Positions 1 through 64,000 of a DNA stretch of 64,000 bases are shown in pieces (positions within the stretch are counted from its first letter, which is position 1; every line of letters begins with the position of its first letter). A program made the position numbers and the translations under genes. Source of the stretch: Candidatus Moraniibacteriota bacterium (lineage in GTDB: Bacteria > Patescibacteriota > Minisyncoccia > Moranbacterales > DUUL01); assembly GCA_027008775.1 (NCBI GenBank), contig JALVDV010000010.1, positions 96,529-160,528 of the forward strand, read 5' to 3'. Below the pieces are notes generated by a model. The model was given only the letters and a program-made list of their open reading frames with translations. It ran no database searches and was not told where the DNA came from.

Positions 1-27
1 AAAATAATTTTTGATTATTGATTTTGC

Positions 28-430
28 GGGGGTGACAGGCTTCGACAGGTTGAACTTTTAAAAACCGGCAAGTCAAGCTTGAAAACCATCTTGTAAAACT
101 GGTTTTCAAAGATTTAAGTGCAAATCTAAAAACAAGGGTAAAAACCGCTTTGGCAAATTTATTTGCCAAACCAAGTTTTGCCGCCGCTGTCGCCTAATTG
201 AGCGATAGCCCGTCAACTGACCGACACCTGATAGGTCAGCTTGGCGTCAATTTTCAGGTTGCGAGTATTTTTTCTTCTCTCAAAAAAAATACTCTAAGCG
301 CACTGAGAGACCAACTGTGAGTGTTTTGTTTGTTTAGAGCTCACTGTTGGTATCGCAAAACAAACTAAACTTGTAGAAGGTTTTTGGAAGTCAACTCTGG
401 ACATGGGTTCAAATCCCATCACCTCCACCA
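28..430 (+). ncRNA. ssrA: tmRNA (ssrA)
   Basis: The 5' end GGGGGTG pairs with the 3' CACCTCC, giving a G3:U70 wobble, followed by ACCA. A tRNA-like T-arm GGTTCAAATCC is present. An internal tag reading frame starts at the GCA resume codon at 153 and encodes ANLFAKPSFAAAVA before a TAA stop at 195-197. Confidence 0.85.
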
Positions 431-436
431 ATTGGT

Positions 437-471
437 TTGACTTCTCTTTTTGTTTTATTGTATTATAGCTG
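437..471 (+). promoter_or_regulatory. Putative sigma70 promoter for the infC operon (TTGACT-N18-TG-n-TATTAT)
   Basis: TTGACT at 437-442 is followed by an extended -10 element 'tgTATTAT'. Confidence 0.4.
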
Positions 472-583
472 TAGCTATCGTTTTTTATTCAGAAAAAATT
501 AATATTTAAGATTCAAAAAAATTAGACGAGGACATTATTCACGCAACAAAAAACCGGAAATAAAACGCACAAGGATTAATGAA

Positions 584-1066
584 ATGATTCGGGTGCCTTT
601 TGTTTTTTTGGTTGATGCCGAAGGCAAAAAAGTCGGAGAAATAGAAACCGCCCAAGCTTTGGAAATGGCCAGAGAAGCCGGTCTGGACTTAGTGGAGATT
701 GTTCCCAAGGCTAAACCGCCGGTTTGCAAAATAATTGACTGGGGAAAGTATCAATACCAGCAAGCCAAGAAAAAACAGGACAGCGCCAAGAAGAAAAACA
801 AGGTGGTCGTCAAAGGAGTAAGATTTAGACCAACGACCGGAGAGAATGACTTGGCTTTCAAATTAAAGCAAGCGGAAAAATTTTTAAAAAAAGGCGCTCG
901 CTTAAAAGTGGAAATAATCTTGAGAGGCAGAGAGAAAGCATTTCAAGAAGCCAGCAAACAGAAGTTGCAAGATTTTGTTGACAAAATAGAAATTCCTGTT
1001 AGAATAGAGCAACCTATTCAAAAACAATTTAACGGTTGGAATATTTTACTTTCCCCAAAAAAATAG
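584..1066 (+). CDS. infC: Translation initiation factor IF-3
   Basis: It has the IF-3 N- and C-domain sequence (…DLVEIVPKAKPPVCKIIDWGKY…) and forms the typical infC-rpmI-rplT operon. Confidence 0.9.
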   Translation: MIRVPFVFLVDAEGKKVGEIETAQALEMAREAGLDLVEIVPKAKPPVCKIIDWGKYQYQQAKKKQDSAKKKNKVVVKGVRFRPTTGENDLAFKLKQAEKFLKKGARLKVEIILRGREKAFQEASKQKLQDFVDKIEIPVRIEQPIQKQFNGWNILLSPKK

Positions 1067-1222
1067 TTGCCGTTGATAGAATGAGGATTGCAGCTGAGAA
1101 GTTTAGATGGGGCCGTTAGATTGTTTGTTTTTTTGTTGCCAGAGTTTGAAAAGTTGAATTTTGTTGAGTAATTTTATTAAGTAATTTTCTGAAAAATTTT
1201 AACGAGGATAAAGAAAAAAGAT

Positions 1223-1423
1223 ATGCCCAAATTAAAAACCAGGAAAGCCATCGCCAAGAGAGTGAAAATCACCGGCAAAGGCAAGGTTCTGCGTCGTCGG
1301 GCCGGACAGAATCACTTTAATGCCAAGGAAAGCGGAAAATTGATTCGCAAGAAAAGACGTGACAAAGTGGTTGAGGGTGTGGTGGCTAAGAACATTAAAA
1401 CGGACATTGTTGCCGGATTATAA
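1223..1423 (+). CDS. rpmI: 50S ribosomal protein L35
   Basis: The sequence [25 protein letters not shown] is characteristic of L35. Confidence 0.9.
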
Positions 1424-1441
1424 GAAATTTAATTCAGTGTT

Positions 1442-1789
1442 ATGCCAAGAGTCAAAAGAGGAACAATCGCTTCTAAAAGACGCAAAAAAATTATCAAGGC
1501 CGCCAAGGGTTTTAAATGGCGACGTAAAAGTAATTATCGCGCCGCCAAAGAAGCTTTGATCAAAGCGGGAAAATATGCTTACCGCGATCGCCGAGTAAAA
1601 AAGAGGGTGATGCGACGTTTGTGGATTTTGAGACTAAACAACGCCTTGCGTCAACAAGGAATTAGATATTCCGAATTTATGAAAAAATTGAAAGAAAAGA
1701 AAGTGGAATTGGACAGAAAGGTTATGTCGGAGATGGCGATGGAAAATCCCGAGATTTTTGAGAAATTTGTGGAGGAAATTAAAGCTTAA
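1442..1789 (+). CDS. rplT: 50S ribosomal protein L20
   Basis: The sequence MPRVKRGTIASKRRKKIIKAAKGF…RDRR is characteristic of L20. Confidence 0.9.
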   Translation: MPRVKRGTIASKRRKKIIKAAKGFKWRRKSNYRAAKEALIKAGKYAYRDRRVKKRVMRRLWILRLNNALRQQGIRYSEFMKKLKEKKVELDRKVMSEMAMENPEIFEKFVEEIKA

Positions 1790-1803
1790 TGAATTGGAGA
1801 TAA

Positions 1804-1838
1804 AAAGGGCGGAGCCCAGCCGGGCTCCGCCCTTTTTT
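1804..1838 (+). terminator. Rho-independent terminator after rplT
   Basis: A GGGCGGAGCCC-agc-CGGGCTCCGCCC hairpin is followed by TTTTTT. Confidence 0.8.
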
Positions 1839-1916
1839 CAAATCCTTTTTTAACGCTTTAAACGTTTGCAGAGCACTGTTTGAAAAATCTTGGACTCGTT
1901 TCAACTTCGCGCTTTT

Positions 1917-2699
1917 CTATTCTTGAGGCTCAATAACTAGTTCTATTTTTTTAATAACCACTTTTTGCAGAGGTCTGTCTTTTTGGTCGGTTTCCAGACT
2001 TTCAATTTTATCAATTACTTCTTGACCGGAGATTACCTGACCAAAGACAGTGTGTTTTTTATCCAAAAAATCATTATCATTTGTGTTGATAAAAAATTGA
2101 CTACCATTGGTGTTCGGGCCGGCATTAGCCATAGCGATAGTGTATTTTTTGTTGTGATTATTTGCTCCGATTTCATCTTTGAAAGTGTAGCCCGGTCCAC
2201 CGCTGCCATTTCCCTTGGGATCGCCTCCTTGAATCATAAAATTTTTAATAATCCGATGAAAAGTTAAATTGTTATAAAATCCTTTCCGGGCCAAAGTGCA
2301 AAAATTGGCTATGGTCAGGGGTGTTTGCTTATTAAAGAATTTAATCTTGAACTTGCCAAAGTTGGTGATAATTGTCGCTTCTCGGCAAGTTTTTCCCAAT
2401 TCAGTTTTTATAGGCAACTGCTCCTTGCTGTCATCATTGCTTCCTTCCGCTTGATTGACATTCATTTTATTTTTTTGATCATTGTTCGCTTGCTTGCCCT
2501 CTTTTGCCTTCTCGCTTAAAGTCTTTGCGCCAAACTGTTGAGTTAGAACGGGAATATCTTCTCCCAATTGACGAAGGTCTGTCGCCTGTTTTTTACCTGA
2601 GTTAAGCGGCCGGTTTATTTGATTTTCCGTAGGTTGACTTTGACAACCGGAAAGAATGAATATCAATAGCAAAAATGTTAGCAAGCTGAATTTCTTCAC
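1917..2699 (-). CDS. Cyclophilin-type peptidyl-prolyl cis-trans isomerase, lipoprotein
   Basis: A lipobox (LSGC) follows the signal peptide. The cyclophilin core is present (FHRIIKNFMIQGGDP…GSQFFI…HTVFGQV). Confidence 0.85.
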   Translation of the reverse strand: MKKFSLLTFLLLIFILSGCQSQPTENQINRPLNSGKKQATDLRQLGEDIPVLTQQFGAKTLSEKAKEGKQANNDQKNKMNVNQAEGSNDDSKEQLPIKTELGKTCREATIITNFGKFKIKFFNKQTPLTIANFCTLARKGFYNNLTFHRIIKNFMIQGGDPKGNGSGGPGYTFKDEIGANNHNKKYTIAMANAGPNTNGSQFFINTNDNDFLDKKHTVFGQVISGQEVIDKIESLETDQKDRPLQKVVIKKIELVIEPQE

Positions 2700-2708
2700 G
2701 TCTTTATC

Positions 2709-3047
2709 TTATTTGTTATAAAAAAGTTTTTCGGCTTTTCGTTTAATTAATTGAGTGACAACATCCAAATTGTCTTCCGGAGATAATTTAACGGATTTGA
2801 TTTCTCCGCATTTTTGACAACGATGCTTGAGCCGCCATTTTTGCGATTTAAACTGGGCATCAACCGGTTCCATCAGCCCGCCACAATCATTTTGGCGGTC
2901 ACCCGGCCGGATGTCAACATGTTTGGACCAAAGACAATGGGGGCAATGATTGGTGTAGCCATTCCCCTTTACTTCTTGTCCGCAATTTTGACAAACAAAA
3001 TTTTCAAAACGGCGCTGAAATTTTTTTTCAAAAATTTGTTCACCCAT
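2709..3047 (-). CDS. RNHCP-domain zinc-ribbon protein
   Basis: The NHCPHC motif is present together with several CxxC pairs. Confidence 0.6.
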   Translation of the reverse strand: MGEQIFEKKFQRRFENFVCQNCGQEVKGNGYTNHCPHCLWSKHVDIRPGDRQNDCGGLMEPVDAQFKSQKWRLKHRCQKCGEIKSVKLSPEDNLDVVTQLIKRKAEKLFYNK

Positions 3048-3064
3048 TTTTGTCGCTTATTAGG

Positions 3065-4033
3065 TTAATTTTTGTCAGAGTCGGTTAAAGTCCGCCAGGA
3101 AAAATTGGCGGGATTTCCGGACTTGGTCCGGCTGTATTTTAAAATATATTTTTTGGCTTTTTGCAACAAATAATCGGCTTTTTGTGGATTGGAAATTTTG
3201 TGAAAATTCCGCAAGAGAGCGGTCGGCCCGGGAATTTCCGCCAATTCCAAGAGTAAATCTTCCGCTTGCGCTTTTTTAATCAGTTCTCTGTTTTCTTCTT
3301 GACTCCTACCCAGGATTAGGTGCCATTTCGTTTCCCCCGCTTTCGGCCAAAAATGGCGTCCTATTTTCAGAGATTGAAAATCTTGATTTTTCAAGGGCTT
3401 ATTTTTACTTTCCGTTTGTAAAAGATTCTTTACTTTTAAACCAAACTTTTCTTCGGTCAGCGGGCAACCGCCGGCGGGATTAGGGTAGTATTTCAGATTA
3501 AATTTTTTAACCAAGGACAGTTGCTTTTGCCGACTGCGTCCGGAAATATCCAGCAGTTTTTCTCTATCCACCAGGCCTTCTTGTTCATAAACGGTTTTCG
3601 GCAATAGTTTGGCGCTCAGAGGTCTGAGCAGACGATTTTCCAGGCCGGCTAAAATTTCCACTTTTCTGAGAGCCTCCCTGTTTTGAGAAAACGGCCTCTG
3701 TCCCACCACTTCCCCGCTGGCAATGATATCAATTTTTTTCTCCCGGGCAACTTGCTTGGCTACTCTGAACATCAAGCCGTGGCAATCAACACAGGGATTC
3801 AATCCCTTGCCGTAGCCGTATTTCGGATTCTTGACCACCGCCAATTGTTCCTCGGCAATGTTTTTAACCAGCAGAGGAATTTTCAGTTGCTTGACCGACT
3901 TTTCAGCCTCCTTCTCGTTGAAGAAATGACTGACAAAAGAAAGGGCTGTCACTTCAATTCCCTGCCGTTGCAAGATAGCTACCGCCAAAATGGAGTCCAA
4001 TCCGCCGGAAAATAATACCAAGGCTTTGCTCAT
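3065..4033 (-). CDS. PP-loop ATP pyrophosphatase family protein (ThiI/MnmA-like tRNA thiolase-like)
   Basis: It has an N-terminal SGGLDS PP-loop and a CVDCH cysteine pair. Confidence 0.6.
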   Translation of the reverse strand: MSKALVLFSGGLDSILAVAILQRQGIEVTALSFVSHFFNEKEAEKSVKQLKIPLLVKNIAEEQLAVVKNPKYGYGKGLNPCVDCHGLMFRVAKQVAREKKIDIIASGEVVGQRPFSQNREALRKVEILAGLENRLLRPLSAKLLPKTVYEQEGLVDREKLLDISGRSRQKQLSLVKKFNLKYYPNPAGGCPLTEEKFGLKVKNLLQTESKNKPLKNQDFQSLKIGRHFWPKAGETKWHLILGRSQEENRELIKKAQAEDLLLELAEIPGPTALLRNFHKISNPQKADYLLQKAKKYILKYSRTKSGNPANFSWRTLTDSDKN

Positions 4034-4205
4034 ATTTTCAGCTTTTGAAATTATTTTTACTGTTGGCAGTTTAACACCGGGTCAAAGGAAAAGCAAGGAA
4101 TTTTAGTTGACTTTCGGCTTACAATGTGCTAGCGTTTTGAGGTGTAGTACATTCAGACAATGCCCTGCTCTCAGGCAGGGTAAAAAAATCAAAGGAGGTT
4201 GTTGA

Positions 4206-4547
4206 ATGCCGAGAATTGAAATTAAAGAAGGCAGAATTGTCGGGAAGATGAAGAGAGATGGCAGGAATTGTTTGGAGGTGGTTCTAATAGATCTGGTTGA
4301 TGAGCCAAAAGTGCTGGGGTCAGCCATGATTACAGGAAGGGATTGCCGGAGCTGTACCATTGAAATACACCCGATCGGAGGGGCTATCGTTGTCACCCTC
4401 AAAAAGGGTGTGAATACCAGGACCTATGTATTGACATACGAGGTTCTGGTGGAAGAAGGGAGGAGAAAAAAAATTCTGGAGCTCATGCTCCAAAAAACAT
4501 ATTTCAGCAGAGTCTGGGGACGAAAGCTCCCCAAACGTGAAAAATAG
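4206..4547 (+). CDS. Hypothetical small protein (paralog 1)
   Basis: A strong SD (AAAGGAGG) lies 8 nt upstream. The protein is homologous to the ORF at 4830-5135 and is followed by its own terminator at about 4558-4600. Confidence 0.55.
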   Translation: MPRIEIKEGRIVGKMKRDGRNCLEVVLIDLVDEPKVLGSAMITGRDCRSCTIEIHPIGGAIVVTLKKGVNTRTYVLTYEVLVEEGRRKKILELMLQKTYFSRVWGRKLPKREK

Positions 4548-4829
4548 AATCTAAAGAAACCGGAAGGACAATTGTCCGACCGGTTTTTCTTTTTATTTTT
4601 TAAGCTTTTATTCTGTTTTTCACCGACTTTTTATTGAACAATCCGCAGTACTAAAAACCTCCTTTTTGAACCACCCTTCTTAGTTTTTTACCACTAATTG
4701 AAAGTGTATAGCAATCTTTCCCGTCTCAACTAACTTGCTTTTTTTTCTTGTTTGTGTCATATTTGTCTGTCATTCAGTTCTTTTAAATTTGAGTACTTTG
4801 CCATAGAAAATATCAAAGGAGGAAAAATT

Positions 4830-5135
4830 ATGCCAAAAATTTTTTTGGAAGAGGGAAAGGTGACAAAAATAATTAAGGATTTTGGAGAGAAGGATGTGTT
4901 ATATCTCTCTATTGAGGATCCGGTATCGGTCCGTAGCTATTTGATGGATGATACCGGAAAATTAACCGACAATAAGGCCGGGGTCAACGGTTCCTGGCCA
5001 GGCATTAAATATGCCGTTATCATCACTTCCATGCGTCCAATGGAAGTGATGTCAATTGAGTTCAGAAAAGGAGGCAGATACCTCCTGATATATTATGGAG
5101 GATCTGATTTTTCTTTTTTTAAGGCGACAGAATGA
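4830..5135 (+). CDS. Hypothetical small protein (paralog 2)
   Basis: Start from ATG at 4830, preceded by an AAAGGAGG SD. The N-terminus MPKIFLEEGKVTKI aligns with MPRIEIKEGRIVGK of paralog 1. Confidence 0.55.
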   Translation: MPKIFLEEGKVTKIIKDFGEKDVLYLSIEDPVSVRSYLMDDTGKLTDNKAGVNGSWPGIKYAVIITSMRPMEVMSIEFRKGGRYLLIYYGGSDFSFFKATE

Positions 5136-5248
5136 AAAAGGATGGTGCTACCCACACCGGGTTGATTAGTTGAGTTGGAACCAAAATATCTTAACTAACT
5201 GCCCGGTTATTTTATTTTCCACTGATATACTTTGGGCGTTTTTAAGCG

Positions 5249-5830
5249 TTAGATGTTGAGTCCGGTTTTTATTAGGAGAAAACGATAAAGCGCCAGGCTC
5301 ATAAGAATAAGAAATATCATTATCAGCCAATAGTATTTTTTACGATGTTGGTGGTGGAAGACCCTTTCTTGGTGAGTCACCTTGTCCAGCAATTCGTCAC
5401 CAAAGAGAATGGATAAAAATGTGCCCAAAGCGGAAATAAAAATAATAGACCAGAAAGGAATGGGGTGAGTTAAAATATTCTTAAACAATCTCAGCAATTC
5501 TGTTTTTTCGTAAACTTCCGGCTGAAAGAAAAAAGTATAAACGTTGAGGACGGCAGCGATAACCCAAACAATGATTTCTGCCCGGATCATTCTAATGTTT
5601 GTAACCAGACGCAAAGGAAAGTCAATCAAAAAACCGGCATCAGCAACGGGTGTGCAAAAGACAAAAAAGGACCAGGTTAAGACGGCCACTTGAAAGCCCT
5701 CCCCCGCCCCGTATTTTTTGGCTACCCAAAAAAAGTAGGCAAAAAAGATACCGACTATTAAAATAAATTTATAAAGAACTCTTCTTTTGGTTTGGTGTTT
5801 GATTAGATTGGGCCAAATTTTTTCTGACAT
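5249..5830 (-). CDS. Integral membrane protein, function unknown
   Basis: The sequence contains several hydrophobic helices. Confidence 0.5.
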   Translation of the reverse strand: MSEKIWPNLIKHQTKRRVLYKFILIVGIFFAYFFWVAKKYGAGEGFQVAVLTWSFFVFCTPVADAGFLIDFPLRLVTNIRMIRAEIIVWVIAAVLNVYTFFFQPEVYEKTELLRLFKNILTHPIPFWSIIFISALGTFLSILFGDELLDKVTHQERVFHHQHRKKYYWLIMIFLILMSLALYRFLLIKTGLNI

Positions 5831-5896
5831 AATTTAAAATTTAATGTTTTCACTTGGGCTACTTGAACGCTTGTTCATCCCTTCCATTTGCGCTTC

Positions 5897-6712
5897 TCAA
5901 CGAAGCAAAAAAAGCCAAATAATCAGAGCCAGTCCCAGACGATACCAAAAAAATATTTTATAACTTGTCTGATTAACAAATTTCATTAAACCGGCAATAG
6001 CCAGGTAACCACTGAGAGCGGCCGCTATTACTCCACTGATCTCATACCAGCCCACTCCTTGAGAAAATAGCGCCGGCATTTTATAAAGAACCGCGCCAAG
6101 GATAATGGGGATAGAAAGCAAGAAGGAAAAACGAGCAGCCGCCCGACGATTAAAATTCAGAAACAGGCCGGTGGTAATGGTGACGCCGGAACGGGAGGTG
6201 CCGGGAATAATAGCTAGGGCCTGTGACAATCCGATTAAAACGGCATCACGAAAATTCAGATTTTTGAGAGAGCGTCGTTGGCGGGAAATTAGATCAGCCC
6301 AATAAAGCAAGCCCCCAAAGAAAACCAAGGTGAAAGCAATTAAGGTCGGATTACGCAGAGCTTGTTCGGCCAAATCATTTAAAAAGTAACCGGCCAGCGC
6401 GCCCGGAATGGTGGCTAAAACCAACAGAGACAAAATTTTGTCCGGATAAAACTGTTTCTTGTTTTGGTTTGGCAGGATTTGCTTGATTTTGAATTGGTGT
6501 AAGAAATGAACAAATATTTCCCAAAGATCAGCGCGAAAATAAGTTATCACCGCCAGTAAAGTTCCCAAATGCAAAGCAACATCAAAAGCCAACCCCGGAT
6601 CGGGCCAGTGAAAAAATTTTGGCAAAAGAATGAGATGAGCCGACGAGGAAATTGGCAGAAATTCCGTTAATCCCTGGATAATACCAAGAACAATTGCTTG
6701 ACTTATTTCCAT
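5897..6712 (-). CDS. uppP: Undecaprenyl-diphosphatase
   Basis: The sequence MEISQAIVLGIIQGLTEFLPISSSAHL… matches the BacA/UppP family. Confidence 0.9.
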   Translation of the reverse strand: MEISQAIVLGIIQGLTEFLPISSSAHLILLPKFFHWPDPGLAFDVALHLGTLLAVITYFRADLWEIFVHFLHQFKIKQILPNQNKKQFYPDKILSLLVLATIPGALAGYFLNDLAEQALRNPTLIAFTLVFFGGLLYWADLISRQRRSLKNLNFRDAVLIGLSQALAIIPGTSRSGVTITTGLFLNFNRRAAARFSFLLSIPIILGAVLYKMPALFSQGVGWYEISGVIAAALSGYLAIAGLMKFVNQTSYKIFFWYRLGLALIIWLFLLR

Positions 6713-7046
6713 CTACTTTTTATTTATCAACCGGTTAATTAAATTTGATTGTTTGCAAAGAGAAAGTTGGCAAAGATTTCCTTTCTCGGTTTTGTTCATT
6801 ATAGCACTCTGCCTTGAAGTTACAAATCCCCCACCGATGACTGCTTAAAAAACCACTTTTGTTTTATGGTCAATATTTTGAAATATTTTGTCGGGAATTA
6901 TTTTGAATAATGTAATGACCGATTCTGCAATCTCATTGCAAATTATTTGCCTTTGCTTTGTTTTTTAGTTATTATGACAGAGAGGAGTTTTGTCTTGACT
7001 AAACCGGTAAATAGTATATTATTAGTAGGTCTTTTTAAAACATTGT

Positions 7047-7120
7047 GGGGGCGTAGCTCAGCTGGTTAGAGCGTCTGCCTGTCACGCAGAAGGTCGAGGG
7101 TTCAAGTCCCTTCGTCCCCG
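7047..7120 (+). tRNA. tRNA-Asp(GTC)
   Basis: A cloverleaf was folded by eye with anticodon loop cTGTCAc. No CCA is encoded. Confidence 0.8.
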
Positions 7121-7128
7121 CTTTTTTC

Positions 7129-7202
7129 GGGCGTTTAGCTCAGGTGGTTAGAGCGCGTCGCTGATAACGACGAGGTCCCAGGTTCAAGTCCTGGATCGCC
7201 CA
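7129..7202 (+). tRNA. tRNA-Ile(GAT)
   Basis: The anticodon stem is cgtcg/cgacg and the loop is cTGATAa. Confidence 0.75.
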
Positions 7203-7238
7203 CATTTTGCCAGCGCATTGTTTGTAAATAATTTTTCG

Positions 7239-7311
7239 GGGCCGGTAGCTCACCTGGTAGAGCACCTCGTTTGCACCGAGGAGGTAGCGGGTTCAAGTCC
7301 TGTCCGGTCCA
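7239..7311 (+). tRNA. tRNA-Ala(TGC)
   Basis: The anticodon loop is tTTGCAc and the acceptor stem has the G3:U70 pair. Confidence 0.8.
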
Positions 7312-7395
7312 CAATGAGCCAACTATTGCTTTTTTGTCAAAAGTATGCTAGGTTTCTCTGGTACGGGTTGGCACAGTAATTGATAAGTAAAATAT

Positions 7396-7719
7396 ATGAA
7401 AACCGACATTCAACCTAAATATTACGAAAAAGCCACTATTACTTGCTCTTGCGGTCATGTTTTTACCGTTGGTTCAACAGTGGAAAAAATGCAGGTGGAA
7501 GTTTGCAGTAATTGTCATCCTTTTTATACCGGTAAGAAAAAATTGGTTGATAGCGCCGGTCAGGTTGATCGTTTCCAGAAGAGAATGGCTATGGCTGAGA
7601 AACTAAAAAAGAAGCAAGAAAAGAAAAAGAAGGCTGTTCAAACTACGAAGAAGACAAAAGCGAAAAAAGAAGCCAAGATTAGTCAAAAAAACGTCAAACA
7701 AGACAAAGAAAATAAATAG
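7396..7719 (+). CDS. rpmE: 50S ribosomal protein L31 with a Lys-rich C-terminal extension
   Basis: The L31 core is present ([21 protein letters not shown]…[11 protein letters not shown]). Confidence 0.9.
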
Positions 7720-8021
7720 CTTAGCGGATTTCCTTTGTTTTATTTTCAATTGTCTTGTTTTTTGTTACCCTGAGTTACTTTTGCTATTTCTTGAGGTTTA
7801 AGATGGGGTCGTGTTGGTTTTTGTGTTATAATTTAAGCAGTTCTGGTGGATTAACAGTTACTGTGATTTTCTTAATTTCTTGTCAAGATTTCCGCGCACT
7901 ATTTTTAATTGAATTTTGGACTTTTTTCATTAAGATAAGTAGATAACTTGAAAAAATAATAGTTGGGAAATTGATGGGTTAGTGAATATTTAAATAAATT
8001 GTCGGTAAAAAATAAACAAAG

Positions 8022-9092
8022 ATGTCCGAAGTGGAAAATTACAAAGAAGAATTAAAGAAAATAGAAGCAGAGATTGCCAATCCAGACAATTTTTCTGACG
8101 GCAAAAAATTAAAGAAGTTGGCCACCAGAAAAGCCGAGTTGGAAAAAATTGTTCGGACAGCTGAAGTCCTGTCCTCTTTACAAAACGAATTCATTGAGAA
8201 TGAAAAATTGGCTGCCGGCGAGAATGATAAGGAATTGGCAGAAATGGCGCGAGAGGAAAATAAAAAAATTAAAAACAAGATGGCCGAATTGGAAAAGGAG
8301 TTGGCGGCTTTATTGCAACCGAAGGACCCTAATGATGAGAAGGATGTAATAGTGGAAATAAGGGCCGGCGCCGGTGGCGATGAATCGGCCCTCTTTGCCG
8401 CCGATCTTTTCCGGATGTATGCTCGCTACGCCGAGAAACAGGGTTGGCAAATAAAAATTTTAAATTCTCACCAAAATTCTTTGGGTGGTTACAAGGAAGT
8501 TATATTTGAAATAACTGGGGAAAATGTTTATGGACAAATGAAATATGAATCCGGCGTCCACCGGGTGCAGAGAATTCCGGAGACGGAAAAACAGGGACGA
8601 ATTCATACCTCTACCGCTACGGTGGCCATACTGCCTCAAGCGGAAGAAGTTGATCTGGAAATAAAAAAAGAAGATTTGCGAATAGATACTTTTGCCTCTT
8701 CCGGTCCGGGGGGCCAGAGTGTCAATACCACTATGAGCGCCGTGAGAATCACCCACTTGCCTACCGGAATAGTCGCCTCCTGTCAGGACCAAAAAAGCCA
8801 ATTGCAAAACAAAGAGCAAGCAATGAAAGTTTTGCGTTCGCGAATATTGCAGGCGGAAGAAGAGAAAAGAAGACAAGAATCGGTTGAGCAACGTCGCGGA
8901 CAAATCGGCACCGGTGACAGGAGTGAAAAAATAAGAACCTACAATTTTCCCCAAGACAGAGTGACTGATCATCGGATCAAGAAGTCGTGGGGAAATCTGG
9001 AAGACATTTTGGATGGAAACATTGGAAAAATTACGGAGAGCATTAAAGAGGTGGATAGAGAGAGAAAAATTAAAAAAGGTGTAAATTCTTAA
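8022..9092 (+). CDS. prfA: Peptide chain release factor 1
   Basis: The GGQ motif ([11 protein letters not shown]) is present together with an RF1-type PxT motif (PET). Confidence 0.9.
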
Positions 9093-9233
9093 TATGTTGT
9101 TGGGAAGGAGTGGTACTCTGAGCAAAGTCGCCGATGTGTTACTAAAAAATATTCCGGGATTGAGACTGGCAAGAAAGAAATAGTCCTCTTGGTAATTGAC
9201 TTTCTTGTCAAAAATGATACCATTTTGAGCAAT

Positions 9234-9307
9234 GTCCCGATAGCTCAGCTGGATAGAGCAACGGCCTTCTAAGCCGTAGGTCGCAGGTTCGAATCCTGCT
9301 CGGGACA
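9234..9307 (+). tRNA. tRNA-Arg(TCT)
   Basis: The anticodon loop is cTTCTAa and the acceptor stem gtcccga/tcgggac pairs. Confidence 0.8.
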
Positions 9308-9389
9308 CCCTAGAAAGTTGTAGATTGTGGGAAAAATGTGGTAAAATGATGGTGCCAGGAATATTGTTGAAAATGTAAATGCGCAAAGA

Positions 9390-9473
9390 GCCTCGGTGGC
9401 GGAATTGGTAGACGCGTTGGACTCAAAATCCAATGATAGCAATATCGTGAGAGTTCAAATCTCTCCCGAGGCA
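9390..9473 (+). tRNA. tRNA-Leu(CAA)
   Basis: There is a long variable arm, an anticodon loop cTCAAAa, and a gcctcgg/ccgaggc acceptor stem. Confidence 0.8.
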
Positions 9474-9534
9474 CACTAATAAATTTTATTTATTAAAAGG
9501 TCGAAAACATAATAAGTATTAAACACAAAAAAAA

Positions 9535-10260
9535 ATGAATACAGTAAAAATGGCAGACATTAACAACTCGCTGGTAGACTCCAGCCAAAAAATGTGGAAT
9601 GGGTTGGTTGATTACTTACCAGCGCTAGTACTGACAGTCGTGATATTGGTTGTCGGTTTGGTTCTGGCTTTTGTCTTGGGCAGTTTAACAACCAAGATAG
9701 TCAAGAGTCTGCAGGTTGATAAAATTTTGGCAACTTTTGGAATCAGAGAAAAATTGAAAAAGTATGATATTGATTTTTCAATATCCGGTATTTTCGGTTG
9801 GTTAGTCAAATGGTTTGTAATCTTTACCACCTTGTTTACCGTGGCCGATATTTTAAACTTGCAAAATGTCTCTGAATTCTTGAGCCGAATATTGGCCTAC
9901 ATTCCAAATGTTTTGGTAGCGGTTGTTATCTTGACATTAGGTTTGATAGTGGCCAATTTCTTGGCGGAATTGGTTGATAAGTCAATCAGCACGACTGACT
10001 TCTTAAACAAGACTTCCGTAAGAGTTCTGAGGGCTATCACTAAATGGATAGTAATACTGTTTAGTGTTATGGTGGCCTTGACAGAACTCAATATCGCCAC
10101 TGAACTAATCCAGATTTTCTTCTCCGGAATTGTTATGATGTTCTCTTTGGCTGGAGGTATTGCCTTCGGTTTGGGAGGCAAGGACAAGGCAAAAGAACTG
10201 GTTGATAAAATATTCAGCGAGGAAGAAGAGTCAGAAGTTAGGGAAGACTACGAAGAATAA
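9535..10260 (+). CDS. Membrane protein with TM-helix repeats (MscS-like N-terminal region)
   Basis: It has repeated TM segments and an acidic C-terminus. Confidence 0.55.
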   Translation: MNTVKMADINNSLVDSSQKMWNGLVDYLPALVLTVVILVVGLVLAFVLGSLTTKIVKSLQVDKILATFGIREKLKKYDIDFSISGIFGWLVKWFVIFTTLFTVADILNLQNVSEFLSRILAYIPNVLVAVVILTLGLIVANFLAELVDKSISTTDFLNKTSVRVLRAITKWIVILFSVMVALTELNIATELIQIFFSGIVMMFSLAGGIAFGLGGKDKAKELVDKIFSEEEESEVREDYEE

Positions 10261-10280
10261 TTTTCACTTTCCTTTCGAAA

Positions 10281-10311
10281 ACAACCGCCCAAAGGCGGTT
10301 GTTTTTTGTAT
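10281..10311. terminator. Bidirectional terminator hairpin
   Basis: The hairpin AAAACAACCGCC-caaa-GGCGGTTGTTTTTT lies between convergent genes. Confidence 0.7.
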
Positions 10312-10345
10312 ATAATTTTAGGAAAAAGTGGACAAGTGTTCCGTT

Positions 10346-10663
10346 TTAGCGAACCACTTCTTTACCTTGTCCATACCAGTCAACTATTCCCCTCTCCAGG
10401 TGAACAACATTGGAATAGCCCTGTTCCAAAAGATTATTAAGAATGTAAAAGCTACGATTGCCGGTGCGACAGTACAAAGCGATACGATCATCTTTTTTAA
10501 GGCCAAGGGGTTCAAAATGAGCCCAAAAATTGGAAGTGGGCACCAACTTGGCGTCTTTAATATGACTTTCGGCATATTCAAACGGCTCACGGACATCTAA
10601 AATATGTGTGTTTGGTTGTTTGATAAATTCTTCAAACTCATCAACGGTTAAATTTCTATTCAT
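10346..10663 (-). CDS. Rhodanese-domain sulfurtransferase
   Basis: The active-site loop CRTGNRS is present. Confidence 0.8.
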   Translation of the reverse strand: MNRNLTVDEFEEFIKQPNTHILDVREPFEYAESHIKDAKLVPTSNFWAHFEPLGLKKDDRIALYCRTGNRSFYILNNLLEQGYSNVVHLERGIVDWYGQGKEVVR

Positions 10664-10740
10664 AACTCTTATTTATCTTATTGTTTTAAAAGCTGGAGGA
10701 ATAAAGGATTTAGGAGGACAACTCTGAATAAGTTAGATAA

Positions 10741-11637
10741 TTATTCTGGTTTGAATTTCAATTTCCAAAATTCAACCAAGAGAGCGCTGGCTATGAAAAT
10801 TGAGGAATAAGTTCCGGCGATTATTCCAACCAGTAGGGCAATGGCAAAATATTTGATACTCTCTCCACCAAAGAAAATGATGGCTAAGAGAACGACAACA
10901 ACAGTTAGGGATGTATTTAGGGAGCGCGCCATAGATTCGTTGATGGAGCGATTAACTGTTTCTTCAAAGTTTTTTTTGGCTTCCGCTCTGTTCAAGTTTT
11001 CCCTGATGCGGTCAAAAATAACAATAGTGTCATTAACACTATAACCCAGGATAGTCAACAGGGCGGCGATAAAAGGAATGTTCACTTCCACCCCGTAATA
11101 ATGTCCCAAGAAAGCAAAGACACCCAGGACAATAATTATATCATGAGCCAGAGCCAATATGGCCCCTACGCCGTATTTCCAACTTTCCACCGGATAGGAA
11201 ACTTTCCGAAAAGCCCACATAATATAAAGCATAATACCAATGATGGCGACAATGGTGGCTTGAATAGCCTTATTTTTCAATTCTTGAGAAATGGCAGAAC
11301 TGATAAACGAAGTTCTTTCTATAATCGCTTGGGGGTATTCTTTTTTGATCAGTTGATTCAACTGAGAATTTACCTTATCGCTATCGGAAACAAATTTAAT
11401 TAGCATTTTGTTGCCTTCGGAAATTTGAATGCTCAAATCTTCCAAGGGTAACCGATTGATTTTTTGCATAAATTCTTCTTTGCTTGGAGCTTGTTGGGGA
11501 AACTTTACTTCAACCAAGACCCCACCCTTGAAGTCTATACCGGGCTTTAAACCCCAAATAAAAAGAGCCAGGAGACTGGCGATTACCGCCATTCCCGAAA
11601 GCACAAAAAAAATATTCCGATGTTGGATTATTTTCAT
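10741..11637 (-). CDS. secF: Protein translocase subunit SecF
   Basis: The SecF fold is present with a GIDFKGG motif. Confidence 0.85.
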   Translation of the reverse strand: MKIIQHRNIFFVLSGMAVIASLLALFIWGLKPGIDFKGGVLVEVKFPQQAPSKEEFMQKINRLPLEDLSIQISEGNKMLIKFVSDSDKVNSQLNQLIKKEYPQAIIERTSFISSAISQELKNKAIQATIVAIIGIMLYIMWAFRKVSYPVESWKYGVGAILALAHDIIIVLGVFAFLGHYYGVEVNIPFIAALLTILGYSVNDTIVIFDRIRENLNRAEAKKNFEETVNRSINESMARSLNTSLTVVVVLLAIIFFGGESIKYFAIALLVGIIAGTYSSIFIASALLVEFWKLKFKPE

Positions 11638-11671
11638 TTCTTGTTTTAATAAGTTAAAAATTTTCCGAATA

Positions 11672-12385
11672 TCATTTTCCGGAGGCGACCACTAAAACGG
11701 TAAATTCTCCTCTGATTTTATCTTTGTTTTCTTGGTAGTGGTTTAGAATTTCCGATACCTCCCCTTCTCTGATTTCTTCAAATTTCTTGGATAATTCTCG
11801 TCCAACAATCATCTTAGCACCGGGAACGGTTTTTTGCAACAGCTCCAAGTTTTTGATGAGGCGGTAAGGCGATTCATAATAGAAAACCGGGTAGCCGTTT
11901 TCCAAAAGATTGCTTTTAACCTCTGCAAAAAAGTTTTTGCGCCCTTTTTTATTGGGAGGAAATCCCAGAAAAACAAATTTCTGTAAATTCACACCGGCCA
12001 CTGAAGCCAAGGTGGTCAAGGCACTGGGACCGGGAATGGGGATGATTTTTACTGTTGGAATTTGTTTCCTAACGGCAGCGACCAATTCATTACCCGGATC
12101 GGAAATACCGGGTGTTCCGGCATCGGTCACCAGGGCCAGATTTTTCCCTTCTCGTAGCTTGGAAATAATTTGTTCAACTTTGTTTTGTTTGCTTCTTTGA
12201 TGATAAGAGAGAAGCGGTTTTTTGATTTGGCAATGATTTAATAATTTGGCGGTGACTCTAGTGTCTTCACAAACGATAAAATCAACACTTTTGAGCGTTT
12301 CCAATGCCCTAAGAGTGATATCTTGAAGATTACCAATCGGAGTGGCTACGATGTAGAACATATTTTTCTCTTTCTTACTTTGCAT
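11672..12385 (-). CDS. rsmI: 16S rRNA (cytidine1402-2'-O)-methyltransferase
   Basis: The RsmI N-terminus is present (FYIVATPIGNLQDITLRALETLK…CEDTR). The start was trimmed to the internal ATG at 12385 to avoid overlapping smc. Confidence 0.8.
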   Translation of the reverse strand: MQSKKEKNMFYIVATPIGNLQDITLRALETLKSVDFIVCEDTRVTAKLLNHCQIKKPLLSYHQRSKQNKVEQIISKLREGKNLALVTDAGTPGISDPGNELVAAVRKQIPTVKIIPIPGPSALTTLASVAGVNLQKFVFLGFPPNKKGRKNFFAEVKSNLLENGYPVFYYESPYRLIKNLELLQKTVPGAKMIVGRELSKKFEEIREGEVSEILNHYQENKDKIRGEFTVLVVASGK

Positions 12386-14714
12386 ATTCTTGCGCGCCTT
12401 CCAATTTAATTGATAGTAAATTGGAAACGCCGTCGTCACTCATACTGACGCCATAAATGGCTTCGGCTGTTTTCATAGTTTGGCGATTGTGGGTGATAAT
12501 AATGAATTGAGTCTTTTTGGACAATTCCCGAAGGATTCTGCCAAACCTTTGGGAATTGGCTTCATCTAAGGCGGCTTCCACTTCATCCAGAAGCACAAAC
12601 GGTGGCGGGTTGTGAGAGATGATGGCAAAAAGAAGCGCCAAAGAGGTTAATGTTTTTTCACCGCCGGAAAGCATCCCCAGACTGGAAATCTTTTTGCCCG
12701 GAGGATTGGCCACCACTTCCACACCAATTTGAATTTCTCTTTCCTTTTCTTCATCTTTGCTGTCAATTTCTTCTTCATTGTTGGAACGACGACTTTCTAT
12801 TTCCACTTGTTCCAGCTTGGCTGTTCCACCGTTAAAAATAATTTTGAAATAATGTTGAAATTCTTTGTTGATAGCTCGGAAGGTTTGGCTAAATCGCTTC
12901 TTGATTTGTTTGTCCATTTCCTCAATAACCTTTCTTAGTTTTTTCATAGCCACTTTTAGATCCTCTGATTCGGAACGCAGAAAATCATAACGAGCCTGAG
13001 TTTCTTTGTATTCTTTGATAACTTCCGGGTCAATGCCACCTATTTGGTCCAATTGGTTTTTAAGCCAATAAATACGTTCCGAATAGGCGGAAATTTCCTT
13101 CTCTGTCAAATTAGAGTTGACTGTGACCAATCTCTCTGGTTCTTTTTTTAATTCGCTTAGAATTTGCCGACGCAGGTCTTCTTCCTTTACCTCCAATTTG
13201 GCCAACTCAATTTTAATCTCGTTTAATTGATTTTTCAATTGATCAATATCAAATCTCAATCTGCGCAATTTATCTTCCAGTTCAATGGCCGTTCTTCTTT
13301 CTTGATTTTCCTTTTGAAGTAAAGCGTCTATTTTTTGACCGATTTTTTTTATTTTTTCCAGTAAATCTTTTTTCCTTTTTTGATTAGCGACAATTTTCTG
13401 CTCCCGCAGAGAAATCTCCTTTTCACTTTTCTCTTTTTGGGAAGCAAGTTCCGGAGAAATTTTCTTCTCAGTGATTTTTCCTTGACGAAGGGCTTGATAC
13501 AGCCCTTCTAAATCCTGCAAAATTTTTTCAGCCTCTTTTTGCAAAGAGTTTAGATCAATTTTCTTGTCTCGGTCAATAATTTGTTGCAAAAATTGTTTTT
13601 GTTTTCCCTTGAGAGCAACAATTTTATCTTTGACGAAATCAAGATTGACGGGAATCTCTCTGATAGCGGAGAGCTGGCGGAGCTTTTCTTTTTCCAATTC
13701 CAACCGGCCTTCATTGACGACCAACTCCTTTTCAATTTTGTTTAATTCTTCAGCTAGCGCTCTCTTCTCTTTTTCCAGAGCAGAAATTTCTTCTTTGTAA
13801 GAAACAGCATTGATGCTCTCTTGTCTGATTTTCCGAGAAAGGTCTTCTATATTTTTTTGCAGACTTTCAATTTCCTTCTCTTTGTTTTTTGCCTGTTGAG
13901 ATAATTCTTGACGAGAGGACTGTAATTGTTTCCAAAGGAAGGAGTATAGTTCAGTTTGCTTTTGCGTCAGTTCCCGCAGGTAATTTTCCCCTTTTTGCAT
14001 CTTGTTGTATTGCCTTTTTAAAAGGCGCAGGTGTGGTTCTATTTCCGCCAACAACTCATCCACTCTTTCTAGATTTTTGATGGTTGATTTTAATTTACGC
14101 TGGCTTTTTTCCTTTTTTAATTGATAACTTTTTACTCCGGCGGCTTCTTCCAGCATCGCTTTTTTTTCCAGAGGACCGGCCTGCAACAATTTGTCAGCCA
14201 TTCCTTGGTTGACGATAGCGTAACTGCGTTGACCTACTCCGGCCTTGGCCAATAATTCCAAAAGATCACTCAGTCTAACACGAGAGCCGTTAATTAGGTA
14301 TTCATTTTCTCCATCTTGGTAAACTTTTCTGCTGATTATCACTTCTTCGTAATCCAGAGGAATCTGTTTGTCAGAGTTGTCTAAAAAGATTGACACTTGG
14401 GCGCTACCCAGTCTTGATTTGTTGTCACTGCCGGCAAAAATGATGTCACTTGATTTTTTTCCGCGCAAATTTTTCATAGATTGCTCTCCCAAAACCCATT
14501 TTAAAGCGTCAGCCACATTTGATTTGCCGCTGCCATTGGGACCAACAATGGCTGTAATGCCAAAGTTGCGGGCGGTGTTTTCATCTTGTAGTCGGGGAGA
14601 CGCCTTTGTTTCAAAAAAGTTCAGTGTCGTTTTACGGGCAAATGATTTGAAACCGTTGATTTCTATTTTTTTTAGTAACATAATTTTGCTTTGCAATTTG
14701 TTTGCCAGTGCCAT
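12375..14714 (-). CDS. smc: SMC-family chromosome segregation ATPase (short form)
   Basis: It has an N-terminal Walker A (GPNGSGKSN), a long coiled coil, and a C-terminal signature with D-loop (LSGGEKTLTSLALLFAI…LLDEVEAALD). Confidence 0.8.
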   Translation of the reverse strand: MALANKLQSKIMLLKKIEINGFKSFARKTTLNFFETKASPRLQDENTARNFGITAIVGPNGSGKSNVADALKWVLGEQSMKNLRGKKSSDIIFAGSDNKSRLGSAQVSIFLDNSDKQIPLDYEEVIISRKVYQDGENEYLINGSRVRLSDLLELLAKAGVGQRSYAIVNQGMADKLLQAGPLEKKAMLEEAAGVKSYQLKKEKSQRKLKSTIKNLERVDELLAEIEPHLRLLKRQYNKMQKGENYLRELTQKQTELYSFLWKQLQSSRQELSQQAKNKEKEIESLQKNIEDLSRKIRQESINAVSYKEEISALEKEKRALAEELNKIEKELVVNEGRLELEKEKLRQLSAIREIPVNLDFVKDKIVALKGKQKQFLQQIIDRDKKIDLNSLQKEAEKILQDLEGLYQALRQGKITEKKISPELASQKEKSEKEISLREQKIVANQKRKKDLLEKIKKIGQKIDALLQKENQERRTAIELEDKLRRLRFDIDQLKNQLNEIKIELAKLEVKEEDLRRQILSELKKEPERLVTVNSNLTEKEISAYSERIYWLKNQLDQIGGIDPEVIKEYKETQARYDFLRSESEDLKVAMKKLRKVIEEMDKQIKKRFSQTFRAINKEFQHYFKIIFNGGTAKLEQVEIESRRSNNEEEIDSKDEEKEREIQIGVEVVANPPGKKISSLGMLSGGEKTLTSLALLFAIISHNPPPFVLLDEVEAALDEANSQRFGRILRELSKKTQFIIITHNRQTMKTAEAIYGVSMSDDGVSNLLSIKLEGAQEYAK

Positions 14715-14793
14715 TAACAGGTTTAGATTATACTACAAAATGAACCTTTTTACCAATTTCTATTTGTCCCTTCTTTCTGTTTTTCGCTTATTT

Positions 14794-16101
14794 TCATTTG
14801 TCGGCAGTGATTAACACTGAAACTTTCTTGGGACCTTGAAGAATTTGTTTTTTATCTCCGGGAAAATCGTGGATGGCTCGCCAAAGAGTTTTTTGGTCAT
14901 AACGGTAGCCCGCCCCCCTTCTCGTGCCGGGATCGTTAACAATAAAAACTCCTTCCGCTTTGCGTCCGACGCTGTCCCTGTCCGCTTCGTCATTGTAACC
15001 GATAATAATCAGGTTGTGATAAAGGGGACCAGGAGGGGTGAAATAGGGATTTTTTAAAAGACGGCCGGCGGTGGGCGCAAGAATCGGATGTCCAAGCGCC
15101 AGCTCCCGCTTGAGACTCAAAATGGTGGGGTTGTTGAGAATTTTTAGATTACTTAAATGATAATAATCATTAGCCAACTTGGCCGTTTGTTGTACATCAC
15201 TGTCAAAGAAATCGCCATAGTTTTTCAATTGAAATTTAACCAATTTTTGAATTTCTTCTTCTGCTAAACTTTTATTTAAGGGTTGATTTTTGTAAAAGTA
15301 GTACAGCATAACCAAAGAAGCCTCCTCGCAAGCTTCTTCGTGTAGTTGGTCCCAGCGACCAAAAGGTGCTTGACAGGTAAAAGGAATATTGGGGATGAGA
15401 ACTTTCGTCGGTAAATTTTGTTCTCTTTTGTCTTTATTGGAATTGTTTTTGTCGTCTACAGTTGAACTTTTTTTTGTTGAGATTTGTTGTTTTTGATTTA
15501 ATTTTCTCAGGTCGGTTTCCAGGTAGGTATTTGACTTATTTTTGATTTGACTTTTGTCTTTTGATGATTTTTCCAGAAAATTGTTTGTTTCAATTTTTGA
15601 AAGTTGGTTCTTGGACGGATAATGTTTTTTAAAAGCCGGAGAAGATGAATAGGCTAACCAACCAACTGTGAGACAAAATACTAAAAGGATTATTGCCAGT
15701 ATTTTTTTGTCTTTTTTGCGTTGATAATAAGTAATTGAAATAATTTTCATTGTCGCCCAAATACCCAGAAAATCAACAAAAACATCAATTAACTTACCGG
15801 TTCTGCCGAGCACAAATAATTGGTGAACTTCGTCCGAGAAAGCATAGAGAGTTGTCCAAATCATAGCTTGCCGAATTGATTTTTGAAAAGGGGATTGACA
15901 TTTGTAAAAAAATTGCCACAACAAAAAACCGAGTAAACCAAACTCGGAAAAATGCGCCGTTTTGCGCAAAGCCATTTCCAAAACATTGTTGCCTTGCGCC
16001 CTTAAGCCGGGCTGAGCGGAAAGATAAAAAATCAAGCCGGCCCAGAGAAGAATCAGCCCGAAGTACAACCAACAAGAGCTCTTAACGCCCCTTTTTTTCA
16101 C
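14794..16101 (-). CDS. VanZ-like membrane domain fused to a C39-like (papain-fold) peptidase domain
   Basis: The N-terminal TM region has a VanZ-like motif (HFSEFGLLGFLL). The C-terminal domain has conserved Cys/His residues (CQAPFGRWDQLHEEACEEAS…). Confidence 0.5.
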   Translation of the reverse strand: MKKRGVKSSCWLYFGLILLWAGLIFYLSAQPGLRAQGNNVLEMALRKTAHFSEFGLLGFLLWQFFYKCQSPFQKSIRQAMIWTTLYAFSDEVHQLFVLGRTGKLIDVFVDFLGIWATMKIISITYYQRKKDKKILAIILLVFCLTVGWLAYSSSPAFKKHYPSKNQLSKIETNNFLEKSSKDKSQIKNKSNTYLETDLRKLNQKQQISTKKSSTVDDKNNSNKDKREQNLPTKVLIPNIPFTCQAPFGRWDQLHEEACEEASLVMLYYFYKNQPLNKSLAEEEIQKLVKFQLKNYGDFFDSDVQQTAKLANDYYHLSNLKILNNPTILSLKRELALGHPILAPTAGRLLKNPYFTPPGPLYHNLIIIGYNDEADRDSVGRKAEGVFIVNDPGTRRGAGYRYDQKTLWRAIHDFPGDKKQILQGPKKVSVLITADK

Positions 16102-16197
16102 TGCGTTCTATTAGATCATTTATCAAATGATAGAGAGAATAAACCGGACGCCAAAGCCAAAGAGTTCTCTCTATAAAAAATTCAAAAAATCTATGCA

Positions 16198-16449
16198 TTA
16201 TTTTTTCCTTACTGATCTCTTTTTACGACCACGTCGTTTAGGTTGTTTCTTTGCCCTGGCTTGCATAATTTTTAAGTCGTCTTCTTCGCTTAGTCTGGTG
16301 TAAATAGCCACCAGGAAAAAGATAATTCCTATTTCTAACCATTGGGTGGACGCCAGCCACATATCTTGCACCGCCCAACCGAAAGCGGCCGCCAAGACAG
16401 CTACAGCCCCCAAAACAAAGAAACCGTCTGCTAAATTTTTGTGTAACAT
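16198..16449 (-). CDS. Small membrane protein with an Arg/Lys-rich tail
   Basis: It has two hydrophobic helices and a KRRGRKKRSVRKK C-terminus. Confidence 0.4.
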   Translation of the reverse strand: MLHKNLADGFFVLGAVAVLAAAFGWAVQDMWLASTQWLEIGIIFFLVAIYTRLSEEDDLKIMQARAKKQPKRRGRKKRSVRKK

Positions 16450-16489
16450 CTTAACACCTCCCTCCCAGATTAAGATTTATTATGATAAA

Positions 16490-17947
16490 TTATACTACAA
16501 ATTTGGTATGTTTTCTAAACCAACCGTTTTCCACCAATCTTAAGAAAATTCTGGTAATAACGATAGCGGTAAACATTGACAACAGAACGCCCAAGATAAG
16601 AATCAAGGCGAAGCCTTGGATGAATCCACTGCCGAAGAGAATAAGAATCAATGAGGTCAAAATGGTGGAATAATTGCCATCCCGAATAGATGGCCAGGCT
16701 CGGCGAAAACCTTCTTTAATGGCGGCGGAAAGTTCTCTGCCTCTAGCCAATTCTTCTTTAATACGTTCAAAAATTAAAATGTTGGCGTCCACAGCCATTC
16801 CCACCGACAAGATGAAACCGGCAATGCCCGGCAAAGTAAGGGTGATTCCAAAGGGAGAGAGAGAAGACAGTTTAATAACACTGACCATTAGAAGGGCATA
16901 GCTGGTTAAGGCGAAGACAGCCATCAATCCGGCCAGACGATAATAAATAATCATAAACAGCGCCACCGCCATTAGTCCCCAAAAAGCGGCAGTCAGACTT
17001 TTCTGTAAAGATTCCGCTCCCAGAGAAGCTTCCACTCCCTGTTCTTGCACTAATTTGATAGGAACCGGTAAAGCACCGGCATTAAGACGTTGGGCTAATT
17101 GCTTTGCTTCGGCTAAGGTAAAATCTCCGCTTATTTCCGCTCGCCCATCTCGGATGACGGCTTGCACCACCGGCGCGCTGATAATGCTATTATCCAAAAA
17201 AATGGCCACGCGCTTCCCTTGGTTTCTCTCGGTAATTTCTTTGAATAACTCCTTGCCTTTTTTATTAAAACTTAAAAGAACGGTGGGACGACCGGTTTGC
17301 GGGTTGAAAGCCACTTGAGCTCTTTCCAAATGCTTACCGGACAAACCGGTCGGCTTCCAGCTTGGTTGCAACATTTTCTTCCGAAGAGCGGTTTTAATTT
17401 CTTCCAAAGTCATTTTTTTGACTCCTTCTGGTAATTTTTGCTTTTGCATTTGTTGAAATTGTTGCAGAGCCAACTGTTCTACGATTTTTTCCTCGTCGGG
17501 TGATAATTTTTCTCTGGCTTCACCTTCCTCTTTGAATTCCAAAAGAGGAGTTTCTTTAATTATCTTTTTAGCTTGATTGATATCTTTTATTCCGGCCAGC
17601 TCCACAATCAGGCGATAACTTTTACCGACTTTGGAAGGACGAATGATCGGTTCGGCTACGCCAAAAGCGTTTACTCTTCTTTCCACAACATCTTGCACTC
17701 CTTTTAAGGCCTCCATTTCTTTGCCCTTTTCTATATTTTTCATATCCGCTTCATAAACAAGATGTACGCCACCTTGCAAGTCAAGACCTTTTTTGATGGT
17801 TATTCTATCCAGAAAATTATTTAACCAGCCAATCTTGGTGTCTATTTTGTGTCCTTTGATTTCCCGAGGAAGGCTGATGATCAGGGCGAAAAATATCAAA
17901 ATAATTATTCCCAAAAACTGCACTCGGTGTAGATTTTTTTTGGTCAT
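16490..17947 (-). CDS. secD: Protein translocase subunit SecD
   Basis: The SecD periplasmic domain (GLDLQGGVHLVY) and C-terminal TM bundle are present. Confidence 0.85.
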   Translation of the reverse strand: MTKKNLHRVQFLGIIILIFFALIISLPREIKGHKIDTKIGWLNNFLDRITIKKGLDLQGGVHLVYEADMKNIEKGKEMEALKGVQDVVERRVNAFGVAEPIIRPSKVGKSYRLIVELAGIKDINQAKKIIKETPLLEFKEEGEAREKLSPDEEKIVEQLALQQFQQMQKQKLPEGVKKMTLEEIKTALRKKMLQPSWKPTGLSGKHLERAQVAFNPQTGRPTVLLSFNKKGKELFKEITERNQGKRVAIFLDNSIISAPVVQAVIRDGRAEISGDFTLAEAKQLAQRLNAGALPVPIKLVQEQGVEASLGAESLQKSLTAAFWGLMAVALFMIIYYRLAGLMAVFALTSYALLMVSVIKLSSLSPFGITLTLPGIAGFILSVGMAVDANILIFERIKEELARGRELSAAIKEGFRRAWPSIRDGNYSTILTSLILILFGSGFIQGFALILILGVLLSMFTAIVITRIFLRLVENGWFRKHTKFVV

Positions 17948-18120
17948 CCTATTATTCGTTTAAAATTTTAGAATATTCCGGTTGTTTTTTATTTACCGTT
18001 CAGGAGGTGATTTGAATCACTTGTTACAGTATAACACTCTGCTTTTTATATTTCAAATCCTATTCTGGAAAATATTTGATTAGAGTAATGACTGTTGGAT
18101 TGCAAAGATGAATTTCAGGC

Positions 18121-18152
18121 AAAGAAAGCGCGACCGAAGGTCGCGCTTTTTT
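18121..18152 (-). terminator. Terminator after rpsP
   Basis: AGCGCGACC-gaa-GGTCGCGCT hairpin with flanking A/T tracts. Confidence 0.7.
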
Positions 18153-18169
18153 CGTAAAATATTTTCCTC

Positions 18170-18664
18170 TTACTTTTCCTCGGATTTGTTTGACTCTTTT
18201 TCTTTATTTTCCTCTGCTTTCTTGTCATCGCCCTTGTTTTCCACTTTGGCGTCGTCTTCAGTTTTTTCTTGATCACCTTTTTCTTCAGACTGCTCTTTTT
18301 CTTCTTTAGTTTCTTCACCGGCGGGCTCTTCTGTTTTTCCTTTTTCCTCGGTTGTTGAAGTTTCTTTTTCCTGCCCTTCTCCCTCTTCTCCTTTCTTTTT
18401 CTTTTTCAAGAAAACTTTTCTCTTTGGCCCGGAAATAACACCTTCTTTAACCAAGAGATTATAGACGGTATCAGAACAAGCCACCCCTTGAGAAAGCCAA
18501 TGTTCCACTCTCTCCTTTTTGAGAACAATTTGTTTGCTGTGAGGATCATAACTACCAACTTGTTCCACAAAGCGCCCTTTCACCGGAGCGCTTTTTTCAG
18601 CTACCACTATTTTATATTGAGCGTGATTTCTTTTGCCAACTCTTGATAATCTGATGTTTAGCAT
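18170..18664 (-). CDS. rpsP: 30S ribosomal protein S16 with an acidic/Lys-rich C-terminal extension
   Basis: The S16 core is present (MLNIRLSRVGKRNHAQYKIVVAE). Confidence 0.9.
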   Translation of the reverse strand: MLNIRLSRVGKRNHAQYKIVVAEKSAPVKGRFVEQVGSYDPHSKQIVLKKERVEHWLSQGVACSDTVYNLLVKEGVISGPKRKVFLKKKKKGEEGEGQEKETSTTEEKGKTEEPAGEETKEEKEQSEEKGDQEKTEDDAKVENKGDDKKAEENKEKESNKSEEK

Positions 18665-18750
18665 TTTATGTCTAGATAAAAAATTTATTTGTACTGGCTT
18701 AGTTTAGACCAGAAAAGACAATTTGTCAACAAAGCGGGCACCAACAGTGA

Positions 18751-18779
18751 TTTGTAAAGCTATTTGATAATCTTGTCAA
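18751..18779 (-). promoter_or_regulatory. Putative promoter TTGACA-N17-TACAAA for rpsP
   Basis: A near-consensus hexamer pair lies on the minus strand and overlaps the clpP stop. Confidence 0.4.
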
Positions 18780-19332
18780 CAATGCCATACTTTTTGGCCT
18801 CCAAAGGACTCATAAAATAATCTCTATCTGAGTCTTTTTCAATTTTACTGACTTTCTGGCCGGTATGCTTGGCCAAAATTTTGTTTAATTTTTCTTTGAC
18901 TTTCAAAATATGTTTGGCGTGGATATCTATGTCAGTGGCTTGTCCTTCCGCTCCTCCCATAACCTGATGGATCATAATTTCACTGTTTGGTAAAGAGTAA
19001 CGTTTTCCCTTGGCGCCGGCGGCTAATAAGATAGTGGCGGCGGAAGCGGCCAAACCGACACAAAGAGTAGAAACATCGCTTTTGACAAAATTCATCGTGT
19101 CGTAAATAGCCAAGGCCGCAGAAACACTGCCACCCGGAGAATTGATATATAGCTTAATATCATCATGTTGATTTTGGGAATCAAGAAAAAGGAGTTGAGC
19201 AATAATGGAATTGGCCACCTGATTATCAATGCCAGTGCCGAGAAAAATAATTCTTTCCTTGAGCAGACGAGAATAAATGTCATAAGCTCTTTCACCAAAT
19301 TGAGATTTTTCTATAACGGTTGGTATAAGCAT
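18760..19332 (-). CDS. clpP: ATP-dependent Clp protease proteolytic subunit
   Basis: The ClpP core is present ([19 protein letters not shown]…MIHQ). Confidence 0.92.
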
Positions 19333-19365
19333 AGTTGCGAAAGTTAGAAAATTATCGTTAGAAAT

Positions 19366-20748
19366 TTAGTGTTGGCATTGATGAACATTCTTTTCGCCAC
19401 CCATCAACCAGGTAAATACTTTCTCGTTGGCCAGACTTCCTTTTACCGCCTCATAAATTCTTTGTACATCCAATTTGTCGGTGTCACGACCATAAAGAGC
19501 TTGTTGCTGAAGAATCTGATTAACCTTTTCTTCAATCTCCTTTTTGTCCGGTTCCAATTTGTTTTTTTCCGCCAAGTGTTTCAAAATCAGCGCCGCCCTT
19601 ACTCTGTCGGGAGCTTGTTTTTGACGCCATTGCTCTTTCAGCTTCTCTTCGCTGGTTTTAACCTGTTGAAAATATTGTTCTTTGTTGAGTCTCATTCGCA
19701 TCAAATCATTTTCCAATTCTCTCATCATAACCTTTATTTCATCTTCAATCAGAACGTCCGGTACCGGAAAGTCACTCTTGGCAATCAGGGCTTCAATCAA
19801 TTCTTTCTTCCATTGATCTTCTTTTTTGTGAATCAGTTCATGCTCCAGACCCTGCCTGATGTTTTCTTTAAGCTCGGCCAGACTTTTAAATTGGCCGATG
19901 CTCTTGGCAAATTCGTCATCTAAATCCGGTAGAATGCGTTCTTGGACCAAATTGACTTTGACTTTAAAAGTGGCTTTTTTGCCAGCCAAATGCTTGGCGT
20001 GGTAATCCTTGGGAAAAGTTAGTTCAAACTCCTTTTTATCGCCGGCTGCCAAACCGATTAACTGTTCTTCAAAGCCGGGGATGAAGCGATTGGCGCCGAT
20101 GACAACTGGTTGTTTACGAGCACTACCGCCTTCCACCAAAACTTTGTTCAGAAAAACATCAAAGTCAACTTCCACCTGGTCTCCTTTTTGCGCTTCCCGG
20201 TTAACGGTCACTAATTTAGCTCTTTGGTTTGCTAAAATTTCCAGCTCTTTTTTAATATCTTCTTCGGAAACTTCAATTTTCTGTTGACTGAACTTTTTGT
20301 TTATTTTATCTATCTCTTTTTGATAATCTTTCAATTTGACTTCCGGCAACAATTCCACCGTAGCCGTAAATTCCAAATCCTCCCCTTTCTTTATTTTTTT
20401 CAAATCTATTTTCGGTTCCCCAATAGCCGGAATGTTTGCGGAGACAATAGTGGAAACGTAGATTTTACGAATGGCCAAGTCACCGGCGTAGTAAAGCACT
20501 CTCTCCGGACCCAATTCTTTTTCGGCAATCTCCGCCGGTACTTTACCTTTGCGGAAACCGGCCACTTTTAAATCCTTACTTAATTCTTGTAAAGCTTGTT
20601 TGTAAAATTTGTTAAATTCTTTGGTCGGAACTTTAAAAACCAGTTCTCGTTTTGTTTCGGAAATTTTTTTGTTATCAATTAAAAAATCGTCTTTTTTTGC
20701 TTTATTTTCGTTGGCTTTTTTCTTGCTTTTCTTTTGAATGACACTCAT
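19366..20748 (-). CDS. tig: Trigger factor
   Basis: It has the trigger-factor N-terminal ribosome-binding domain, FKBP domain and C-terminal domain. Confidence 0.85.
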   Translation of the reverse strand: MSVIQKKSKKKANENKAKKDDFLIDNKKISETKRELVFKVPTKEFNKFYKQALQELSKDLKVAGFRKGKVPAEIAEKELGPERVLYYAGDLAIRKIYVSTIVSANIPAIGEPKIDLKKIKKGEDLEFTATVELLPEVKLKDYQKEIDKINKKFSQQKIEVSEEDIKKELEILANQRAKLVTVNREAQKGDQVEVDFDVFLNKVLVEGGSARKQPVVIGANRFIPGFEEQLIGLAAGDKKEFELTFPKDYHAKHLAGKKATFKVKVNLVQERILPDLDDEFAKSIGQFKSLAELKENIRQGLEHELIHKKEDQWKKELIEALIAKSDFPVPDVLIEDEIKVMMRELENDLMRMRLNKEQYFQQVKTSEEKLKEQWRQKQAPDRVRAALILKHLAEKNKLEPDKKEIEEKVNQILQQQALYGRDTDKLDVQRIYEAVKGSLANEKVFTWLMGGEKNVHQCQH

Positions 20749-20784
20749 TTGAATATTGGTTAATAATCTTTGGTTTAAAATGGT

Positions 20785-22443
20785 TTAGGCTTCAATAGCC
20801 TCTTCTTCTCTTTCTCTTGCTTCTTCTTTATTGGAAGAGTTTTTGGTTTCTTCTTTTTGTTTGGAGGATTTTTTGCTTAGTTTTTTCTCTTCTTCTTTCT
20901 TTGGGCTTGATTTCTCCTCTTCTTTTTCATCTGAACCTGTTTCGTTTTGGTCGTTTTCCGTCGTCACTTCCCCTTCTTCTTTTTCTATTTTCTTTGCTTC
21001 AGTTTTCTCGAGGGTCTCGGAATTTTCTTTTTCCTCCTTGCTATTTTTTTCGGCCTTTTTTTCTTTATCCTTATTTTCCGGAGTATCTTCCGCTTCTGTT
21101 TCTTCCTCAGCCAATTCGGCGTCGTCGGTGGTTTTCACCGCTTCAACGTTAATGTTCCAACCGGTTAGCTTAGCCGCCAGACGAACGTTTTGCCCCTTTT
21201 TGCCAATAGCCAGAGAAAGTTGGTCTTCAGTGACATAGGCGATAGCTTTTCTTTCTGGGGATTTTTCTTTATCATTACTTTTGTCTTCTAAGTTTTCTTC
21301 GGAATCTTCTTTAGCTTCCTTTTCTTCTTCTTTTTTATCGGAAGATTTTTCCGTTGAAGATTCTTCCGGAAGAAGTTCCACTTTCAATACCTTAGCCGGA
21401 GAAAGGGCCTGTGCAATCATCACTTCCGGATCATCAACCCACTCAATAATATCTATTTTCTCTCCATTCAACTCGTCTATGACCGCTTGTACTCTGGTAC
21501 CTTTCTGTCCAACACAAGAACCGATGGGGTCTATATCTTCGTCATGGGAAACAACGGCTATTTTAGAACGACTGCCGGCCTCCCGAGCGACAGCCTTGAT
21601 TTCTATGGTACCGGCAAAAATCTCGGGAACTTCCAACTCAAAAAGTTTGGCCAAAAGTTGCGGATGACGCCGGCTCAAAGTAATACCCAATGATCTGGTA
21701 TCGTGACTGACATCATCAATGTACAATTTTAATCTTTGACCAATACGGTAGTCTTCGCCGGGGATTTGCTCAGAAGGGAAAAGAATGCCGGTAGATTTAC
21801 CCAGATCAACAAAAACTTTACCGCCTTCTATCCGCTGAACAGTGCCGTTAACAATTTCCCCCTCTTTGCCTTTGAATTCTTCATACATTGATTCCCTTTC
21901 CGCTTCTCTGATTTTTTGAATGATAACTTGCTTGGCGGTTTGAGAAGCAATGCGTCCGTACTCGTCTTTGGCTTCCAAGGGAAATTCCAGATAGTCACCG
22001 ACTTTAATATCTTTGACTACTTTCTGGGCATCCTCCAGAAGGACATCTCTTTCCGGATTGAAACGGGGCAAGGAAATTTCACCTTCCTCTCCTTCGCCAC
22101 TCTCCTTTTGATGTTTTTCAATTTTCTCCTCACTGCGCCGAGCATTTTCCGGAACTTGGCGCGCTTCTTCAGTCAAGCTTTCCTCTTCAATATTTCTGGT
22201 CGTTTCGTCAACCACTTCTTTCAGCTGTTTGAAAGAAGTTTCACTAGTTTGCTCATCTATCTTGGCGATGATGATTTGCCCTTTGCGACCATAGTCTTTT
22301 TTATAAGCCGCCGCCAAAGCCGCTTCAATGGATTTAACCACCTTGTCTTTATCAATCCCCTTCTCCTCGCAGATTTGCGCAATGGCACTGCTGAATTGAC
22401 CCAAACTGGATTGGTCTTTAATAATTCTCGTTCGTTTTTCCAT
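20785..22443 (-). CDS. nusA: Transcription termination/antitermination factor NusA with a long Glu/Lys-rich C-terminal tail
   Basis: The S1 domain (GEIVNGTVQRIEGGKVFVDLG) and KH domains (IDPIGSCVGQKGTRVQ) are present. Confidence 0.88.
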   Translation of the reverse strand: MEKRTRIIKDQSSLGQFSSAIAQICEEKGIDKDKVVKSIEAALAAAYKKDYGRKGQIIIAKIDEQTSETSFKQLKEVVDETTRNIEEESLTEEARQVPENARRSEEKIEKHQKESGEGEEGEISLPRFNPERDVLLEDAQKVVKDIKVGDYLEFPLEAKDEYGRIASQTAKQVIIQKIREAERESMYEEFKGKEGEIVNGTVQRIEGGKVFVDLGKSTGILFPSEQIPGEDYRIGQRLKLYIDDVSHDTRSLGITLSRRHPQLLAKLFELEVPEIFAGTIEIKAVAREAGSRSKIAVVSHDEDIDPIGSCVGQKGTRVQAVIDELNGEKIDIIEWVDDPEVMIAQALSPAKVLKVELLPEESSTEKSSDKKEEEKEAKEDSEENLEDKSNDKEKSPERKAIAYVTEDQLSLAIGKKGQNVRLAAKLTGWNINVEAVKTTDDAELAEEETEAEDTPENKDKEKKAEKNSKEEKENSETLEKTEAKKIEKEEGEVTTENDQNETGSDEKEEEKSSPKKEEEKKLSKKSSKQKEETKNSSNKEEAREREEEAIEA

Positions 22444-22520
22444 AAATTTATTCTTTAAATTTAAAAAAAAATTTCCGCCACCACCATGACCGAAATTTCT
22501 CCTCTTCTCTAACGGTATTT

Positions 22521-22548
22521 ATTATATAATAAATTTCAAAAATGTCAA
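22521..22548 (-). promoter_or_regulatory. Putative nusA promoter TTGACA-N16-TATAAT
   Basis: Consensus hexamers lie on the minus strand about 75 nt upstream of the nusA ATG. Confidence 0.4.
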
Positions 22549-22583
22549 TTGATTGTAGATATAGGTTTGTTTTTATTGTGATT

Positions 22584-22620
22584 TTTTGTGTTTGACCCCG
22601 GCAACCGAAGGTTGCCGGGG
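22584..22620. repeat. Perfect 17-bp inverted repeat with a 3-nt loop
   Basis: The sequence is GTTTGACCCCGGCAACC-gaa-GGTTGCCGGGGTCAAAC. A second hairpin (AATAGGCA…TGCCTATT) plus a T-run follows on the + strand. Confidence 0.9.
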
Positions 22621-22724
22621 TCAAACTTTCAATAGGCATTTGCTTGCCTATTTTTTTTATTGGGTTACAATTTTGGTTAGAGGTTTAATTCGGATAGAAG
22701 TTTAAAAATTGACATTTATTTTTT

Positions 22725-23795
22725 ATGAAGGCTTTGATTTTAAGTGGAGGGAAAGGCACTCGTTTGCGACCCTTAACTCACACCGGCGCTAAACAACTGG
22801 TACCAATTGCCAATAAGCCAATTATTTTCTACGTCATTGAAAATATTGTGGCTACCGGTATTAAAGATATTGGCATTATTATTTCTCCAGAAACGGGTGA
22901 AGAGGTTAAACAAACGGTTGGCAACGGACGACGATGGGGAGTAAACATCCAGTACATCTTGCAACCGGAACCAAAAGGGTTGGCTCACGCCGTTAAGGTA
23001 GCCAAGAAATTTTTGGGAAATTCGTCTTTTTTGATGTATTTGGGGGACAATCTCTTGGGAGCTGATATTGAAGAATTTCGGCGAAAATTTGTCACAGAGA
23101 AACCGGAGGCCTTAATTCTTTTGAAGAGGGTGGAAAATCCTTCCAGCTTTGGGGTGGCAGAAGTTGATAAAAAGGGACAGGTAAAAAAATTGGAAGAAAA
23201 GCCGGCTAAGCCAAAGTCTGATTTAGCTTTGATCGGTGTTTATTTGTTTTCCCCGGAAATTCACAAAGTTATTAAAACATTAAAACCATCCCCGAGAGGA
23301 GAATTGGAAATAACCGACGCCATTCAACAGTTAATTAGACAGAAGAAAAGGGTCGCCAGCTATATCGTAGATAGTTGGTGGTTGGATACAGGTAAAAAAG
23401 ATGATTTATTGAAAGCAAACACCGTTGTCTTGGATGAAAGGATTAAGAGAAATATAGAGGGTAAAGTTGATGGGGAAAGTCTTGTGACCGGAAGAGTAAT
23501 TTTGCCTAAAAGCGCGCAAGTAATAAACAGTGAAATCAGGGGACCGGTAGTTATTGGTGAAAAAACGGTAATCAAAGATTCTTTTGTTGGACCTTTTACC
23601 AGCATCGGCTCAGAAGTGAAGGTTGAAAAAGCAAATATTGAACATTGTGTCATTTTGGACGATTGCCGAATCAAAAAAATTGACAATTTGCAAGACAGCT
23701 TGATTGGCAAAAGGTCTGTAGTAAAGAAAAATGACCGCAAACGTCAAAATTTCTTGCGAGTCAGCTTGGGAGATGATTCAGTGGTGGAAATTTAG
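22725..23795 (+). CDS. Sugar-phosphate nucleotidyltransferase (long-form glucose-1-phosphate thymidylyl/uridylyltransferase-like) with a C-terminal left-handed beta-helix
   Basis: An N-terminal GGKGTRLRPLT nucleotide-binding motif is present, followed by C-terminal hexapeptide-like repeats. Confidence 0.75.
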   Translation: MKALILSGGKGTRLRPLTHTGAKQLVPIANKPIIFYVIENIVATGIKDIGIIISPETGEEVKQTVGNGRRWGVNIQYILQPEPKGLAHAVKVAKKFLGNSSFLMYLGDNLLGADIEEFRRKFVTEKPEALILLKRVENPSSFGVAEVDKKGQVKKLEEKPAKPKSDLALIGVYLFSPEIHKVIKTLKPSPRGELEITDAIQQLIRQKKRVASYIVDSWWLDTGKKDDLLKANTVVLDERIKRNIEGKVDGESLVTGRVILPKSAQVINSEIRGPVVIGEKTVIKDSFVGPFTSIGSEVKVEKANIEHCVILDDCRIKKIDNLQDSLIGKRSVVKKNDRKRQNFLRVSLGDDSVVEI

Positions 23796-23885
23796 TAAAT
23801 GGAAAGTTTTTTAATATGTGTTTTGCTCTAACGGAAGTTTGCTTTTGTTAACTTAAATAAGTTTTATTAGATTGGACAGGAAACC

Positions 23886-23910
23886 AAAAAACCGCCGGAG
23901 GCGGTTTTTT
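23886..23910. terminator. Bidirectional terminator
   Basis: The hairpin AAAAAACCGCC-gga-GGCGGTTTTTT lies between convergent genes. Confidence 0.75.
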
Positions 23911-23947
23911 GGCGGAATTAAGAGCAAATCAACTCTTGAAACAAAAT

Positions 23948-25006
23948 CTAAAAAATATTTTCTTCCTCCACTTTTTTGTTAACCTCTTTGAGAATTTGTC
24001 TGGCCAGTTTCTTGTTTTCTCGCAGGAATTTTTTGGCCGCTTCTCTTCCCTGACCGAGCTTTTCTTTTTGGTATTGGAACCAAGCGCCGGCTTTTTTAAC
24101 CACCCCAAATTTGGTGGCCAGGTCCAGCAAATCTCCCTCGTAGGAAATTCCTTGATTGTACATAATATCAAATTCAGTATTTTGAAAAGGCGGAGCCACT
24201 TTATTCTTGACCACCTTGGCTTTTACTCGATTACCGATAACCTGATCACCTTTTTTAATTTGGGCGGCGCGACGAACTTCAATCCGAACGGAAGCGTAAA
24301 ATTTAAGAGCGTTTCCACCGGTGGTCGTTTCCGGATTGCCAAACATCACTCCGATTTTCATTCGGACCTGGTTGATAAAAATGACGGTGGCGTTGCTTTT
24401 AGCAATAGCGCTGGTCAGCTTCCGCAAAGCTTGAGACATCAATCTGGCCTGCAAGCCCATATGACTCTGACCCATATCCCCTTCTATTTCCGCTTGGGGA
24501 GTGAGAGCGGCCACCGAATCAACCACCACCACATCAACGGCGCCGGAACGTACCAATGTTTCCACAATTTCCAAAGCCTGTTCACCGGTATCCGGTTGGG
24601 AAATCAATAAGTCATCCACTTTGACGCCCAATTTTTTGGCATAGACCGGGTCAAGAGCGTGTTCAGCGTCAACGAAAGCGGCCACTCCGCCGGCCTTTTG
24701 AGCGTTGGCTACCACATGCAAAGAAAGCGTTGTCTTGCCTGATGATTCCGGCCCGTAAATTTCTATAATTCTACCGCGAGGAATTCCACCAATTCCCAAG
24801 GCCAAATCCAGAGAAGGTGAACCGGTGGAAATGGAGGCGACATCCACTTTCTTGGCATCGCCCAATTTCATAATTGAACCTTCACCGAATTTGCCTTGTA
24901 TTTCTCCCAGAATCTCTTCAACCTTCTTTTTTGTTTCCGGAACTTTTTTGGAACCTCCTTGTTCGGCAGTTTTTTTGCCAACTCTTTGTTTTTTACTTTT
25001 TGCCAT
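23948..25006 (-). CDS. recA: Recombinase RecA with a Lys-rich N-terminal extension
   Basis: The Walker A motif (GPESSGKTT) and RecA core are present. Confidence 0.95.
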
Positions 25007-25074
25007 ATTTTTCTATCCCCCTGTTTATTTAGAACTTAACATTTTTATTGTACATAATTTATTGCCAAATGCAA

Positions 25075-26130
25075 CTATTGTTTGTCTGGCTTTGAAGAAT
25101 TTTCCCTCTCCCTCGATTGTTCGTTCCCGGTATTCTCGGCAATGTTTCTGCTGAAAACAACGTCTCTGATAACACCGGGGATGTCGGCCAACGGATGGAA
25201 CTCCTGGGAGTTGCCTTCTTTAATCAGAGTTTTATTGGCCATTCCGGAGGTAACTTTAATTTCCTTTTCAGCCACAAAGCTCTCTTCAGTGCCGGGTAAC
25301 ATAGTGCCGGAATATTTTTTCTCGCCATCAACTTTTACTGACAACCAAACCGGTGAATCCTGAGCTCTAATGGTTAGTCTAATCTTATCATCAGCCGGTT
25401 TGGTCTGCCCCTGCTCTGAGCTTATTTGCTCCCGGTTAAGATATTTTTGTTTGTCATAGCGAGCAGAAACATGAATTTTCTGTTCACTTTCTTTGCCAAA
25501 TTTATTTTTGGCTTTTATCACCAACTCGTTTAAACCGACGCGCAGAGAAACGCGTTCTCTAAATTTACCGCTTTCATCAACAAAAATATTTTTGCCGTTT
25601 AAACTGACAGTGTTGCCCACGTCGGTAACACCACTGACTTCCGTGGAGCTGTTTTTGATTACAGAATTGTTGAGAGGTTTGTAAACCAGGAGCCGAGGCG
25701 TTTCCGAAAATTTGCCGGCTTCCACGTAGAAATACCAGGCCAGAGCGATGAAAAACAAACCGAAAAGCAGGCTGATTATTAATTTAAGAGGCAAGATTAT
25801 CACCGGCAATTTGATTTTGCCGGACGGTTGACTGGGCCGGTCCTTTTCTTTGATATTGCGGAAAATTTTCTTTTCCTTGTCGTAGATCCTTAAAACATCC
25901 TCTTCTCTGATTGACAAGAAATCGGCATAGTTTTTTAAAAAACCTCGGACATAAACTTCCGCCGGCAGTTTGTCATATTGGCCAGCCTCCAGATAGCGTA
26001 AATATTTTAAGTTGATTTTGGTTACCTTGGCCGCTTCTTCAATGGAAAACCCTTTTCTTTCTCTGATTTCAGCCAGTCTTTCCCCCAAGTGCTTGGTATG
26101 TATTTCCTTTTTACTGAATGAATTCATCAT
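25075..26130 (-). CDS. rodZ: RodZ-like protein (XRE HTH, one TM segment, DUF4115-like C-domain)
   Basis: An N-terminal HTH (LGERLAEIRERKGFSIEEAAKVTKI) is followed by a TM segment and a C-terminal beta-domain. Confidence 0.6.
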   Translation of the reverse strand: MMNSFSKKEIHTKHLGERLAEIRERKGFSIEEAAKVTKINLKYLRYLEAGQYDKLPAEVYVRGFLKNYADFLSIREEDVLRIYDKEKKIFRNIKEKDRPSQPSGKIKLPVIILPLKLIISLLFGLFFIALAWYFYVEAGKFSETPRLLVYKPLNNSVIKNSSTEVSGVTDVGNTVSLNGKNIFVDESGKFRERVSLRVGLNELVIKAKNKFGKESEQKIHVSARYDKQKYLNREQISSEQGQTKPADDKIRLTIRAQDSPVWLSVKVDGEKKYSGTMLPGTEESFVAEKEIKVTSGMANKTLIKEGNSQEFHPLADIPGVIRDVVFSRNIAENTGNEQSRERENSSKPDKQ

Positions 26131-26141
26131 AACTCAGCTGA

Positions 26142-28085
26142 TTATTCTTCGGCCGGCGCCACTTCCGCATTGGTTAGATTTCGGATTATTCTTGAGGTGA
26201 CTCGCCCCAGATTGAATTGGATCGACTGTTTGGTAAAAGTATCCCGACCGGAAACTTTAATATTACTCATTAAAAGTAATTCCTGTCCGGCTTGATTGTC
26301 GGAAGGAATTGTCTTGACAATAAATTCCGCTTGACGAGGAGGTTGGCCATCGTAACCGGTGCCGGCCTTGAGAACACCGAGTAGCCAATTTAGGTTGTTG
26401 CCCCGCTCATTGAAATTAAGATTGTCTGATTTGGGTTCCACTTGTCTGACCCAAGAAATGCCGGCGGGAAAATCAGCTGTCAATTTTACTTCTTTTAAGT
26501 CGCTGGTGGTGTTGAACAACTGTAAAACAAGCCTGATGTTTAATTCTTGCCCAACTTTTAACCTGCTGATTTCTTGACCATTGTTATCCTCCGGTAAAAT
26601 TTTGGCTTGAACCTGAAAGTTGACAACGGAGTTAATAAGGGTAACCAATTTTTTGGAAATTATTCTCTTATTTTCGTAAAAGGGGGAGTCTATATCCAAA
26701 CTTTCCATTTCGGAAAAAATGCTGAGCGAAGGATTTTTATTTTCGCCTTGTTGGAAAGGTATCGGTCGTTGCACTCTTAATTTAAATTTGAGCTGACCAC
26801 TCTCCCCCGGCTCCAGGCTGGCCAACTGCTTGTTGTCACCGGCTTTCCAAATCAGCATATTTTTTTCTCTGTCAAAATATCCTCCTTGAGAACGAATTTC
26901 CGAAGGCACTATGTATTTTGCAGGTAAATGAGTTTTTAGAACCAAGTTTTTTAAAGCAACCGAGGAATTATTCTTAAAAATTATTTTGTATTCTATTGAA
27001 TCTCCGGGATTAACCACTCGTTGCTCCGTTTCTTGTCGTATTAGTAATTTGGGAGGTGTCACTCCAAAACTTTTCTCGCCGATGAAAAATACTTGTCGCA
27101 GATTGTCTTTATTTAGAAGAGTAACTTTTATTTTGCCAACTGTCTCCGTTGAGTTAACGATTTGGCCAACAACTTGCAGTTCTTTTTCTTCGTTGGCGCC
27201 AATGAAATCAATCCGCCATTCCCGGCCATCTGCGCTCAAGCGACCGCTGTCTATCGCCTCTTTGTTTTCTTCCTTGGAGAAAGAAAAGGCTTCTGGATAT
27301 TCTATTTTTAACAACAAATTGCTTTTAGACTGACTGTTTTCATTTTTTATCTTGAATTTCACTTTAATTATTTCTCCACTACTAACCGCGGTCGGTAAAG
27401 TAATTAAGACACCCAAGTTGCTCTTTGACAGCTCAACAACTTTTTCAGCTTGACTGACAAATTTGCTGCTAATATTTTCCGGGCGATATCTGAATTCGGC
27501 CCTAAGCGCTTGCTGATTGGCACTACTGTAATCGATATCAAAATCAAGAATGTAACTTTTTTCTTGATACTTAGGGATTTTTTCAATAATTATTTTGGGG
27601 CCGGTGAGACTGTTTTGGTCAATTATGGAGTCGTTTTTGAGTTTAAAGTTGGAGGGGAAGTTCAGAGACAGGACACCCTTTTGCAAAGCAACACGATTGC
27701 TGTTTTTTACAGTCACTTTATAGCTAACCGAATCTCCGACGGCAATTTTGGTCGGACCATTGATAAAGACTTGAACTTTGTCTTCACTAAAGGCGCTGTT
27801 TTTAATCCGAGTGTAAATGATGCCCAATAAAGCAATGATTGCCACCAAAGCAATCGCAACAGCCCCAATCAGAACATAAAGTTTTTTCTTCCGAGCATCT
27901 TCTTTTAGCAACTCTTCCGCCGCTCGTTGCTCGGCAACTATTTCATCGGTTATTTTTTTAAATCTTTGCTTGTCAGTCAGGCCGGCTTTGTCAACTTCGT
28001 AAATGTCGTCGGTAATATGCCGGTTTTCCAAATCTTTCTGTTTTCTCTTGCGAAAAATTTTGTTTAGTACTTCTCTCAGCCTCAT
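26142..28085 (-). CDS. Membrane-anchored protein with multiple DUF11/CARDB-like repeats
   Basis: It has a cytoplasmic N-terminus, one TM segment, and then repeated roughly 110-aa beta-sandwich-like units. Confidence 0.5.
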   Translation of the reverse strand: MRLREVLNKIFRKRKQKDLENRHITDDIYEVDKAGLTDKQRFKKITDEIVAEQRAAEELLKEDARKKKLYVLIGAVAIALVAIIALLGIIYTRIKNSAFSEDKVQVFINGPTKIAVGDSVSYKVTVKNSNRVALQKGVLSLNFPSNFKLKNDSIIDQNSLTGPKIIIEKIPKYQEKSYILDFDIDYSSANQQALRAEFRYRPENISSKFVSQAEKVVELSKSNLGVLITLPTAVSSGEIIKVKFKIKNENSQSKSNLLLKIEYPEAFSFSKEENKEAIDSGRLSADGREWRIDFIGANEEKELQVVGQIVNSTETVGKIKVTLLNKDNLRQVFFIGEKSFGVTPPKLLIRQETEQRVVNPGDSIEYKIIFKNNSSVALKNLVLKTHLPAKYIVPSEIRSQGGYFDREKNMLIWKAGDNKQLASLEPGESGQLKFKLRVQRPIPFQQGENKNPSLSIFSEMESLDIDSPFYENKRIISKKLVTLINSVVNFQVQAKILPEDNNGQEISRLKVGQELNIRLVLQLFNTTSDLKEVKLTADFPAGISWVRQVEPKSDNLNFNERGNNLNWLLGVLKAGTGYDGQPPRQAEFIVKTIPSDNQAGQELLLMSNIKVSGRDTFTKQSIQFNLGRVTSRIIRNLTNAEVAPAEE

Positions 28086-28274
28086 TTAATTTGATTAGAT
28101 TTTAGATACTGTTTTACACAAAAAAATCGTCTGATATTTGAAATTATAGCACAGAAAAGAAGAATAAAACAGTGGGCAAAAGAATAGGAAGATAAAGAAA
28201 AAGTTGCCGGTTCAGTCTTGTTTTGGAAGCAATGAAAATAAAAGAAAGGGATTCTTTTTGAACTTGACCGAAAA

Positions 28275-29015
28275 TCAAATAACAACTTTTTTATCCAAGA
28301 TTCTTTCCAAATTGATTTTGGTAAATTGTTTGAGATTTAATAAATCTTTATTTCCGATTTTTATTTTGGCGACAGCCGATATATCTTGACTGACAAAGAA
28401 TTTTATCAATTTGATAGTGTTTTTGTGAAGTTTAAACTTAAAATCATTCCTTTTTTGACAACCGCAACTTATTCCCTGACTAATGTAAAAATCGTAAAAA
28501 TCTTTCTCTGTAATTTTTTGCTGGCAGAAAATACAATGGTTGAGACGAGGAAAATAACCGCTGTAGAAAATCACTTTCCAAAAGAAACTTAATTGGGCCA
28601 GTTTGGCAGGAGTTTGTTCAAAATTTGCAGCTGAAGTTGACAGTTTGTCCAAGAATCTTAAAAAATCCTTAAGAGCCAGAAAAATTTCTTGACTGCGCAG
28701 GTCAAACTCCACCAACTTGTCCAGAATTTCTATGGTTCCCTTGCTGAGAAGCAGGGCGTCAAGATTCCTTTTTATTTTTAGATAAGGCTTGAGGGTAATG
28801 GCGCCCTTAACCCTGTCCAAAGAACGGCATTTTACCAAAAAAAGTTCCGACTCGGTGAGTGGCTCCAAACTGGAAGCCAGTTTTGCTTTCATTTTACGTA
28901 CACCCAAGGCGGAGATTAACATTTTACCGAATTCTTTGGAATAAATTGAGTAGATTCTATTGTATTCTTTTGATTTCCAAGATTTCAAAATGATAACTTC
29001 TGTTTTTACTTCCAT
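28275..29015 (-). CDS. recO: DNA repair protein RecO
   Basis: The RecO N-terminal OB fold is followed by a C-terminal Zn motif (CIFCQ…CGCQ). Confidence 0.8.
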   Translation of the reverse strand: MEVKTEVIILKSWKSKEYNRIYSIYSKEFGKMLISALGVRKMKAKLASSLEPLTESELFLVKCRSLDRVKGAITLKPYLKIKRNLDALLLSKGTIEILDKLVEFDLRSQEIFLALKDFLRFLDKLSTSAANFEQTPAKLAQLSFFWKVIFYSGYFPRLNHCIFCQQKITEKDFYDFYISQGISCGCQKRNDFKFKLHKNTIKLIKFFVSQDISAVAKIKIGNKDLLNLKQFTKINLERILDKKVVI

Positions 29016-29114
29016 AAATTTTGTTTTTACTCTTGAGGAATAACGGTCTGCTTTTGACTAAGCGAAGAATAATTACTATACTTAACCTGAAGATTATTTT
29101 TAAAATATCCGATT

Positions 29115-30128
29115 ATGTCTAAGAAAATCTTTTTTTCCGGGGTTCAACCTTCAGGCAATTTGCATTTGGGAAACTATCTCGGTTCAATCAAAAACTGGGT
29201 TGACATCCAAGATGAATATCAAGCCATTTGTTGCGTGGTAAATCTGCACGCCATAACTGTACCACAAGATCCATCGGAATTGAAGAAAAAAACGATAGAA
29301 GTGGCCAAGCTTTACTTGGCCAGTGGTCTTGACCCGGAAAAAGTTATCATTTTTCGCCAATCAGACGTTCCTCAGCACACCGAGTTGATGTGGTTATTGA
29401 ACACTATCACCAAGACCGGTGAATTGTTCAAAATGACTCAGTTCAAGGACAAGTCCGGCATTCAAGAAAACGGAGTAACAGAAAAAATCAGTGTGGGCGC
29501 CGGTTTGTTAAACTATCCGATCTTAATGGCGGCGGATATTTTGCTCTATGATACCGACTTGGTTCCGGTGGGAGAAGACCAAACTCAACACCTGGAATTG
29601 ACCAAAACTTTGGCTCGTCGCTTTAATAATCGTTTTGCCAAAGAAAGAGCGCTTCTGAAAATTCCGGAGATTTTTGTTTCCAAGATTGGCAAAAAGATTA
29701 TGTCCTTAACCGAACCAAATAAAAAAATGTCCAAGTCAGCCGAATCACCCAACAGCAGAATTGAATTATTGGATAAGCCCGAGGTTGTTCGCAAGAAAAT
29801 TATGCGAGCCGTTACCGATAGTGAAAATAAAATTTATTATAGTGACAAAAAAGAAAAAGCCGGCTTAAGAAATCTGCTGAATATTTTCTCTATAATCACA
29901 GGCAAAGCTCCGGAGGAAATAGCTGTTGATTATCAAGACAAGGGTTACGGTGATTTGAAAAAAGATTTAGCCGAGGAACTGGTGGAATATCTTAAACCTA
30001 TCCAAAAAAAGTTTTCCGAGATTAGCGACGAAGAGGTTTTGGATATTTTTGAAAAAAGCAAGAGAACTTTAATTCCCCGAGCGGAAAGGAAAATAACTGA
30101 GCTAAATCGGGCAATGGGGTTGGAATAA
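29115..30128 (+). CDS. trpS: Tryptophan--tRNA ligase
   Basis: The class I HIGH-type motif (PSGNLHLGN) and KMSKS motif are present. Confidence 0.92.
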   Translation: MSKKIFFSGVQPSGNLHLGNYLGSIKNWVDIQDEYQAICCVVNLHAITVPQDPSELKKKTIEVAKLYLASGLDPEKVIIFRQSDVPQHTELMWLLNTITKTGELFKMTQFKDKSGIQENGVTEKISVGAGLLNYPILMAADILLYDTDLVPVGEDQTQHLELTKTLARRFNNRFAKERALLKIPEIFVSKIGKKIMSLTEPNKKMSKSAESPNSRIELLDKPEVVRKKIMRAVTDSENKIYYSDKKEKAGLRNLLNIFSIITGKAPEEIAVDYQDKGYGDLKKDLAEELVEYLKPIQKKFSEISDEEVLDIFEKSKRTLIPRAERKITELNRAMGLE

Positions 30129-30146
30129 ACATTTGCGGGAACAAAC

Positions 30147-30173
30147 AAAAAACGGGACTACTCCCGTTTTTTG
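30147..30173. terminator. Bidirectional terminator
   Basis: The hairpin is AAAAAACGGGA-cta-CTCCCGTTTTTT. Confidence 0.75.
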
Positions 30174-30192
30174 TCATAGTGATGAAACAGTA

Positions 30193-30468
30193 TTATTTTT
30201 TTACTGCATCTTTTAAACCTTTGCCGGCTTTGAATTTTGGTACAACTGTGGCGGGAATTTGGATTTTCTCACCGGTAGCCGGATTTACACCTTGACGAGC
30301 AGCTCGCTTGGAAACAGAGAAAGTGCCGAAGCCGGTGAAGGCAACGCTACCTCCCTTTTGTAGCTCGTCAGTGATAACATCCAACAAAGCCGTGACGGCC
30401 AGTTCAGCGTCTCGTTTGCTGAGTCCGGTTTTGTCAGCGACGGCTGCGATAACTTCTTTTTTGTTCAT
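30193..30468 (-). CDS. hup: DNA-binding protein HU
   Basis: The HU signature is present (MNKKEVIAAVADKTGLSKRDAE…GFGTFSVSKRAAR…NPATGE). Confidence 0.92.
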   Translation of the reverse strand: MNKKEVIAAVADKTGLSKRDAELAVTALLDVITDELQKGGSVAFTGFGTFSVSKRAARQGVNPATGEKIQIPATVVPKFKAGKGLKDAVKK

Positions 30469-30611
30469 AGTACTCACCTCTCTTTCTAGAATATTTTTTT
30501 ATTTATTTTCGACCTTGCTTTAAGTATAGCACGAAGCCTTTATTTAAGCCAATAATTGTCCGGGTAATTGTGGATAACTCTGAAGGATAATTTGTTTTAA
30601 TTGAGAAAATT

Positions 30612-32132
30612 CTAGCGGGCATATTCAACCGCTCTGGTTTCTCTGAGAAGATTTACTTTGATTTCTCCCGGATAATCTAAGTCTTCTTCTATTTTTTCCG
30701 CTATTTTTTTGGCCAATTTCAGAGCCCCCAAATCATCAACTTTTTCCGGGTCAACGAACACTCTGATCTCCCGACCGGCTTGGATAGCATAAGATTTATT
30801 TACTTCTTTAAAGCTGTTAGCCACCTCCTCTATTTCCTCAAGGCGTTTTAAGTAATTCTCCAAAGTATCTTTGCGAGCGCCGGGACGGGAAGCACTAAGA
30901 GCGTCGGCGGCGGCCACTATCAAGGCGTAATTATTTTCAAAAGGATAATCCTCGTGATGCGATTTCATGGCGTCAATCACTTCTTGCGGTTGTTTAAATT
31001 TTTTCAGAATACTAATTCCCAGCTCAACGTGGGTCCCCTGGATTTCACTGTCAACCGCTTTGCCAATATCGTGCAACAGTCCGGCTTTTTTAGCCAGATT
31101 GGCGTCCAATCCCAACTCAGAAGCCAAGTAGCCGGCCAGATGAGCCACCTCCAGGGAGTGCAATAGAACATTTTGGCCGAAACTGGTTCGGTAACGCAGG
31201 CGTCCCAACAATTGAGTTAATTTGGGGTCAAAGCCGGTGATACCAACATCGTAAACGGCCGCCTCTCCCGCTTCCATGGCTTTTTTGGAAACAAGTTCTT
31301 TGGCCTCCTTGACCGCTTCTTCAATTTTGGTGGGATGAATACGTCCGTCGGCCAGTAATTTTTCCAAGGCTAATCTAGCCACTTCCCTTCTGACGGGATT
31401 GAAGGCGGAAATAACAATCGCTTCCGGAGTATCATCAACAATAATTTCCGCTCCCGTCAGTCTTTCAATGGCCTTGATATTTCGTCCCTCACGGCCGATA
31501 ATTCTTCCCTTTAAATCATCCGATTCAATGGAAACAGTTGTGGTGGTTGTGTCGGCGCTATGAGAGCCGGCGTAACGTTGCATAGCCAAAGTCATAATAT
31601 CTTTCGCTTTTTCTTCCAAGACCTCCTTTTTTTGTTTTTCCAAGGAACTGATCGCCTTAGTCAACTCGTTCTTGTGCGCTTTTTCCATCAGAGAGATGAG
31701 AGCTTTTTTAGCTTCTTCTTTAGTCATTTTGGCCAATTTTTCCAATTTTTCCACTTGCCGGTTTTTGATTTCCAAGATTTCTTTTTGGATTTTTTTGACC
31801 TGCTTGGCTTTTTGTTTTAATTGATTTTCCTCTTTTTCCAATTTGGCTATTTTTTGGTCAAGCCTTTGTTCTTTCTGCTCTAGGCGATCCTCTCTCTGCT
31901 GGATAGCGTTTCTTCTTTTTAACTCTTCTTTTTTGGTTTCCTCTAAAATTCTGACCGCTTTACTCTTGGCATCCAAGAGTTTTTCCTTGGCTTTAATTTT
32001 CGCCTCTTCCAGCAGACTGTTGGCCTTGCTCTCAGCGCTGTCAATTTTCTTGCCGACGATTATTTTTCGTAATAAATAACCCAAAAAGCCGCCTACCAGA
32101 AAACTTACCGTCAGGAAAAGTATGCTATTCAT
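30612..32132 (-). CDS. rny: Ribonuclease Y
   Basis: It has an N-terminal TM segment, a coiled coil, a KH domain and an HD domain (LLHDIGKA). Confidence 0.9.
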   Translation of the reverse strand: MNSILFLTVSFLVGGFLGYLLRKIIVGKKIDSAESKANSLLEEAKIKAKEKLLDAKSKAVRILEETKKEELKRRNAIQQREDRLEQKEQRLDQKIAKLEKEENQLKQKAKQVKKIQKEILEIKNRQVEKLEKLAKMTKEEAKKALISLMEKAHKNELTKAISSLEKQKKEVLEEKAKDIMTLAMQRYAGSHSADTTTTTVSIESDDLKGRIIGREGRNIKAIERLTGAEIIVDDTPEAIVISAFNPVRREVARLALEKLLADGRIHPTKIEEAVKEAKELVSKKAMEAGEAAVYDVGITGFDPKLTQLLGRLRYRTSFGQNVLLHSLEVAHLAGYLASELGLDANLAKKAGLLHDIGKAVDSEIQGTHVELGISILKKFKQPQEVIDAMKSHHEDYPFENNYALIVAAADALSASRPGARKDTLENYLKRLEEIEEVANSFKEVNKSYAIQAGREIRVFVDPEKVDDLGALKLAKKIAEKIEEDLDYPGEIKVNLLRETRAVEYAR

Positions 32133-32595
32133 TTATGTTTGACATGCAACTGCAGTCACCAAGAACTCTTACCACCTTATTTCAGGTAGCGCTTCAAAGT
32201 TTGTATTTTTTCAGTGATAATTTGTCTCATTGTCTCTTTGAATTTTTAACCTCTGGTTCTCTTCATTGGTATCCTCCGAGTGTGTCTGCAATTACATTGC
32301 GATTAAATATTAACTCTTCTGCTCTAAAACTCTTGTTTAGTGTAAACTTTTTTCTCTTTGTTGTCAATTGACCTTTTTTAGTGCTATACTGTCCCTGTGA
32401 TAAACTCATTTAGGGTTTTCTTTCCTAATGCTTAGTCAAGCTTTTCGGATCTCATTTTCTACCTGATGTTTGACACTTTGTTGATTAAAGAAGGAGTCAA
32501 ACATGTGTCCGAAAATAACATTCGGAAAGCTTGACGGACAAGGGGTTTATTGGGAGAGCCCCGAATGAGTTAGATAAATAACTAAAAACTTAAAA

Positions 32596-34170
32596 ATGGC
32601 AAATTACAAACCGGTGGTGCTGGTTGTTTTGGATGGTTGGGGTGAAACGGAAGAAACGGAAGGAAACCCCTTTGTAAAAGCAAAATTACCAACGGTGGAC
32701 AAATTAAATAAGTTTTACCCCAAGATTTTATTAAAGGCTTCCGGTCTGGCAGTAGGAGTGCCTTGGGGTGAAGTGGGAAATTCCGAAGTTGGGCACCAAG
32801 CTTTGGGAAGTGGACAGATAAAGTATCAAAATTTACCGAGAATCAGTTTGGCAATTGAAAGCGGAGAATTTTTTGAAAATAAAAACCTTGTTGAACCGAT
32901 GCAACGTTGCCGGCAGGAAGGCAAAAAATTTCATATTTTAGGGCTTTTGAGCGATGGTGGAGTCCATTCTCATATAGATCACTATTTGGCTGCTTTAGAG
33001 ATGGCTAAACAACAAGGCTTGAAGGAAGTTTATTTGCATGTCATAACAGACGGCCGAGACACTCCTCCGGATAGTAGTTTGAAATTTATCAAACGTTTAA
33101 GGGAAAAGATTGACGAGGTTGATTTGGGAGAGATTGCTACGGTGGTGGGTCGCTATTATGCCATGGACAGAAATAACAATTGGGACAGGACAGAAAAGGC
33201 TTATTTGGCCATGACGGCCGGAGTGGGAAATAAAACTTTTGATCCGGAATCCTTAATTGAAAAATGGCATCAAGAAGGCAAATCGGATGAGTTTTTGGAG
33301 CCGATAGTGGTAACTGATAAAAAAGAAAATCCGGTCGCCACGGTAACAGATGGAGATTATGTTTTCTTTATCAATTTCCGCAGTGACCGAGCCAAACAAA
33401 TTACCAGAGCTTTCACTGAAGAAAATTTTGACAAATTTTCTCCGACTACCAAACGACCTAAGGTTTTCTTTATTGCCATGGTGCAATATGATAAAAATAT
33501 CAAGGTTGACGCTATCGCTTTTCCTCCAGAGAAAATTACCGTTACCTTGGGCAGCGTCCTGGCAGCGCATAATAAGCGACAATTGCGTTTAGCGGAAACG
33601 GAAAAATACGCTCATGTTACCTATTTTTTTAATGCCGGCAAGGAAGGTCCTTATCCGGGCGAAGACCGAATAGTTATTCCTTCTAAGAATGTCCCTTCTT
33701 ACGACAAGTTACCGGAAATGAGCGCCCCGGAAATTACGGAAACTCTAATCGGCAAAGTTAATGAAGGAATTTATGACTTTATCTTAGTAAACTACGCCAA
33801 CGCCGACATGGTTGGGCACACCGGCAATGAAGAGGCTTGTATTAAAGCGATTGAATGTTTGGATAGATGTTTGGCGCAAATTATTCCTCCTGTTTTGGAA
33901 AGAAATGGTTGCTTGTTGATAACGGCCGACCATGGCAATGTGGAGGAATTGATAAATTTGAAAACCCACGGCAAAGACACTGAGCATTCCAGCAATCCTG
34001 TTCCGCTTTGGTATGTCACTCCCACCAATCATCGCGAAAAAAGCGAAGAAGAAATGATTGCCACCGTTCAAGGTTTTTTATGTGATGTAGCTCCGACTGT
34101 TTTGGAAATTATGGATATTCCAAAACCCCCGGAGATGACTTGTACAAGTTTGTTGCCACTTTTGCAATAG
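32596..34170 (+). CDS. gpmI: 2,3-bisphosphoglycerate-independent phosphoglycerate mutase
   Basis: The iPGM N-terminus is present (VVLVVLDGWGE). Confidence 0.92.
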   Translation: MANYKPVVLVVLDGWGETEETEGNPFVKAKLPTVDKLNKFYPKILLKASGLAVGVPWGEVGNSEVGHQALGSGQIKYQNLPRISLAIESGEFFENKNLVEPMQRCRQEGKKFHILGLLSDGGVHSHIDHYLAALEMAKQQGLKEVYLHVITDGRDTPPDSSLKFIKRLREKIDEVDLGEIATVVGRYYAMDRNNNWDRTEKAYLAMTAGVGNKTFDPESLIEKWHQEGKSDEFLEPIVVTDKKENPVATVTDGDYVFFINFRSDRAKQITRAFTEENFDKFSPTTKRPKVFFIAMVQYDKNIKVDAIAFPPEKITVTLGSVLAAHNKRQLRLAETEKYAHVTYFFNAGKEGPYPGEDRIVIPSKNVPSYDKLPEMSAPEITETLIGKVNEGIYDFILVNYANADMVGHTGNEEACIKAIECLDRCLAQIIPPVLERNGCLLITADHGNVEELINLKTHGKDTEHSSNPVPLWYVTPTNHREKSEEEMIATVQGFLCDVAPTVLEIMDIPKPPEMTCTSLLPLLQ

Positions 34171-34372
34171 GCAGAGTTTTCTGTAAAATCGGTTTTTTAC
34201 GACTGGAACGGTTTTCAAGTTGTTTTAGGACGCACTCTTTACGAACTATTTTCTCCAGAGAGTTTCGTCGCAACGTTGTTTTTCAATTATAGTCCGGTTA
34301 CGTCTGGTTTTCCTGATTGAATAAAAGCAAGCCGTTGAAGGCCTGTCTTTGATCGGTTTAGTTTGCAGGTTT

Positions 34373-35236
34373 TTAATTTTGAATGGCGTTGAAAAACATC
34401 TCAATTTTTTCCTCTACCTTGATTTGCACCGATTCCCTGGCTACTTCAAGAATTTTGCGCGGATCAATCAGATCGCATTTGGGAATTACTTTGTTGCAAA
34501 CCGCGCTGATAAAAGCCAGTCGCAAATCGGTGTCAACATTAAAGCAGACGATGCCGCGACTAACGGCATTTTTAACTTTCTCTTTATCCCAATCGGAAGC
34601 GCCGTGCATAATCAGGGGGGTTTTAGGAATTAGTTTTTTTATTTTTTCCAACCTCTCCCAATCCGGAACTTTTCTCTCTCTAAAGAAACCGTGAGCGTTG
34701 CCAATGCCAACCGCCAGGGCGTCAATGCCCGTTTCTTCAACCAATCTTTTTGCTTCTTCAGGTTTCGTCATCACTTCTTCCCAACTAACGGTTTGCCCGT
34801 CTCGGCCAATGTAAGGCACTCGTCCCAGTTCTGCTTGAACAGCTACACCCTTTTGGTGCGCATAGTCAACGACCATTTTTGTTAGAGCAATATTTTCTTC
34901 CAGACTTTTTGTGGAAGCGTCTATCATAACCGAATCAACTCCCAATTTGTCAATCGCCACTTTAACATCGGCAAAACTTTTTCCGTGATCCAGATGAAAA
35001 CCTATTTTGGCTTTGCCGGAATTATACTCAATTGTCTTTTGAACAATGGCTCCAATAATATCTTCGCCGACGTACTCAATGGAAGTGGGAGTAACTTGGA
35101 TAATACAATTTTTTTTCAAATGTCTGGCCGCCCCGGCAATGCCTTGACCGATTTCTGTGATGGAAGTATTGAAGGCTCCCACGGCGTAACCGCTGCGACC
35201 GGCTTCGTGTAAAATATCTATTGTTTTTCCTCTCAT
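34373..35236 (-). CDS. fba: Class II fructose-bisphosphate aldolase
   Basis: The class II FBA motif HLDHG is present. Confidence 0.85.
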   Translation of the reverse strand: MRGKTIDILHEAGRSGYAVGAFNTSITEIGQGIAGAARHLKKNCIIQVTPTSIEYVGEDIIGAIVQKTIEYNSGKAKIGFHLDHGKSFADVKVAIDKLGVDSVMIDASTKSLEENIALTKMVVDYAHQKGVAVQAELGRVPYIGRDGQTVSWEEVMTKPEEAKRLVEETGIDALAVGIGNAHGFFRERKVPDWERLEKIKKLIPKTPLIMHGASDWDKEKVKNAVSRGIVCFNVDTDLRLAFISAVCNKVIPKCDLIDPRKILEVARESVQIKVEEKIEMFFNAIQN

Positions 35237-35257
35237 TTTTTCTATTTTTATCGGTTT

Positions 35258-36043
35258 TTAAGCCTCTATTTTTTCCACCAGTCCCAATAATTCTTCCGGC
35301 ACAAGACTGATTTTGCCGACCAGAACACCATCCATGGCGCTATTTAAGCATGTTTCTCGGATATTCTGCGGATTGACACTGCCACCATAGAGTATTTTCA
35401 CCTGATCGGCTCCTTTCTGTCCATATTTTTCCACCAAAACTTTACGAATAAGCAATCTGGCCGTCATAATTTCATCGCTACTGGGTAAGGCAGTCGGTTT
35501 ATTGGTGCTGATGGCCCAAACCGGTTCATAACAAATCAATAAGCGACTAAGTTGTCCAACCGGCAGATCTTTTAAGCAACCATCCAACTGTTTAGCGATT
35601 ACTCGGGCAGTTTGCTCTTTTTTTCTTTCTTCTAAGTCTTCTCCCACGCAAACTATTGTTTTCAGACCAACCTTAGTGGCAGTTTTTAGTTTTAAGTTAA
35701 TCATATCGTCTGTCTCAGTAAAATATTTGCGACGCTCGCTGTGACCGAGAATGACATAATCTCCACCAAAATTTTTGATACCGGCCGGGCTGTTGGCCCC
35801 GGTGTAGGCGCCTTTTCTTTCCCAAAAACAATCCTGAGCGCCCAGAGCAATATTTTTTTCTTTGGTTTTCTGAACAAAAATTCCAAAGTGCTGAAGGGGT
35901 GGGCAGAGAACGAGTTGGGTTTTTAGAAAAGTGATTTTTTTCTTGTTAAACAAGAATCTCTCCAACCAATTTTCCAATTCAAACGGCAAAACCAAGTTCA
36001 TTTTGAAGTTAGCCACCACTATTTTTTTTTGTTCAATCATCAC
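35258..36043 (-). CDS. tpiA: Triosephosphate isomerase
   Basis: The TIM motifs ANFKMN, ILGHSERR and YEPVWAI are present. Confidence 0.9.
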   Translation of the reverse strand: MMIEQKKIVVANFKMNLVLPFELENWLERFLFNKKKITFLKTQLVLCPPLQHFGIFVQKTKEKNIALGAQDCFWERKGAYTGANSPAGIKNFGGDYVILGHSERRKYFTETDDMINLKLKTATKVGLKTIVCVGEDLEERKKEQTARVIAKQLDGCLKDLPVGQLSRLLICYEPVWAISTNKPTALPSSDEIMTARLLIRKVLVEKYGQKGADQVKILYGGSVNPQNIRETCLNSAMDGVLVGKISLVPEELLGLVEKIEA

Positions 36044-36141
36044 TTTAATACTTAGAAATAAACCGGGAAGTTTTTGAAAAGATTTTTAAAAGGGATAAGG
36101 AGGTGATAAAGCTATTTTCCTTGTTTTTTTATTGAACTGCC

Positions 36142-36633
36142 CTAATGAATAAAACCTGCTGTTAAAACTGTGACTATTAGCCCGGCCGTTATTATTCCCC
36201 CGGCAATGACGGGTAAGGCTTTTTTTCTTTCAATATTGAAAAGAAAAGCCGCTAAAACACCCGTCCACCCTCCTGTCATCGGTAAAGGGATGGCCACCAA
36301 AAGGAACAATCCCCAGAGGCCGTACTTTTTAATCTGCTTGTGTGTTTTTCGGTGAGTGCGACGAAAAAGCCAATTGAAAAATTTTTCTCCCCAAGAAAAT
36401 TTCTCAGAAACAAATTTTATCAGCCATTCCAAAATGATATCCAAAAGAAAAACGATAACAATGTTCCCACTTACCGCCCAGAAAAAAGCTGAGGCAATAC
36501 TTAGGTGAAAATAACCAATAGCTAGAGGAATAGCCCCTCTCAGTTCAAAAATCGGCACCATTCCGGCGATGAAGGTAATCAATTCTGGAGGAAGATTGGG
36601 AAATAAATTGGCAAAACTTTGGCTGTCTATCAT
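36142..36633 (-). CDS. Putative small multidrug export protein (Sm_multidrug_ex family)
   Basis: It has four TM helices and an IPLPMTGGWTG motif. Confidence 0.6.
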   Translation of the reverse strand: MIDSQSFANLFPNLPPELITFIAGMVPIFELRGAIPLAIGYFHLSIASAFFWAVSGNIVIVFLLDIILEWLIKFVSEKFSWGEKFFNWLFRRTHRKTHKQIKKYGLWGLFLLVAIPLPMTGGWTGVLAAFLFNIERKKALPVIAGGIITAGLIVTVLTAGFIH

Positions 36634-36649
36634 AAATTTCTCTTAGCCT

Positions 36650-38404
36650 CTACACCACCCCTTTTTTCTTCATAAAGGCCAAGATACCAACGGTGATTAA
36701 GGTAGAGAAGAGAACCAAGAGAACAATGTTGGTGGCCAAACCGGTCTTGGGAGCGGAGCGACGGTAACCAAAGTCAGCCTTGGTGTGTTCGTCTTTTTCT
36801 TTGAGTTTAACAGAGGTTTGGTTGTCCAGTTTACCATCGGGGTCGTAGGTTGGAATTAGATTCTCAACATCTTTAACTACCACCCGATAATGTCCGGAGC
36901 AAAGATTCTTAATCTTGTAACGACCATGTTTGTCAGTGGTGTCACAGTATTTCTTGTTACCGCGAAAAGCGCAGACTTTAACATCAGAAATTCCTTCTTC
37001 AATATCTTCTTGAATACCGTTACCATTGGTGTCATACCAAATATAGTTGCCAATGGAAGATTGACAATCTTCTTCCTCTTCTTTTCTTTCTTCTTTGAGT
37101 TTGACGGTAACCTGATCAGAGTCGGTAATGGTTTTGGAACCAAGCTTGGCGGTAACCGTTACTTTGTTGGTGGTATCTTGGTTGATGACCACTGACTTGG
37201 TACAACTCATAGCTTCGCCAACATTCAAAGAAGTCTGGGGACAGGTGATGGTTCCCAATTGATCATCTTGAACTTGAATGTTGGTTAGTTTAGTGTCGCC
37301 GGTGTTAGTGATACGATAAGTGTAAGTGACTGTTTCTCCTTTTTTTACTTCAGTGGCGGAAGCGCTTTTTTCAACTCTAACGCCGGTGTTTTCTTTTTGA
37401 CAAACACTACTGCAACCATCGCCACTGACAGTGTTGCCGTCATCGCATTCTTCGGAGTCTTGTTTAAGGCCGTCTCCGCATTTACCTCCTTGAACAACTA
37501 CGTTTTTACAGTCACTGGAACAATAGGTACAAGAACTGTTGTAAGCCGGGGTACAAGTTTGGCCGTTGTTAGCGCCTTCATCGCATTGTTCGCCACTTTC
37601 TTTGGTGCCATTACCACAGTTGGGAGAAGGAGAAGTTTCTTTTTGACAAACACTACTACAACCATCGCCACTGACAGTGTTGCCGTCATCGCATTCTTCT
37701 CCGTCTTCCAAAACTCCGTTACCACATTGGGGAGAAGGAGTTTCATTAACTTTCTCCAAAAGCATACAAACGGGCTCAAAGCCGTGTTTGAACTTTACTC
37801 CCTTGGGTCCGGCGTGGACCACTTTGATTTGGCGCAAAGGAGAAGTTATTTGCAGAGCAGAGGAACCATAGTTAACAGCAGTGATTTTACCGGCTTCTTC
37901 CACGCCATCGGGCAGGTCTTCCGTTGTGCCGGAACGAACTCCGTTAAAGTCTATGTAGTACTGTTCGTGAGATTCATCAGCCGGGTTGGCTTGACTGCGA
38001 CCGACATAGCTGTCAAAGGATTCCAGATAAACGTTGTACTTGCCGGCGGGGATGGAGATTCCAGAAACAGTCTTTTCCCTGGGGAAATTGTGACCGTTTA
38101 AAACTCCGCCGTCGGAAACCATAATGTCACCATTGTACTTGATAAGGATATCCCCTTGTTTCTTGGTTTGCAGATGACAAACTCCGGAACAGTGATTGGC
38201 CAGATAAGTGGTGGTTTGGCGAAGGTCTTGGTTGAGAGAAGCAATCTTTTGGTTTTGCGACTGAAGGAGAACAGCGCCGAAAGCCAACAAAACAATCAGC
38301 AATAAAAAGATTCCTCCCACCAAGAGAGGTTTACGCCAAGACCATTGGTAACGAGAAGAACGGCGAGATCTTCTTGGACCACTGCTTTTTTTTCTTTGCA
38401 CCAT
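36650..38404 (-). CDS. Surface protein with Myxococcus-type Cys-rich repeats, a DUF11 domain, an SdrD-B-like domain and a C-terminal sortase-type sorting signal (copy A)
   Basis: An N-terminal TM/signal segment is followed by two CDDGNTVSGDGCSSVC repeats and then an SdrD-B-like domain. The C-terminus carries a sortase-type signal: SAPKTGLAT, a hydrophobic stretch, then KKKGVV. Confidence 0.7.
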   Translation of the reverse strand: MVQRKKSSGPRRSRRSSRYQWSWRKPLLVGGIFLLLIVLLAFGAVLLQSQNQKIASLNQDLRQTTTYLANHCSGVCHLQTKKQGDILIKYNGDIMVSDGGVLNGHNFPREKTVSGISIPAGKYNVYLESFDSYVGRSQANPADESHEQYYIDFNGVRSGTTEDLPDGVEEAGKITAVNYGSSALQITSPLRQIKVVHAGPKGVKFKHGFEPVCMLLEKVNETPSPQCGNGVLEDGEECDDGNTVSGDGCSSVCQKETSPSPNCGNGTKESGEQCDEGANNGQTCTPAYNSSCTYCSSDCKNVVVQGGKCGDGLKQDSEECDDGNTVSGDGCSSVCQKENTGVRVEKSASATEVKKGETVTYTYRITNTGDTKLTNIQVQDDQLGTITCPQTSLNVGEAMSCTKSVVINQDTTNKVTVTAKLGSKTITDSDQVTVKLKEERKEEEEDCQSSIGNYIWYDTNGNGIQEDIEEGISDVKVCAFRGNKKYCDTTDKHGRYKIKNLCSGHYRVVVKDVENLIPTYDPDGKLDNQTSVKLKEKDEHTKADFGYRRSAPKTGLATNIVLLVLFSTLITVGILAFMKKKGVV

Positions 38405-38490
38405 GCTATTTGTTTTTATTTTTTAAGGAAAAGCAAAAAGACAATTCTTTCTTTGCTTAGATTTTAACATAAAAGGGAATTGGGGGCAAT
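36654..38490 (-). repeat. 1.84-kb direct repeat, copy A (gene plus about 90 bp of promoter region)
   Basis: It is near-identical to 58303..60140 in the same orientation. Confidence 0.95.
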
Positions 38491-38568
38491 GGATTCTGGA
38501 AATTTCCAGGGAATATCTTTCTATCAACAAATACACCGAATGCTTACTATCTCCAGGTATAGTTATAC

Positions 38569-41319
38569 TTAACGGCCGCAACATTTTTTATATTTCTTGC
38601 CACTGCCACAAGGGCAAGGGTCGTTACGTCCGATGTTTTTATTTTTATTAAATACCGGCTGTCGGTTTTGATTTTCATTTTCCCTGTTCTCGGCAATATT
38701 TTTTATTTCTTCAGCCGGCAGAACATCAAAACCGCTTGTTTCTTCAGCGCCACTGTAATTGAGATCTTTTAAATTATTTTCCGGCGGGGCTTCAACCGCT
38801 GTTTCCAGCGGAGAAACAAGCTCCACTTTAAAAATAGCCGTGGAAACGGAACGGTTTATATTGGCCAAGAGCGCTTGAAAAGCATTGAAAGCCTCTTTTT
38901 TGTAAGCCACCAAGGGATCTATTTGGGCATAGCCTTGGAAGCCAATACCTTCTCTGATGTGTTCCATATGTTCCAAATGATCCATCCAGAAACTGTCAAT
39001 AGTGCGCAAGTAAATGTTTTTTAAAATAGCTTGGAAATTTTCTTTACCCAATTCCTCTTCCTTCTTTTGGTAGGCCTGAAAGACTCTATTTAACAGAAAG
39101 TCTTCAATCGCCCTTCTTTTGTCTTTCTCGGTCAAATCCTTTTTCATAATTTCCGCCAAACTTTTTTTTGTTTCTTCCTTGTCATCGCCAGTGATGACAT
39201 TCAATTCTTCGGCCAATTCGGAGATATCCCACCGGTCTTCGTCACTGCCGGCGGTTAGCGCTCCAACCAAACCGGCAATGTCTTCTTTGAGCAATTCTTT
39301 GATTTCTTGACTGATATCTTCTTTGCGTAGAATATTTAATCTTTTTTTGTAGATGGTTTCTCGCTGTTTATTCATTACGTCGTCATATTCCAAAACTCTT
39401 TTACGAGCATCAAAGTTAAAACCCTCTATTTTTTTCTGAGCGGACTCAATTGATTTGGAAATCATTTTATTTTCAATGGGTTGGTCTTCCGGAAAGCCAA
39501 ATTTTTCCATCAAACTTTTCATCTTGTCACCGCCGAAGCGACGCATCAGTTCATCCTCCAGAGAAACAAAAAATTGACTGCTACCCGGGTCTCCTTGCCG
39601 ACCGGCGCGACCACGCAACTGTTCGTCAATGCGACGAGCCTCGTGTCGTTCGGAGCCAATGATAGCCAACCCTCCCGCTTCTTTGGCTCGATCGTCCAGT
39701 TTTATATCCGTTCCTCGCCCGGCCATATTGGTGGCGATGGTCACGCTTTTAAATTTACCGGCTTTGGCAATAATTTGCGCTTCTCTTTCATGATTTTTGG
39801 CGTTCAAAACTTCATGAGGAATTCCCTCTTTTCGCAACAGTTCCGACAACTCTTCCGACTTTTCAATGGCAATAGTGCCAACCAGAACCGGTCGTCCTTG
39901 TTGGTGTAACTTTTTGATTTCTTCTATAATGGCGCGAAATTTTCCCGGTTCGTTTTTGTAAACAATGTCACTCTTATCTTCTCTGATAACCGGCTTGTGA
40001 GTGGGGATCTGCAAAACTTCCAGACCATAAACTTTGGCGAACTCTTCCGCCGAGGAAGTGGCCGTTCCGGTCATACCGGACAGCTTATTGTAAAGACGAA
40101 AATAGTTTTGGAAAGTGATAGTGGCTAAGGTGCGTGATTCTTTTTGCACCACCACCCCCTCCTTGGCTTCAATGGCTTGGTGTAGACCTTCGCTGTAACG
40201 ACGCCCGGGCATTAAGCGGCCGGTAAACTCATCAACGATAACGATTTCACCGTCTTTAACAACATAATCTTTGTCACGCTTGAAAAGAATGTGAGCTTTT
40301 AAGGCCTGTTCCAGGTGATGAACGTAAGAAATTTTGTCGGTGGCGTAAATATTGCCAATACCCAACATTTTTTCCACTTCGTCTATTCCTTGCTGGGTCA
40401 AAGAAACACTACGCATCTTTTCATCAACATTGTAATGTTCATTTTCTTTCAGTCGGGGAACGATACTGGCAAATTGCTGATACATTTTGGTTGACTCGTC
40501 ATCGGGAGCGGAGATAATCAGGGGTGTCCGAGCTTCATCAATCAAAATGGAATCAACCTCATCAACGATGGCGTAATTCAATGGTCTTTGCACAACCTGC
40601 TCAGCGCTGGGAGCCATATTGTCCCGCAAATAATCAAAACCAAATTCATTGTTGGTGCCGTAAAGGATATCGCAACGATAAGCCTCGCGACGTTCAATCG
40701 GTTGCAAGTTTTCCATTTCCACTGTCACTTCATCATTGTCAATCTTGTTGGGTTGGTAACGATAAGAAATATCATGATTCAGACAAGCAACCGAGAGCCC
40801 GACAAAATCAAAAACCGCTCCCATCCAATTGGCGTCACGTTTGGAAAGGTAATCATTGACGGTCACAATATGCACTCCTCGTCCCGTTAGAGCATTGAGA
40901 TAAGCGGGGAAAATGGAGGCCAAAGTTTTACCCTCTCCGGTTTTCATTTCGGCTATTTTTCCTTGGTGCAAAGCGATGGCGCCAATCAGCTGGACGTCGT
41001 AAGCGCGCTCCTTAATGACTCGCCAACCGGCTTCTCGCATCAAGGCCAAGGCTTCCGGCAGAATTTCATTGAGAGCCTGATCTATTCTTTGTTGTTCTTT
41101 TTTCCTTTCTTCATCAGAGAGAAGAATTCTTTCTTCGTCGGTCTGATATTTGACAGCTTGAGAAATTTTTTCTTTGAATTCGGCCGTCCTGCGAGGAAAT
41201 TCTTCGTCGGAGAGTTTTTTCATCTCCGGCTCCAACTCGTTTATTTTAGCGACTGTTTTTCTGATTTCTTTCAACTGTTTGGAATTGGCATTGCCAAAGA
41301 TTTTTTCCAGGATTTTCAT
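38569..41319 (-). CDS. secA: Preprotein translocase subunit SecA
   Basis: The SecA DEAD motor and C-terminal Zn finger (CPCGSGKKYKKCCG) are present. The start was trimmed to MKILEKIFG. Confidence 0.93.
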   Translation of the reverse strand: MKILEKIFGNANSKQLKEIRKTVAKINELEPEMKKLSDEEFPRRTAEFKEKISQAVKYQTDEERILLSDEERKKEQQRIDQALNEILPEALALMREAGWRVIKERAYDVQLIGAIALHQGKIAEMKTGEGKTLASIFPAYLNALTGRGVHIVTVNDYLSKRDANWMGAVFDFVGLSVACLNHDISYRYQPNKIDNDEVTVEMENLQPIERREAYRCDILYGTNNEFGFDYLRDNMAPSAEQVVQRPLNYAIVDEVDSILIDEARTPLIISAPDDESTKMYQQFASIVPRLKENEHYNVDEKMRSVSLTQQGIDEVEKMLGIGNIYATDKISYVHHLEQALKAHILFKRDKDYVVKDGEIVIVDEFTGRLMPGRRYSEGLHQAIEAKEGVVVQKESRTLATITFQNYFRLYNKLSGMTGTATSSAEEFAKVYGLEVLQIPTHKPVIREDKSDIVYKNEPGKFRAIIEEIKKLHQQGRPVLVGTIAIEKSEELSELLRKEGIPHEVLNAKNHEREAQIIAKAGKFKSVTIATNMAGRGTDIKLDDRAKEAGGLAIIGSERHEARRIDEQLRGRAGRQGDPGSSQFFVSLEDELMRRFGGDKMKSLMEKFGFPEDQPIENKMISKSIESAQKKIEGFNFDARKRVLEYDDVMNKQRETIYKKRLNILRKEDISQEIKELLKEDIAGLVGALTAGSDEDRWDISELAEELNVITGDDKEETKKSLAEIMKKDLTEKDKRRAIEDFLLNRVFQAYQKKEEELGKENFQAILKNIYLRTIDSFWMDHLEHMEHIREGIGFQGYAQIDPLVAYKKEAFNAFQALLANINRSVSTAIFKVELVSPLETAVEAPPENNLKDLNYSGAEETSGFDVLPAEEIKNIAENRENENQNRQPVFNKNKNIGRNDPCPCGSGKKYKKCCGR

Positions 41320-41503
41320 TATATTTAAAAGTTGTTGTATTAAAAGATTTGGCTCGCTTTGCCATAAAGCCATTCTATTCCATTTTGGATGACAAGGCAA
41401 GCGGAGATTGGTTTTTTGGTAAATTTGAAAGCCGGTTTGGTTTCTTGACTTTTATGGGATTGGAATATTAGAAAGCGATGGTAAAAGATGGATGAAATAA
41501 AAG

Positions 41504-42583
41504 TTAAATATATTTTTCATCTTTCTTTTTCAGTTCTTTGATTATTTCTTTTACCTCCTGTGCTCTGGCTTTGGGGCAAACCAAAAGAGCGTTGTCGGTA
41601 TCAACAATAACCAGATCGTCAACTCCGATGGTGGCGATTATTTTGCCCCGGCGACCGTAAATCAAACTGCCGGAAGTGTCCAGGTTGAGACATTCTCCCT
41701 TGGTTAAATTACGCCTTTCGTCGGCCTGGGATAACAAATTTTCGTGCAGTGTGTCCCAAGTGCCGATGTCCTTCCAACCAAATTCACCTTTGATAATGAG
41801 CATATCTTTGGGATCAATTTTTTCCGTGATGGCGTAGTCAATAGAAATTTTTTCCATTTGACCGTATAATTCCCTGATTTTCTCCGGACGATTTTTTCCC
41901 TGCAATTCTTCTTTAATGGCTTGTAGAATTGTAAACGTTTGAGGTGTGTATTTTTCGTAAGCTTCCAGAAATTTACGCGGCGTCCACATATAGTAATTGG
42001 CGTGCCAAAGGTAGTTGCCCGATTTTAGATATTTTTGAGCGGTTTTAAAATCCGGTTTTTCGGTGTGTCCCAAAAATTCATAAAATTTCACGCCGTTTTT
42101 TTCCTCCAAGAGTTGACCGATCTTGGTGTAGCCCAGGGCGGTGTTTGGTTCAGTGGGAAAAATGGCGATGTCCAGCAGTTTGCCGGTTTGCTTAATCACC
42201 TCTTCGGCAGTGGCGATACTTTTCAGAAAATCGTCCACTCTGGCGATGTAGTGGTCGGAAGGAATGAAAGCCATCGGTTCGTCGGGATCAAGAAGGCTCA
42301 GTTTTAAAGCGTTAAAACCCATAGCCGGAGCGGTATCACGTCGTTCCGGTTCAATGATGATATTTTCCAAGGGAAAATCAGGCAGAATTTCTTTGACTTT
42401 TTCCGCGAGAGAAGCGGTGGTGGCGATAAATTTTTTGTCCGCCGGGTAATCTTTAAATCTGTCTAAAGTTTCTTCCAACATAGTTTTTTCGGAAGTGAGG
42501 CGACAGAATTGCTTGGGAATATCGGAACGACTCATCGGCCAAAGACGGGACCCGGAGCCACCGGCCAAAATAACTATTTTCAT
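41504..42583 (-). CDS. Mannose-1-phosphate guanylyltransferase-like NTP-transferase
   Basis: The N-terminal motif ILAGGSGSRLWP is present. Confidence 0.8.
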   Translation of the reverse strand: MKIVILAGGSGSRLWPMSRSDIPKQFCRLTSEKTMLEETLDRFKDYPADKKFIATTASLAEKVKEILPDFPLENIIIEPERRDTAPAMGFNALKLSLLDPDEPMAFIPSDHYIARVDDFLKSIATAEEVIKQTGKLLDIAIFPTEPNTALGYTKIGQLLEEKNGVKFYEFLGHTEKPDFKTAQKYLKSGNYLWHANYYMWTPRKFLEAYEKYTPQTFTILQAIKEELQGKNRPEKIRELYGQMEKISIDYAITEKIDPKDMLIIKGEFGWKDIGTWDTLHENLLSQADERRNLTKGECLNLDTSGSLIYGRRGKIIATIGVDDLVIVDTDNALLVCPKARAQEVKEIIKELKKKDEKYI

Positions 42584-42745
42584 AAATTTTCTTTAGTTTT
42601 TAAGTCTTTAAAAACCTGTTTTAATTTAGCACCAAAGAAATAGCTTGTCTAGCAAAATCGCCGGAAGATCAACTTTCGGAGGCGGTTGAAAAAGAAAACA
42701 GCCATTGCCCGGTTAGAGACAATGGCTGCGGAGAGGCCAGGAGAA

Positions 42746-43345
42746 TTATTTAATCTTTCTTCTCCCGACCAGGCCCAGGCCGGCGAGGCCTGAGCCGAAA
42801 AGGAGGATGGTCGCCGGCTCGGGCACCGGGGCTGGCGGGTTATCCACGGAAATCTCCGTTAGCTGGAGATTCCCGCACAAACCTCCGATGGCGACGACCA
42901 TGTCGTCGCGATCCCAGTCACTCCACCTGGAGGGCAGGTCCTCCAGGTGGATACTCCAGATTCCCGGAGCCGGCTGGTTCCAGAAAACGTGCTGGATTCC
43001 CTGGTCTTCGGGGGAATTCAACCGGGGATCGCTGTACCAGTCGTACAGCTCCCCAGAGGGGCTGTATGTTTGGAAATGGATTCCGAAAGACTGGAATCCA
43101 TCCCAATCATTGGCGGAGAAGGTCTGCCAGCTCCCGGGCTCGTCGCCCGCCTGGAGGACGGGCAACTGGTTTTGGGGATCGTCGGTTTTGTAGAAAAACA
43201 GTGACGATTCCCAGGATGCTTCTTCCTGGACGTCAACGACAAAAAGGCTGCCGTCCAGTTTGAAGATTGGGATTACCTGCGTGGCATTGGCCACACAGGT
43301 GAAAAAGAATAGAAAAAATAAAAATAAAAGTGGGATTTTTTTCAT
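42746..43345 (-). CDS. Secreted protein with a C-terminal PEP-CTERM sorting signal, strongly GC-shifted
   Basis: The signal peptide MKKIPLLFLFFLFFFTCVANA is AT-rich. The C-terminus reads VPEPATILLFGSGLAGLGLVGRRKIK, which is PEP, then a TM segment, then an RRK basic tail. Body codons end mostly in G or C. Confidence 0.75.
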   Translation of the reverse strand: MKKIPLLFLFFLFFFTCVANATQVIPIFKLDGSLFVVDVQEEASWESSLFFYKTDDPQNQLPVLQAGDEPGSWQTFSANDWDGFQSFGIHFQTYSPSGELYDWYSDPRLNSPEDQGIQHVFWNQPAPGIWSIHLEDLPSRWSDWDRDDMVVAIGGLCGNLQLTEISVDNPPAPVPEPATILLFGSGLAGLGLVGRRKIK

Positions 43346-43495
43346 TTTTTACCTCCCATTTCTGTGTCTCCCTGCCCCCAGGGAGACAATAAAAAGAACT
43401 AGCGACAATGGGGCTATTGCCACTTTTACTTTAAAAAATCTATCCCACCTCCTTTCATTCATTTTATTTAACGGACTTAATTAGTCCGACTTGGC

Positions 43496-43525
43496 ATTGT
43501 AAAACAGAAGTGGGTGACTGTCAAG
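43496..43525 (-). promoter_or_regulatory. Exact consensus promoter TTGACA-N17-TACAAT for the PEP-CTERM gene
   Basis: The exact hexamers with a 17-nt spacer read on the minus strand. They lie directly after a terminator hairpin at 43528..43557. Confidence 0.6.
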
Positions 43526-43527
43526 CA

Positions 43528-43557
43528 AACGCCGGGGGTTTGACTCCCGGCGTTTTA
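43528..43557. terminator. Terminator hairpin after the S74-domain gene
   Basis: The stem GCCGGG/CCCGGC is flanked by A/T runs. Confidence 0.55.
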
Positions 43558-43593
43558 GACATTGTAAAGTTGTAAGCAAGATGACTTTTCCCC

Positions 43594-44622
43594 TTATTTA
43601 TTTTCCAATTCAGCCACTTTAGCCTGCAAATCACGGATTTCCTTTTGTTGCTCTTTGACTGCTTCAATCAAAACTCCAACCAGACCGTCATAGTCAACTG
43701 TTTTGTAGCCATTGGGGCTCTCATTAACCAAGCTGGGGAAGTCTTTTTCAATTTCTTGAGCGATTACTCCGATATTTTTCTGGTCATTGCTTTTCAATTT
43801 ATACTCCACTCCGCGAATGTTCTCCAATCTCTGTAAAGCATTTTCCACTGTTTTGATGTCTTTTTTTAATCTAACATCAGAGCCCCGACGGAAATTGGCT
43901 GCCCAGACATCAGCAAATTGTCCTTTACCTTTACCAACTACCAAGCCGGCATTTCTGCTTCTGGATCCATCCACTCTAATCCCGATGGATCCGGCCAGGC
44001 TGGGAGCGTTGGGAGAAACATCAAAAGCGTAAATCCAGGGACCCCGGGTGTTATCAACTTTTTGATATTCACTGTTGTTAGTGACAGTGCCAATTCTAAA
44101 TTTGCCCTGAGAGACGAAAGTTTTACCAAAAATGTTAGCGTACTGGTTGTGACCGCGACCAACTACCAAAGCGCTATCCGGTCCTTGATTGCCAACGCGG
44201 ATACCGATGCTTCCGTTCATATTGCTCACGCCCGGCACTTGATTGATGGCATAAATCCAGGGTCCTCTCATCGCATCTATTCGGTTGTACCCGGCGGTGC
44301 TGTTAACCATTCCTATTTGCAGATACGGACCGGAGGCCTGGGCTCCTTGAGCATACAATCTGACAGCGCCGTTGGCAAAAATATTACCATTAGCCAACAA
44401 GGCTGTGCTTCGGTTACCGGCAACGTTAACGGCCAAACCGCCGTCTTTAGCTTGCCAAATTGGGCCGGTGTTTAAAGGCGCTTTCAAGTTACTGGCCGGG
44501 GGATTGGAAGATGGCTCCGTCCAATTGGTTGATTGGGCACTGGTTGATTGGACATAAACCAAGGCTGCCAAAGCAACAAGTCCCGTCGCAACCACCATTT
44601 TGAATTTACTATTCATTTTCAT
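43594..44622 (-). CDS. Secreted tail-fibre-like protein with a C-terminal peptidase S74 intramolecular-chaperone domain
   Basis: It has a signal peptide and two internal roughly 100-aa repeats. The C-terminus reads SDVRLKKDI…GVEYK…IGVIAQEIEKDFPSLV…VDYDGLVGVLIEAVKEQQKEIRDL, which matches the auto-cleaving chaperone of phage tail spikes. Confidence 0.7.
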   Translation of the reverse strand: MKMNSKFKMVVATGLVALAALVYVQSTSAQSTNWTEPSSNPPASNLKAPLNTGPIWQAKDGGLAVNVAGNRSTALLANGNIFANGAVRLYAQGAQASGPYLQIGMVNSTAGYNRIDAMRGPWIYAINQVPGVSNMNGSIGIRVGNQGPDSALVVGRGHNQYANIFGKTFVSQGKFRIGTVTNNSEYQKVDNTRGPWIYAFDVSPNAPSLAGSIGIRVDGSRSRNAGLVVGKGKGQFADVWAANFRRGSDVRLKKDIKTVENALQRLENIRGVEYKLKSNDQKNIGVIAQEIEKDFPSLVNESPNGYKTVDYDGLVGVLIEAVKEQQKEIRDLQAKVAELENK

Positions 44623-44686
44623 TTTGCTTTTTTATTAATTAATTTGTTATATTTAAAAAATTTTAAACCTTATTTGTTGATTACCA

Positions 44687-44974
44687 CTATTCTCCCATTA
44701 CCTGGGAAAGCTGATCTCTATTCATTTGAGTAACAGCCCCGTCCTGTCTGTTCATTATCTCCGAGAGTTTGTTGGCGTTGATTTTGGCCGGTTTAATATC
44801 GGAGGAATTTGATTTACTGCCCGAACCACCCAAGATGGCTGTTTTGGTAATGTCAAAATTAACTCCACTGGCGTTAATTAAATAAACCAAAAAGCCGGCC
44901 AGAATGAAAGATACCACCACCACAAAAGCTATGACCCTTACTTTCTCGGCTGATTTTTCCTTTTGTCTGTTCAT
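44687..44974 (-). CDS. Small single-TM protein
   Basis: It has an N-terminal TM anchor. Confidence 0.4.
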   Translation of the reverse strand: MNRQKEKSAEKVRVIAFVVVVSFILAGFLVYLINASGVNFDITKTAILGGSGSKSNSSDIKPAKINANKLSEIMNRQDGAVTQMNRDQLSQVMGE

Positions 44975-45019
44975 TTATTTGTTTGAAATTTTATTTGTTA
45001 GAATTATCTACCAGGCCCC

Positions 45020-45874
45020 CTAGTTAACTTTAACCGGTAAACTCGTTTCCAAATTATGATAGTTGTATTTGACCTGGACATTTCCGTTACCCTTATTTTT
45101 GGCTTGAATAATCTTGTTAACCTCTCCCGCCAAATCAAAGGCTGAAGAATTTTCCGTCCAGGTGGCCAAACCGGTGACATCTAAACCGGAACAACTGTTT
45201 TTAGAAGCGGAAAGACAAGCTTTGAGGTTTTTATTATCGCCCTCACTCATCGTTAAGCTTGTGAGAGGATTGTTGTTGCCACAAGTATTTTCACAGATAA
45301 CCAAATTTTTGCCAAAAGAATCTATTCCACAGGCTTTGGCCTGACCGAAACTTACCCAACCAAGCTCATTAGACCAGGCGTAACCGGACAGTTTCCCGTG
45401 AGAATCCAGATGGACTCCGTAGTCTTGCCCGTTTGTAACTTTTCCCCTCATCTTTATCCAACCTCTCCAACCACCAGAATTGTTTATTTTTTCCTCTTGA
45501 GCGATGCCCACAATTCTGGCCCAACCGGTCAAATTGTTACCTTCTTTTCTTACCCCTCCTTTATCTCCATTGGGCGCGTTGCAATTGGCTTGGTAAGCGC
45601 TTCCACAATGCTCTTGGGGACTAAAGTCCACCCAGCCCAGATTGGAACTCCAGGCGTAACCGGTAATATTACCGTCACCGCTTGGTATTTTTAAATTATA
45701 AGAAATACTGCCGTTTTGGTTGGCATTGGTGGCGCTAATCCAACCAAAATTAGTGTTGCTGCCAGCCCAAAACCAACCGACAATATTATTGTCATTAGGG
45801 GCGGCTTTGACTAGAAAGGTAATTCCAATAATTGCCAAACTGAGCAGAGAACCGTAGATTATTTTTTTGAGCAT
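45020..45874 (-). CDS. Secreted protein with tandem G(Y/W)AWS…LGW(V/I)xF repeats
   Basis: A signal peptide is followed by at least three aromatic GW repeats and a Cys-rich C-terminal part. Confidence 0.5.
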   Translation of the reverse strand: MLKKIIYGSLLSLAIIGITFLVKAAPNDNNIVGWFWAGSNTNFGWISATNANQNGSISYNLKIPSGDGNITGYAWSSNLGWVDFSPQEHCGSAYQANCNAPNGDKGGVRKEGNNLTGWARIVGIAQEEKINNSGGWRGWIKMRGKVTNGQDYGVHLDSHGKLSGYAWSNELGWVSFGQAKACGIDSFGKNLVICENTCGNNNPLTSLTMSEGDNKNLKACLSASKNSCSGLDVTGLATWTENSSAFDLAGEVNKIIQAKNKGNGNVQVKYNYHNLETSLPVKVN

Positions 45875-46024
45875 ATTTTTGTTTTGAGATTTATTTTAAA
45901 AACCGTGATTGCTTTTGTCTCTATTTTAAGTCATAAAAAAAATCCTGTCAAAGTTTTCAGTGTTTCCTTGTGTTTGGATTATAGCATAACTTCTAATTCC
46001 TAACAACTTTAGTCAACCGGAAAA

Positions 46025-46465
46025 TTAAAATAATCGGGAGGATTCAGCGTCCAAAGCTTTGTTAACCAAACTATCGGCCTCTTTATTTTTTTCTCTGGGG
46101 ATGTGTTGAAAGTTCACTTTTTGAAAATCAAGCGTGAGATTCCAAATTTTGATGAAGTATTTTTGAATCTTTTCGTCTTTCAATTTGTATTGATGGTTAA
46201 GTTGTTTAACTGCCAATTCCGAATCCAGAAAACAATGAATAGTGAAATTTTTCGCAACTTGTTTGCCCAGATGTTTTTTTGCTTCCTGCAGGGCGTAAAT
46301 CAGAGCTTCATATTCGGCCTCATTGTTTGTGCGTTGTGAGCCGATGTAACGATGAAAGGTAATTTTTGTTTGATTTGGTAAAATAATCACCCCGCCAATC
46401 GCCGCCGGTCCGGGATTACCGCGAGAGCCGCCGTCGGTGTGAATTGTTACATTTTTTTCAGTCAT
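46025..46465 (-). CDS. rnhA: Ribonuclease HI
   Basis: The RNase H motifs TDGGSRGNPGPAAIG and NNEAEYEALIYAL are present. Confidence 0.88.
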   Translation of the reverse strand: MTEKNVTIHTDGGSRGNPGPAAIGGVIILPNQTKITFHRYIGSQRTNNEAEYEALIYALQEAKKHLGKQVAKNFTIHCFLDSELAVKQLNHQYKLKDEKIQKYFIKIWNLTLDFQKVNFQHIPREKNKEADSLVNKALDAESSRLF

Positions 46466-46556
46466 TGTTTTTACAGAATGATTTTTCAAAATTAATTCAT
46501 TGATTTTTCGCAAAATAAATTCTTCAAAATTGGAGATGGGAAAAATTTAAACAGAT

Positions 46557-47612
46557 TTACTCTCCTTTCAATCTGCCAACTATGTTGCCCAGCTCTTCCG
46601 GTGAATAATAATCAATGATTATTTTGCCATTTTCTTTGATTCCTCTGATTTTTACTTTGGTGTTGAAGAGTTCTGACAGTTCATTTTCAATATTTAAAAG
46701 GTCCGGATCAACATTTTTTTGAATGCGGAAAGTTTTTTTAAGTTTAACATTTTTAGCCACACCTTCCACTTCTCTGACATTTAAATCGTCCTTTAAGATT
46801 GACCGGAAAAGATCCATTTGTTTTTTTTCGTCACTGAGAGCCAAAATGGTACGCGCGTGCCCTTCGGAAATGACCCCTTCGGCCAAGGCTTGCTTGATTT
46901 TGGTCGGTAATTTTAAAAGACGGAGCGTGTTAGCCACGGCGCTGCGACTCTTGCCGACCTTTTGCGCGATTTCTTCTTGAGTCAAACCGAATTTTTCTTT
47001 CATCACTTGATAAGCCTCGGCTTCTTCAACAGGATTAAGGTTATGCCTTTGAATATTTTCTATTAAGGCCCATTCGGCTTTGTTTTCTTCGCTGGCCTCT
47101 TTGGTGACCACCGGCACGGTTTTTAAACCAGCCAGTTTGGCCGCTTCTAACCTTCTTTCGCCGGCAATGAGTTCAAAGCCTCCCTGCGAACGGTGGGTGA
47201 CAACCAGCGGTTGGATGATACCGTGTAGAGCGATGGAATCGGCCAATTCTTGCAATTTGGCTTTGTCAAAATTTTGTCGGGGTTGGTAGGGATTGGGGAA
47301 AATTTCTTCCACACCGACTTCCATAATACTTTTCAATCTGATTTTGGCGGAACCGCTGAGACTCGTTTTTGTTTGCTTTTCTTTTTGGGCGGATTTGGCA
47401 GAGGAAGTTTTGTTGGTAGCAGTCTTTTTTTGATTGTCTGTCTTTTGAAATGAGTTGGCGCCAAAATAGTTAACTTCGCCAACGGCGCCGGTTCCGGCAA
47501 AGGCTTTGCTGGTGCCGGCAGTATTTTGCTTTGTTCTTGCTTTGTTGTTTGTTTTGTTTTTGCGAGGAATTAAAGAAGACAAACCTCGTCCCAGACCTCC
47601 CGGTTTTGCCAT
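46557..47612 (-). CDS. parB: Chromosome partitioning protein ParB with a low-complexity N-terminal extension
   Basis: The ParB box (GERRLEAAKLAGL) and HTH are present. Confidence 0.9.
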   Translation of the reverse strand: MAKPGGLGRGLSSLIPRKNKTNNKARTKQNTAGTSKAFAGTGAVGEVNYFGANSFQKTDNQKKTATNKTSSAKSAQKEKQTKTSLSGSAKIRLKSIMEVGVEEIFPNPYQPRQNFDKAKLQELADSIALHGIIQPLVVTHRSQGGFELIAGERRLEAAKLAGLKTVPVVTKEASEENKAEWALIENIQRHNLNPVEEAEAYQVMKEKFGLTQEEIAQKVGKSRSAVANTLRLLKLPTKIKQALAEGVISEGHARTILALSDEKKQMDLFRSILKDDLNVREVEGVAKNVKLKKTFRIQKNVDPDLLNIENELSELFNTKVKIRGIKENGKIIIDYYSPEELGNIVGRLKGE

Positions 47613-47632
47613 AGTTTTAAAATTAAAAATGA

Positions 47633-48400
47633 TTACTGTTTACTTCTTTGGATGACTTCTTTGGCCAGTTGACGATAAGCTCGCGCCCCACTGTTGAAAG
47701 TGTCAAAATTGAGAATTGATTTGCCGAAACTGGGTGCTTCCGCCAAACGAACAGTACGAGGAATAACCGCCGAAAAAACTTTGTCGGGAAAATGTCGTCT
47801 AACTTCCTTAACCACCTGCTTGGCCAGCTTGTTCCGTTTGTCGTACATCGTCATCAATATTCCACCCAGGCGCAAAGAGGGTTGCAGATTTTGTTGAACC
47901 AAATCTATAGTGTTCAAAAGTTGACCCAAGCCTTCCAAAGCAAAGTATTCGGTTTGAACGGGAATAATCACTTCGTCGGCGGCCACCAGACCGTTGATGG
48001 TTAACAGACCCAAGCTGGGCGGAGAATCTATAATGATGAAGTCATAGAGATGTTTGACTGTTTCCAAAACTTTTTGTAGGCGATATTCCCTGTTTTCCAG
48101 TTCGGCCAATTCCACGGTGGCGCCGGCCAAATCCTGGTTGGCGGGCAAGATATGCTGATTTTCCGTTTCCGTTTGCAGGATCAAATCCAAGGGGTGAGCG
48201 TTCCCCAAAAGCGCTTCGTAAAGTCCGGCAGACAGATTGGGTACATCAACACCTAATCCACTGGAAGCGTTGGCTTGAGGATCAAGGTCAACTAAGAGCA
48301 CTTTTTGGCCTTCATCGGCCAAGTAGCTGGCCAAGTTGATGGCCGTGGTGGTTTTGCCCACTCCTCCTTTTTGATTGATTAGGGAAATGGTTTTGCCCAT
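47633..48400 (-). CDS. parA: Chromosome partitioning ATPase ParA/Soj
   Basis: The deviant Walker A motif KGGVGKTT is present. Confidence 0.92.
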
Positions 48401-48555
48401 AAAAATGACGACACTAAAAAAATTTAGAAAATTTTGTTCCGGGTTTCATTCTGCTTGTCACATTATACTAAAAAACAAAACACCGGGCAAACGAATCGGT
48501 TTTAGATATGAAAAAAGCGGAAGCTTCGGCTTCCGCTGAGAAACCATTTTTCCCC

Positions 48556-49032
48556 TCACCTCCTTGGTGGAGGTGGAGGTGGAGATGGAGATGGAGGGTG
48601 TCGCCTCATCGGTTGCCCCTGGTGATAATAAGGGGCGGAGCGCTGAGACGCCGATGCCGGCGGTGGAGGGGGCACCGCCTGCACCTGTGATGGACGAGGT
48701 GTTGGCGTTGGAGGAGGGGGTGAGATATACCTCGCCCGTTGCCCCTGCTGATAATAAGAGGCGGACCGGCGAGGTGTTGGCGCCGGAGGGGGCGCCGGGC
48801 GGGGGAAGCGCTCTTGGAGACAGACACGTTGTCCCCCTAGGTACACGCAAACCCGGCCGAAACGCCGGGTTGCGTACGCCCCGTGATTTTTCCCCCACAG
48901 CTGAAGGCTGTGGGAAGAAAATTTGAATCCCTTCCCCCGGAACTCCCAAAAAATACTTGGGAGTTCCCACTGGGCCAGAACCGGCCCAGTGGAAAAAATG
49001 AAAAAAATAAAAAATAAAAAAATTTTTTTCAT
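48556..49032 (-). CDS. Secreted proline-rich repeat protein, GC-shifted
   Basis: A strong SD (GAAGGAGGT) precedes the ATG. The signal peptide MKKIFLFFIFFIFSTGPVLAQ is AT-rich. The body is a Pro-rich tandem repeat of the form RSAxYYxQGQ…PPPP. Confidence 0.6.
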   Translation of the reverse strand: MKKIFLFFIFFIFSTGPVLAQWELPSIFWEFRGKGFKFSSHSLQLWGKNHGAYATRRFGRVCVYLGGQRVCLQERFPRPAPPPAPTPRRSASYYQQGQRARYISPPPPTPTPRPSQVQAVPPPPPASASQRSAPYYHQGQPMRRHPPSPSPPPPPPRR

Positions 49033-49101
49033 ACTACCTCCTTCGCCCCGATTACCGGGGCTCTAAATTTTTTTAATTTTATAAGGTACTCATCTGCCTT
49101 G

Positions 49102-49130
49102 ATTGTACAACATTTTTGGAAAAATGTCAA
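49102..49130 (-). promoter_or_regulatory. Exact consensus promoter TTGACA-N17-TACAAT for the Pro-rich protein gene
   Basis: Read on the minus strand, the 5'UTR then contains a GCCCCGG-taat-CGGGGC hairpin immediately before the SD. Confidence 0.6.
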
Positions 49131-49278
49131 TGGTTTAAAGAACTCGTCAGGCGCGATAAGGTGGCTTACGTTGGCTGAGCAACCCTCCCCGACCGGGGTT
49201 TTTGCTCGGCTTTTTCAGCTAGAAAAATACGTTCTAAGACTGGAAAATTCCAGCGCATTAGAAATGAAGTTGATAAAA

Positions 49279-49312
49279 ACAGCCCCGCTCGCGCGAGCGG
49301 GGCTGTTTTGCT
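49279..49312 (-). terminator. Terminator after rplL
   Basis: The hairpin AAAACAGCCCCGCTCGC-GCGAGCGGGGCTGTTTT is present. Confidence 0.8.
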
Positions 49313-49333
49313 GTGACGACAAATAAATTAGTT

Positions 49334-49783
49334 TTATTTCAATTCCACAGTAGCGCCGGCTTCTTCCAATTGTTTTTTCATCTCTTCCGCTTCTTCTTTG
49401 GCCACTTTTTCTTTGATAACTTTAGGCGCTCCGTCCACAATATCTTTGGCTTCTTTTAAGCCAAGTCCAGTGATGGTCTTGACAGCCTTGATAACATTTA
49501 TTTTAGAATCTCCGGCGGAAACCAATTCCACGTCAAATTCTGATTTTTCTTCTCCGGCGCCACCCTCTTCTCCAGCGCCACCGGCAACGGCTCCGGCAAC
49601 AGCCACGGGAGCGGCGGCGGATACTCCGAATTTTTCCTCCAAGATTTTGACCAGTTCCGCCAAATCCAAAACACTCATTTTTTCAATTTCCTCCACCAGT
49701 TTTTGGAATTTTTCGGGAACCTCAACTTCTTTTTTCTCTTCCTTAGTTTCTGCGGAAGTCTCTTTTTTCTTGTCTTCAGACAT
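49334..49783 (-). CDS. rplL: 50S ribosomal protein L7/L12
   Basis: An Ala/Gly-rich hinge and the L12 C-terminal domain are present. Confidence 0.92.
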
Positions 49784-49845
49784 AATCTTTTTTTACTGAT
49801 TAAATTATTTATAAATTATTTACTTAACAAATTTGATTGATTGGT

Positions 49846-50367
49846 TTAGGCTTCTTTCTTATCCTTGATGGCCTGTAAAACATAAACCAGATTTCGCAAA
49901 TTGCCGGAAAGGGTATTGACTAAGCCGGACACCGGCGACTTCAAACTGCCCACCACTTTGGCCAAAAGCTCTTCCTTGCTTGGCAACTTGGCCAGAGCAA
50001 CGGTTTCCGACTGAGTAAGAGGCTTCTTTTCCAGTATTCCGGCCAAAATTTTTAAATTCTCGTTATCTTTGGCAAATTTATTGATTATTTTGGGAGCGGA
50101 AACTTCATCTTCTCCGCCGTAAACAAAAGCCAGTTGCCCTTCCATTTCTCTAACATTCAGATCAATTTTCTGGTCATCTAAAGCCACTTGCGCAACCGTT
50201 TTCTTTAGGACCTTCATATTGATTCCGTGCTCTCGCAATTCCCGACGTAAAGCGTTGATATCAGCCACGGACATTCCTTTGAAATCAACGATAACTGTTG
50301 TTTTGCTATTGATTAAATTTTCTATAAATTGCTTGGCCAGTTCTTTTTTTTGCTCTCGGGTTAACAT
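49846..50367 (-). CDS. rplJ: 50S ribosomal protein L10
   Basis: It starts from MLTREQKKELAKQF and has the L10 fold. Confidence 0.88.
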   Translation of the reverse strand: MLTREQKKELAKQFIENLINSKTTVIVDFKGMSVADINALRRELREHGINMKVLKKTVAQVALDDQKIDLNVREMEGQLAFVYGGEDEVSAPKIINKFAKDNENLKILAGILEKKPLTQSETVALAKLPSKEELLAKVVGSLKSPVSGLVNTLSGNLRNLVYVLQAIKDKKEA

Positions 50368-50597
50368 ATTTTTAGTTGAATTCGTTAAAAGATGGTTGAA
50401 TAGTTTGCGCAAAATAAAAAATCCGCCAACGGCAGACCAAAGACAAAACAATAATTTTACTTTCTCCTCGTTAGGACTTACGGTTGCCTAAGGTCTACGG
50501 ATTTTCTATTCGGTTGTGCTTGTTATTCTAGCAGAGAAAAAAATATTGTCAAGGTTTGAGAATATTTTTCGGGAGGTAGCCGACTAGAGGTACCCGG
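50368..50597 (-). promoter_or_regulatory. Candidate L10 (rplJ) leader 5'UTR
   Basis: A roughly 230-nt structured untranslated region lies upstream of rplJ. This is the position of the L10-L12 autoregulatory leader in many bacteria. Confidence 0.3.
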
Positions 50598-51248
50598 CTA
50601 GAATAATCCGTAGAAGCCACCCAAACCTATACCAATAACATTGTTGACAAATATTTTCAGAACACTGTTGAAAACCAAACCAAAAACATCGGAAAAGAGA
50701 AGTAAGAATATTACCAAGAAAACGAAACCGTATTGTTCCAGGGTCCTTTGCGTGTGCTCGGAAACGGGAATGATGGCAAAAAGCAATTTGGAACCGTCCA
50801 GGGGAGGAATGGGGAAAAGATTGAAAACCATCAGAAGAATATTGATAAAAACAGTGATGGCTAAAATCATTAGAAGAAAATCGTTGTCAATGTTAAAAAC
50901 TAGGAGAGCTTTCAACAAAACACCCGCCAATAAAGCCAGGAGCAGATTGGAAAGCGGTCCGGCCAGACCAACCAAGGCCGGTCCGTATTTCTGATTCCGC
51001 AAATTGTAGGGATTGTAGGGAACCGGTTTGGCCCAACCAAAAAGAAAAGGAGAATGAGCCAGGAGTAGAAAAGCCGGAACGATAAAAGACCCGAACAAAT
51101 CCAGGTGATTGACCGGATTGAAATTTAAGCGATTAGCCAATTTAGCGGTGGGGTCACCCAACCAATAAGCCATATATCCGTGAGAGACTTCGTGGACAAT
51201 GACGGAAAAAATTAAGATTATGATCTGGATAGTGGTGGAGATATCCAT
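50598..51248 (-). CDS. Site-2 protease family (M50) membrane zinc metalloprotease
   Basis: HEVSHG (HExxH) lies in a TM helix and the motif NLFPIPPLDGSK is present. Confidence 0.8.
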   Translation of the reverse strand: MDISTTIQIIILIFSVIVHEVSHGYMAYWLGDPTAKLANRLNFNPVNHLDLFGSFIVPAFLLLAHSPFLFGWAKPVPYNPYNLRNQKYGPALVGLAGPLSNLLLALLAGVLLKALLVFNIDNDFLLMILAITVFINILLMVFNLFPIPPLDGSKLLFAIIPVSEHTQRTLEQYGFVFLVIFLLLFSDVFGLVFNSVLKIFVNNVIGIGLGGFYGLF

Positions 51249-51256
51249 TTATTTTA

Positions 51257-51285
51257 TTGACATTTAGTTGTTTATTTGTTACAAT
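51257..51285 (+). promoter_or_regulatory. Exact consensus promoter TTGACA-N17-TACAAT for rpmB
   Basis: The exact hexamers lie about 70 nt upstream of the rpmB ATG. Confidence 0.6.
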
Positions 51286-51357
51286 TCCGCTGTTACTTTG
51301 TGAAGTTTACAATACTTTACCCTGTTTGACAAATTTGTAATAAATAAATTCAAAGTT

Positions 51358-51534
51358 ATGGCACGTTGCGCTGTTTGCGGGAAGAAGGCAATCACTGGCA
51401 ATAATCGTTCTCATTCCAATGTGGCCACCAAACGCAAGTTTAGAGTGAATATTCAAAGCAAAGTTATTGATGGTCGCAAAATGAAAATCTGTACCGCTTG
51501 TTTACGAACGATGAATAAAAACTTGACTGCTTAG
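51358..51534 (+). CDS. rpmB: 50S ribosomal protein L28
   Basis: Manual translation gives MARCAVCGKKAITGNNRSHSNVATKRKFRVNIQSKVIDGRKMKICTACLRTMNKNLTA. At 58 aa it is below the cutoff of the ORF track. Confidence 0.85.
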   Translation: MARCAVCGKKAITGNNRSHSNVATKRKFRVNIQSKVIDGRKMKICTACLRTMNKNLTA

Positions 51535-52337
51535 AAATTAGGAGTAGTTTCTTTTCCGTTATTTCTTGTATTTCTTACAACTTGTTCAATTTTTAAACCC
51601 TTCCGCTTGATTTCCCGAAGGGTTTTTTGTTTGTTACTTAGGTCAATTTTCAAGCTTTCGGTTATAGGGAAGTTGCCCACTCTGGTGCGAATAAGGGATG
51701 TTAAATAACCGCCGGTGCCGAGTTTTTCACCGATTTCCCGGGCCAGGGAACGAATGTAAGTTCCGGACCCAACCGTGCATTTGATTTTTAGAATGGCTTC
51801 TTTTGCGGAAGTAGCCGAATTGTTTTGAGATCGCCGGTAGTCAAGTATTTCAATATTTTTGATGTTGACCCAACGACTGGGTGGATTAAACTGTTCTCCC
51901 CGTCTGGCCTTGCGGTAAGCTCTCTCCCCTTTTATTTTGACAGCGCTGTAGAGAGGCGTTTTTTGTTTGATGCGACCGATAAAACCGACTAAAACTTTTT
52001 CAATGGTCGGCTGTTCGGGAAATTTTTTGACATTCACGATTGTCTTTTCTCCCTCTTCGTCATCGGTAGAACTATAGAAACCAAGTTTGATTTCGGCAAT
52101 GTACTCTTTGTCTTGGGAGGAAATTTTTTGCAAGTTCTTGGTAGCTCTTCGTCCGACAGCCACCACCAAGACACCTTCCGCCAGAGGATCTAAGGTGCCG
52201 GCGTGTCCCACCCGTTTTTCTCCGGTCAATTTTCTGATTTGTTGTACAATGGCAAAAGATGATAACCCTTTTGGTTTGTAAACATTCAGAAAATATCCCG
52301 AGGAAGAGGTTTTTATGTCTTCGGTTGACATAAGCAT
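51531..52337 (-). CDS. truB: tRNA pseudouridine(55) synthase
   Basis: The TruB motif GHAGTLDPLAEGVL is present. Confidence 0.88.
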   Translation of the reverse strand: MLMSTEDIKTSSSGYFLNVYKPKGLSSFAIVQQIRKLTGEKRVGHAGTLDPLAEGVLVVAVGRRATKNLQKISSQDKEYIAEIKLGFYSSTDDEEGEKTIVNVKKFPEQPTIEKVLVGFIGRIKQKTPLYSAVKIKGERAYRKARRGEQFNPPSRWVNIKNIEILDYRRSQNNSATSAKEAILKIKCTVGSGTYIRSLAREIGEKLGTGGYLTSLIRTRVGNFPITESLKIDLSNKQKTLREIKRKGLKIEQVVRNTRNNGKETTPNF

Positions 52338-52350
52338 TTGTCGGGAAATT

Positions 52351-53763
52351 TTAGATTTCGTTTTGGCTAATCAACTCAGTGAGCAACCTTACTGCCGGGG
52401 CAGCTGCTCCTTTGGCCAATTGTTCTTGAGGAACGGCAGTCATACGGGGAGCGATATCAAGGTGCGCCCAATTTGAGCAATCTTTGATAAAGTTCCAAAG
52501 AAAAATTCCGGCGGTAATAGTGCTGCCTTCACCCGGTTTGGCTTTAGTGTTAATGTTGGCAATGTCCCCTCTTTCTCCGATTATGTCTTGTTCGTATTCC
52601 TCCCAAAGAGGTAGTTCCCAAACATAATCGCCGGTAAATTCAGACATTTTTCTAATTTTTTCCGCCAGTTCTTCGTTTCGGGTCATTAAGGCGCTGGCTT
52701 TGGTTCCCAGAGCGACCAGGGAAGCGCCGGTTAAAGTAGCGACATCAATGACCGCTTTCGGTTTGAGTTTTTGGGCGTAAATCAAAGCCTCGGCAAGGAT
52801 AAGACGACCTTCGGCGTCAGTATGACCAATTTCTACCGAAAGTCCGTTACTCATTTTGATAACATCACCGGGACGCATACTGGAGCCAGAGGGCATATTT
52901 TCCACTGCTGGAATGAGAACGATGATATTCCTTTTTGTTTTCAGTTTGGCCAGAGCCAGGAGAGTAGCTAAAACAGAAGCGGCGCCACTCATATCCATCA
53001 TCATATCAAGAGCGTGCGGATGAGGTTTGGTGTCCAGACCGCCACTGTCAAAAGTAACTCCCTTGCCCACCAGGACAATTGGTTTCTCCTTTTTGTTTCC
53101 GACCAAATATTTGAGAATGATAAATTTAGATTCTTCCTTGCTCCCCTGTCCCACTGTTAAAATGCCATTCATTTTTCTTTTTTTCATTTCTTTTTCTCCC
53201 CAAACTTGAAGTTTAATCGGAGTTTTTTTGATTGCTTTTTTAATTTCCGTCACCAGTTTAGTGGGAGTCAAATCACTGCCGGAGATATTGGCCAGTTCCC
53301 GAGCGTAATTGACCATTTGGGCCACGGTTTGTCCCCGGCGTAAACCGGCTTGCAAGGAGCGAGCTTGTCCGGACCAACCCTCTAAAGAAATGGCAACCGA
53401 TTTGACTAAAGGCCAACCTTCTTTTGGCTTGCTTTTATAACGTTGAAAATCATAGTTGGCCATTTCCAGGGCTTCACTGAAAAGAGCGCCGAGGTGTTTT
53501 TCATCTTTTTCGGAAAGGTGTCCGGTTAATTCCCGCCAGGACAAAAAAAGTTTTTCTTCTCGATTTGCTTTGGCTGTCCGAATAATTTTGCGAGCCAAGA
53601 CAATCCACTTTCGCAAATTCATTTTTTTTGGTTCCGGTGTCTTTATTTCCAGAATTTTTCGACCGTTTCGTGAACAAAGTCTATCTTGCGCAATTTTGTG
53701 ATTTAAGACAACTTCGGTCAGTTTTTTGTCTTGCGGTTTTTCTTTAACTATCTTAATTTGCAT
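52351..53763 (-). CDS. pepA: Leucyl aminopeptidase (M17)
   Basis: The M17 active-site region (NTDAEGRL) is present. Confidence 0.88.
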   Translation of the reverse strand: MQIKIVKEKPQDKKLTEVVLNHKIAQDRLCSRNGRKILEIKTPEPKKMNLRKWIVLARKIIRTAKANREEKLFLSWRELTGHLSEKDEKHLGALFSEALEMANYDFQRYKSKPKEGWPLVKSVAISLEGWSGQARSLQAGLRRGQTVAQMVNYARELANISGSDLTPTKLVTEIKKAIKKTPIKLQVWGEKEMKKRKMNGILTVGQGSKEESKFIILKYLVGNKKEKPIVLVGKGVTFDSGGLDTKPHPHALDMMMDMSGAASVLATLLALAKLKTKRNIIVLIPAVENMPSGSSMRPGDVIKMSNGLSVEIGHTDAEGRLILAEALIYAQKLKPKAVIDVATLTGASLVALGTKASALMTRNEELAEKIRKMSEFTGDYVWELPLWEEYEQDIIGERGDIANINTKAKPGEGSTITAGIFLWNFIKDCSNWAHLDIAPRMTAVPQEQLAKGAAAPAVRLLTELISQNEI

Positions 53764-53876
53764 ATTGATGTAAATTAATTGCCGATTAGTAATTTTATTT
53801 GTCTCTGAATATTTTAAAACTAACCCAGTTCCAAGAAAAAAGCAACCTATTTTTCAAAGCCGGAATTCGTGTTAGG

Positions 53877-54623
53877 ATGGGACTGTGTTTAATTTTAGAG
53901 AGATTGTCAAAAAAAGTGAAAAAATTGATTATCGGACATCGGGGACTTAAAGGAATGATTGCCGAAAACACGGCGGAAAGTTTTAAAAAAGCCAAGGAGC
54001 TGGGCTTGGATGGAGTGGAACTGGACGTCAGAAAAAGCGCTGACGGCGAAGTGGTTGTTTTTCATGATAAAAGATTGGATAGAATGACAAACGCCCGAGG
54101 ATTGGTGCGTAAAAAAACATTGGCAGAATTGAGGTGCTTAAGAATCGGGGGAGGCGGAAAAATTATGACTCTAGCTGAAGCCTTGCAAATTATCGGACCA
54201 AAAATGATTGTTGATGTTGAGATTAAAGAGGAAGGTTTGGCTGAAAAAGTTGGGCAAATTGTAGATAAATTTGTAAAAAATAACGGTTTTGTTTATTCCA
54301 ATTTTGTATTGTCTTCTTCTAGTAATAAAGTTCTGCGAGAAATTTTTTCCCTAAAACAGTTAAAGACGAGAGCGAGAATGAGAATTGGAAAAATTTTTCG
54401 TTGGCGAAATGCTTGGGAATTATTAAAAAATGATTTCGCAAAATATGATTTGGTAGTTGTCAATCAGTACATTCTTTTGAAAAGATATTGGTTGAAAAAG
54501 CTTGGAAAAAGTAATGTAGATTTGTGGATTTATCAAATCAGAAACCCGGAGGAAATTGTTGTAAATGATAATTATTTGCAAGGATTGATAGTGGATTCTT
54601 GGGAAAGCGGAATTGAGCGCTAG
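53877..54623 (+). CDS. Glycerophosphodiester phosphodiesterase
   Basis: The GDPD motifs IGHRG and ELDVRKSADGEVVVFHD are present. The exact start is uncertain. Confidence 0.8.
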   Translation: MGLCLILERLSKKVKKLIIGHRGLKGMIAENTAESFKKAKELGLDGVELDVRKSADGEVVVFHDKRLDRMTNARGLVRKKTLAELRCLRIGGGGKIMTLAEALQIIGPKMIVDVEIKEEGLAEKVGQIVDKFVKNNGFVYSNFVLSSSSNKVLREIFSLKQLKTRARMRIGKIFRWRNAWELLKNDFAKYDLVVVNQYILLKRYWLKKLGKSNVDLWIYQIRNPEEIVVNDNYLQGLIVDSWESGIER

Positions 54624-54993
54624 GCTTAGGAAGGTATGATTATTGTTGTTTGGTGATATTTGCTTTTTATAAATTTTATGGATGCGTTTCTGCTAAAAAA
54701 AGAAGCCCCCGCCTGGATAGGGAGTGTTATCCCTAGGCGAGGGCTGACAAGGAGGTTGGGAGGGTTGCCATGATTTGTTTTCATTATAACAAGTGAAATT
54801 TGCTGCGTCAATTTTTGCAATTCTAAGTTCAACAATTAATTACAACACTCCAAATAAATATTAAACTAATTAGGTAGTAATTAGAAAATATTTATGAGTG
54901 TTAAAATTAAAAAATCACCTTTCGTTAAGCTGGAATTTTAAAACAACTCTCCCAATCGGGAGAGTTGTTTGTTGTGTGACTAAACCGCTTATT

Positions 54994-57900
54994 TTAGTAG
55001 GTTTCGCGGAAAGTATGAGGTCGACAAGGCGGACACTGCTTAACCTCATTGTGACAGCTTTTGCCGGTGGCCGATTTGTATTCCTTTTCTGACACTTGTA
55101 TGTAGGGAGCGTTGTTGGGGAAACATTTCTTGTCGTGTTTACGCGCTTGTTTTGTTATGATTACTCTTTCTCCACAATGTCCGTTACAGGCGCCAGGATT
55201 GATAGTTATACAACTATAGTCAAACTTCGGCACGCATTCGCAATTCTCATCTCCACCGGCTAAATCGTAGTAATCTTTAGGAACCAAGTTACCATAATTG
55301 ATATTGGTGTCTGTGAAACTACCGATATGTCTATTTGATTCTCCGGCTGTTCCACAGCGCCAGACATATTTTCCATCAATAAAGGCTAGACTATTAAAAT
55401 TTCCAAACCGACAGGCATCAGTTAATGATTTATATGGCGAGGACGTTGGATCATCATTACAAGCCGCCTTACTTTTAGCTCTACAAGTTGTTGTTTGCCC
55501 ATTTAAGCTACACTGCCAAGAATAACCTCCTTCATATTCTGATTGGTCGGTAAAATTAGAAACAACAGCATTTGCCGGTTGACATAATCCTTCCGAGTTT
55601 TCATTTAACTCATGAGTACCATAAGTCCCATCGGAAGCCGGGCCACAATCAACCCTTTGGGAGGCATGACATTCGGCATTTTTACCAGTTCCCCTGCCAA
55701 GGCATTGCCAGTTGGCCACGCCGTTAACAAATTCTGGATTAGTTGGCAATGGTTGCCCTGTGCTACAAAGTGGTTTACTAGGAGTAACAGCTGTTGACGG
55801 ATAATTGTTGCGACTAGCGCCAGGATTACAAACACCATCTGCATTGCAATTATCAACAGTGACTTCCCAAGAAAGCCGTCGAGCAGGTAAAATTATTGGC
55901 TGATCGTTAATTGCCTTCTGAGCAAGATTAAAGAAATCATCACTAGGTGACCACCAGTGAACCTTGACCGTTCCTTCTTTCTTTTCTGGATCCCAACTTT
56001 GCAGAGCATTTAAATCTCTGGCTGTTTGATAAGCGGTATATTCACGCCAAACTCCGTCACCGCATATTACCAGTACTTTTTCTCCAGAATCTTTAAAATG
56101 TTCAATACTCGTTGATTCGTAGTTTATTGCTGGGTTTCTTGGTATCCCAATATTTCTTAAACTAGATATCAATGACCAAATTTTGGCTTGAGTTTCACCA
56201 ATATGAGCCGTGACTCTTACTTTACCAGATTTTCCGGGTTGAGCTTGACAAATTAATCCATTACACTTCAAAATACTGTTGTCACTGGAAGTCAAATAAA
56301 CATTCGGTTTTTTAGCCGTCCAATAAATATAACCTTTGTTATAAGGGAAGGCTCCTTGTATTTCCAAGCTATTTCCGTAATCCGGGTGTTTTATATTACC
56401 TCCAAAACAGGAAGCATTTCTGTAATTATCACAAAATTTCCCAAAAGGAGTATCGTAAACATCACCAGCGCTGGTAAAAAACAGTTCCGGTTGATATCTA
56501 TAAGTCGCATTACCGTTACAAGATAAAACTGACTGTCCATTAATTTTGTGAGTTACTGTCACAATGTTATGGGCTATATAATAATAGGCTGGCTTCTGTT
56601 CTTTGACCAAGTTAGAATAATATCTGATGTGGAAATGGTTGATTGTGCTGGCTACACTTCCGCTGTAAGCCAAAGCTGGTTTGCCGGATGCAATTACGAG
56701 CAATCCTCCCGAAAACAGTAGCAAGAAAATAATTGTAAAATAGTTCTTCATTTTTTTAAGCAATAAAACCAAAATTATTATCAATACCGCTCCCAATACT
56801 ATCAGTATAACCGTTATAGTGTTTTTGCCTATGTTTTTGCTTCCCGCCAGACCTGTTTGCTGGCCGGATTTGGATTTCAATAATTTCCTGTCCAGTTCTA
56901 CCGAGTATTGATCCATTAGCATACCGGAAGAGTCCTTGAGCTGAGCGGTTAATTTTAAATAATCGTAGTCTTTTTTAGCCGGAAAACTTTTCTTAACAGC
57001 CTGCATTGCACCAGTGATATTTCCTTGGCGGAAAACCCTCGTTACCAAATGCCCCTCTTTATCTGTTAACTTCACTTCCACTGTTCCCACAAACCTATCT
57101 TTATTGGTATTGTGGAAACAAGTAAATAAGTCAGCTGTTTCTCCTTTTTTCAAGGGAAATTTCGTTAAACCGGGGTAATTTAATCTGCCCCAATTAATTC
57201 CTTCTGTGACTACCCTGGTATTGATAATTGTCTTAGTTCCCTCTGTCTCGGCAATTGTTTGCAAGTAGTAAACCGACTTATTGGCTGAGGGTATGGTGTA
57301 AGTAACTGTTTTTTGGGAATTTGCCGGCAACACTATCTCCTTTTCTTGATTGTCAACAAGGTCTTTTTCATTTAAGGCGTCCCAGAAATATAATTTTTGA
57401 GACAACTTAGCCTTGACCTCATGGCCTAAGGGATTGACAAGAGTTTGTTCAATAACCACTTTTGTTTCCGGCGCCACTTTGGGCCAATTGCCGATGTGGT
57501 TGTATTTTTCTCCGTTCACTTTTGTTGCCTCTCGCTGAAAGTGGATGTTGTTTTTGATGGTAGAAGAGACGGTAAATTCCGAGCTACCGCCGACAATTTC
57601 GTTAGTAAATGGCAAACCGGCCAAATTAAATTTTTTGCCGACAGAGAAAAAGAAATCAGCCCGATATCTGCCTTCGGCCAAATTGGTGGGAATCGCCCAT
57701 TTAAAAGCAACCTTTTGAGAGGAGTTTTTGTCTAGAACAAGATTTTTTTTGGCAATAAATTCATCAACAATATCATTGCCCTGTTGATCAAACTTATCGC
57801 TGACCTTGCTTATTCGGACAAAGAGATTGCCGTCAAAAATCGGGTATCTATTTTTATTAGTTAATTTTCCCTGAAAGGTTACTTTTTCCTCCGGTTGGTA

Positions 57901-58236
57901 TTGAAGTTTGTCCGGACTAAGATTGATGTCAACCGATTGAAACTTGTAGTATTGAAAACAATCTACTAAACCACTTTCACTTTTCTTTCTTTGTTCTTTT
58001 TTTAGAAAATGATTTTGGGGTGAAGAGACTTCTCCTTCAGCTGTTTTATTGCCAGAAAAATTACTTGTTCCCGATTTCCCGTTGGTAACTGTCGCTTGAG
58101 TTGTTCCTTCCGGCCCAGCCCATTCTAAGGGTAAGGCGGAATCAGAAGTGGCTAAAGCCTGCCCTATTCCCGTCAACCAGACAATTAAAAACACTGGCAA
58201 GAACAATAAAACTGATTTTGTGAATAGTTTGCGCAT
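54994..58236 (-). CDS. Large secreted protein (1080-aa ORF), probably two fused genes: a sortase-substrate domain followed by a signal peptide and a Cys-rich C-terminal domain
   Basis: It has an N-terminal signal peptide. An internal segment reads SGQQTGLAGS, a hydrophobic stretch, then LLLKK. This is followed at once by MKNYFTIIFLLLFSGGLLVIASG, which looks like a signal peptide. The junction sits on an A7 homopolymer at 56751-56757. Confidence 0.55.
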   Translation of the reverse strand: MRKLFTKSVLLFLPVFLIVWLTGIGQALATSDSALPLEWAGPEGTTQATVTNGKSGTSNFSGNKTAEGEVSSPQNHFLKKEQRKKSESGLVDCFQYYKFQSVDINLSPDKLQYQPEEKVTFQGKLTNKNRYPIFDGNLFVRISKVSDKFDQQGNDIVDEFIAKKNLVLDKNSSQKVAFKWAIPTNLAEGRYRADFFFSVGKKFNLAGLPFTNEIVGGSSEFTVSSTIKNNIHFQREATKVNGEKYNHIGNWPKVAPETKVVIEQTLVNPLGHEVKAKLSQKLYFWDALNEKDLVDNQEKEIVLPANSQKTVTYTIPSANKSVYYLQTIAETEGTKTIINTRVVTEGINWGRLNYPGLTKFPLKKGETADLFTCFHNTNKDRFVGTVEVKLTDKEGHLVTRVFRQGNITGAMQAVKKSFPAKKDYDYLKLTAQLKDSSGMLMDQYSVELDRKLLKSKSGQQTGLAGSKNIGKNTITVILIVLGAVLIIILVLLLKKMKNYFTIIFLLLFSGGLLVIASGKPALAYSGSVASTINHFHIRYYSNLVKEQKPAYYYIAHNIVTVTHKINGQSVLSCNGNATYRYQPELFFTSAGDVYDTPFGKFCDNYRNASCFGGNIKHPDYGNSLEIQGAFPYNKGYIYWTAKKPNVYLTSSDNSILKCNGLICQAQPGKSGKVRVTAHIGETQAKIWSLISSLRNIGIPRNPAINYESTSIEHFKDSGEKVLVICGDGVWREYTAYQTARDLNALQSWDPEKKEGTVKVHWWSPSDDFFNLAQKAINDQPIILPARRLSWEVTVDNCNADGVCNPGASRNNYPSTAVTPSKPLCSTGQPLPTNPEFVNGVANWQCLGRGTGKNAECHASQRVDCGPASDGTYGTHELNENSEGLCQPANAVVSNFTDQSEYEGGYSWQCSLNGQTTTCRAKSKAACNDDPTSSPYKSLTDACRFGNFNSLAFIDGKYVWRCGTAGESNRHIGSFTDTNINYGNLVPKDYYDLAGGDENCECVPKFDYSCITINPGACNGHCGERVIITKQARKHDKKCFPNNAPYIQVSEKEYKSATGKSCHNEVKQCPPCRPHTFRETY

Positions 58237-58298
58237 TGATTTTTTTAATTTTTTATTTGTTTAGATAAATAAGGCACCAAACAAAATCTTCTTACCCC

Positions 58299-60053
58299 CT
58301 AAACCACCCCTTTTTTCTTCATAAAGGCCAAGATACCAACGGTGATTAAGGTAGAGAAGAGAACCAAGAGAACAATGTTGGTGGCCAAACCGGTCTTGGG
58401 AGCGGAGCGACGGTAACCAAAGTCAGCCTTGGTGTGTTCGTCTTTTTCTTTGAGTTTAACAGAGGTTTGGTTGTCCAGTTTACCATCGGGGTCGTAGGTT
58501 GGAATTAGATTCTCAACATCTTTAACTACCACCCGATAATGTCCGGAGCAAAGATTCTTAATCTTGTAACGACCATGTTTGTCAGTGGTGTCACAGTATT
58601 TCTTGTTACCGCGAAAAGCGCAGACTTTAACATCAGAAATTCCTTCTTCAATATCTTCTTGAATACCGTTACCATTGGTGTCATACCAAATATAGTTGCC
58701 AATGGAAGATTGACAATCTTCTTCCTCTTCTTTTCTTTCTTCTTTGAGTTTGACGGTAACCTGATCAGAGTCGGTAATGGTTTTGGAACCAAGCTTGGCG
58801 GTAACCGTTACTTTGTTGGTGGTATCTTGGTTGATGACCACTGACTTGGTACAACTCATAGCTTCGCCAACATTCAAAGAAGTCTGGGGACAGGTGATGG
58901 TTCCCAATTGATCATCTTGAACTTGAATGTTGGTTAGTTTAGTGTCGCCGGTGTTAGTGATACGATAAGTGTAAGTGACTGTTTCTCCTTTTTTTACTTC
59001 AGTGGCGGAAGCGCTTTTTTCAACTCTAACGCCGGTGTTTTCTTTTTGACAAACACTACTGCAACCATCGCCACTGACAGTGTTGCCGTCATCGCATTCT
59101 TCGGAGTCTTGTTTAAGGCCGTCTCCGCATTTACCTCCTTGAACAACTACGTTTTTACAGTCACTGGAACAATAGGTACAAGAACTGTTGTAAGCCGGGG
59201 TACAAGTTTGGCCGTTGTTAGCGCCTTCATCGCATTGTTCGCCACTTTCTTTGGTGCCATTACCACAGTTGGGAGAAGGAGAAGTTTCTTTTTGACAAAC
59301 ACTACTACAACCATCGCCACTGACAGTGTTGCCGTCATCGCATTCTTCTCCGTCTTCCAAAACTCCGTTACCACATTGGGGAGAAGGAGTTTCATTAACT
59401 TTCTCCAAAAGCATACAAACGGGCTCAAAGCCGTGTTTGAACTTTACTCCCTTGGGTCCGGCGTGGACCACTTTGATTTGGCGCAAAGGAGAAGTTATTT
59501 GCAGAGCAGAGGAACCATAGTTAACAGCAGTGATTTTACCGGCTTCTTCCACGCCATCGGGCAGGTCTTCCGTTGTGCCGGAACGAACTCCGTTAAAGTC
59601 TATGTAGTACTGTTCGTGAGATTCATCAGCCGGGTTGGCTTGACTGCGACCGACATAGCTGTCAAAGGATTCCAGATAAACGTTGTACTTGCCGGCGGGG
59701 ATGGAGATTCCAGAAACAGTCTTTTCCCTGGGGAAATTGTGACCGTTTAAAACTCCGCCGTCGGAAACCATAATGTCACCATTGTACTTGATAAGGATAT
59801 CCCCTTGTTTCTTGGTTTGCAGATGACAAACTCCGGAACAGTGATTGGCCAGATAAGTGGTGGTTTGGCGAAGGTTTTGGTTGAGAGAAGCAATCTTCTG
59901 GTTTTGCGACTGAAGGAGAACAGCGCCGAAAGCCAACAAAACAATCAGTAATAAAAAGATTCCTCCCACCAAGAGAGGCTTACGCCAAGACCATTGGTAA
60001 CGAGAAGAACGGCGAGATCTTCTTGGACCACTGCTTTTTTTTCTTTGCACCAT
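58299..60053 (-). CDS. Surface protein with Cys-rich repeats, DUF11, SdrD-B-like domain and C-terminal sorting signal (copy B)
   Basis: Starting from MVQRKK it is 584 aa and about 99% identical to copy A, with one D/N difference seen. Confidence 0.7.
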   Translation of the reverse strand: MVQRKKSSGPRRSRRSSRYQWSWRKPLLVGGIFLLLIVLLAFGAVLLQSQNQKIASLNQNLRQTTTYLANHCSGVCHLQTKKQGDILIKYNGDIMVSDGGVLNGHNFPREKTVSGISIPAGKYNVYLESFDSYVGRSQANPADESHEQYYIDFNGVRSGTTEDLPDGVEEAGKITAVNYGSSALQITSPLRQIKVVHAGPKGVKFKHGFEPVCMLLEKVNETPSPQCGNGVLEDGEECDDGNTVSGDGCSSVCQKETSPSPNCGNGTKESGEQCDEGANNGQTCTPAYNSSCTYCSSDCKNVVVQGGKCGDGLKQDSEECDDGNTVSGDGCSSVCQKENTGVRVEKSASATEVKKGETVTYTYRITNTGDTKLTNIQVQDDQLGTITCPQTSLNVGEAMSCTKSVVINQDTTNKVTVTAKLGSKTITDSDQVTVKLKEERKEEEEDCQSSIGNYIWYDTNGNGIQEDIEEGISDVKVCAFRGNKKYCDTTDKHGRYKIKNLCSGHYRVVVKDVENLIPTYDPDGKLDNQTSVKLKEKDEHTKADFGYRRSAPKTGLATNIVLLVLFSTLITVGILAFMKKKGVV

Positions 60054-60140
60054 GCTATTTGTTTTTATTTTTTTAAGGAAAAGCAAAAAGACAATTATTT
60101 CTTCGCTTAGATTGTAACACAAAAGGGAATTGGGGGCAAT
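58303..60140 (-). repeat. 1.84-kb direct repeat, copy B
   Basis: It is near-identical to 36654..38490 with one homopolymer indel. The upstream non-coding part is more diverged than the coding part. Confidence 0.95.
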
Positions 60141-60387
60141 TGATCGCATCAAAAAGCATCATTGATAAATCATTGGAAATGACGCCAAGATTCGGATAAA
60201 ATATGCTATTTTATTTTTTATTTTGCGCGTTCTTGGTCTGAGATATTCGTTTTATATTTTACAAATATTTACGGTTATTTTATTTTTTCTGAAACACAAA
60301 CAAATGCTCATGCATAATCAGAAGAAAGTTATATTTCTTGGACCGCTCCACCCAAAACCCAGTCGCTTGGCAATATCAGTTTCGTAA

Positions 60388-60825
60388 TTATACTTCTTCG
60401 CTTTGAATTGTTTTTAATTTTTTCCAATTAATTTCTTCCACATTTTTGTTTTTGTCAACAAAAAAGATATACAAGCACAATCTTCTTAAAACATTAAATG
60501 GAGTTTTCTTGATAACCATATCGCGAAAATATGTAGAAAATGCCAGCCCGTATTTATAGCCATGATAACAATCACGATATCTTTCATTTCTGTTAGAATA
60601 CATTCGCGTGATAATTTGCCCCATCGCTGAATTAAAACTGCTACTCCTACTGCCAGAAGGACTTTGTACTTTACTAGACGGATCACCTTTTACTTCAATA
60701 AGCCAATATCTTGGATATTTATCATTTTTAACTTTTATATCCACGCCCTGCTCCCACAAATTCGCCGCTTTTAATGATGTGCCCCATCCTTTTTCTTTTA
60801 AATATTCACACCGCTTCTTGCACAA
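60388..60825 (-). CDS. Small PD-(D/E)xK nuclease-fold protein (putative)
   Basis: VDIKVKND…WLIEVKG fits a D…E-x-K catalytic motif. Confidence 0.35.
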   Translation of the reverse strand: MCKKRCEYLKEKGWGTSLKAANLWEQGVDIKVKNDKYPRYWLIEVKGDPSSKVQSPSGSRSSSFNSAMGQIITRMYSNRNERYRDCYHGYKYGLAFSTYFRDMVIKKTPFNVLRRLCLYIFFVDKNKNVEEINWKKLKTIQSEEV

Positions 60826-60886
60826 AATCTTCCGTTAAAATTGTTCGTTTTTGGTTTGATTGTGATAGCGTAATAATATTTTATTA

Positions 60887-61861
60887 CTATTTTTCTGAAC
60901 TAATTTTTATATATTTTCCAAATTTATCAATTTTTACATCACGATTTTTTTTATAATTACATTTTTTAAAATATCTTATCATCCTTTTTAAATAATTCAC
61001 ATCTTTGGCAACGAAACAATTATAACTATTTTCTACTATAAGTTGATTGATACTTTTAATCGCGTTTTTACCTTCTTTTTTATAAATTTCTATAGGTGAT
61101 TTTATTTTTGGTATTATTACAAGATGCAAATCGGGTCTCAAAGGAAAATGTACAACACCATCCAAAGATGAAAGTCCTACACTTCTATTGTTTTTAGAAT
61201 AAACAAAACAAGGATTATCGGATGTTATCATCGACATTTTCTTGGGAGGCACTATAAAAATCCATTGATTTTCAAATAACTTTTTTGCTATTTCATTAAG
61301 TTTAAATAACCACTTTGAATGCCCCGTGTTTGTTAATTTAATAACATAGCCATCATTTTGAATTGCCTCAAATAATTGTTTTTTTGCTTCTATTTTAGGT
61401 AAAGCATTTATCTTTTTTATCGCTTTTTTCTCGTCTTCATTTATCGCCTGTTTTTCATCTGGTATAATAATTTTATCTACTGACGAAAACTTATCTCTAA
61501 GTCCTATCTTTATAATGGTATCTATAACACTATTTATTTCACTTCTGTGCTTTGGAGTTCTTATGTATTGAAGAGCAACATAAAAAGCAATTGCACTTCG
61601 CTCGTATCCATTTAATTGCTTGCCATAATTAATATCTTTAATAGTTTTAATACCTTTTGCATCAATATATGCAGTAAATTTTTCAGGTAAATATTTATCA
61701 TTAACATCATCCAATATATTAAAATCTTTTATAGAAAAACCTGGCCAACCTGCACCCCTTCTTTTAATTTTGTCTTCCTCTGTGCTATAAATATTTAATT
61801 GATTATCATCACAATACCATTGTTTTAAATATTCCTTTTGTACAATATGATGTTTCGGCAT
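60887..61861 (-). CDS. DUF4238-family protein
   Basis: The N-terminal HHIVQKEYLKQW matches the DUF4238 H(Y/H)(V/I)PQxYL(K/R)xF motif. The start was taken at the internal ATG (MPKHH). Confidence 0.55.
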   Translation of the reverse strand: MPKHHIVQKEYLKQWYCDDNQLNIYSTEEDKIKRRGAGWPGFSIKDFNILDDVNDKYLPEKFTAYIDAKGIKTIKDINYGKQLNGYERSAIAFYVALQYIRTPKHRSEINSVIDTIIKIGLRDKFSSVDKIIIPDEKQAINEDEKKAIKKINALPKIEAKKQLFEAIQNDGYVIKLTNTGHSKWLFKLNEIAKKLFENQWIFIVPPKKMSMITSDNPCFVYSKNNRSVGLSSLDGVVHFPLRPDLHLVIIPKIKSPIEIYKKEGKNAIKSINQLIVENSYNCFVAKDVNYLKRMIRYFKKCNYKKNRDVKIDKFGKYIKISSEK

Positions 61862-61966
61862 AATATTTTCATCATCAAACAAACAACCCCTGCATCAAAC
61901 CTTTTTCCCAGGTTTGGACTTTGGTTATTTGATCTTGTTTTAATTGTATCATTTTATCAATAGAAT

Positions 61967-62956
61967 TCAGGAGGTCTGCGATTTTTTGTTGTTAGAGTGT
62001 TGAAATTTTATATCAATTTCTGCTGCCATATCTCTCAATTCTGAAAAAGAATTATCCAACGATTCTACATAAACATCAAGATTAAATGGATCAACATCTT
62101 TATCCATTGACACCATCTTTTCCATTCTTTTCAATAATTCGTCTATCTTTTTTATTTCTTCAACAATTCCTGGAATAGCTATTCCATGCTTATTTAATGT
62201 TTTGATGTTATACCTGTCCTTAACGCCTTTTTTAAAATCCTCATATATTTTACACAACGTTTCAAAAGAAGTTTTAGAGATATGACGATTGTCCTCAAAT
62301 GACCATAATTTTTGTATTAAATAGCCAGATTGTGCAAGCTTTTCTACTAAACTGTCATATTTAAACTTTTCTTTGTGTTTATTTTCAATTTCATTTAGCT
62401 TTTTTATGATTCTATCCATTTCTATACTTAATACACTAGATTGTTTATTTATTATTTCTATAATATTTATCTTTTTATTAACAAAATTATTATGCGACCA
62501 TACTTGATATTCTAAAATATTTGTATTTTCAGCTGTACTTAATGATGTATATGTAATATTTCCATCTTTATAAGAAATGTCTTTACTTCTTTTTTTCTTT
62601 GTTTCCGATGGATGTCCAATTGTTTCATTTCTTATATTTCGTATTTTTTTAAGTTCCGGAAAACTTTCAAATTTTGGCACCTTGATATCAATAGCCCTTT
62701 CCAAATGCACTATTGAATCCTGTTGTACAATTAGTGCTTGTAATATTCCATATATAGATAATTTTGTATGATATTTTTGCTCTATATATTCTTCTATTGC
62801 TGATTGAGCATCTTGAATATTATCAAAAGCAGACCATAATTTGCTCCAATTACCTTTATCTTTCTTATTCCAAGCTCTTTGCTTACAACAAAAAGATGTG
62901 TAAATAATCTTTTTTAATTTATCAATTTTTGTTCTTAAATTATAGTTATCATTCAT
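61967..62956 (-). CDS. Hypothetical protein with a possible HEPN-like Rx5H motif
   Basis: IRNIRNETIGHPSE contains R-x5-H. There are no other recognisable domains. Confidence 0.35.
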   Translation of the reverse strand: MNDNYNLRTKIDKLKKIIYTSFCCKQRAWNKKDKGNWSKLWSAFDNIQDAQSAIEEYIEQKYHTKLSIYGILQALIVQQDSIVHLERAIDIKVPKFESFPELKKIRNIRNETIGHPSETKKKRSKDISYKDGNITYTSLSTAENTNILEYQVWSHNNFVNKKINIIEIINKQSSVLSIEMDRIIKKLNEIENKHKEKFKYDSLVEKLAQSGYLIQKLWSFEDNRHISKTSFETLCKIYEDFKKGVKDRYNIKTLNKHGIAIPGIVEEIKKIDELLKRMEKMVSMDKDVDPFNLDVYVESLDNSFSELRDMAAEIDIKFQHSNNKKSQTS

Positions 62957-63035
62957 AGTATTTTTTTACACAAACAACCCCTGCATCAGTCCTCTTTTCC
63001 ACTCCTGCATTTTTTGGATTTGGGCGTCAACTGAC

Positions 63036-63506
63036 TCAATGCTTACTTTTCACCCCTTCAAACTCTACACCCACAAAACCCTCCCAGCCCAAAACTATTT
63101 CTTCATTCTTGTACTGTTGGGCGATTTTCTTTATGGCGTCATTTTTGCTTTTTGCCTTGACATCAACAACTCTCTGCAATGTTTCCGTGATTTCTATTTT
63201 GTATTTCTTGGTAGATTTCAAAACAACATCGTCCGCATCCTTATTCTTAATTTTTTCCAAAAATCCTTTAGCCATAAGTTGCAATGTTTCTTCGTCTAAG
63301 TTTTGTAAATTTTCCCATAATTCAAATGTTTGATAAGTGTCATCATTTACAATGTTTCGCCATTCTTTCGGTTCAATTTCCATAAAATCATTATCTTCTG
63401 AAAATTCTTTACACATTATTGAAAACGGAAAATAAAAATCTTTATGCTCATCTAAATATCTTAGAATTTTAATAGCCAAATTCCTATTGATTTTCATAGC
63501 ACACAA
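63036..63506 (-). CDS. Hypothetical protein
   Basis: An ORF is present but no motif was recognised. Confidence 0.35.
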   Translation of the reverse strand: MCAMKINRNLAIKILRYLDEHKDFYFPFSIMCKEFSEDNDFMEIEPKEWRNIVNDDTYQTFELWENLQNLDEETLQLMAKGFLEKIKNKDADDVVLKSTKKYKIEITETLQRVVDVKAKSKNDAIKKIAQQYKNEEIVLGWEGFVGVEFEGVKSKH

Positions 63507-63550
63507 AGTTAAATTTTATGCTTTCATTATTGATCACTATGAAAAACAGA

Positions 63551-64000
63551 TCAAGCCAATTTGTATTTACCTCCGCCCAGAAATTCCAAATAATTTTTAT
63601 CTCGCAATAATTGCAACTGTTGTCTGATTTTATCCTTAATATGTTTGTTGTTTGGATATTTTTTGCTTAAAGCATTTTCAAAATTATACAATTCTCGCAA
63701 AGTAAATTCCGATTTTCCCAAACTATCAATACACTTCATTATGTCCAAAATCCAACCGCGCAAATTTGACTTTTTTTCTTCCCGTAGAAACAAAGTTTTC
63801 CGCCAATTTTTCAAAACCGTTTCTTTCGGTTTTTCTCGGCGGTTTTTGACATAAAAAATTTTTCCACTTTCCGGAATACCCGACAGATCAATACTGCACA
63901 TTATATAGTTTGGTCTACCGGGAATACCGTTTTTTCTAGGAATAATAATCTCCGGCACAAAAAAATGTTTCGGAATAACAATAAAATTGGTAACTTCATA
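63551..64000 (-). CDS. DpnI-like (methyl-directed, GmATC-type) restriction endonuclease, 5'-partial with the N-terminus beyond the window end
   Basis: The reading frame stays open to the window edge. The C-terminal winged helix …CSIDLSGIPESGKIF…RGWILDIMKCID…EFTL…KIRQQLQLLRDKNYLEFLGGGKYK matches the DpnI/Dam-replacing family as I remember it. Confidence 0.55.
   Translation of the reverse strand, partial: YEVTNFIVIPKHFFVPEIIIPRKNGIPGRPNYIMCSIDLSGIPESGKIFYVKNRREKPKETVLKNWRKTLFLREEKKSNLRGWILDIMKCIDSLGKSEFTLRELYNFENALSKKYPNNKHIKDKIRQQLQLLRDKNYLEFLGGGKYKLA

What the first reader, a model, noticed from the sequence alone, without database searches (positions are those of the whole stretch)
36654..38490. 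A 1.84-kb near-identical direct repeat (second copy at 58303..60140) brackets a 20-kb segment
The two copies are about 99% identical and lie in the same orientation. Each carries a full 584-aa surface-protein gene plus about 90 bp of upstream region. The protein differs by one D/N change, there are a few synonymous SNPs, and the non-coding 5' part is more diverged. This points to a recent duplication or ongoing gene conversion. The intervening 20 kb (secA … 1080-aa protein) could be excised or amplified by homologous recombination between the copies.
Basis: seen in the sequence. Interest (0 to 1): 0.7.

Follow-up and report, generated by a model that had tools for sequence, protein, structure and literature searches.

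The report
Duplicated adhesin gene homogenised by conversion
A small-genome candidate-phyla (Patescibacteria) bacterium carries two copies, 21.6 kb apart, of a promoter-plus-adhesin-like gene cassette that recombination between the copies keeps almost identical; this is a clean but ordinary case of concerted evolution, and the essential genes between the copies argue against the segment being excisable.

Summary
The repeat is real: 36634-38494 and 58284-60144 are direct copies, 99.2% identical over 1862 columns. The 15 differences all lie at the edges, and 1573 bp (36654-38226) are identical (P about 7e-13 if differences were spread evenly). Each copy runs from a promoter-like -35 box to about 16 bp past the stop codon of a 584-aa SdrD-like protein with an LPXTG-like (APKTG) C-terminal signal.

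Independent assemblies break exactly one k-mer from the outermost diagnostic SNPs and contain all four junctions, so the repeat sits in two genomic contexts and is not an assembly duplication. A strain about 3% diverged has both 3' contexts. Its gene is 96.7% identical to the window's, while the window's two copies are 100% identical in the core. Strains also differ in where identity ends. This points to an old duplication homogenised by gene conversion (recA is in the window), not a recent duplication.

The intervening 20 kb carries secA, rplJ, rplL, parAB and truB, so deletion should be lethal. Two contigs from other samples join secA to the gene to the 1080-aa gene, the junction expected from a circle or tandem duplication. 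Assembler path choice explains them equally well. Interest is low to moderate.

The parts
36634..38494 (-). Repeat copy 1 (promoter-like site, 5' UTR, 584-aa gene, about 16 bp of 3' tail). It lies between secA (upstream) and a Sm_multidrug_ex gene whose ATG at 36633 abuts the end of homology.
58284..60144 (-). Repeat copy 2. It lies between a low-GC island (upstream) and the 1080-aa protein gene (downstream).
36650..38404 (-). CDS of copy 1, 584 aa. Domains: N-terminal transmembrane helix, uncharacterised beta domain, 3 cysteine-rich DUF4215 repeats, DUF11/DUF7507, SdrD_B, then C-terminal APKTG + hydrophobic stretch + KKK tail. Carries D60.
58299..60053 (-). CDS of copy 2, 584 aa, carrying N60. 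The open frame continues upstream to a TTG at 60152, but the ATG at 60053 matches copy 1.
36654..38226 (-). Core of 1573 bp that is 100% identical to 58303-59875. This is the tract homogenised by gene conversion.
   Evidence: P(0 of 15 differences fall here) = 7e-13
38461..38489 (-). Promoter-like site of copy 1, TTGCCC-17-(TG)TAAAAT. Homology between the copies begins at its -35 hexamer.
60111..60139 (-). Promoter-like site of copy 2, TTGCCC-17-(TG)TACAAT.
37390..37699 (-). Two intragenic 64-bp modules (37390-37453 and 37636-37699; in copy 2, 59039-59102 and 59285-59348), 98% identical, encoding DUF4215 repeats 3 and 1. They share strain-specific substitutions, which indicates concerted evolution within the gene.
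38495..58283 (-). Intervening 19.8 kb: secA, ManC-like, PEP-CTERM-like protein, Peptidase_S74 protein, RNase H, parB, parA, Pro-rich secreted protein, rplL, rplJ, M50 protease, rpmB (called in relatives), truB, pepA (M17), GDPD (+ strand), 1080-aa protein.
54994..58236 (-). 1080-aa membrane/surface protein immediately downstream of copy 2. It is homologous to the large proteins that sit next to homologues of the 584-aa gene in distant relatives.
23948..25006 (-). recA, the recombinase needed for the proposed gene conversion. A RecO domain gene lies at 28275-29015.

Best explanation
The chromosome of this Patescibacteria bacterium (nearest named RecA hits are Candidatus Moranbacteria) carries two dispersed, same-orientation copies of one expression cassette. 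The cassette is a sigma-70-like promoter, a 5' UTR and the gene for a 584-aa adhesin-like surface protein with an LPXTG-like sorting signal. The duplication is older than the divergence of the strains sampled. RecA-dependent, non-reciprocal homologous recombination (gene conversion) between the copies repeatedly overwrites one with the other. The interior is therefore identical, while the outermost roughly 180 bp at the 5' end and 20 bp at the 3' end, which conversion tracts reach less often, keep accumulated differences. Shown here: the repeat; the clustering of differences at the edges; two contexts at each end in independent assemblies; paralogues more alike than orthologues; strain differences in where identity ends; recA in the window. 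Inferred: the RecA mechanism; that both promoters work; that the protein is sortase-anchored and adhesive; and that selection keeps two copies, either for dosage or for two regulatory contexts (one after secA, one in front of its conserved 1080-aa partner).
For: Repeat and distribution of differences.

Breaks at exact k-mer offsets in assemblies 100% identical to the window. The MEGAHIT k141 contigs of ERZ27262687 end or start exactly 141 nt past the outermost diagnostic SNPs: the middle-segment contig L184 ends at 38086, the island-side contig L019 ends at 59735, and the Sm_multidrug_ex-side contig L014 starts at 36794. The Logan k31 contig L016 starts at 36683. All four junctions are present and no empty-site junction appears.

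All five contigs carrying Sm_multidrug_ex start inside the last 40-160 bp of the repeat.

The roughly 3%-diverged strain (GCA_026992875.1 / scaffold_3367) has both gene->1080-aa and gene->Sm_multidrug_ex junctions. Its gene core is 96.7% identical to the window's, against 100% between the window's own copies.

The gene->Sm_multidrug_ex junction exists as two haplotypes. One carries copy-2 states at three sites within 8 bp, and it is seen in three independent assemblies.

The two 64-bp intragenic modules co-vary between strains at 3 sites.

recA and recO are in the window.

The pattern matches the tuf model, in which conversion starts anywhere and proceeds in either direction, bounded by the gene ends (PMC5485169), and the definition of concerted evolution (PMC6053082).

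Protein nature: Pfam SdrD_B 3.7e-17, DUF4215, DUF7507/DUF11. The C-terminal [AS]PxTG + hydrophobic + basic tail is conserved in homologues. Foldseek top hits are SdrD, UafA and the pilins BcpA and EbpB. A sortase gene lies next to the homologous gene pair in a relative.
Against: No reads were available, so the phase across the 1573-bp identical core is unverified. Only the source contig (162,315 bp) spans both copies. The same assembly graph also fits a chromosome with one copy (island-gene-Sm_multidrug_ex) plus a circle, or a tandem array.

Two contigs from other samples (L001, L002) run secA->gene->1080-aa, which the simple linear model does not predict unless the assembler chose that path arbitrarily.

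In the diverged strain the two copies were not recovered as separate sequences, so 'paralogues more alike than orthologues' rests on the window's pair against one collapsed orthologue.

The LPXTG anchor model TIGR01167 did not hit, and no sortase gene is in the window.
Confidence: 0.78

Rival explanations
1. The duplication is recent and there has been no conversion: the copies are near-identical simply because they have had little time to diverge.
For: Overall identity is 99.2%. No more distant genome could be found to date the event.
Against: All 15 differences lie in the outer 15% of the alignment and none in the central 1573 bp (P about 7e-13). The upstream 82 bp is only 91% identical. Both 3' contexts exist in a strain whose flanking genes are 92-99% identical to the window, and in at least 5 assemblies. 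The orthologue is 3.3% diverged while the paralogues are 0% diverged in the core.
Confidence: 0.05
2. The 21.6-kb unit (middle segment plus one repeat) also exists, or mainly exists, as a tandem duplication or amplification, or as an excised circle, formed by reciprocal recombination between the copies. The window's linear path island-gene-segment-gene-Sm_multidrug_ex is then only one traversal of the assembly graph.
For: L001 (2326 bp, sample SAMN10217878) and L002 (scaffold_3367, 22,485 bp, SAMN10217877) both read secA->gene->1080-aa, which is the predicted novel junction. L002 is a cyclic permutation of the unit: it starts at rplJ and ends at M50, which are adjacent in the window. Direct repeats of this length are classic substrates for RecA-dependent duplication (own knowledge, work of Roth and Andersson).
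Against: The ends of scaffold_3367 are the two ends of an IS inserted in the M50-rplJ spacer with a 5-6 bp target duplication, so it is not a closed isolated cycle. The corresponding metaSPAdes contigs overlap by exactly 127 bp at the 5' edge of the repeat, which marks a graph branch, so the join is a path choice. The segment holds secA, rplJ and rplL and shows no parS site or DnaA-box cluster, so a circle would not replicate and its loss would be lethal. In L001 the switch from copy-1 to copy-2 states lies in a 20-bp window at the very edge of homology, where a low-k chimeric join is also plausible.
Confidence: 0.12
3. Assembly artefact: only one copy exists per genome and the assembler duplicated it, or it merged two strains that carry the gene at different sites.
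For: Short-read assemblers cannot phase a 1573-bp exact repeat. Only one contig spans both copies.
Against: The edges of the two copies differ and each edge variant is joined to its own unique flank in independent MEGAHIT and Logan assemblies. The middle-segment contig runs 318 nt into the gene at one end, and the island-side contig does the same, with no empty-site branch. A single copy cannot give four junctions without also giving empty-site junctions.
Confidence: 0.03

Closest known systems
tufA/tufB duplicate genes of Salmonella and E. coli, the model of RecA-dependent gene conversion between dispersed paralogues (PMC5485169)
   Same: Two full-length copies in one chromosome, tens of kb or more apart, are kept near-identical. 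Conversion is bounded by the ends of homology, so divergence collects at the edges. Paralogues are more alike than orthologues.
   Different: The gene here is a fast-evolving surface protein, not a core translation factor. The copies are in direct orientation (the tuf genes are inverted), so reciprocal exchange would duplicate or delete the interval instead of inverting it. The homologous unit includes the promoter. Conversion is inferred here, not measured.
Concerted evolution of rRNA operons and other long-lived paralogues in prokaryotes (PMC8022953, PMC6053082)
   Same: Homogenisation of repeated genes within a genome, with the signature of paralogues more alike than orthologues.
   Different: There are only two copies. 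The time scale demonstrated here is strain-level (about 3% divergence), not hundreds of millions of years.
Sdr/MSCRAMM LPXTG-anchored adhesins and Gram-positive pilins (SdrD, UafA, BcpA)
   Same: An SdrD B-like domain (Pfam 3.7e-17), strings of Ig-like beta domains, a C-terminal motif + hydrophobic stretch + basic tail, and Foldseek top hits to SdrD.
   Different: The motif is APKTG rather than LPXTG. The N-terminal domain and the DUF4215 cysteine-rich repeats are not found in Sdr proteins. There is no serine-aspartate repeat. The host is a Patescibacterium. No sortase gene was seen in this window.
Direct-repeat-bounded duplication/amplification units (rrn- or IS-flanked segments; own knowledge)
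   Same: 1.86-kb direct repeats bracket 20 kb, and the junction predicted for a duplication (secA->gene->1080-aa) appears in two other assemblies.
   Different: There is no evidence for copy-number change. The junction contigs can be explained by assembler path choice.

Membership tests
Concerted evolution by gene conversion between paralogues | Two paralogous copies in the same genome, each in its own context | tested here: met
   All four junctions are seen in independent assemblies, each with its own edge SNPs.
Concerted evolution by gene conversion between paralogues | Paralogues more similar to each other than to orthologues in a lineage that already had the duplication | tested here: met
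   Core identity is 100% within the window and 96.7% to the L002 strain. That strain has both gene->1080-aa and gene->Sm_multidrug_ex junctions. Caveat: its two copies are not resolved separately.
Concerted evolution by gene conversion between paralogues | Mosaic or edge-biased distribution of differences, with tract ends that vary between strains | tested here: met
   0 of 15 differences fall in the central 1573 bp. There are two 3'-junction haplotypes across 5 assemblies.
Concerted evolution by gene conversion between paralogues | Homologous recombination machinery present | tested here: met
   RecA at 23948-25006 (4.8e-139). RecO domains at 28275-29015 (gene table).
Concerted evolution by gene conversion between paralogues | Conversion events observed directly, with recA dependence | not testable with these tools
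   This needs an experiment or time-series long reads.
Sortase-anchored LPXTG surface proteins (MSCRAMM-like) | C-terminal sorting signal: LPXTG-type motif, hydrophobic segment, positively charged tail | tested here: inconclusive
   The C-terminus reads APKTG-LATNIVLLVLFSTLITVGILAF-MKKKGVV. The pattern [AS]PxTG + tail is conserved in 14 homologues. NCBIfam gave no LPXTG-anchor hit at E <= 0.01.
Sortase-anchored LPXTG surface proteins (MSCRAMM-like) | A sortase encoded in the same genome | not tested
   None is in the 64-kb window. A sortase gene sits next to the homologous pair in relative L180. The rest of this genome is not available.
Sortase-anchored LPXTG surface proteins (MSCRAMM-like) | Ig-like or SdrD-B-type stalk domains | tested here: met
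   Pfam SdrD_B and DUF7507/DUF11. These domains have pLDDT of about 90 in the AF2 model. Foldseek top hit is SdrD at E 5.5e-11.
Composite transposon or IS-bounded mobile segment | The flanking repeats encode a transposase and have terminal inverted repeats | tested here: not met
   The repeat encodes only the surface protein. No inverted repeats were found in 30000-64000.
Integrative or excisable genomic island bounded by att direct repeats | An integrase or recombinase, accessory cargo, and short att repeats | tested here: not met
   No integrase in 38495-58283. The cargo is housekeeping (secA, rplJL, parAB, truB). GC content matches the rest of the genome.

The most novel reading that the evidence does not exclude
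The 21.6-kb unit (one adhesin cassette plus secA...parAB...rplJL...1080-aa) is a recombination-defined module. In natural populations it switches between one chromosomal copy, tandem amplification and possibly a circular form, using the adhesin cassette as its recombination site. The secA->gene->1080-aa contigs from two other samples would then be real junctions, not assembler choices.
Probability: 0.06. Interest if true: 0.65.

Novelty: new member of a known kind. Interest (0 to 1): 0.3.

Why it matters
Patescibacteria have very small genomes with few paralogues, so keeping two identical copies of a 1.86-kb adhesin-like cassette suggests selection on the dosage or regulation of a protein likely to be used for attachment. 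The population data show that intragenomic homologous recombination is active in these organisms, both between the two copies and between 64-bp modules inside the gene. In practice, this repeat breaks every short-read assembly of the species at the same place and can produce cyclically permuted contigs that look like circles. Anyone binning or screening for circular elements in these genomes should know this.

Tried and rejected
1. Exact look-ups of both window proteins found nothing. The cluster look-up showed they sit on a 162,315-bp contig that the tools do not return.

2. Scans of genome contigs and metagenome contigs with the protein returned only distant DUF4215-repeat proteins from Myxococcota and other phyla, with no close relative. 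I could therefore not date the duplication with more distant genomes or find an ancestral single-copy locus.

3. I considered scaffold_3367 (22,485 bp, roughly the unit length) as a closed circle. I rejected this because its ends are IS ends with a target-site duplication and do not overlap each other.

4. I looked for replication or partition signals in the middle segment that could support an episome. There is no parS match beyond chance and no DnaA-box cluster.

5. I suspected a structured RNA in the GC-rich stretch 48520-48950. Rfam found nothing and both strands fold well, but a 158-aa ORF with a signal peptide and proline-rich repeats explains the GC content.

6. I considered a two-strain mixture, each strain with one copy at a different site. 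I rejected this because no empty-site junctions appear and the contigs run into the repeat without branching.

7. I considered mobile-element explanations (composite transposon, integrative island). I rejected them for lack of a transposase or integrase and of inverted repeats.

Full report
**1. Observation**

A self-comparison of the window finds one long repeat. 36634-38494 matches 58284-60144 in direct orientation: 1862 columns, 13 mismatches, two 1-base gaps, 99.19%. No third copy or fragment is present in the 64 kb.

Each copy holds a 584-aa ORF on the minus strand, at 36650-38404 and 58299-60053. The coding differences are D60N, three synonymous changes in codons 25, 35 and 52, and a synonymous change in the last codon.

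The new point is the distribution of differences. A base-by-base alignment shows none between 36654 and 38226 (1573 bp). Four SNPs lie in the first 178 nt of the gene, six differences in the 82 bp upstream, and five around the stop codon. If 15 differences fell at random, the chance that none lands in the central 84.5% is 7e-13.

**2. Anatomy of the repeated unit**

Homology starts exactly at the -35 hexamer of a promoter-like site. This reads TTGCCC-17-TAAAAT in copy 1 and TTGCCC-17-TACAAT in copy 2, both with an extended TG. Homology fades about 16 bp after the stop codon. In copy 1 the ATG of the next gene (36633) follows immediately. The unit is thus a complete expression cassette with nothing else in it: no transposase and no inverted repeats.

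The protein has these parts, in order:
- an N-terminal hydrophobic helix;
- a beta-rich domain of about 140 aa with no Pfam match;
- three cysteine-rich DUF4215 / myxo_disulf repeats;
- a DUF7507/DUF11 domain;
- an SdrD B-like domain;
- a C-terminus reading APKTG, then 22 hydrophobic residues, then KKKGVV.

The [AS]PxTG + hydrophobic + basic tail pattern is conserved in all 14 homologues inspected. An AlphaFold model (mean pLDDT 68.6, about 90 in the two C-terminal beta domains) matches S. aureus SdrD, UafA and the Gram-positive pilins BcpA and EbpB best. I read it as a sortase-type anchored adhesin-like protein. This is an inference: the LPXTG-anchor model did not hit and no sortase gene is in the window.

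**3. Surroundings**

Nearly all genes in the region are on the minus strand. In the direction of transcription the order is:
- a low-GC island (GC 0.30 against about 0.41), with a DpnI-like enzyme, DpnD/PcfM, a 329-aa protein, DUF4238 and a 145-aa protein;
- copy 2;
- the 1080-aa protein, GDPD (+ strand), pepA (M17), truB, M50 protease, rplJ, rplL, a Pro-rich secreted protein, parA, parB, RNase H, two unknowns, a Peptidase_S74 protein, a PEP-CTERM-like protein, ManC-like, secA;
- copy 1;
- Sm_multidrug_ex, tpiA, fba, and beyond them recO and recA.

The nearest named RecA relatives (about 78% identity) are Candidatus Moranbacteria / Patescibacteria.

**4. Is the repeat real or an assembly duplication?**

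The window comes from a 162,315-bp contig. That contig is the only one spanning both copies. Independent assemblies nevertheless give a sharp picture.

In the MEGAHIT (k=141) assembly ERZ27262687, which is 100% identical to the window:
- the middle-segment contig (L184, 20,358 bp) ends at 38086, which is 38227-141;
- the island-side contig (L019) ends at 59735, which is 59876-141;
- the contig on the Sm_multidrug_ex side (L014, 133 kb) starts at 36794, which is 36653+141.

A Logan k=31 contig (L016) starts at 36683, which is 36653+30. Every contig stops one k-mer beyond the outermost SNP that separates the copies. This is the behaviour of a true two-copy repeat collapsed in a de Bruijn graph.

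All four junctions are present, each joined to its own edge variants: island->gene, secA->gene, gene->1080-aa and gene->Sm_multidrug_ex. No empty-site junction (secA->Sm_multidrug_ex or island->1080-aa) interrupts the contigs. All five contigs that carry Sm_multidrug_ex, from five assemblies, begin inside the last 40-160 bp of the repeat. A single copy, or two strains each with one copy at a different site, cannot produce this pattern.

**5. Age and mechanism**

A second strain (ENA scaffold_3367 = NCBI GCA_026992875.1; L002-L004, L015) differs from the window by 1-7% in the genes between the copies. It has both gene->1080-aa and gene->Sm_multidrug_ex junctions. Its gene core is 96.7% identical to the window's (49 substitutions), while the window's two copies have none in the core. 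Paralogues more alike than orthologues is the definition of concerted evolution (PMC6053082).

The gene->Sm_multidrug_ex junction exists as two haplotypes:
- GGTGTAGAGGCTAAGAG in the window, L014 and L016;
- GGTTTAGGGGGTAAGAG in L015, L017 and L018.

The second carries the copy-2 state at three sites within 8 bp. The point where the copies stop being identical therefore differs between strains.

Inside the gene, the two 64-bp modules that encode DUF4215 repeats 1 and 3 share three substitutions. These read AGT/GGC/AGT in both modules of the window and AGC/GGT/AAT in both modules of the other strain. Homogenisation thus also acts at this smaller scale.

An identical interior with diverged edges is what the Salmonella tuf model predicts. 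There, conversion starts anywhere and proceeds in either direction, bounded by the ends of homology (PMC5485169). recA and recO are in the window. I conclude that this is an old duplication kept uniform by gene conversion, not a recent duplication.

**6. Excision or amplification?**

The interval contains secA, rplJ, rplL, truB and parAB. From general knowledge of bacterial essential genes, deletion by recombination between the copies should be lethal. I found no integrase, no parS site beyond chance and no DnaA-box cluster, so an excised circle would not be maintained.

Two contigs from other samples do carry the junction that a circle or tandem duplication would create:
- L001 (2326 bp) has the secA flank, then the gene, then the 1080-aa flank.
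- L002 (22,485 bp) is a cyclic permutation of the unit, running rplJ ... secA, gene, 1080-aa ... M50.

I do not take these as proof, for three reasons. First, the ends of L002 are the two ends of an IS element inserted in the M50-rplJ spacer, with a 5-6 bp target duplication, so it is not a closed cycle. Second, the matching metaSPAdes contigs overlap by exactly 127 bp at the 5' edge of the repeat, which marks a graph branch. Third, in L001 the switch from copy-1 to copy-2 states falls in a 20-bp window at the very edge of homology. That could be a conversion reaching the boundary or a low-k chimeric join. Only read depth or long reads can settle this.

**7. Which copy is ancestral?**

In two distant relatives a homologue of the gene lies directly next to a homologue of the 1080-aa protein (E 2e-102 and 5e-35). 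In one of them a sortase and type II/IV secretion ATPase genes are nearby. The pairing with the large protein is therefore conserved, although the gene order is reversed. Copy 2 sits in that conserved kind of context. This is weak evidence that copy 1, behind secA, is the derived copy.

The island upstream of copy 2 was found only in the window's own sample or samples, so it looks strain-specific.

**8. Verdict**

- gene conversion is supported;
- recent duplication is not supported;
- viable excision is unlikely;
- amplification remains open.

This is a new example of a well-known process, concerted evolution of dispersed paralogues. It is notable mainly because it occurs in a minimal-genome Patescibacterium, involves a probable attachment protein together with its promoter, and is documented across several natural populations. 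It also has a practical consequence: it breaks short-read assemblies and can mimic circular contigs.

Noticed in passing
window 60145-64000 (continues in L019 1-5700): Low-GC island (GC 0.30 against about 0.41 elsewhere) directly upstream of copy 2. It holds a 145-aa protein, DUF4238, a 329-aa protein with a weak HEPN/AbiU2-like hit, DpnD/PcfM and a DpnI-like restriction enzyme; L019 adds an ankyrin-repeat protein. Exact matches to its proteins occur only in the window's own sample or samples, so it looks like a strain-specific acquired defence island.
   Followed up: partly
window 48520-48950 (ORF 48556-49032, minus strand): A 430-bp stretch with GC of about 0.65 between rplL and parA. It has no Pfam or Rfam match, and both strands fold far better than shuffles (z -7.2 and -9.8). 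A 158-aa ORF with a signal-peptide-like N-terminus and proline-rich repeats explains the GC content. Gene callers skip it in some relatives.
   Followed up: partly
L003 9559-9683 and L004 1-124 (insertion point at window about 50552-50557): In the roughly 97% strain an IS element sits in the M50-rplJ spacer. Its transposase C-terminus reads YNFHRPHQALDYMTPIEF (rve-type), it has imperfect terminal inverted repeats ending ...CTTGGACAC, and there is a 5-6 bp target duplication (AAACC). It breaks that strain's assemblies.
   Followed up: partly
L002 1231-1933 (corresponds to window 46513-46557): The other strain carries a Polbeta nucleotidyltransferase plus NTase_sub_bind gene pair (MNT/HEPN-like toxin-antitoxin) between parB and RNase H. 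The pair is absent from the window.
   Followed up: no
window 42746-43345 (minus strand): A 199-aa protein with a PEP-CTERM-like C-terminus (Pfam 6.4e-07; TIGR02595), unexpected in a Patescibacterium. It is only 76.7% identical in DNA between the two strains, while its neighbours are 92-99% identical, so it is a hypervariable surface protein. Next to it is a Peptidase_S74 (endosialidase chaperone) domain protein.
   Followed up: no
window 26142-36633 compared with L015; window 38569-53763 compared with L002: Divergence between the two strains is strongly mosaic. The Sm_multidrug_ex, tpiA, fba and iPGM genes are 99.9-100% identical, while pepA is 92.6%, truB 93.7% and ManC 94.4% identical. This suggests frequent recombination between strains, or a bin that mixes strains.
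   Followed up: no
window 49276-49309; also 1802-1837 and 22590-22626: Perfect or near-perfect palindromes of 34-37 bp. The first lies just downstream of rplL and is probably a terminator hairpin.
   Followed up: no
window 38494-38511: An 18-bp hairpin (CCCTGGAAATTTCCAGGG on the minus strand) lies immediately upstream of the 5' boundary of copy 1, between secA and the promoter-like site. No T-run follows it on the gene strand, and its role is unknown.
   Followed up: no

What the first reader, a model, noticed from the sequence alone, without database searches (positions are those of the whole stretch)
36650..38404. Composite surface protein: Myxococcus-type Cys-rich repeats + DUF11 + SdrD-B-like domain + a non-canonical 'xKTGLA' sorting signal
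Two CDDGNTVSGDGCSSVC repeats, a DUF11-like fold and an SdrD-B-like domain (IGNYIWYDTNGNGIQE…) are followed by SAPKTGLAT, a hydrophobic helix, and KKKGVV. This has the shape of an LPXTG sortase signal but with APKTG in place of LPXTG. The same TGLA(G/T)xNI core recurs in the neighbouring 1080-aa protein at 56760-56880 as SGQQTGLAGSKNI. This suggests a sortase or other cell-wall-anchoring transpeptidase with a divergent recognition motif.
Basis: partly seen in the sequence, partly recalled or inferred. Interest (0 to 1): 0.6.

Follow-up and report, generated by a model that had tools for sequence, protein, structure and literature searches.

The report
Sortase-anchored surface protein, duplicated, in CPR bacterium
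This gene encodes a modular surface protein of a Patescibacteria (CPR) bacterium whose tail is an ordinary sortase cell-wall sorting signal with Ala in place of Leu (APKTG rather than LPXTG); it belongs to a large family whose genes often sit next to a sortase gene, so it is a mild variant of a known system and not a new anchoring mechanism.

Summary
The tail is a three-part sorting signal: APKTG, a 20-residue hydrophobic segment, then KKKGVV.

In 78 distinct homologous tails the conserved positions are P (73/78) and T (75/78); G, fixed by that search pattern, is invariant in an independent alignment of 34. K (17/78) and the following "LA" (11/78) vary. The motif is therefore [A/T/S/L/I]-P-x-T-G, with an LAKTG sub-variant. 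It is not "xKTGLA".

The tail alone just passes NCBIfam's LPXTG_anchor cutoff. In 23 of 41 informative Patescibacteria species genomes, a true sortase gene (His, TLxTC and Arg present) lies 38-466 bp downstream of the family member.

The window itself has no sortase, and the rest of the genome could not be read.

The "TGLA" in the 1080-aa protein is a chance match and is absent from its homologs. That protein is nevertheless a conserved neighbour of this family.

Verdict: an ordinary sortase substrate with a relaxed first motif position. Interest is low to moderate.

The parts
36650..38404 (-). CDS, copy A: 584-aa modular surface protein. It has an N-terminal basic region plus hydrophobic segment, a jelly-roll domain, 3 Cys-rich DUF4215 repeats, a DUF7507/DUF11 Ig-like domain, an SdrD_B domain and a sorting signal.
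38261..38404 (-). Residues 1-48: a long basic N-region (MVQRKKSSGPRRSRRSSRYQWSWRK) followed by a 22-residue hydrophobic segment. This is an export signal or signal-anchor. Cleavage was not tested.
   Evidence: sequence; homologs have similar N-termini
37745..38197 (-). Residues about 70-220: a family-specific N-terminal beta-sandwich (jelly-roll) domain with no Pfam model. AlphaFold2 gives pLDDT 90.4. It resembles carbohydrate-binding modules only weakly.
37385..37747 (-). Residues about 220-340: three cysteine-rich acidic repeats (DUF4215 / TIGR02232). The outer two are identical at ECDDGNTVSGDGCSSVCQKE.
37103..37384 (-). Residues 341-434: DUF7507/DUF11 Ig-like domain.
36767..37057 (-). Residues 450-546: SdrD_B (CnaB-like) domain ending in the family-invariant ADFGY.
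36740..36754 (-). Residues 551-555: APKTG, the sortase-type pentapeptide (LPXTG with Ala at position 1). The predicted cleavage between T554 and G555 is inferred.
36653..36730 (-). Residues 559-584: hydrophobic segment NIVLLVLFSTLITVGILAFM followed by the basic tail KKKGVV.
38461..38489 (-). Promoter-like site (TTGCCC-17-TAAAAT with an upstream TG) at the upstream edge of the duplicated block.
   Evidence: consensus match only
36634..38494 (.). Duplicated block, copy A: promoter-like site, gene and 16 bp beyond the stop codon.
58284..60144 (.). Duplicated block, copy B, 99.2% identical. The 3' portion of the CDS, about 1.5 kb, has no differences. The differences cluster in the first roughly 200 nt of the CDS and upstream of it.
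58299..60053 (-). CDS, copy B: 584 aa from the ATG, 583/584 identical to copy A (D60N), with the same APKTG tail at 58389-58403.
54994..58236 (-). 1080-aa protein immediately downstream of copy B. It has a signal peptide, a conserved domain, a TM-KK-TM hairpin (about res 474-520) and a Cys-rich domain. It is a conserved neighbour of this family in other genomes. Its 'QQTGLAG' (56842-56862) is not a sorting signal.

Best explanation
The gene, and its near-identical second copy, encodes a secreted modular surface protein of a Patescibacteria (CPR) bacterium related to Moranbacteria. Its last 37 residues form a sortase-type cell-wall sorting signal: the pentapeptide APKTG, a membrane-spanning hydrophobic segment, and a basic stop-transfer tail.

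Inferred mechanism, by analogy with characterised sortases:
1. The protein is exported by Sec and held in the membrane by the C-terminal segment.
2. A membrane-anchored cysteine transpeptidase (sortase) cleaves between Thr554 and Gly555.
3. The sortase joins Thr554 to a peptidoglycan precursor. The stalk (SdrD_B, DUF11, Cys-rich repeats) then projects from the wall with the N-terminal jelly-roll domain at the far end as the likely ligand-binding part.

The recognition motif of the family is [A/T/S/L/I]-P-x-T-G, with an LA[K/R]TG sub-variant. This is LPXTG with a relaxed first position, not 'xKTGLA'. The cognate sortase is not in this window and must be encoded elsewhere in the genome, if at all.

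Shown here: the anatomy, conservation of the motif, a match to the LPXTG_anchor model, and sortase adjacency in relatives.
Inferred: cleavage, wall attachment, and the existence of a sortase in this genome.
For: - Tripartite tail present.
- In an alignment of 34 homologous C-terminal regions (35-74% identity), P107 and G110 are invariant and T109 is >=90% conserved, while neighbouring positions vary.
- Over 78 distinct tails: position 1 is A46/T13/S11/L6/I2; position 2 is P73/A5; position 4 is T75/S2/A1; position 3 and the two residues after G are highly variable.
- The tail alone scores 16.5 bits on TIGR01167 LPXTG_anchor (cutoff 15.9), and no other sorting-signal model hits it.
- A PF04203 sortase gene lies 161 bp downstream of the APKTG homolog P0010/P0021.
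- In the GTDB species-representative scan, 23 of 41 Patescibacteria loci with enough downstream DNA have a sortase ORF 38-466 bp downstream on the same strand. These ORFs have the GH[RS], TL[VY]TC and basic-R motifs and PF04203 E-values of 1e-13 to 1e-29.
- In L011 the order is sortase, then a homolog of the 1080-aa protein, then the APKTG homolog P0003, with 134- and 38-bp gaps.
- Starting from the sortase side, two relatives of the short sortase sit directly after giant SdrD_B proteins that end LARTG/LAKTG + TM + basic.
- Literature: more than half of CPR genomes encode a sortase (PMC6744442). Natural sortases with a non-Leu first position are known, e.g. C. difficile SrtB cleaving SPKTG/PPKTG between T and G (PMC4155245).
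Against: - The 64-kb window has no sortase. This rests on Pfam scans of essentially all ORFs, SrtA and CPR-sortase tblastn, and a six-frame hmmsearch --max with a lineage-specific sortase profile.
- There is also none in the 10 kb upstream of the window in a near-identical strain.
- Sortase is patchily distributed in CPR groups outside Microgenomates (PMC6744442), so this genome could lack one.
- In the subclade closest to this protein, only 2 of 6 loci (L002, L011) have a sortase nearby.
- In a full-length scan the LPXTG_anchor model was not reported. Its pass on the isolated tail is marginal (E=0.01).
- The N-terminal hydrophobic segment is long (22 residues) with no obvious AxA site. It could be an uncleaved anchor, which is unusual for sortase substrates.
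- No biochemical data exist for any CPR sortase.
Confidence: 0.78

Rival explanations
1. The C-terminal segment is a plain, uncleaved transmembrane anchor. In this organism the xPxTG sequence is a relic or a structural hinge, because the genome lacks a sortase.
For: - No sortase in the window or in 10 kb beyond its start.
- Sortase is patchy in non-Microgenomates CPR (PMC6744442).
- The closest relatives mostly lack an adjacent sortase.
Against: - P, T and G are kept across species at 35-74% identity while the flanks drift. This argues for selection on the motif, including in the clade without adjacent sortases.
- Both copies in this genome keep it intact.
- Only about 13% or less of a genome of roughly 1 Mb was inspected. 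The genome size is my own estimate for CPR bacteria.
Confidence: 0.12
2. One reading: a new kind of anchoring transpeptidase recognises a non-canonical 'xKTGLA / TGLA(G/T)xNI' core shared by this protein and the 1080-aa neighbour.
For: The strings SAPKTGLATNI and GQQTGLAGSKNI both precede hydrophobic segments followed by Lys residues.
Against: - K is present in 17/78 family tails and 'LA' after G in 11/78, while P is present in 73/78.
- The 1080-aa protein's TG is absent from its homologs in L011 and L001, although the TM hairpin is conserved.
- That site is internal, not C-terminal.
- TGLA also occurs in an unrelated soluble context at 45020-45874.
- The genes next to homologs are ordinary PF04203 sortases.
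Confidence: 0.03
3. The protein is a subunit of a covalently polymerised, sortase-assembled fibre (pilus-like) rather than a monomeric wall-anchored adhesin. The dedicated neighbouring sortase in relatives would act as a polymerase, as class C sortases do.
For: - Dedicated sortase genes sit adjacent to their substrates. From my own knowledge, this arrangement is typical of pilus loci.
- CnaB-like SdrD_B and Ig-like domains are common in pilins (own knowledge).
- The class C model scores 73 bits on the L002 sortase.
Against: - All class-specific sortase models (C, D, E, F) fall far below their cutoffs.
- Loci contain one substrate gene, not the two or three pilin genes typical of pilus islands.
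- No pilin-motif Lys context (YPKN-like) is evident in the sequence. This was checked by eye only.
Confidence: 0.07

Closest known systems
LPXTG cell-wall sorting signal proteins of Gram-positive bacteria (NCBIfam TIGR01167; sortase A-type substrates)
   Same: - Pentapeptide, then a hydrophobic segment of about 20 residues, then a short basic tail at the extreme C-terminus.
- P, T and G are conserved.
- The tail passes the TIGR01167 cutoff.
- Sortase genes are adjacent in relatives.
   Different: - Position 1 is Ala (or Thr/Ser in relatives), not Leu. Only 1 of 78 family tails is a true LPxTG.
- The host is a CPR/Patescibacteria bacterium.
- The N-terminal export signal has an unusually long basic region and hydrophobic core.
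Clostridium difficile SrtB substrates with (S/P)PXTG motifs (SPKTG, PPKTG, SPSTG, SPQTG)
   Same: - A small or non-Leu residue at position 1 with P-x-T-G retained. SPKTG differs from APKTG by one residue.
- Cleavage between T and G was shown experimentally (PMC4155245).
- Family members here also carry SPQTG, SPVTG and SPATG.
   Different: The sortases next to the CPR homologs gave no class B hit. Their best matches are the class D/E/C models, all below cutoff. The lineage and the substrate architecture are unrelated.
Class E sortase substrates with LAXTG (Actinobacteria; own knowledge of the sortase classification)
   Same: A sub-branch of this family ends in LAKTG/LARTG and sits next to the same short sortase type that neighbours the APKTG homolog. 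The class E model is the joint best class-level hit (83 bits).
   Different: The score is far below the class E cutoff of 160. The window's protein has AP, not LA.
Staphylococcus aureus SdrC/SdrD MSCRAMM adhesins
   Same: Both have an SdrD B-type (CnaB-like) stalk domain followed by a sortase signal.
   Different: There is no A-region ligand-binding domain and no Ser-Asp repeats. NCBIfam scores are 34-38 bits against cutoffs of 1700-2500. Only the B-domain is shared.
Engineered S. aureus SrtA variants F40 and A1-22 selected for APxTG (PMC8248031)
   Same: They recognise the same pentapeptide class (APxTG).
   Different: Those are laboratory-evolved enzymes with low activity. Here APxTG is the natural majority motif of a protein family (39 of 78 tails), which implies natural enzymes that accept it.

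Membership tests
Sortase substrate (LPXTG-type cell wall sorting signal) | LPXTG-like pentapeptide about 30-40 residues from the C-terminus | tested here: met
   APKTG lies at residues 551-555 of 584. P and G are invariant and T >=90% in the family alignment. Leu is replaced by Ala.
Sortase substrate (LPXTG-type cell wall sorting signal) | Hydrophobic membrane-spanning segment followed by positively charged residues at the end | tested here: met
   NIVLLVLFSTLITVGILAFM followed by KKKGVV.
Sortase substrate (LPXTG-type cell wall sorting signal) | Match to the curated profile TIGR01167 LPXTG_anchor at or above its cutoff | tested here: inconclusive
   The isolated 37-aa tail scores 16.5 bits against a cutoff of 15.9 (E=0.01), and homolog P0023 scores the same. 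The model was not reported for the full-length protein at E<=0.1.
Sortase substrate (LPXTG-type cell wall sorting signal) | N-terminal cleavable signal peptide | tested here: inconclusive
   A basic region plus a 22-residue hydrophobic segment is present. No signal-peptide predictor was available. Some homologs have classical AxA signal peptides.
Sortase substrate (LPXTG-type cell wall sorting signal) | A sortase (PF04203) encoded in the same genome | not testable with these tools
   None in the 64-kb window or in 10 kb upstream in a near-identical strain. The rest of the 162-kb contig and the MAG could not be read. In relatives, 23/41 loci have one directly downstream.
Sortase substrate (LPXTG-type cell wall sorting signal) | Cleavage between T and G and amide linkage to peptidoglycan | not testable with these tools
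   This needs biochemistry or mass spectrometry.
SdrD_B domain (PF17210) | Profile match above the gathering score | tested here: met
   63 bits against a cutoff of 29.7, residues 450-532.
DUF4215 / TIGR02232 cysteine-rich acidic repeat | Profile match above cutoff, in repeated copies | tested here: met
   Pfam 60 bits vs 27. NCBIfam 82 bits vs 20.8, in 3 stretches.
DUF7507 / DUF11 Ig-like domain | Profile match above cutoff | tested here: met
   DUF7507 scores 47 bits vs 27; DUF11 scores 28.5 vs 24.6.
MSCRAMM adhesins SdrC/SdrD | Full-length equivalog score | tested here: not met
   34-38 bits against cutoffs of 1700-2500.
Class B sortase system (NPQTN / NPKTG / (S/P)PXTG substrates) | The neighbouring sortase belongs to class B | tested here: not met
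   The L002 sortase hits TIGR01076 sortase_fam (72.8 vs 39.35). Among class models it hits only D, E, C, F and GN, all below cutoff. There is no class B hit.
   K occurs in 17/78 tails and LA in 11/78. There is no TG at the aligned site in the L011 or L001 homologs.

The most novel reading that the evidence does not exclude
The sortases encoded beside this family in Patescibacteria are natural enzymes tuned to small first-position residues (APxTG, TPxTG, SPxTG, or LAKTG) rather than to LPXTG. They come in two forms: a short form of 204-253 aa, and a long form of 325-426 aa with TSP3 calcium-binding repeats and a TLVTCWP active site. Together with the conserved partner gene (the 1080-aa two-domain hairpin membrane protein), they would form a CPR-specific three-gene surface module used for attachment to host cells. 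Such enzymes would be naturally orthogonal ligases, for example for the APATG site of histone H3 that currently needs engineered SrtA.
Probability: 0.3. Interest if true: 0.5.

Novelty: new member of a known kind. Interest (0 to 1): 0.3.

Why it matters
For the biology of CPR bacteria, this identifies a widespread family of wall-anchored, adhesin-like proteins. The family has a dedicated sortase in many lineages and a conserved partner membrane protein. These are plausible components of the poorly understood attachment of these episymbionts to their hosts.

For enzymology, the family documents that APxTG, TPxTG and SPxTG are the natural majority motifs of a sortase system. In the library I searched, APxTG specificity appears only for engineered SrtA variants (PMC8248031). 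The neighbouring CPR sortases are therefore candidates for orthogonal ligation tools.

For annotation, it shows that LPXTG-centred pattern searches would miss nearly all of these substrates. Only 1 of 78 tails is a true LPxTG.

None of this changes what is known about how sortase anchoring works.

Tried and rejected
- **Sortase in the window.** None was found. I ran SrtA tblastn and a TLxTC motif scan, tblastn with a CPR sortase, Pfam on essentially every ORF, and a six-frame hmmsearch --max with a profile built from 25 CPR sortases.
- **Reaching the rest of the source genome.** An exact look-up of the protein found no gene record. Cluster look-up showed the source is a 162,315-bp contig. Look-ups of the end genes returned only other assemblies, giving 10 kb upstream of the window and about 3 kb beyond its end, with no sortase. 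The GTDB scan did not contain the source genome; the best hit was 74% identical.
- **Contig-length fingerprint.** I searched for relatives of the L002 sortase, hoping one would sit on a 162,315-bp contig. None of the 37 hits did. One look-up (P0148) was not on record.
- **The 1080-aa protein as a hidden sortase or fused substrate.** Rejected. It has no Pfam, NCBIfam or PDB hits and no sortase-profile hit. The TM-KK-TM hairpin is conserved in homologs while the QQTG is not. A >=90%-identical 1080-aa version also exists in a second assembly, so it is not a frameshift artefact.
- **Alternative sorting systems for this tail** (PEP-CTERM, GlyGly-CTERM and others). Only LPXTG-type models hit the tail.
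Full report
**What is there**

The ORF at 36650..38404 on the minus strand encodes 584 aa.
- SdrD_B: residues 450-532, 63 bits
- DUF4215: 60 bits
- DUF7507: 47 bits
- DUF11: 28.5 bits

NCBIfam sees three cysteine-rich acidic repeats (TIGR02232) and only B-domain-level similarity to SdrC/SdrD. The protein ends FGYRRS-APKTG-LAT-NIVLLVLFSTLITVGILAFM-KKKGVV.

The N-terminal 150 residues after the export signal have no Pfam model but are shared by about 30 homologs. With an alignment of 25 of them, AlphaFold2 gives a confident beta-sandwich (pLDDT 90.4). It resembles carbohydrate-binding modules only weakly (best Foldseek E=1.9e-3, TM about 0.4) and has no PDB sequence relative.

A self-comparison shows a 1862-bp direct duplication, 36634-38494 against 58284-60144, at 99.2% identity. 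It yields a second gene at 58299..60053 that is 583/584 identical in protein.
- The 3' portion of the coding sequence, about 1.5 kb, is identical between the copies.
- The few differences lie in the first roughly 200 nt of the CDS and in the 90 bp upstream. That upstream stretch carries a promoter-like site at the edge of the block.
- Both copies are recorded on one 162,315-bp public contig. A sister assembly has the copy-B/1080-aa arrangement on a 22,485-bp contig, so the arrangement is not an artefact of this assembly.

**The organism**

The window is dense with housekeeping genes: IF3, L20, RF-1, SecDF, SMC, ClpP, trigger factor, NusA, RecA, RNase Y, SecA, ParAB, L10 and L7/L12. The nearest named RecA relatives, at 77-78% identity, are Candidatus Moranbacteria and 'Patescibacteria group'. 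The closest relatives of the protein are also Patescibacteria MAGs, mostly Candidatus Moraniibacteriota.

**What is conserved in the tail**

The protein search returned hundreds of relatives. Every one that ends with an SdrD_B domain carries the same three-part tail.

In an alignment of 34 C-terminal regions (35-74% identical to the query), the invariant residues near the end are D99, F100, Y102, P107 and G110, and T109 is >=90% conserved. Over 78 distinct tails from proteins and loci:

| Position | Residues (count of 78) |
|---|---|
| 1 | A 46, T 13, S 11, L 6, I 2 |
| 2 | P 73, A 5 |
| 3 | A 29, K 17, S 12, V 9, Q 5, R 3, D 1, E 1, T 1 |
| 4 | T 75, S 2, A 1 |
| Two residues after G | highly variable: PG 15, SG 13, LA 11, AG 7, others |

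The motif is therefore [A/T/S/L/I]-P-x-T-G, with a minor LA[K/R]TG form. The isolated tail just passes NCBIfam's LPXTG_anchor cutoff (16.5 against 15.9 bits), and no other sorting-signal model matches it. JGI already labels one homolog 'LPXTG-motif cell wall-anchored protein'.

**Link to sortase**

The window itself has no sortase by any test. Neither does the 10 kb upstream of it in a near-identical strain.

In relatives the link is strong:
- The APKTG homolog P0010/P0021 is followed 161 bp later by a 253-aa PF04203 sortase.
- A scan of one genome per GTDB species with the family alignment gave 44 Patescibacteria loci. Of the 41 with enough downstream DNA, 23 have a sortase ORF 38-466 bp downstream on the same strand.
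- These ORFs carry the catalytic His (GH[RS]), Cys (TL[VY]TC) and Arg contexts and score E=1e-13 to 1e-29 on PF04203.
- Starting from the sortase side, two relatives of the short sortase sit directly after 2218- and 2567-aa SdrD_B proteins that end LARTG/LAKTG + TM + basic.

Two sortase forms occur:
- A short form (204-253 aa), next to APKTG or LAKTG substrates.
- A long form (325-426 aa), with TSP3-type calcium-binding repeats and a TLVTCWP motif, next to [T/A/S/I]PxTG[S/P/A/T]G substrates.

The short form matches the generic sortase model (TIGR01076) but none of the class-specific models at their cutoffs. Classes D and E score best, and there is no class B hit.

**The 1080-aa neighbour**

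'SGQQTGLAGSKNI' is real, but it lies in the middle of the protein. It precedes a TM segment, KKMK, and then a second TM segment.

Homologs of this protein lie next to A-family genes in two other genomes:
- L011: sortase, then the 1018-aa homolog, then the APKTG protein P0003, with 134- and 38-bp gaps.
- L001: the 998-aa homolog, then P0013.

In both homologs the TM-basic-TM hairpin is conserved, but the aligned region has no TG. TGLA also occurs in an unrelated protein in the window, and the expected count is 0.37. The motif match is therefore chance.

The gene neighbourhood, however, is meaningful. The A-like protein, the hairpin protein and (in L011) a sortase form a recurring module. This suggests copy B is the ancestral position and copy A, wedged between secA and a small-multidrug-export gene, is the newer one. 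That ordering is an inference.

**Mechanism and comparison with known systems**

The best-supported reading is ordinary sortase-mediated wall anchoring of an adhesin-like stalk protein. What is shown is the anatomy, the conservation and the genomic linkage. Cleavage and attachment are inferred.

Natural sortases that use a non-Leu first residue are established: C. difficile SrtB cleaves SPKTG, PPKTG, SPSTG and SPQTG between T and G but not LPETG (PMC4155245). Sortases are known to be common in CPR genomes (PMC6744442; also PMC7143001). In the literature I could search, APxTG specificity appears only for engineered S. aureus SrtA variants used on histone H3 (PMC8248031). I found no paper describing this CPR family or its motif.

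**Verdict**

This is a new member of a known kind. Two modest points of interest remain: a natural APxTG/TPxTG/SPxTG motif family, and a conserved CPR surface-protein module.

The main open point is whether this genome encodes a sortase. These tools could not answer that.

Noticed in passing
36634-38494 and 58284-60144: A 1.86-kb direct duplication of the whole gene plus its promoter-like upstream 90 bp, at 99.2% identity. The 3' portion of the CDS, about 1.5 kb, is identical, and all differences are at the 5' end and upstream. This suggests a recent duplication or ongoing gene conversion. In other assemblies the gene sits on contigs of about 2 kb, as expected for a repeat that breaks assembly.
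   Followed up: partly
42746-43345 (-), with 43594-44622 (-): A 199-aa protein with a clear PEP-CTERM (exosortase-type) sorting signal (Pfam E=6e-7; TIGR02595 23.9 vs cutoff 16). It lies next to a Peptidase_S74 (endosialidase-chaperone) protein in a patch of higher GC (47% vs about 40%). There is no exosortase in the window. A second PEP-CTERM ORF occurs in a Moraniibacteriota MAG (L035:1972-2550). PEP-CTERM is unexpected in a lineage thought to lack an outer membrane.
   Followed up: partly
54994-58236 (-): A 1080-aa protein with no family hits. It has a signal peptide, a conserved domain of about 370 aa, a TM-KK-TM hairpin in mid-protein, and a Cys-rich C-terminal half containing small CG...LC..G...W.C.G..G...C modules that also occur in many A-family homologs. 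It is a conserved neighbour of A-family genes in L011 and L001.
   Followed up: partly
L020, L027, L034, L011 and other loci (e.g. L034:10104-11114): The long CPR sortases (325-426 aa) carry bacterial TSP3 / Binary_toxB calcium-binding repeats between the N-terminal TM segment and the catalytic domain, and an unusual TLVTCWP active-site context.
   Followed up: partly
about 60200-64000: A low-GC (about 30%) island directly upstream of copy B. It encodes DpnI-like and DpnD/PcfM-like proteins, a DUF4238 protein and two ORFs with no hits. It is probably a mobile restriction/defence islet. In another assembly it continues into an ankyrin-repeat gene.
   Followed up: no
26142-28085 (-): A second DUF11-containing surface-type protein (647 aa; DUF11, bMG10, NPCBM_assoc) next to a RodZ-like gene. 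It has no C-terminal sorting signal.
   Followed up: no
P0065, P0073, P0086, P0093, P0108, P0116 (DUF4215 proteins from the protein search): Several DUF4215 proteins, the two that carry a name being annotated as Peribacteraceae MAGs, end in x-x-[E/K/N]-T-G-P + an Ala/Gly-rich hydrophobic segment + GW.RR[KR]R. This is a different, proline-less TG-type C-terminal signal that may mark another sorting variant.
   Followed up: no
L001:11429-12757: In one relative, the gene after the A-family member encodes a 442-aa protein with a GILT/thioredoxin-like domain. This fits a need for extracytoplasmic disulfide formation in these Cys-rich proteins; compare the MdbA/VKOR link to sortase systems noted in PMC6744442.
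   Followed up: no

Follow-up and report, generated by a model that had tools for sequence, protein, structure and literature searches.

The 64-kb stretch of DNA analysed here (the window) raises the question of how a GC-rich gene for a lectin-like protein with a PEP-CTERM tail came to stand in a CPR-like genome, and what such a protein might do there. The window carries SecA, SecD/F, L10, L7/L12, ParAB, tmRNA, and tRNAs. Its SecA is closest, among named relatives, to that of a Patescibacteria group bacterium (64%) and to those of Candidatus Moranbacteria/Moraniibacteriota (59% to 61%), in agreement with the CPR-like character that an initial annotation had read from the letters alone.

The unusual composition of the gene does not come from the amino acids it encodes. 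Its GC content is 0.55 and its GC3 is 0.69, compared with a mean GC3 of 0.416 (sd 0.075) over 58 ORFs of the window. When codons for the exact amino-acid sequence of the lectin were drawn from the window's own codon usage, a GC3 of 0.449 ± 0.033 was expected, placing the observed value at z = 7.3, and the highest value in 5,000 simulations was 0.563. Because these same-protein simulations stay below the observed GC3, the shift is one of codon choice and not of amino-acid composition. It begins only after the start of the gene: GC3 is 0.35 in codons 1 to 20 versus 0.73 in the remainder (Fisher p = 0.0013), the first 20 codons matching host usage (expected 0.43 ± 0.10) but not the usage of the mature region (P < 2e-4). 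This drop of −0.38 from the rest of the gene to its 5′ end exceeds that in any of 55 other ORFs, for which the minimum is −0.26. Both the distinct composition and the AT-rich, host-like first 20 codons or so had been proposed from the sequence, and both hold. A misassembly junction had been named beforehand as a finding that could undo this picture, and a chimera is rejected: contigs of three independent assemblies (ERZ27262687, SRR8439053, and ERZ23491340) match the window at 100% identity across both junctions. The lectin gene is real, well delimited, and compositionally foreign (Table 1).

Table 1. Features of the lectin-like gene, its flanks, and one further gene, in positions of the window
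Feature	Position	Strand	Observation
Lectin-like ORF	42746..43345	minus	199 aa; stop codon 42746-42748
GC-rich block	~42700 to ~43300		both edges sharp
Tract divergent from L006	about 43480-42750		divergence limited to this tract
Sigma-70-type promoter TTGACA-17-TACAAT	43496..43524	minus	11/12 matches; function predicted from consensus
Structured 5′ leader	43346..43495	minus	about 150 nt; folding z = −3.2 vs shuffles
Leader hairpin	43472-43490	minus	
Shine-Dalgarno-like GAAAGGAGGTGGG in leader	43444-43456	minus	
Terminator-like hairpin + T-run in leader	43401-43424	minus	
GC-rich leader hairpin	43366-43387	minus	
RBS GGGAGG	43352-43357	minus	
Putative signal peptide, residues 1-21 (MKKIPLLFLFFLFFFTCVANA)	43283..43345	minus	AT-rich codons, GC3 0.35
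Mature beta-sandwich domain, residues 22-166	42848..43282	minus	GC-rich codons, GC3 about 0.75
Putative Ca2+-binding loop LEDLPSRWSDWDRDDMVV, residues 134-151	42893..42946	minus	most conserved segment of the protein
Short Pro-rich stalk VDNPPA, residues 167-172	42830..42847	minus	pLDDT 72-73; no regular structure
PEP-CTERM sorting/anchor signal, residues 173-199	42749..42829	minus	PVPEP + TM helix + RRKIK
Intrinsic terminator, 13-bp stem + TTTCTTTTTC	42698..42729	minus	fully conserved in L004, L006, and L010
Unannotated gene	48556-49032		158-aa Pro-rich secreted protein; MKKI-poly-Phe signal peptide

The C-terminus of the protein, PVPEPATILLFGSGLAGLGLVGRRKIK, scores 23.9 bits against TIGR02595 (cut-off 16) and 29.7 bits against PF07589 (cut-off 20.7), so that the original PEP-CTERM call passes both curated cut-offs. 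At the extreme C-terminus the order is VPEP-ATILLFGSGLAGLGLVG-RRKIK, and a six-frame reading of the 64 kb shows no other PEP-CTERM tail. At the other end, the predicted signal peptide consists of MKK, a hydrophobic stretch, and ANA|TQ, with cleavage likely after ANA as judged from the AxA motif and the invariant residues A21 and T22. A lipoprotein attached through Cys17 was considered and rejected, because FFTC departs from the canonical lipobox and relatives lack the Cys. A confident AlphaFold2 model built from a 60-sequence alignment (pLDDT 87.6, pTM 0.76) consists of a helix at residues 4 to 17, an all-beta region at 24 to 166, an unstructured Pro-rich stalk, and a helix at 177 to 198. The length of the stalk varies among lectin alleles.

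With its N-terminal signal peptide, C-terminal VPEP, hydrophobic helix, and terminal Arg/Lys cluster, the protein resembles other PEP-CTERM proteins. It differs from the situation in classic PEP-CTERM hosts, which have many paralogues, in that its tail stands alone in 64 kb and its host belongs to the CPR/Patescibacteria. A Desulfobulbia locus (L012) provides a comparison of the classic type, with four or more PEP-CTERM genes in 7 kb, and the clade of L027, L021, and L029 has two such genes side by side. A PEP-CTERM signal had been thought unexpected in a CPR-like genome. One is indeed present here, but the case is not unique among CPR, since one relative already carries the annotation 'PEP-CTERM sorting domain-containing protein [Parcubacteria group bacterium]'.

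PEP-CTERM proteins are those of exosortase systems, reportedly described by Haft et al. in 2006. No exosortase (EpsH/Xrt, PF09721/TIGR04178) was found among the multi-TM proteins of the 64-kb window (BacA, an MscS-like protein, SecD, SecF, an M50 peptidase, a small multidrug exporter, and a VanZ/C39 protein), which bears out the earlier remark that none was visible there. The search was equally negative in about 150 kb of related CPR-like loci and in the 10 kb beyond the left end of the window, where genes for Wzz, GT2, and PMT_2 lie. A 9-TM protein near the L008 homologue was considered as a candidate and set aside, as it is weakly PMT-like instead. The searchable literature contained nothing on PEP-CTERM or exosortase in CPR. 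A tail of this kind without an exosortase would still act as a C-terminal membrane anchor of type I, and for PEP-CTERM biology the locus poses the question of whether reduced genomes have an exosortase or whether the tail serves as a plain membrane anchor.

In the model, the mature domain has a PA-IIL-type beta-sandwich fold. In a Foldseek comparison with the PDB, the top ranks were occupied exclusively by Ca2+-dependent lectins of the LecB/PA-IIL family, with a probability of 1.0 and target-normalised TM scores of 0.55 to 0.59; the top matches were CV-IIL (2boi), RS-IIL (1uqx), LecB (1gzt), BclA, and BC2L-C. The similarity extends to sequence in one place. When the family profile was compared with LecB by hhalign, using a LecB sequence checked as correct, only the calcium loop was paired, WSDWDRDDMVVAIG with GTDNDYNDAVVVIN, over 14 columns. 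In this alignment D143-W-D145-R-D147-D148-M-V-V corresponds to D99-N-D101-Y-N103-D104-A-V-V of LecB, and E135 and D136 stand ahead of the aligned loop with a 4-residue insertion relative to LecB; the acidic Ca2+-binding loop of LecB (E95, D99, D101, N103, and D104) has its counterpart in this sequence. Across 60 family sequences D136 and D148 are invariant, and L134, D143, D145, and M149 are at least 90% conserved.

The relationship to LecB should not be drawn too closely. Identity between LecB/PA-IIL proteins (compared through the fucose/mannose lectin entries 1gzt, 2boi, 1uqx, and 2wr9) and the window domain is about 13%, and the domain is about 145 aa long in the window protein versus 114 aa, with the 4-residue loop insertion. 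LecB is a soluble tetramer, whereas the window protein is predicted to be tethered and its lectin domain is not C-terminal. The Ca2+ site of LecB uses the protein's free C-terminal carboxylate, contributed by the terminal Gly of a neighbouring subunit. A ligand of this kind is impossible here because the domain runs on into the stalk and anchor, and a PDB sequence-profile search with the lectin gave no LecB match, only a spurious repeat match to GhpA. Lacking both a sequence-level match and a free C-terminus, the protein is not classed among the LecB family. The second affiliation, to PF13448 (DUF4114), is indirect in a different manner. A Pfam scan of the window protein alone gave no PA-IIL match and no DUF4114 match even at E ≤ 10, while 24 of 60 aligned family members match PF13448 (best E = 9.3e-10) and precomputed DUF4114 matches exist for several relatives, so that membership of the window protein would follow through transitive homology only. 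DUF4114 has been tied to the lectins LecB, BclA, and RS-IIL and to a Ca2+ pocket, which in Myxococcus PilY1.1 is needed for polysaccharide-dependent motility (PMC9109919), and in Acanthamoeba MBP-1 the DUF4114 beta-sandwich was shown experimentally to be the mannose-binding domain (PMC11934332). These roles, a Ca2+ pocket, polysaccharide adhesion, and mannose binding, come from proteins in which DUF4114 is a module of a large adhesin, whereas the window protein is single-domain. We describe the domain as divergent and lectin-like, with a DUF4114/LecB(PA-IIL) fold, which at best works like a LecB-type lectin. Fold model and loop sequence together suggest that the window protein may bind Ca2+ and sugar.

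The initial annotation had proposed horizontal acquisition. As a recent, private gain this is not upheld, since three related lineages have a syntenic lectin gene that is GC-shifted as well, with protein identities of 83% (L004/L005), 70% (L006/L007), and 72% (L010). In each lineage the gene is flanked by a gene with a Peptidase_S74 domain and by a ManC-like gene that adjoins secA, and the orthologues in L004, L006, and L010 have GC3 values of 0.61 to 0.63 with signal-peptide codons that are likewise AT-rich. The shared position and GC shift indicate that the acquisition predates the split of these strains.

Between these lineages the gene is a local hotspot of divergence. Compared with L006, nucleotide identity in the lectin gene is 76.7% (dN 0.18, dS 0.76), and the flanking genes are 90% to 100% identical (dN ≤ 0.04), or 94% to 100% once the RNase H gene and a 95-aa ORF are set aside. 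Overall dN/dS of the lectin is 0.21 to 0.24, from which we conclude that the protein is functional. The divergence is distributed in blocks. In the signal-peptide segment L004 equals L006 and both are unlike the window, while at residues 96 to 131 the window and L004 share one haplotype and L006, close here to L010, has another, the two differing at dN 0.42 with omega 0.5 to 0.84. Residues 132 to 160, including the calcium loop, are nearly invariant in four alleles. Because these segment genealogies conflict, recombination must have taken place among lectin alleles.

The gene also appears to carry its own expression signals. The sigma-70-type promoter is kept in L004, L006, and L010, the elements of the leader are conserved in the orthologous loci, and the leaders of L027, L021, L024, and L008 share the same plan. 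Rfam assigned the leader to no family, the best score being 22 bits for T-box versus a gathering score of 93. A regulatory role of the leader would be consistent with its structure and conservation.

A first word-index search for relatives of the lectin returned 7 matches, and profile and second alignment searches enlarged the family. An exhaustive profile search yielded 197 cluster representatives at E ≤ 1e-10, of about 200 to 250 aa, which share the architecture of signal peptide, domain, and PEP-CTERM. Named members come from Desulfosarcina widdelii, D. cetonica, Desulfotalea, Desulfobulbaceae, Thermodesulfobacteriota, and one Parcubacteria MAG. In a neighbour-joining tree the family falls into three groups. 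The long type, recognisable by an additional N-terminal segment (YWTLTD), includes all named Desulfobacterota, and the two short types are an 'LEDLPS' group that includes the window clade (bootstrap 197/200) and an 'HTGG' group that includes the Parcubacteria protein (bootstrap 185/200). Desulfobacterota proteins of the long type, such as Desulfosarcina widdelii DSCW_02190 (P0181), have the same overall architecture as the window protein and share with it the motifs E-x-A-x-[WY]-E-S, FGFYF, YSD..LN, H, and LEDq..DxDxxDM as well as the tail. They differ in having only 27% to 33% identity, the YWTLTD segment as an extra, and a separate clade.

Apart from the named Desulfobacterota, members with a CPR-like context all fall in the two short-type clades. 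Every short-type member with readable DNA lies in an AT-rich CPR-like locus, and most are GC-rich islands there. The CPR-like label of L021, L024, and L027 is taken from composition and gene content. The two adjacent PEP-CTERM genes of L027/L028 have GC 0.55 and 0.59 among neighbours whose GC3 is 0.24 to 0.31 in all but one ORF, and the same cassette in L021/L029 has GC 0.50 to 0.60 among neighbours of GC 0.31 to 0.37. The lectin genes of L024 (GC3 0.55, neighbours 0.24 to 0.35) and L022 (GC3 0.54, neighbours 0.41 to 0.48) also stand out, while the L008 homologue is native at GC3 0.42, with most neighbours at 0.31 to 0.51 and two at 0.18 to 0.24. Between L027 and L021 the lectin gene is again a dN hotspot (0.40 versus 0.05 in flanks). 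The nearest relatives outside the window clade (44% to 48% identity) likewise stand as GC-rich islands in CPR-like loci that are AT-rich, and identity between the short-type clades as a whole is only 40% to 48%. The search for a donor of the mature domain, suggested at the outset, thus led to these islands and not to a donor. Profile and alignment searches of the family found no GC-rich genome with a short-type member, and the donor lineage cannot be named for this reason. No viral carrier of the gene was found in IMG/VR, and a metagenome scan with a tighter alignment returned one locus.

At 40% to 48% identity a single ancient acquisition should be fully ameliorated, and the GC-rich islands require either repeated lateral spread or a force that maintains their composition. 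We give repeated lateral spread slightly better than even chances. It seems to us rather unlikely that GC is actively maintained within CPR genomes, either by recombination-linked GC-biased gene conversion or by selection on codons or mRNA. What speaks for maintenance is that the locus recombines and its alleles are mosaic, that short-type proteins 40% to 48% identical are nevertheless GC-rich in at least three AT-rich lineages, and that singleton third-position changes among the four lectin alleles (22 AT-to-GC and 28 GC-to-AT) imply an equilibrium GC3 of 0.64, compared with 0.34 for the S74 gene and 0.31 for the ManC-like gene. This equilibrium falls to about 0.46, however, when the window's branch is dropped, and parsimony is unreliable at dS 0.4 to 0.8. 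The other three alleles are less GC-rich (0.61 to 0.63) than that of the window, as decay predicts, and a distant CPR member, P0005, has a fully native GC3 of 0.42. The shift of +0.27 in GC3 is also far above the known effects of gBGC in bacteria. Persistence of high GC within clades over a flank dS of 0.35 to 1.1 fits slow passive decay, and by a two-state estimate slow amelioration could account for it if the ancestor stood at about 0.75 to 0.8. The direction and source of the presumed transfers would be read from composition only. A related matter is whether the AT-rich start of the gene was joined to it later, as the initial annotation had proposed. In this scenario a foreign mature domain was fused to a resident, native signal-peptide segment by intragenic recombination near codon 20, which we hold to be a tentative possibility and not our first choice. 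Codon usage breaks at about codons 20 to 22, the signal-peptide segment has a genealogy among the alleles that differs from that of the body, and the MKKI-poly-Phe signal peptide recurs on one other real ORF of the window, the unannotated gene of Table 1, which has a hairpin immediately ahead of its RBS and a GC-rich body. In L027, L021, L024, and L029 the signal peptides are rich in Ala, Val, and Gly, with GC3 of 0.50 to 0.80, and because the other lineages have GC-rich signal peptides of this type, the AT-rich poly-Phe form is derived in the window clade. Against the graft, distant relatives show no variation at K3, A21, and T22 around the cleavage site, and the layout of a GC-rich hairpin followed by an RBS 5′ of the signal peptide is common to relatives, so that the 5′ module is not simply local. 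Furthermore, drift or slippage could produce the low-complexity poly-T tract; coding regions in general tend to be AT-rich at their 5′ ends, and the AT-rich end seen here could have arisen in place. What stands of the graft proposal is a signal peptide with its own genealogy and a clade-specific AT-rich composition, set against invariant cleavage residues and a shared hairpin-RBS layout; as a modular exchange, it is plausible from these sequence patterns.

Two further alternatives concern the variability of the gene and its usefulness to the host. The first would make the gene the target of a DGR, its hypervariability coming from templated mutagenesis. DGRs are common in CPR, and the lectin gene is a local hotspot of divergence, yet no part of it is repeated in the 64-kb window, and in the absence of a second copy a local DGR is excluded. 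Moreover, the neighbours include no RT, the sole one labelled RVT_3 being a protein of the RNase H type, and variation is spread over the N-terminal half as indels and block-wise haplotypes and not confined to a C-terminal variable region. We regard the chance of a DGR as negligible. The second alternative, that the gene is a decaying passenger with a non-functional PEP-CTERM remnant in a genome without exosortase machinery, would account for the solitary tail in the window and for the negative exosortase search of the window, the adjoining 10 kb, and roughly 150 kb of related loci. It is nonetheless highly improbable. Four diverged alleles all retain an intact ORF, with dN/dS of 0.21 to 0.24 and a near-invariant calcium loop and tail; promoter, leader, and terminator of its own are all conserved; the same family persists in several lineages; and the C-terminal TM helix could anchor an unprocessed protein.

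We think it probable, with some reserve, that the gene encodes a surface protein of a Moranbacteria-like member of the Patescibacteria, a glycan binder of the LecB/DUF4114 type that is probably Ca2+-dependent, carried on a laterally acquired, hypervariable, and recombining cassette. The protein is built of known parts, none of which is new in kind. Transcription would start from the gene's own promoter and proceed through the structured leader, and the protein would then be exported via Sec, with the signal peptide cut after ANA. The tail carries the recognised PEP-CTERM signal, and its helix and RRK end may hold the lectin at the membrane; were an exosortase encoded in the genome, further processing and transfer of the protein could follow. 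From its short Pro-rich stalk the lectin domain could bind glycans, most plausibly those on a host cell or matrix. With regard to its history, the accessory cassette may have reached the ancestor of the strain group laterally, from a genome richer in GC, as related cassettes may have entered other AT-rich CPR lineages. Since then purifying selection would have acted overall on what became a hypervariable surface-protein locus subject to recombination, its calcium loop conserved and its signal-peptide segment exchangeable and host-like in composition.

Host recognition and attachment in CPR/Patescibacteria are largely unknown, and a role of the lectin as a host-attachment factor is plausible. 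As a presumably surface-tethered protein, encoded by the fastest-evolving and recombining gene of its neighbourhood and in a recurrent compositional island, it is a concrete and testable candidate for recognition of a host or matrix. A broader proposal, which we consider doubtful, is that such proteins form a CPR-associated family of host-glycan adhesins, hypervariable and in lateral circulation, whose GC is held well in excess of the AT-rich host genomes by recombination-linked biased gene conversion or continual re-import and which operates without a classical exosortase. If true, it would mean that the C-terminal tail is anchored independently of exosortase or that a sorting enzyme is still unrecognised. 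The compositional pattern itself provides a small natural test case for amelioration versus maintained GC. GC-rich genomes show the opposite of the CPR-like loci: the family gene in L011 (P0006) is AT-shifted, and so are PEP-CTERM genes in three loci of the Desulfobulbia type (L012, L014, and L020).

The short-type genes of the lectin family, those without the extra N-terminal segment of the Desulfobacterota long type, share a common upstream architecture, in which a sigma-70-like promoter is followed by a long, hairpin-rich leader in the window and in the CPR-like loci L027, L021, L024, and L008. About 100-125 nt upstream of the start, these leaders carry a Shine-Dalgarno-like element (GAAAGGAGGTGAT-type) that resembles the STAB-SD mRNA stabiliser of Bacillus thuringiensis cry3A, and immediately 5' of the true RBS they have a GC-rich hairpin. 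The window leader has an additional terminator-like hairpin and T-run (43401-43424). No Rfam family matched the lectin leader.

A second CPR-like clade, represented by L027, L021, and L029, carries another GC-rich PEP-CTERM gene 3' of the lectin gene, and the product of this gene (204-211 aa) has a poly-Gly linker and a near-identical tail. The 2 genes together span a 1.35-kb island that has a long inverted-repeat terminator region of its own. The mirror image of this CPR pattern is found in the GC-rich loci L011, L012, L020, and L014, 2 of which have Desulfobulbia-type naming: the L011 family gene (P0006) and the PEP-CTERM genes of the other 3 are AT-shifted relative to their neighbours, with a GC3 of 0.39 for the L011 gene versus 0.63-0.74 around it.

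Locations of features in the window and in the comparison loci.
Feature	Locus	Position	Strand
Promoter and leader, lectin gene	window	43346-43524	-
Promoter and leader, lectin gene	L027	9825-10093	
Promoter and leader, lectin gene	L021	166-401	
Promoter and leader, lectin gene	L024	288-511	
Promoter and leader, lectin gene	L008	about 9865-10000	
Second GC-rich PEP-CTERM gene, 3' of lectin gene	L027	10730-11344	
Second GC-rich PEP-CTERM gene, 3' of lectin gene	L021	1042-1677	
Second GC-rich PEP-CTERM gene, 3' of lectin gene	L029	614-1249	
AT-shifted lectin-family gene	L011	3208-3906	
AT-shifted other PEP-CTERM genes	L012	163-6199	
AT-shifted other PEP-CTERM gene	L020	884-1519	
AT-shifted other PEP-CTERM gene	L014	9140-10105	
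Secreted 342-aa protein, C-terminal Peptidase_S74 (endosialidase chaperone) domain, upstream of lectin gene	window	43594-44622	-
Secreted 284-aa protein, upstream of lectin gene	window	45020-45874	-
Unannotated secreted 158-aa protein, ORF with signal peptide	window	48556-49032	-
Promoter of 158-aa protein gene	window	49102-49130	-
Hairpin of 158-aa protein gene	window	49045-49061	-
DUF4215/SdrD_B/DUF11 surface-protein paralogue pair (repeats D1, D2, D5, D6)	window	36650-38404 and 58299-60152	

The window lectin gene belongs to a small cluster of surface/secreted protein genes with the genes for the 342-aa and 284-aa proteins, the latter without a family match. Just 3' of the lectin gene, the 1-kb scaffold L003 (ERZ23491340 scaffold_167888) has an inverted junction, joining window position 42523 to reversed 42340-42483; in a scaffold this short, the junction is probably an artefact of assembly.

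A second signal peptide of the poly-Phe type seen in the lectin occurs on the 158-aa protein (MKKIFLFFIFFIFSTGPVLA, ending before Q), which has a repetitive body rich in Pro/Arg (GC 0.58, GC3 0.54). This gene is called in none of the 3 assemblies with gene calls covering the region, and the mechanical ORF list gives a wrong-frame ORF (48458-48970) in its place. Among related loci, the L006 version differs by 1 amino acid, and that of L004 is 110 aa long due to a repeat deletion.

The DUF4215 paralogues are near-identical, with the same C-terminal TM anchor, and their repeats are spaced about 21.65 kb apart. The 21.6-kb segment that they flank holds ParAB, SecA, and ribosomal protein genes as well as the lectin gene. 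The order SecA, DUF4215, 1080-aa gene on contig L006 corresponds to another path through the repeat, reflecting either assembly collapse or a real rearrangement. At the right end of the window, a low-GC island (60388-64000; GC 0.27-0.34, GC3 as low as 0.18) encodes DpnI-like, DpnD/PcfM-like, and DUF4238 proteins along with a weak AbiU2-like HEPN match, and based on this composition and content it is probably a laterally gained defence/restriction island.
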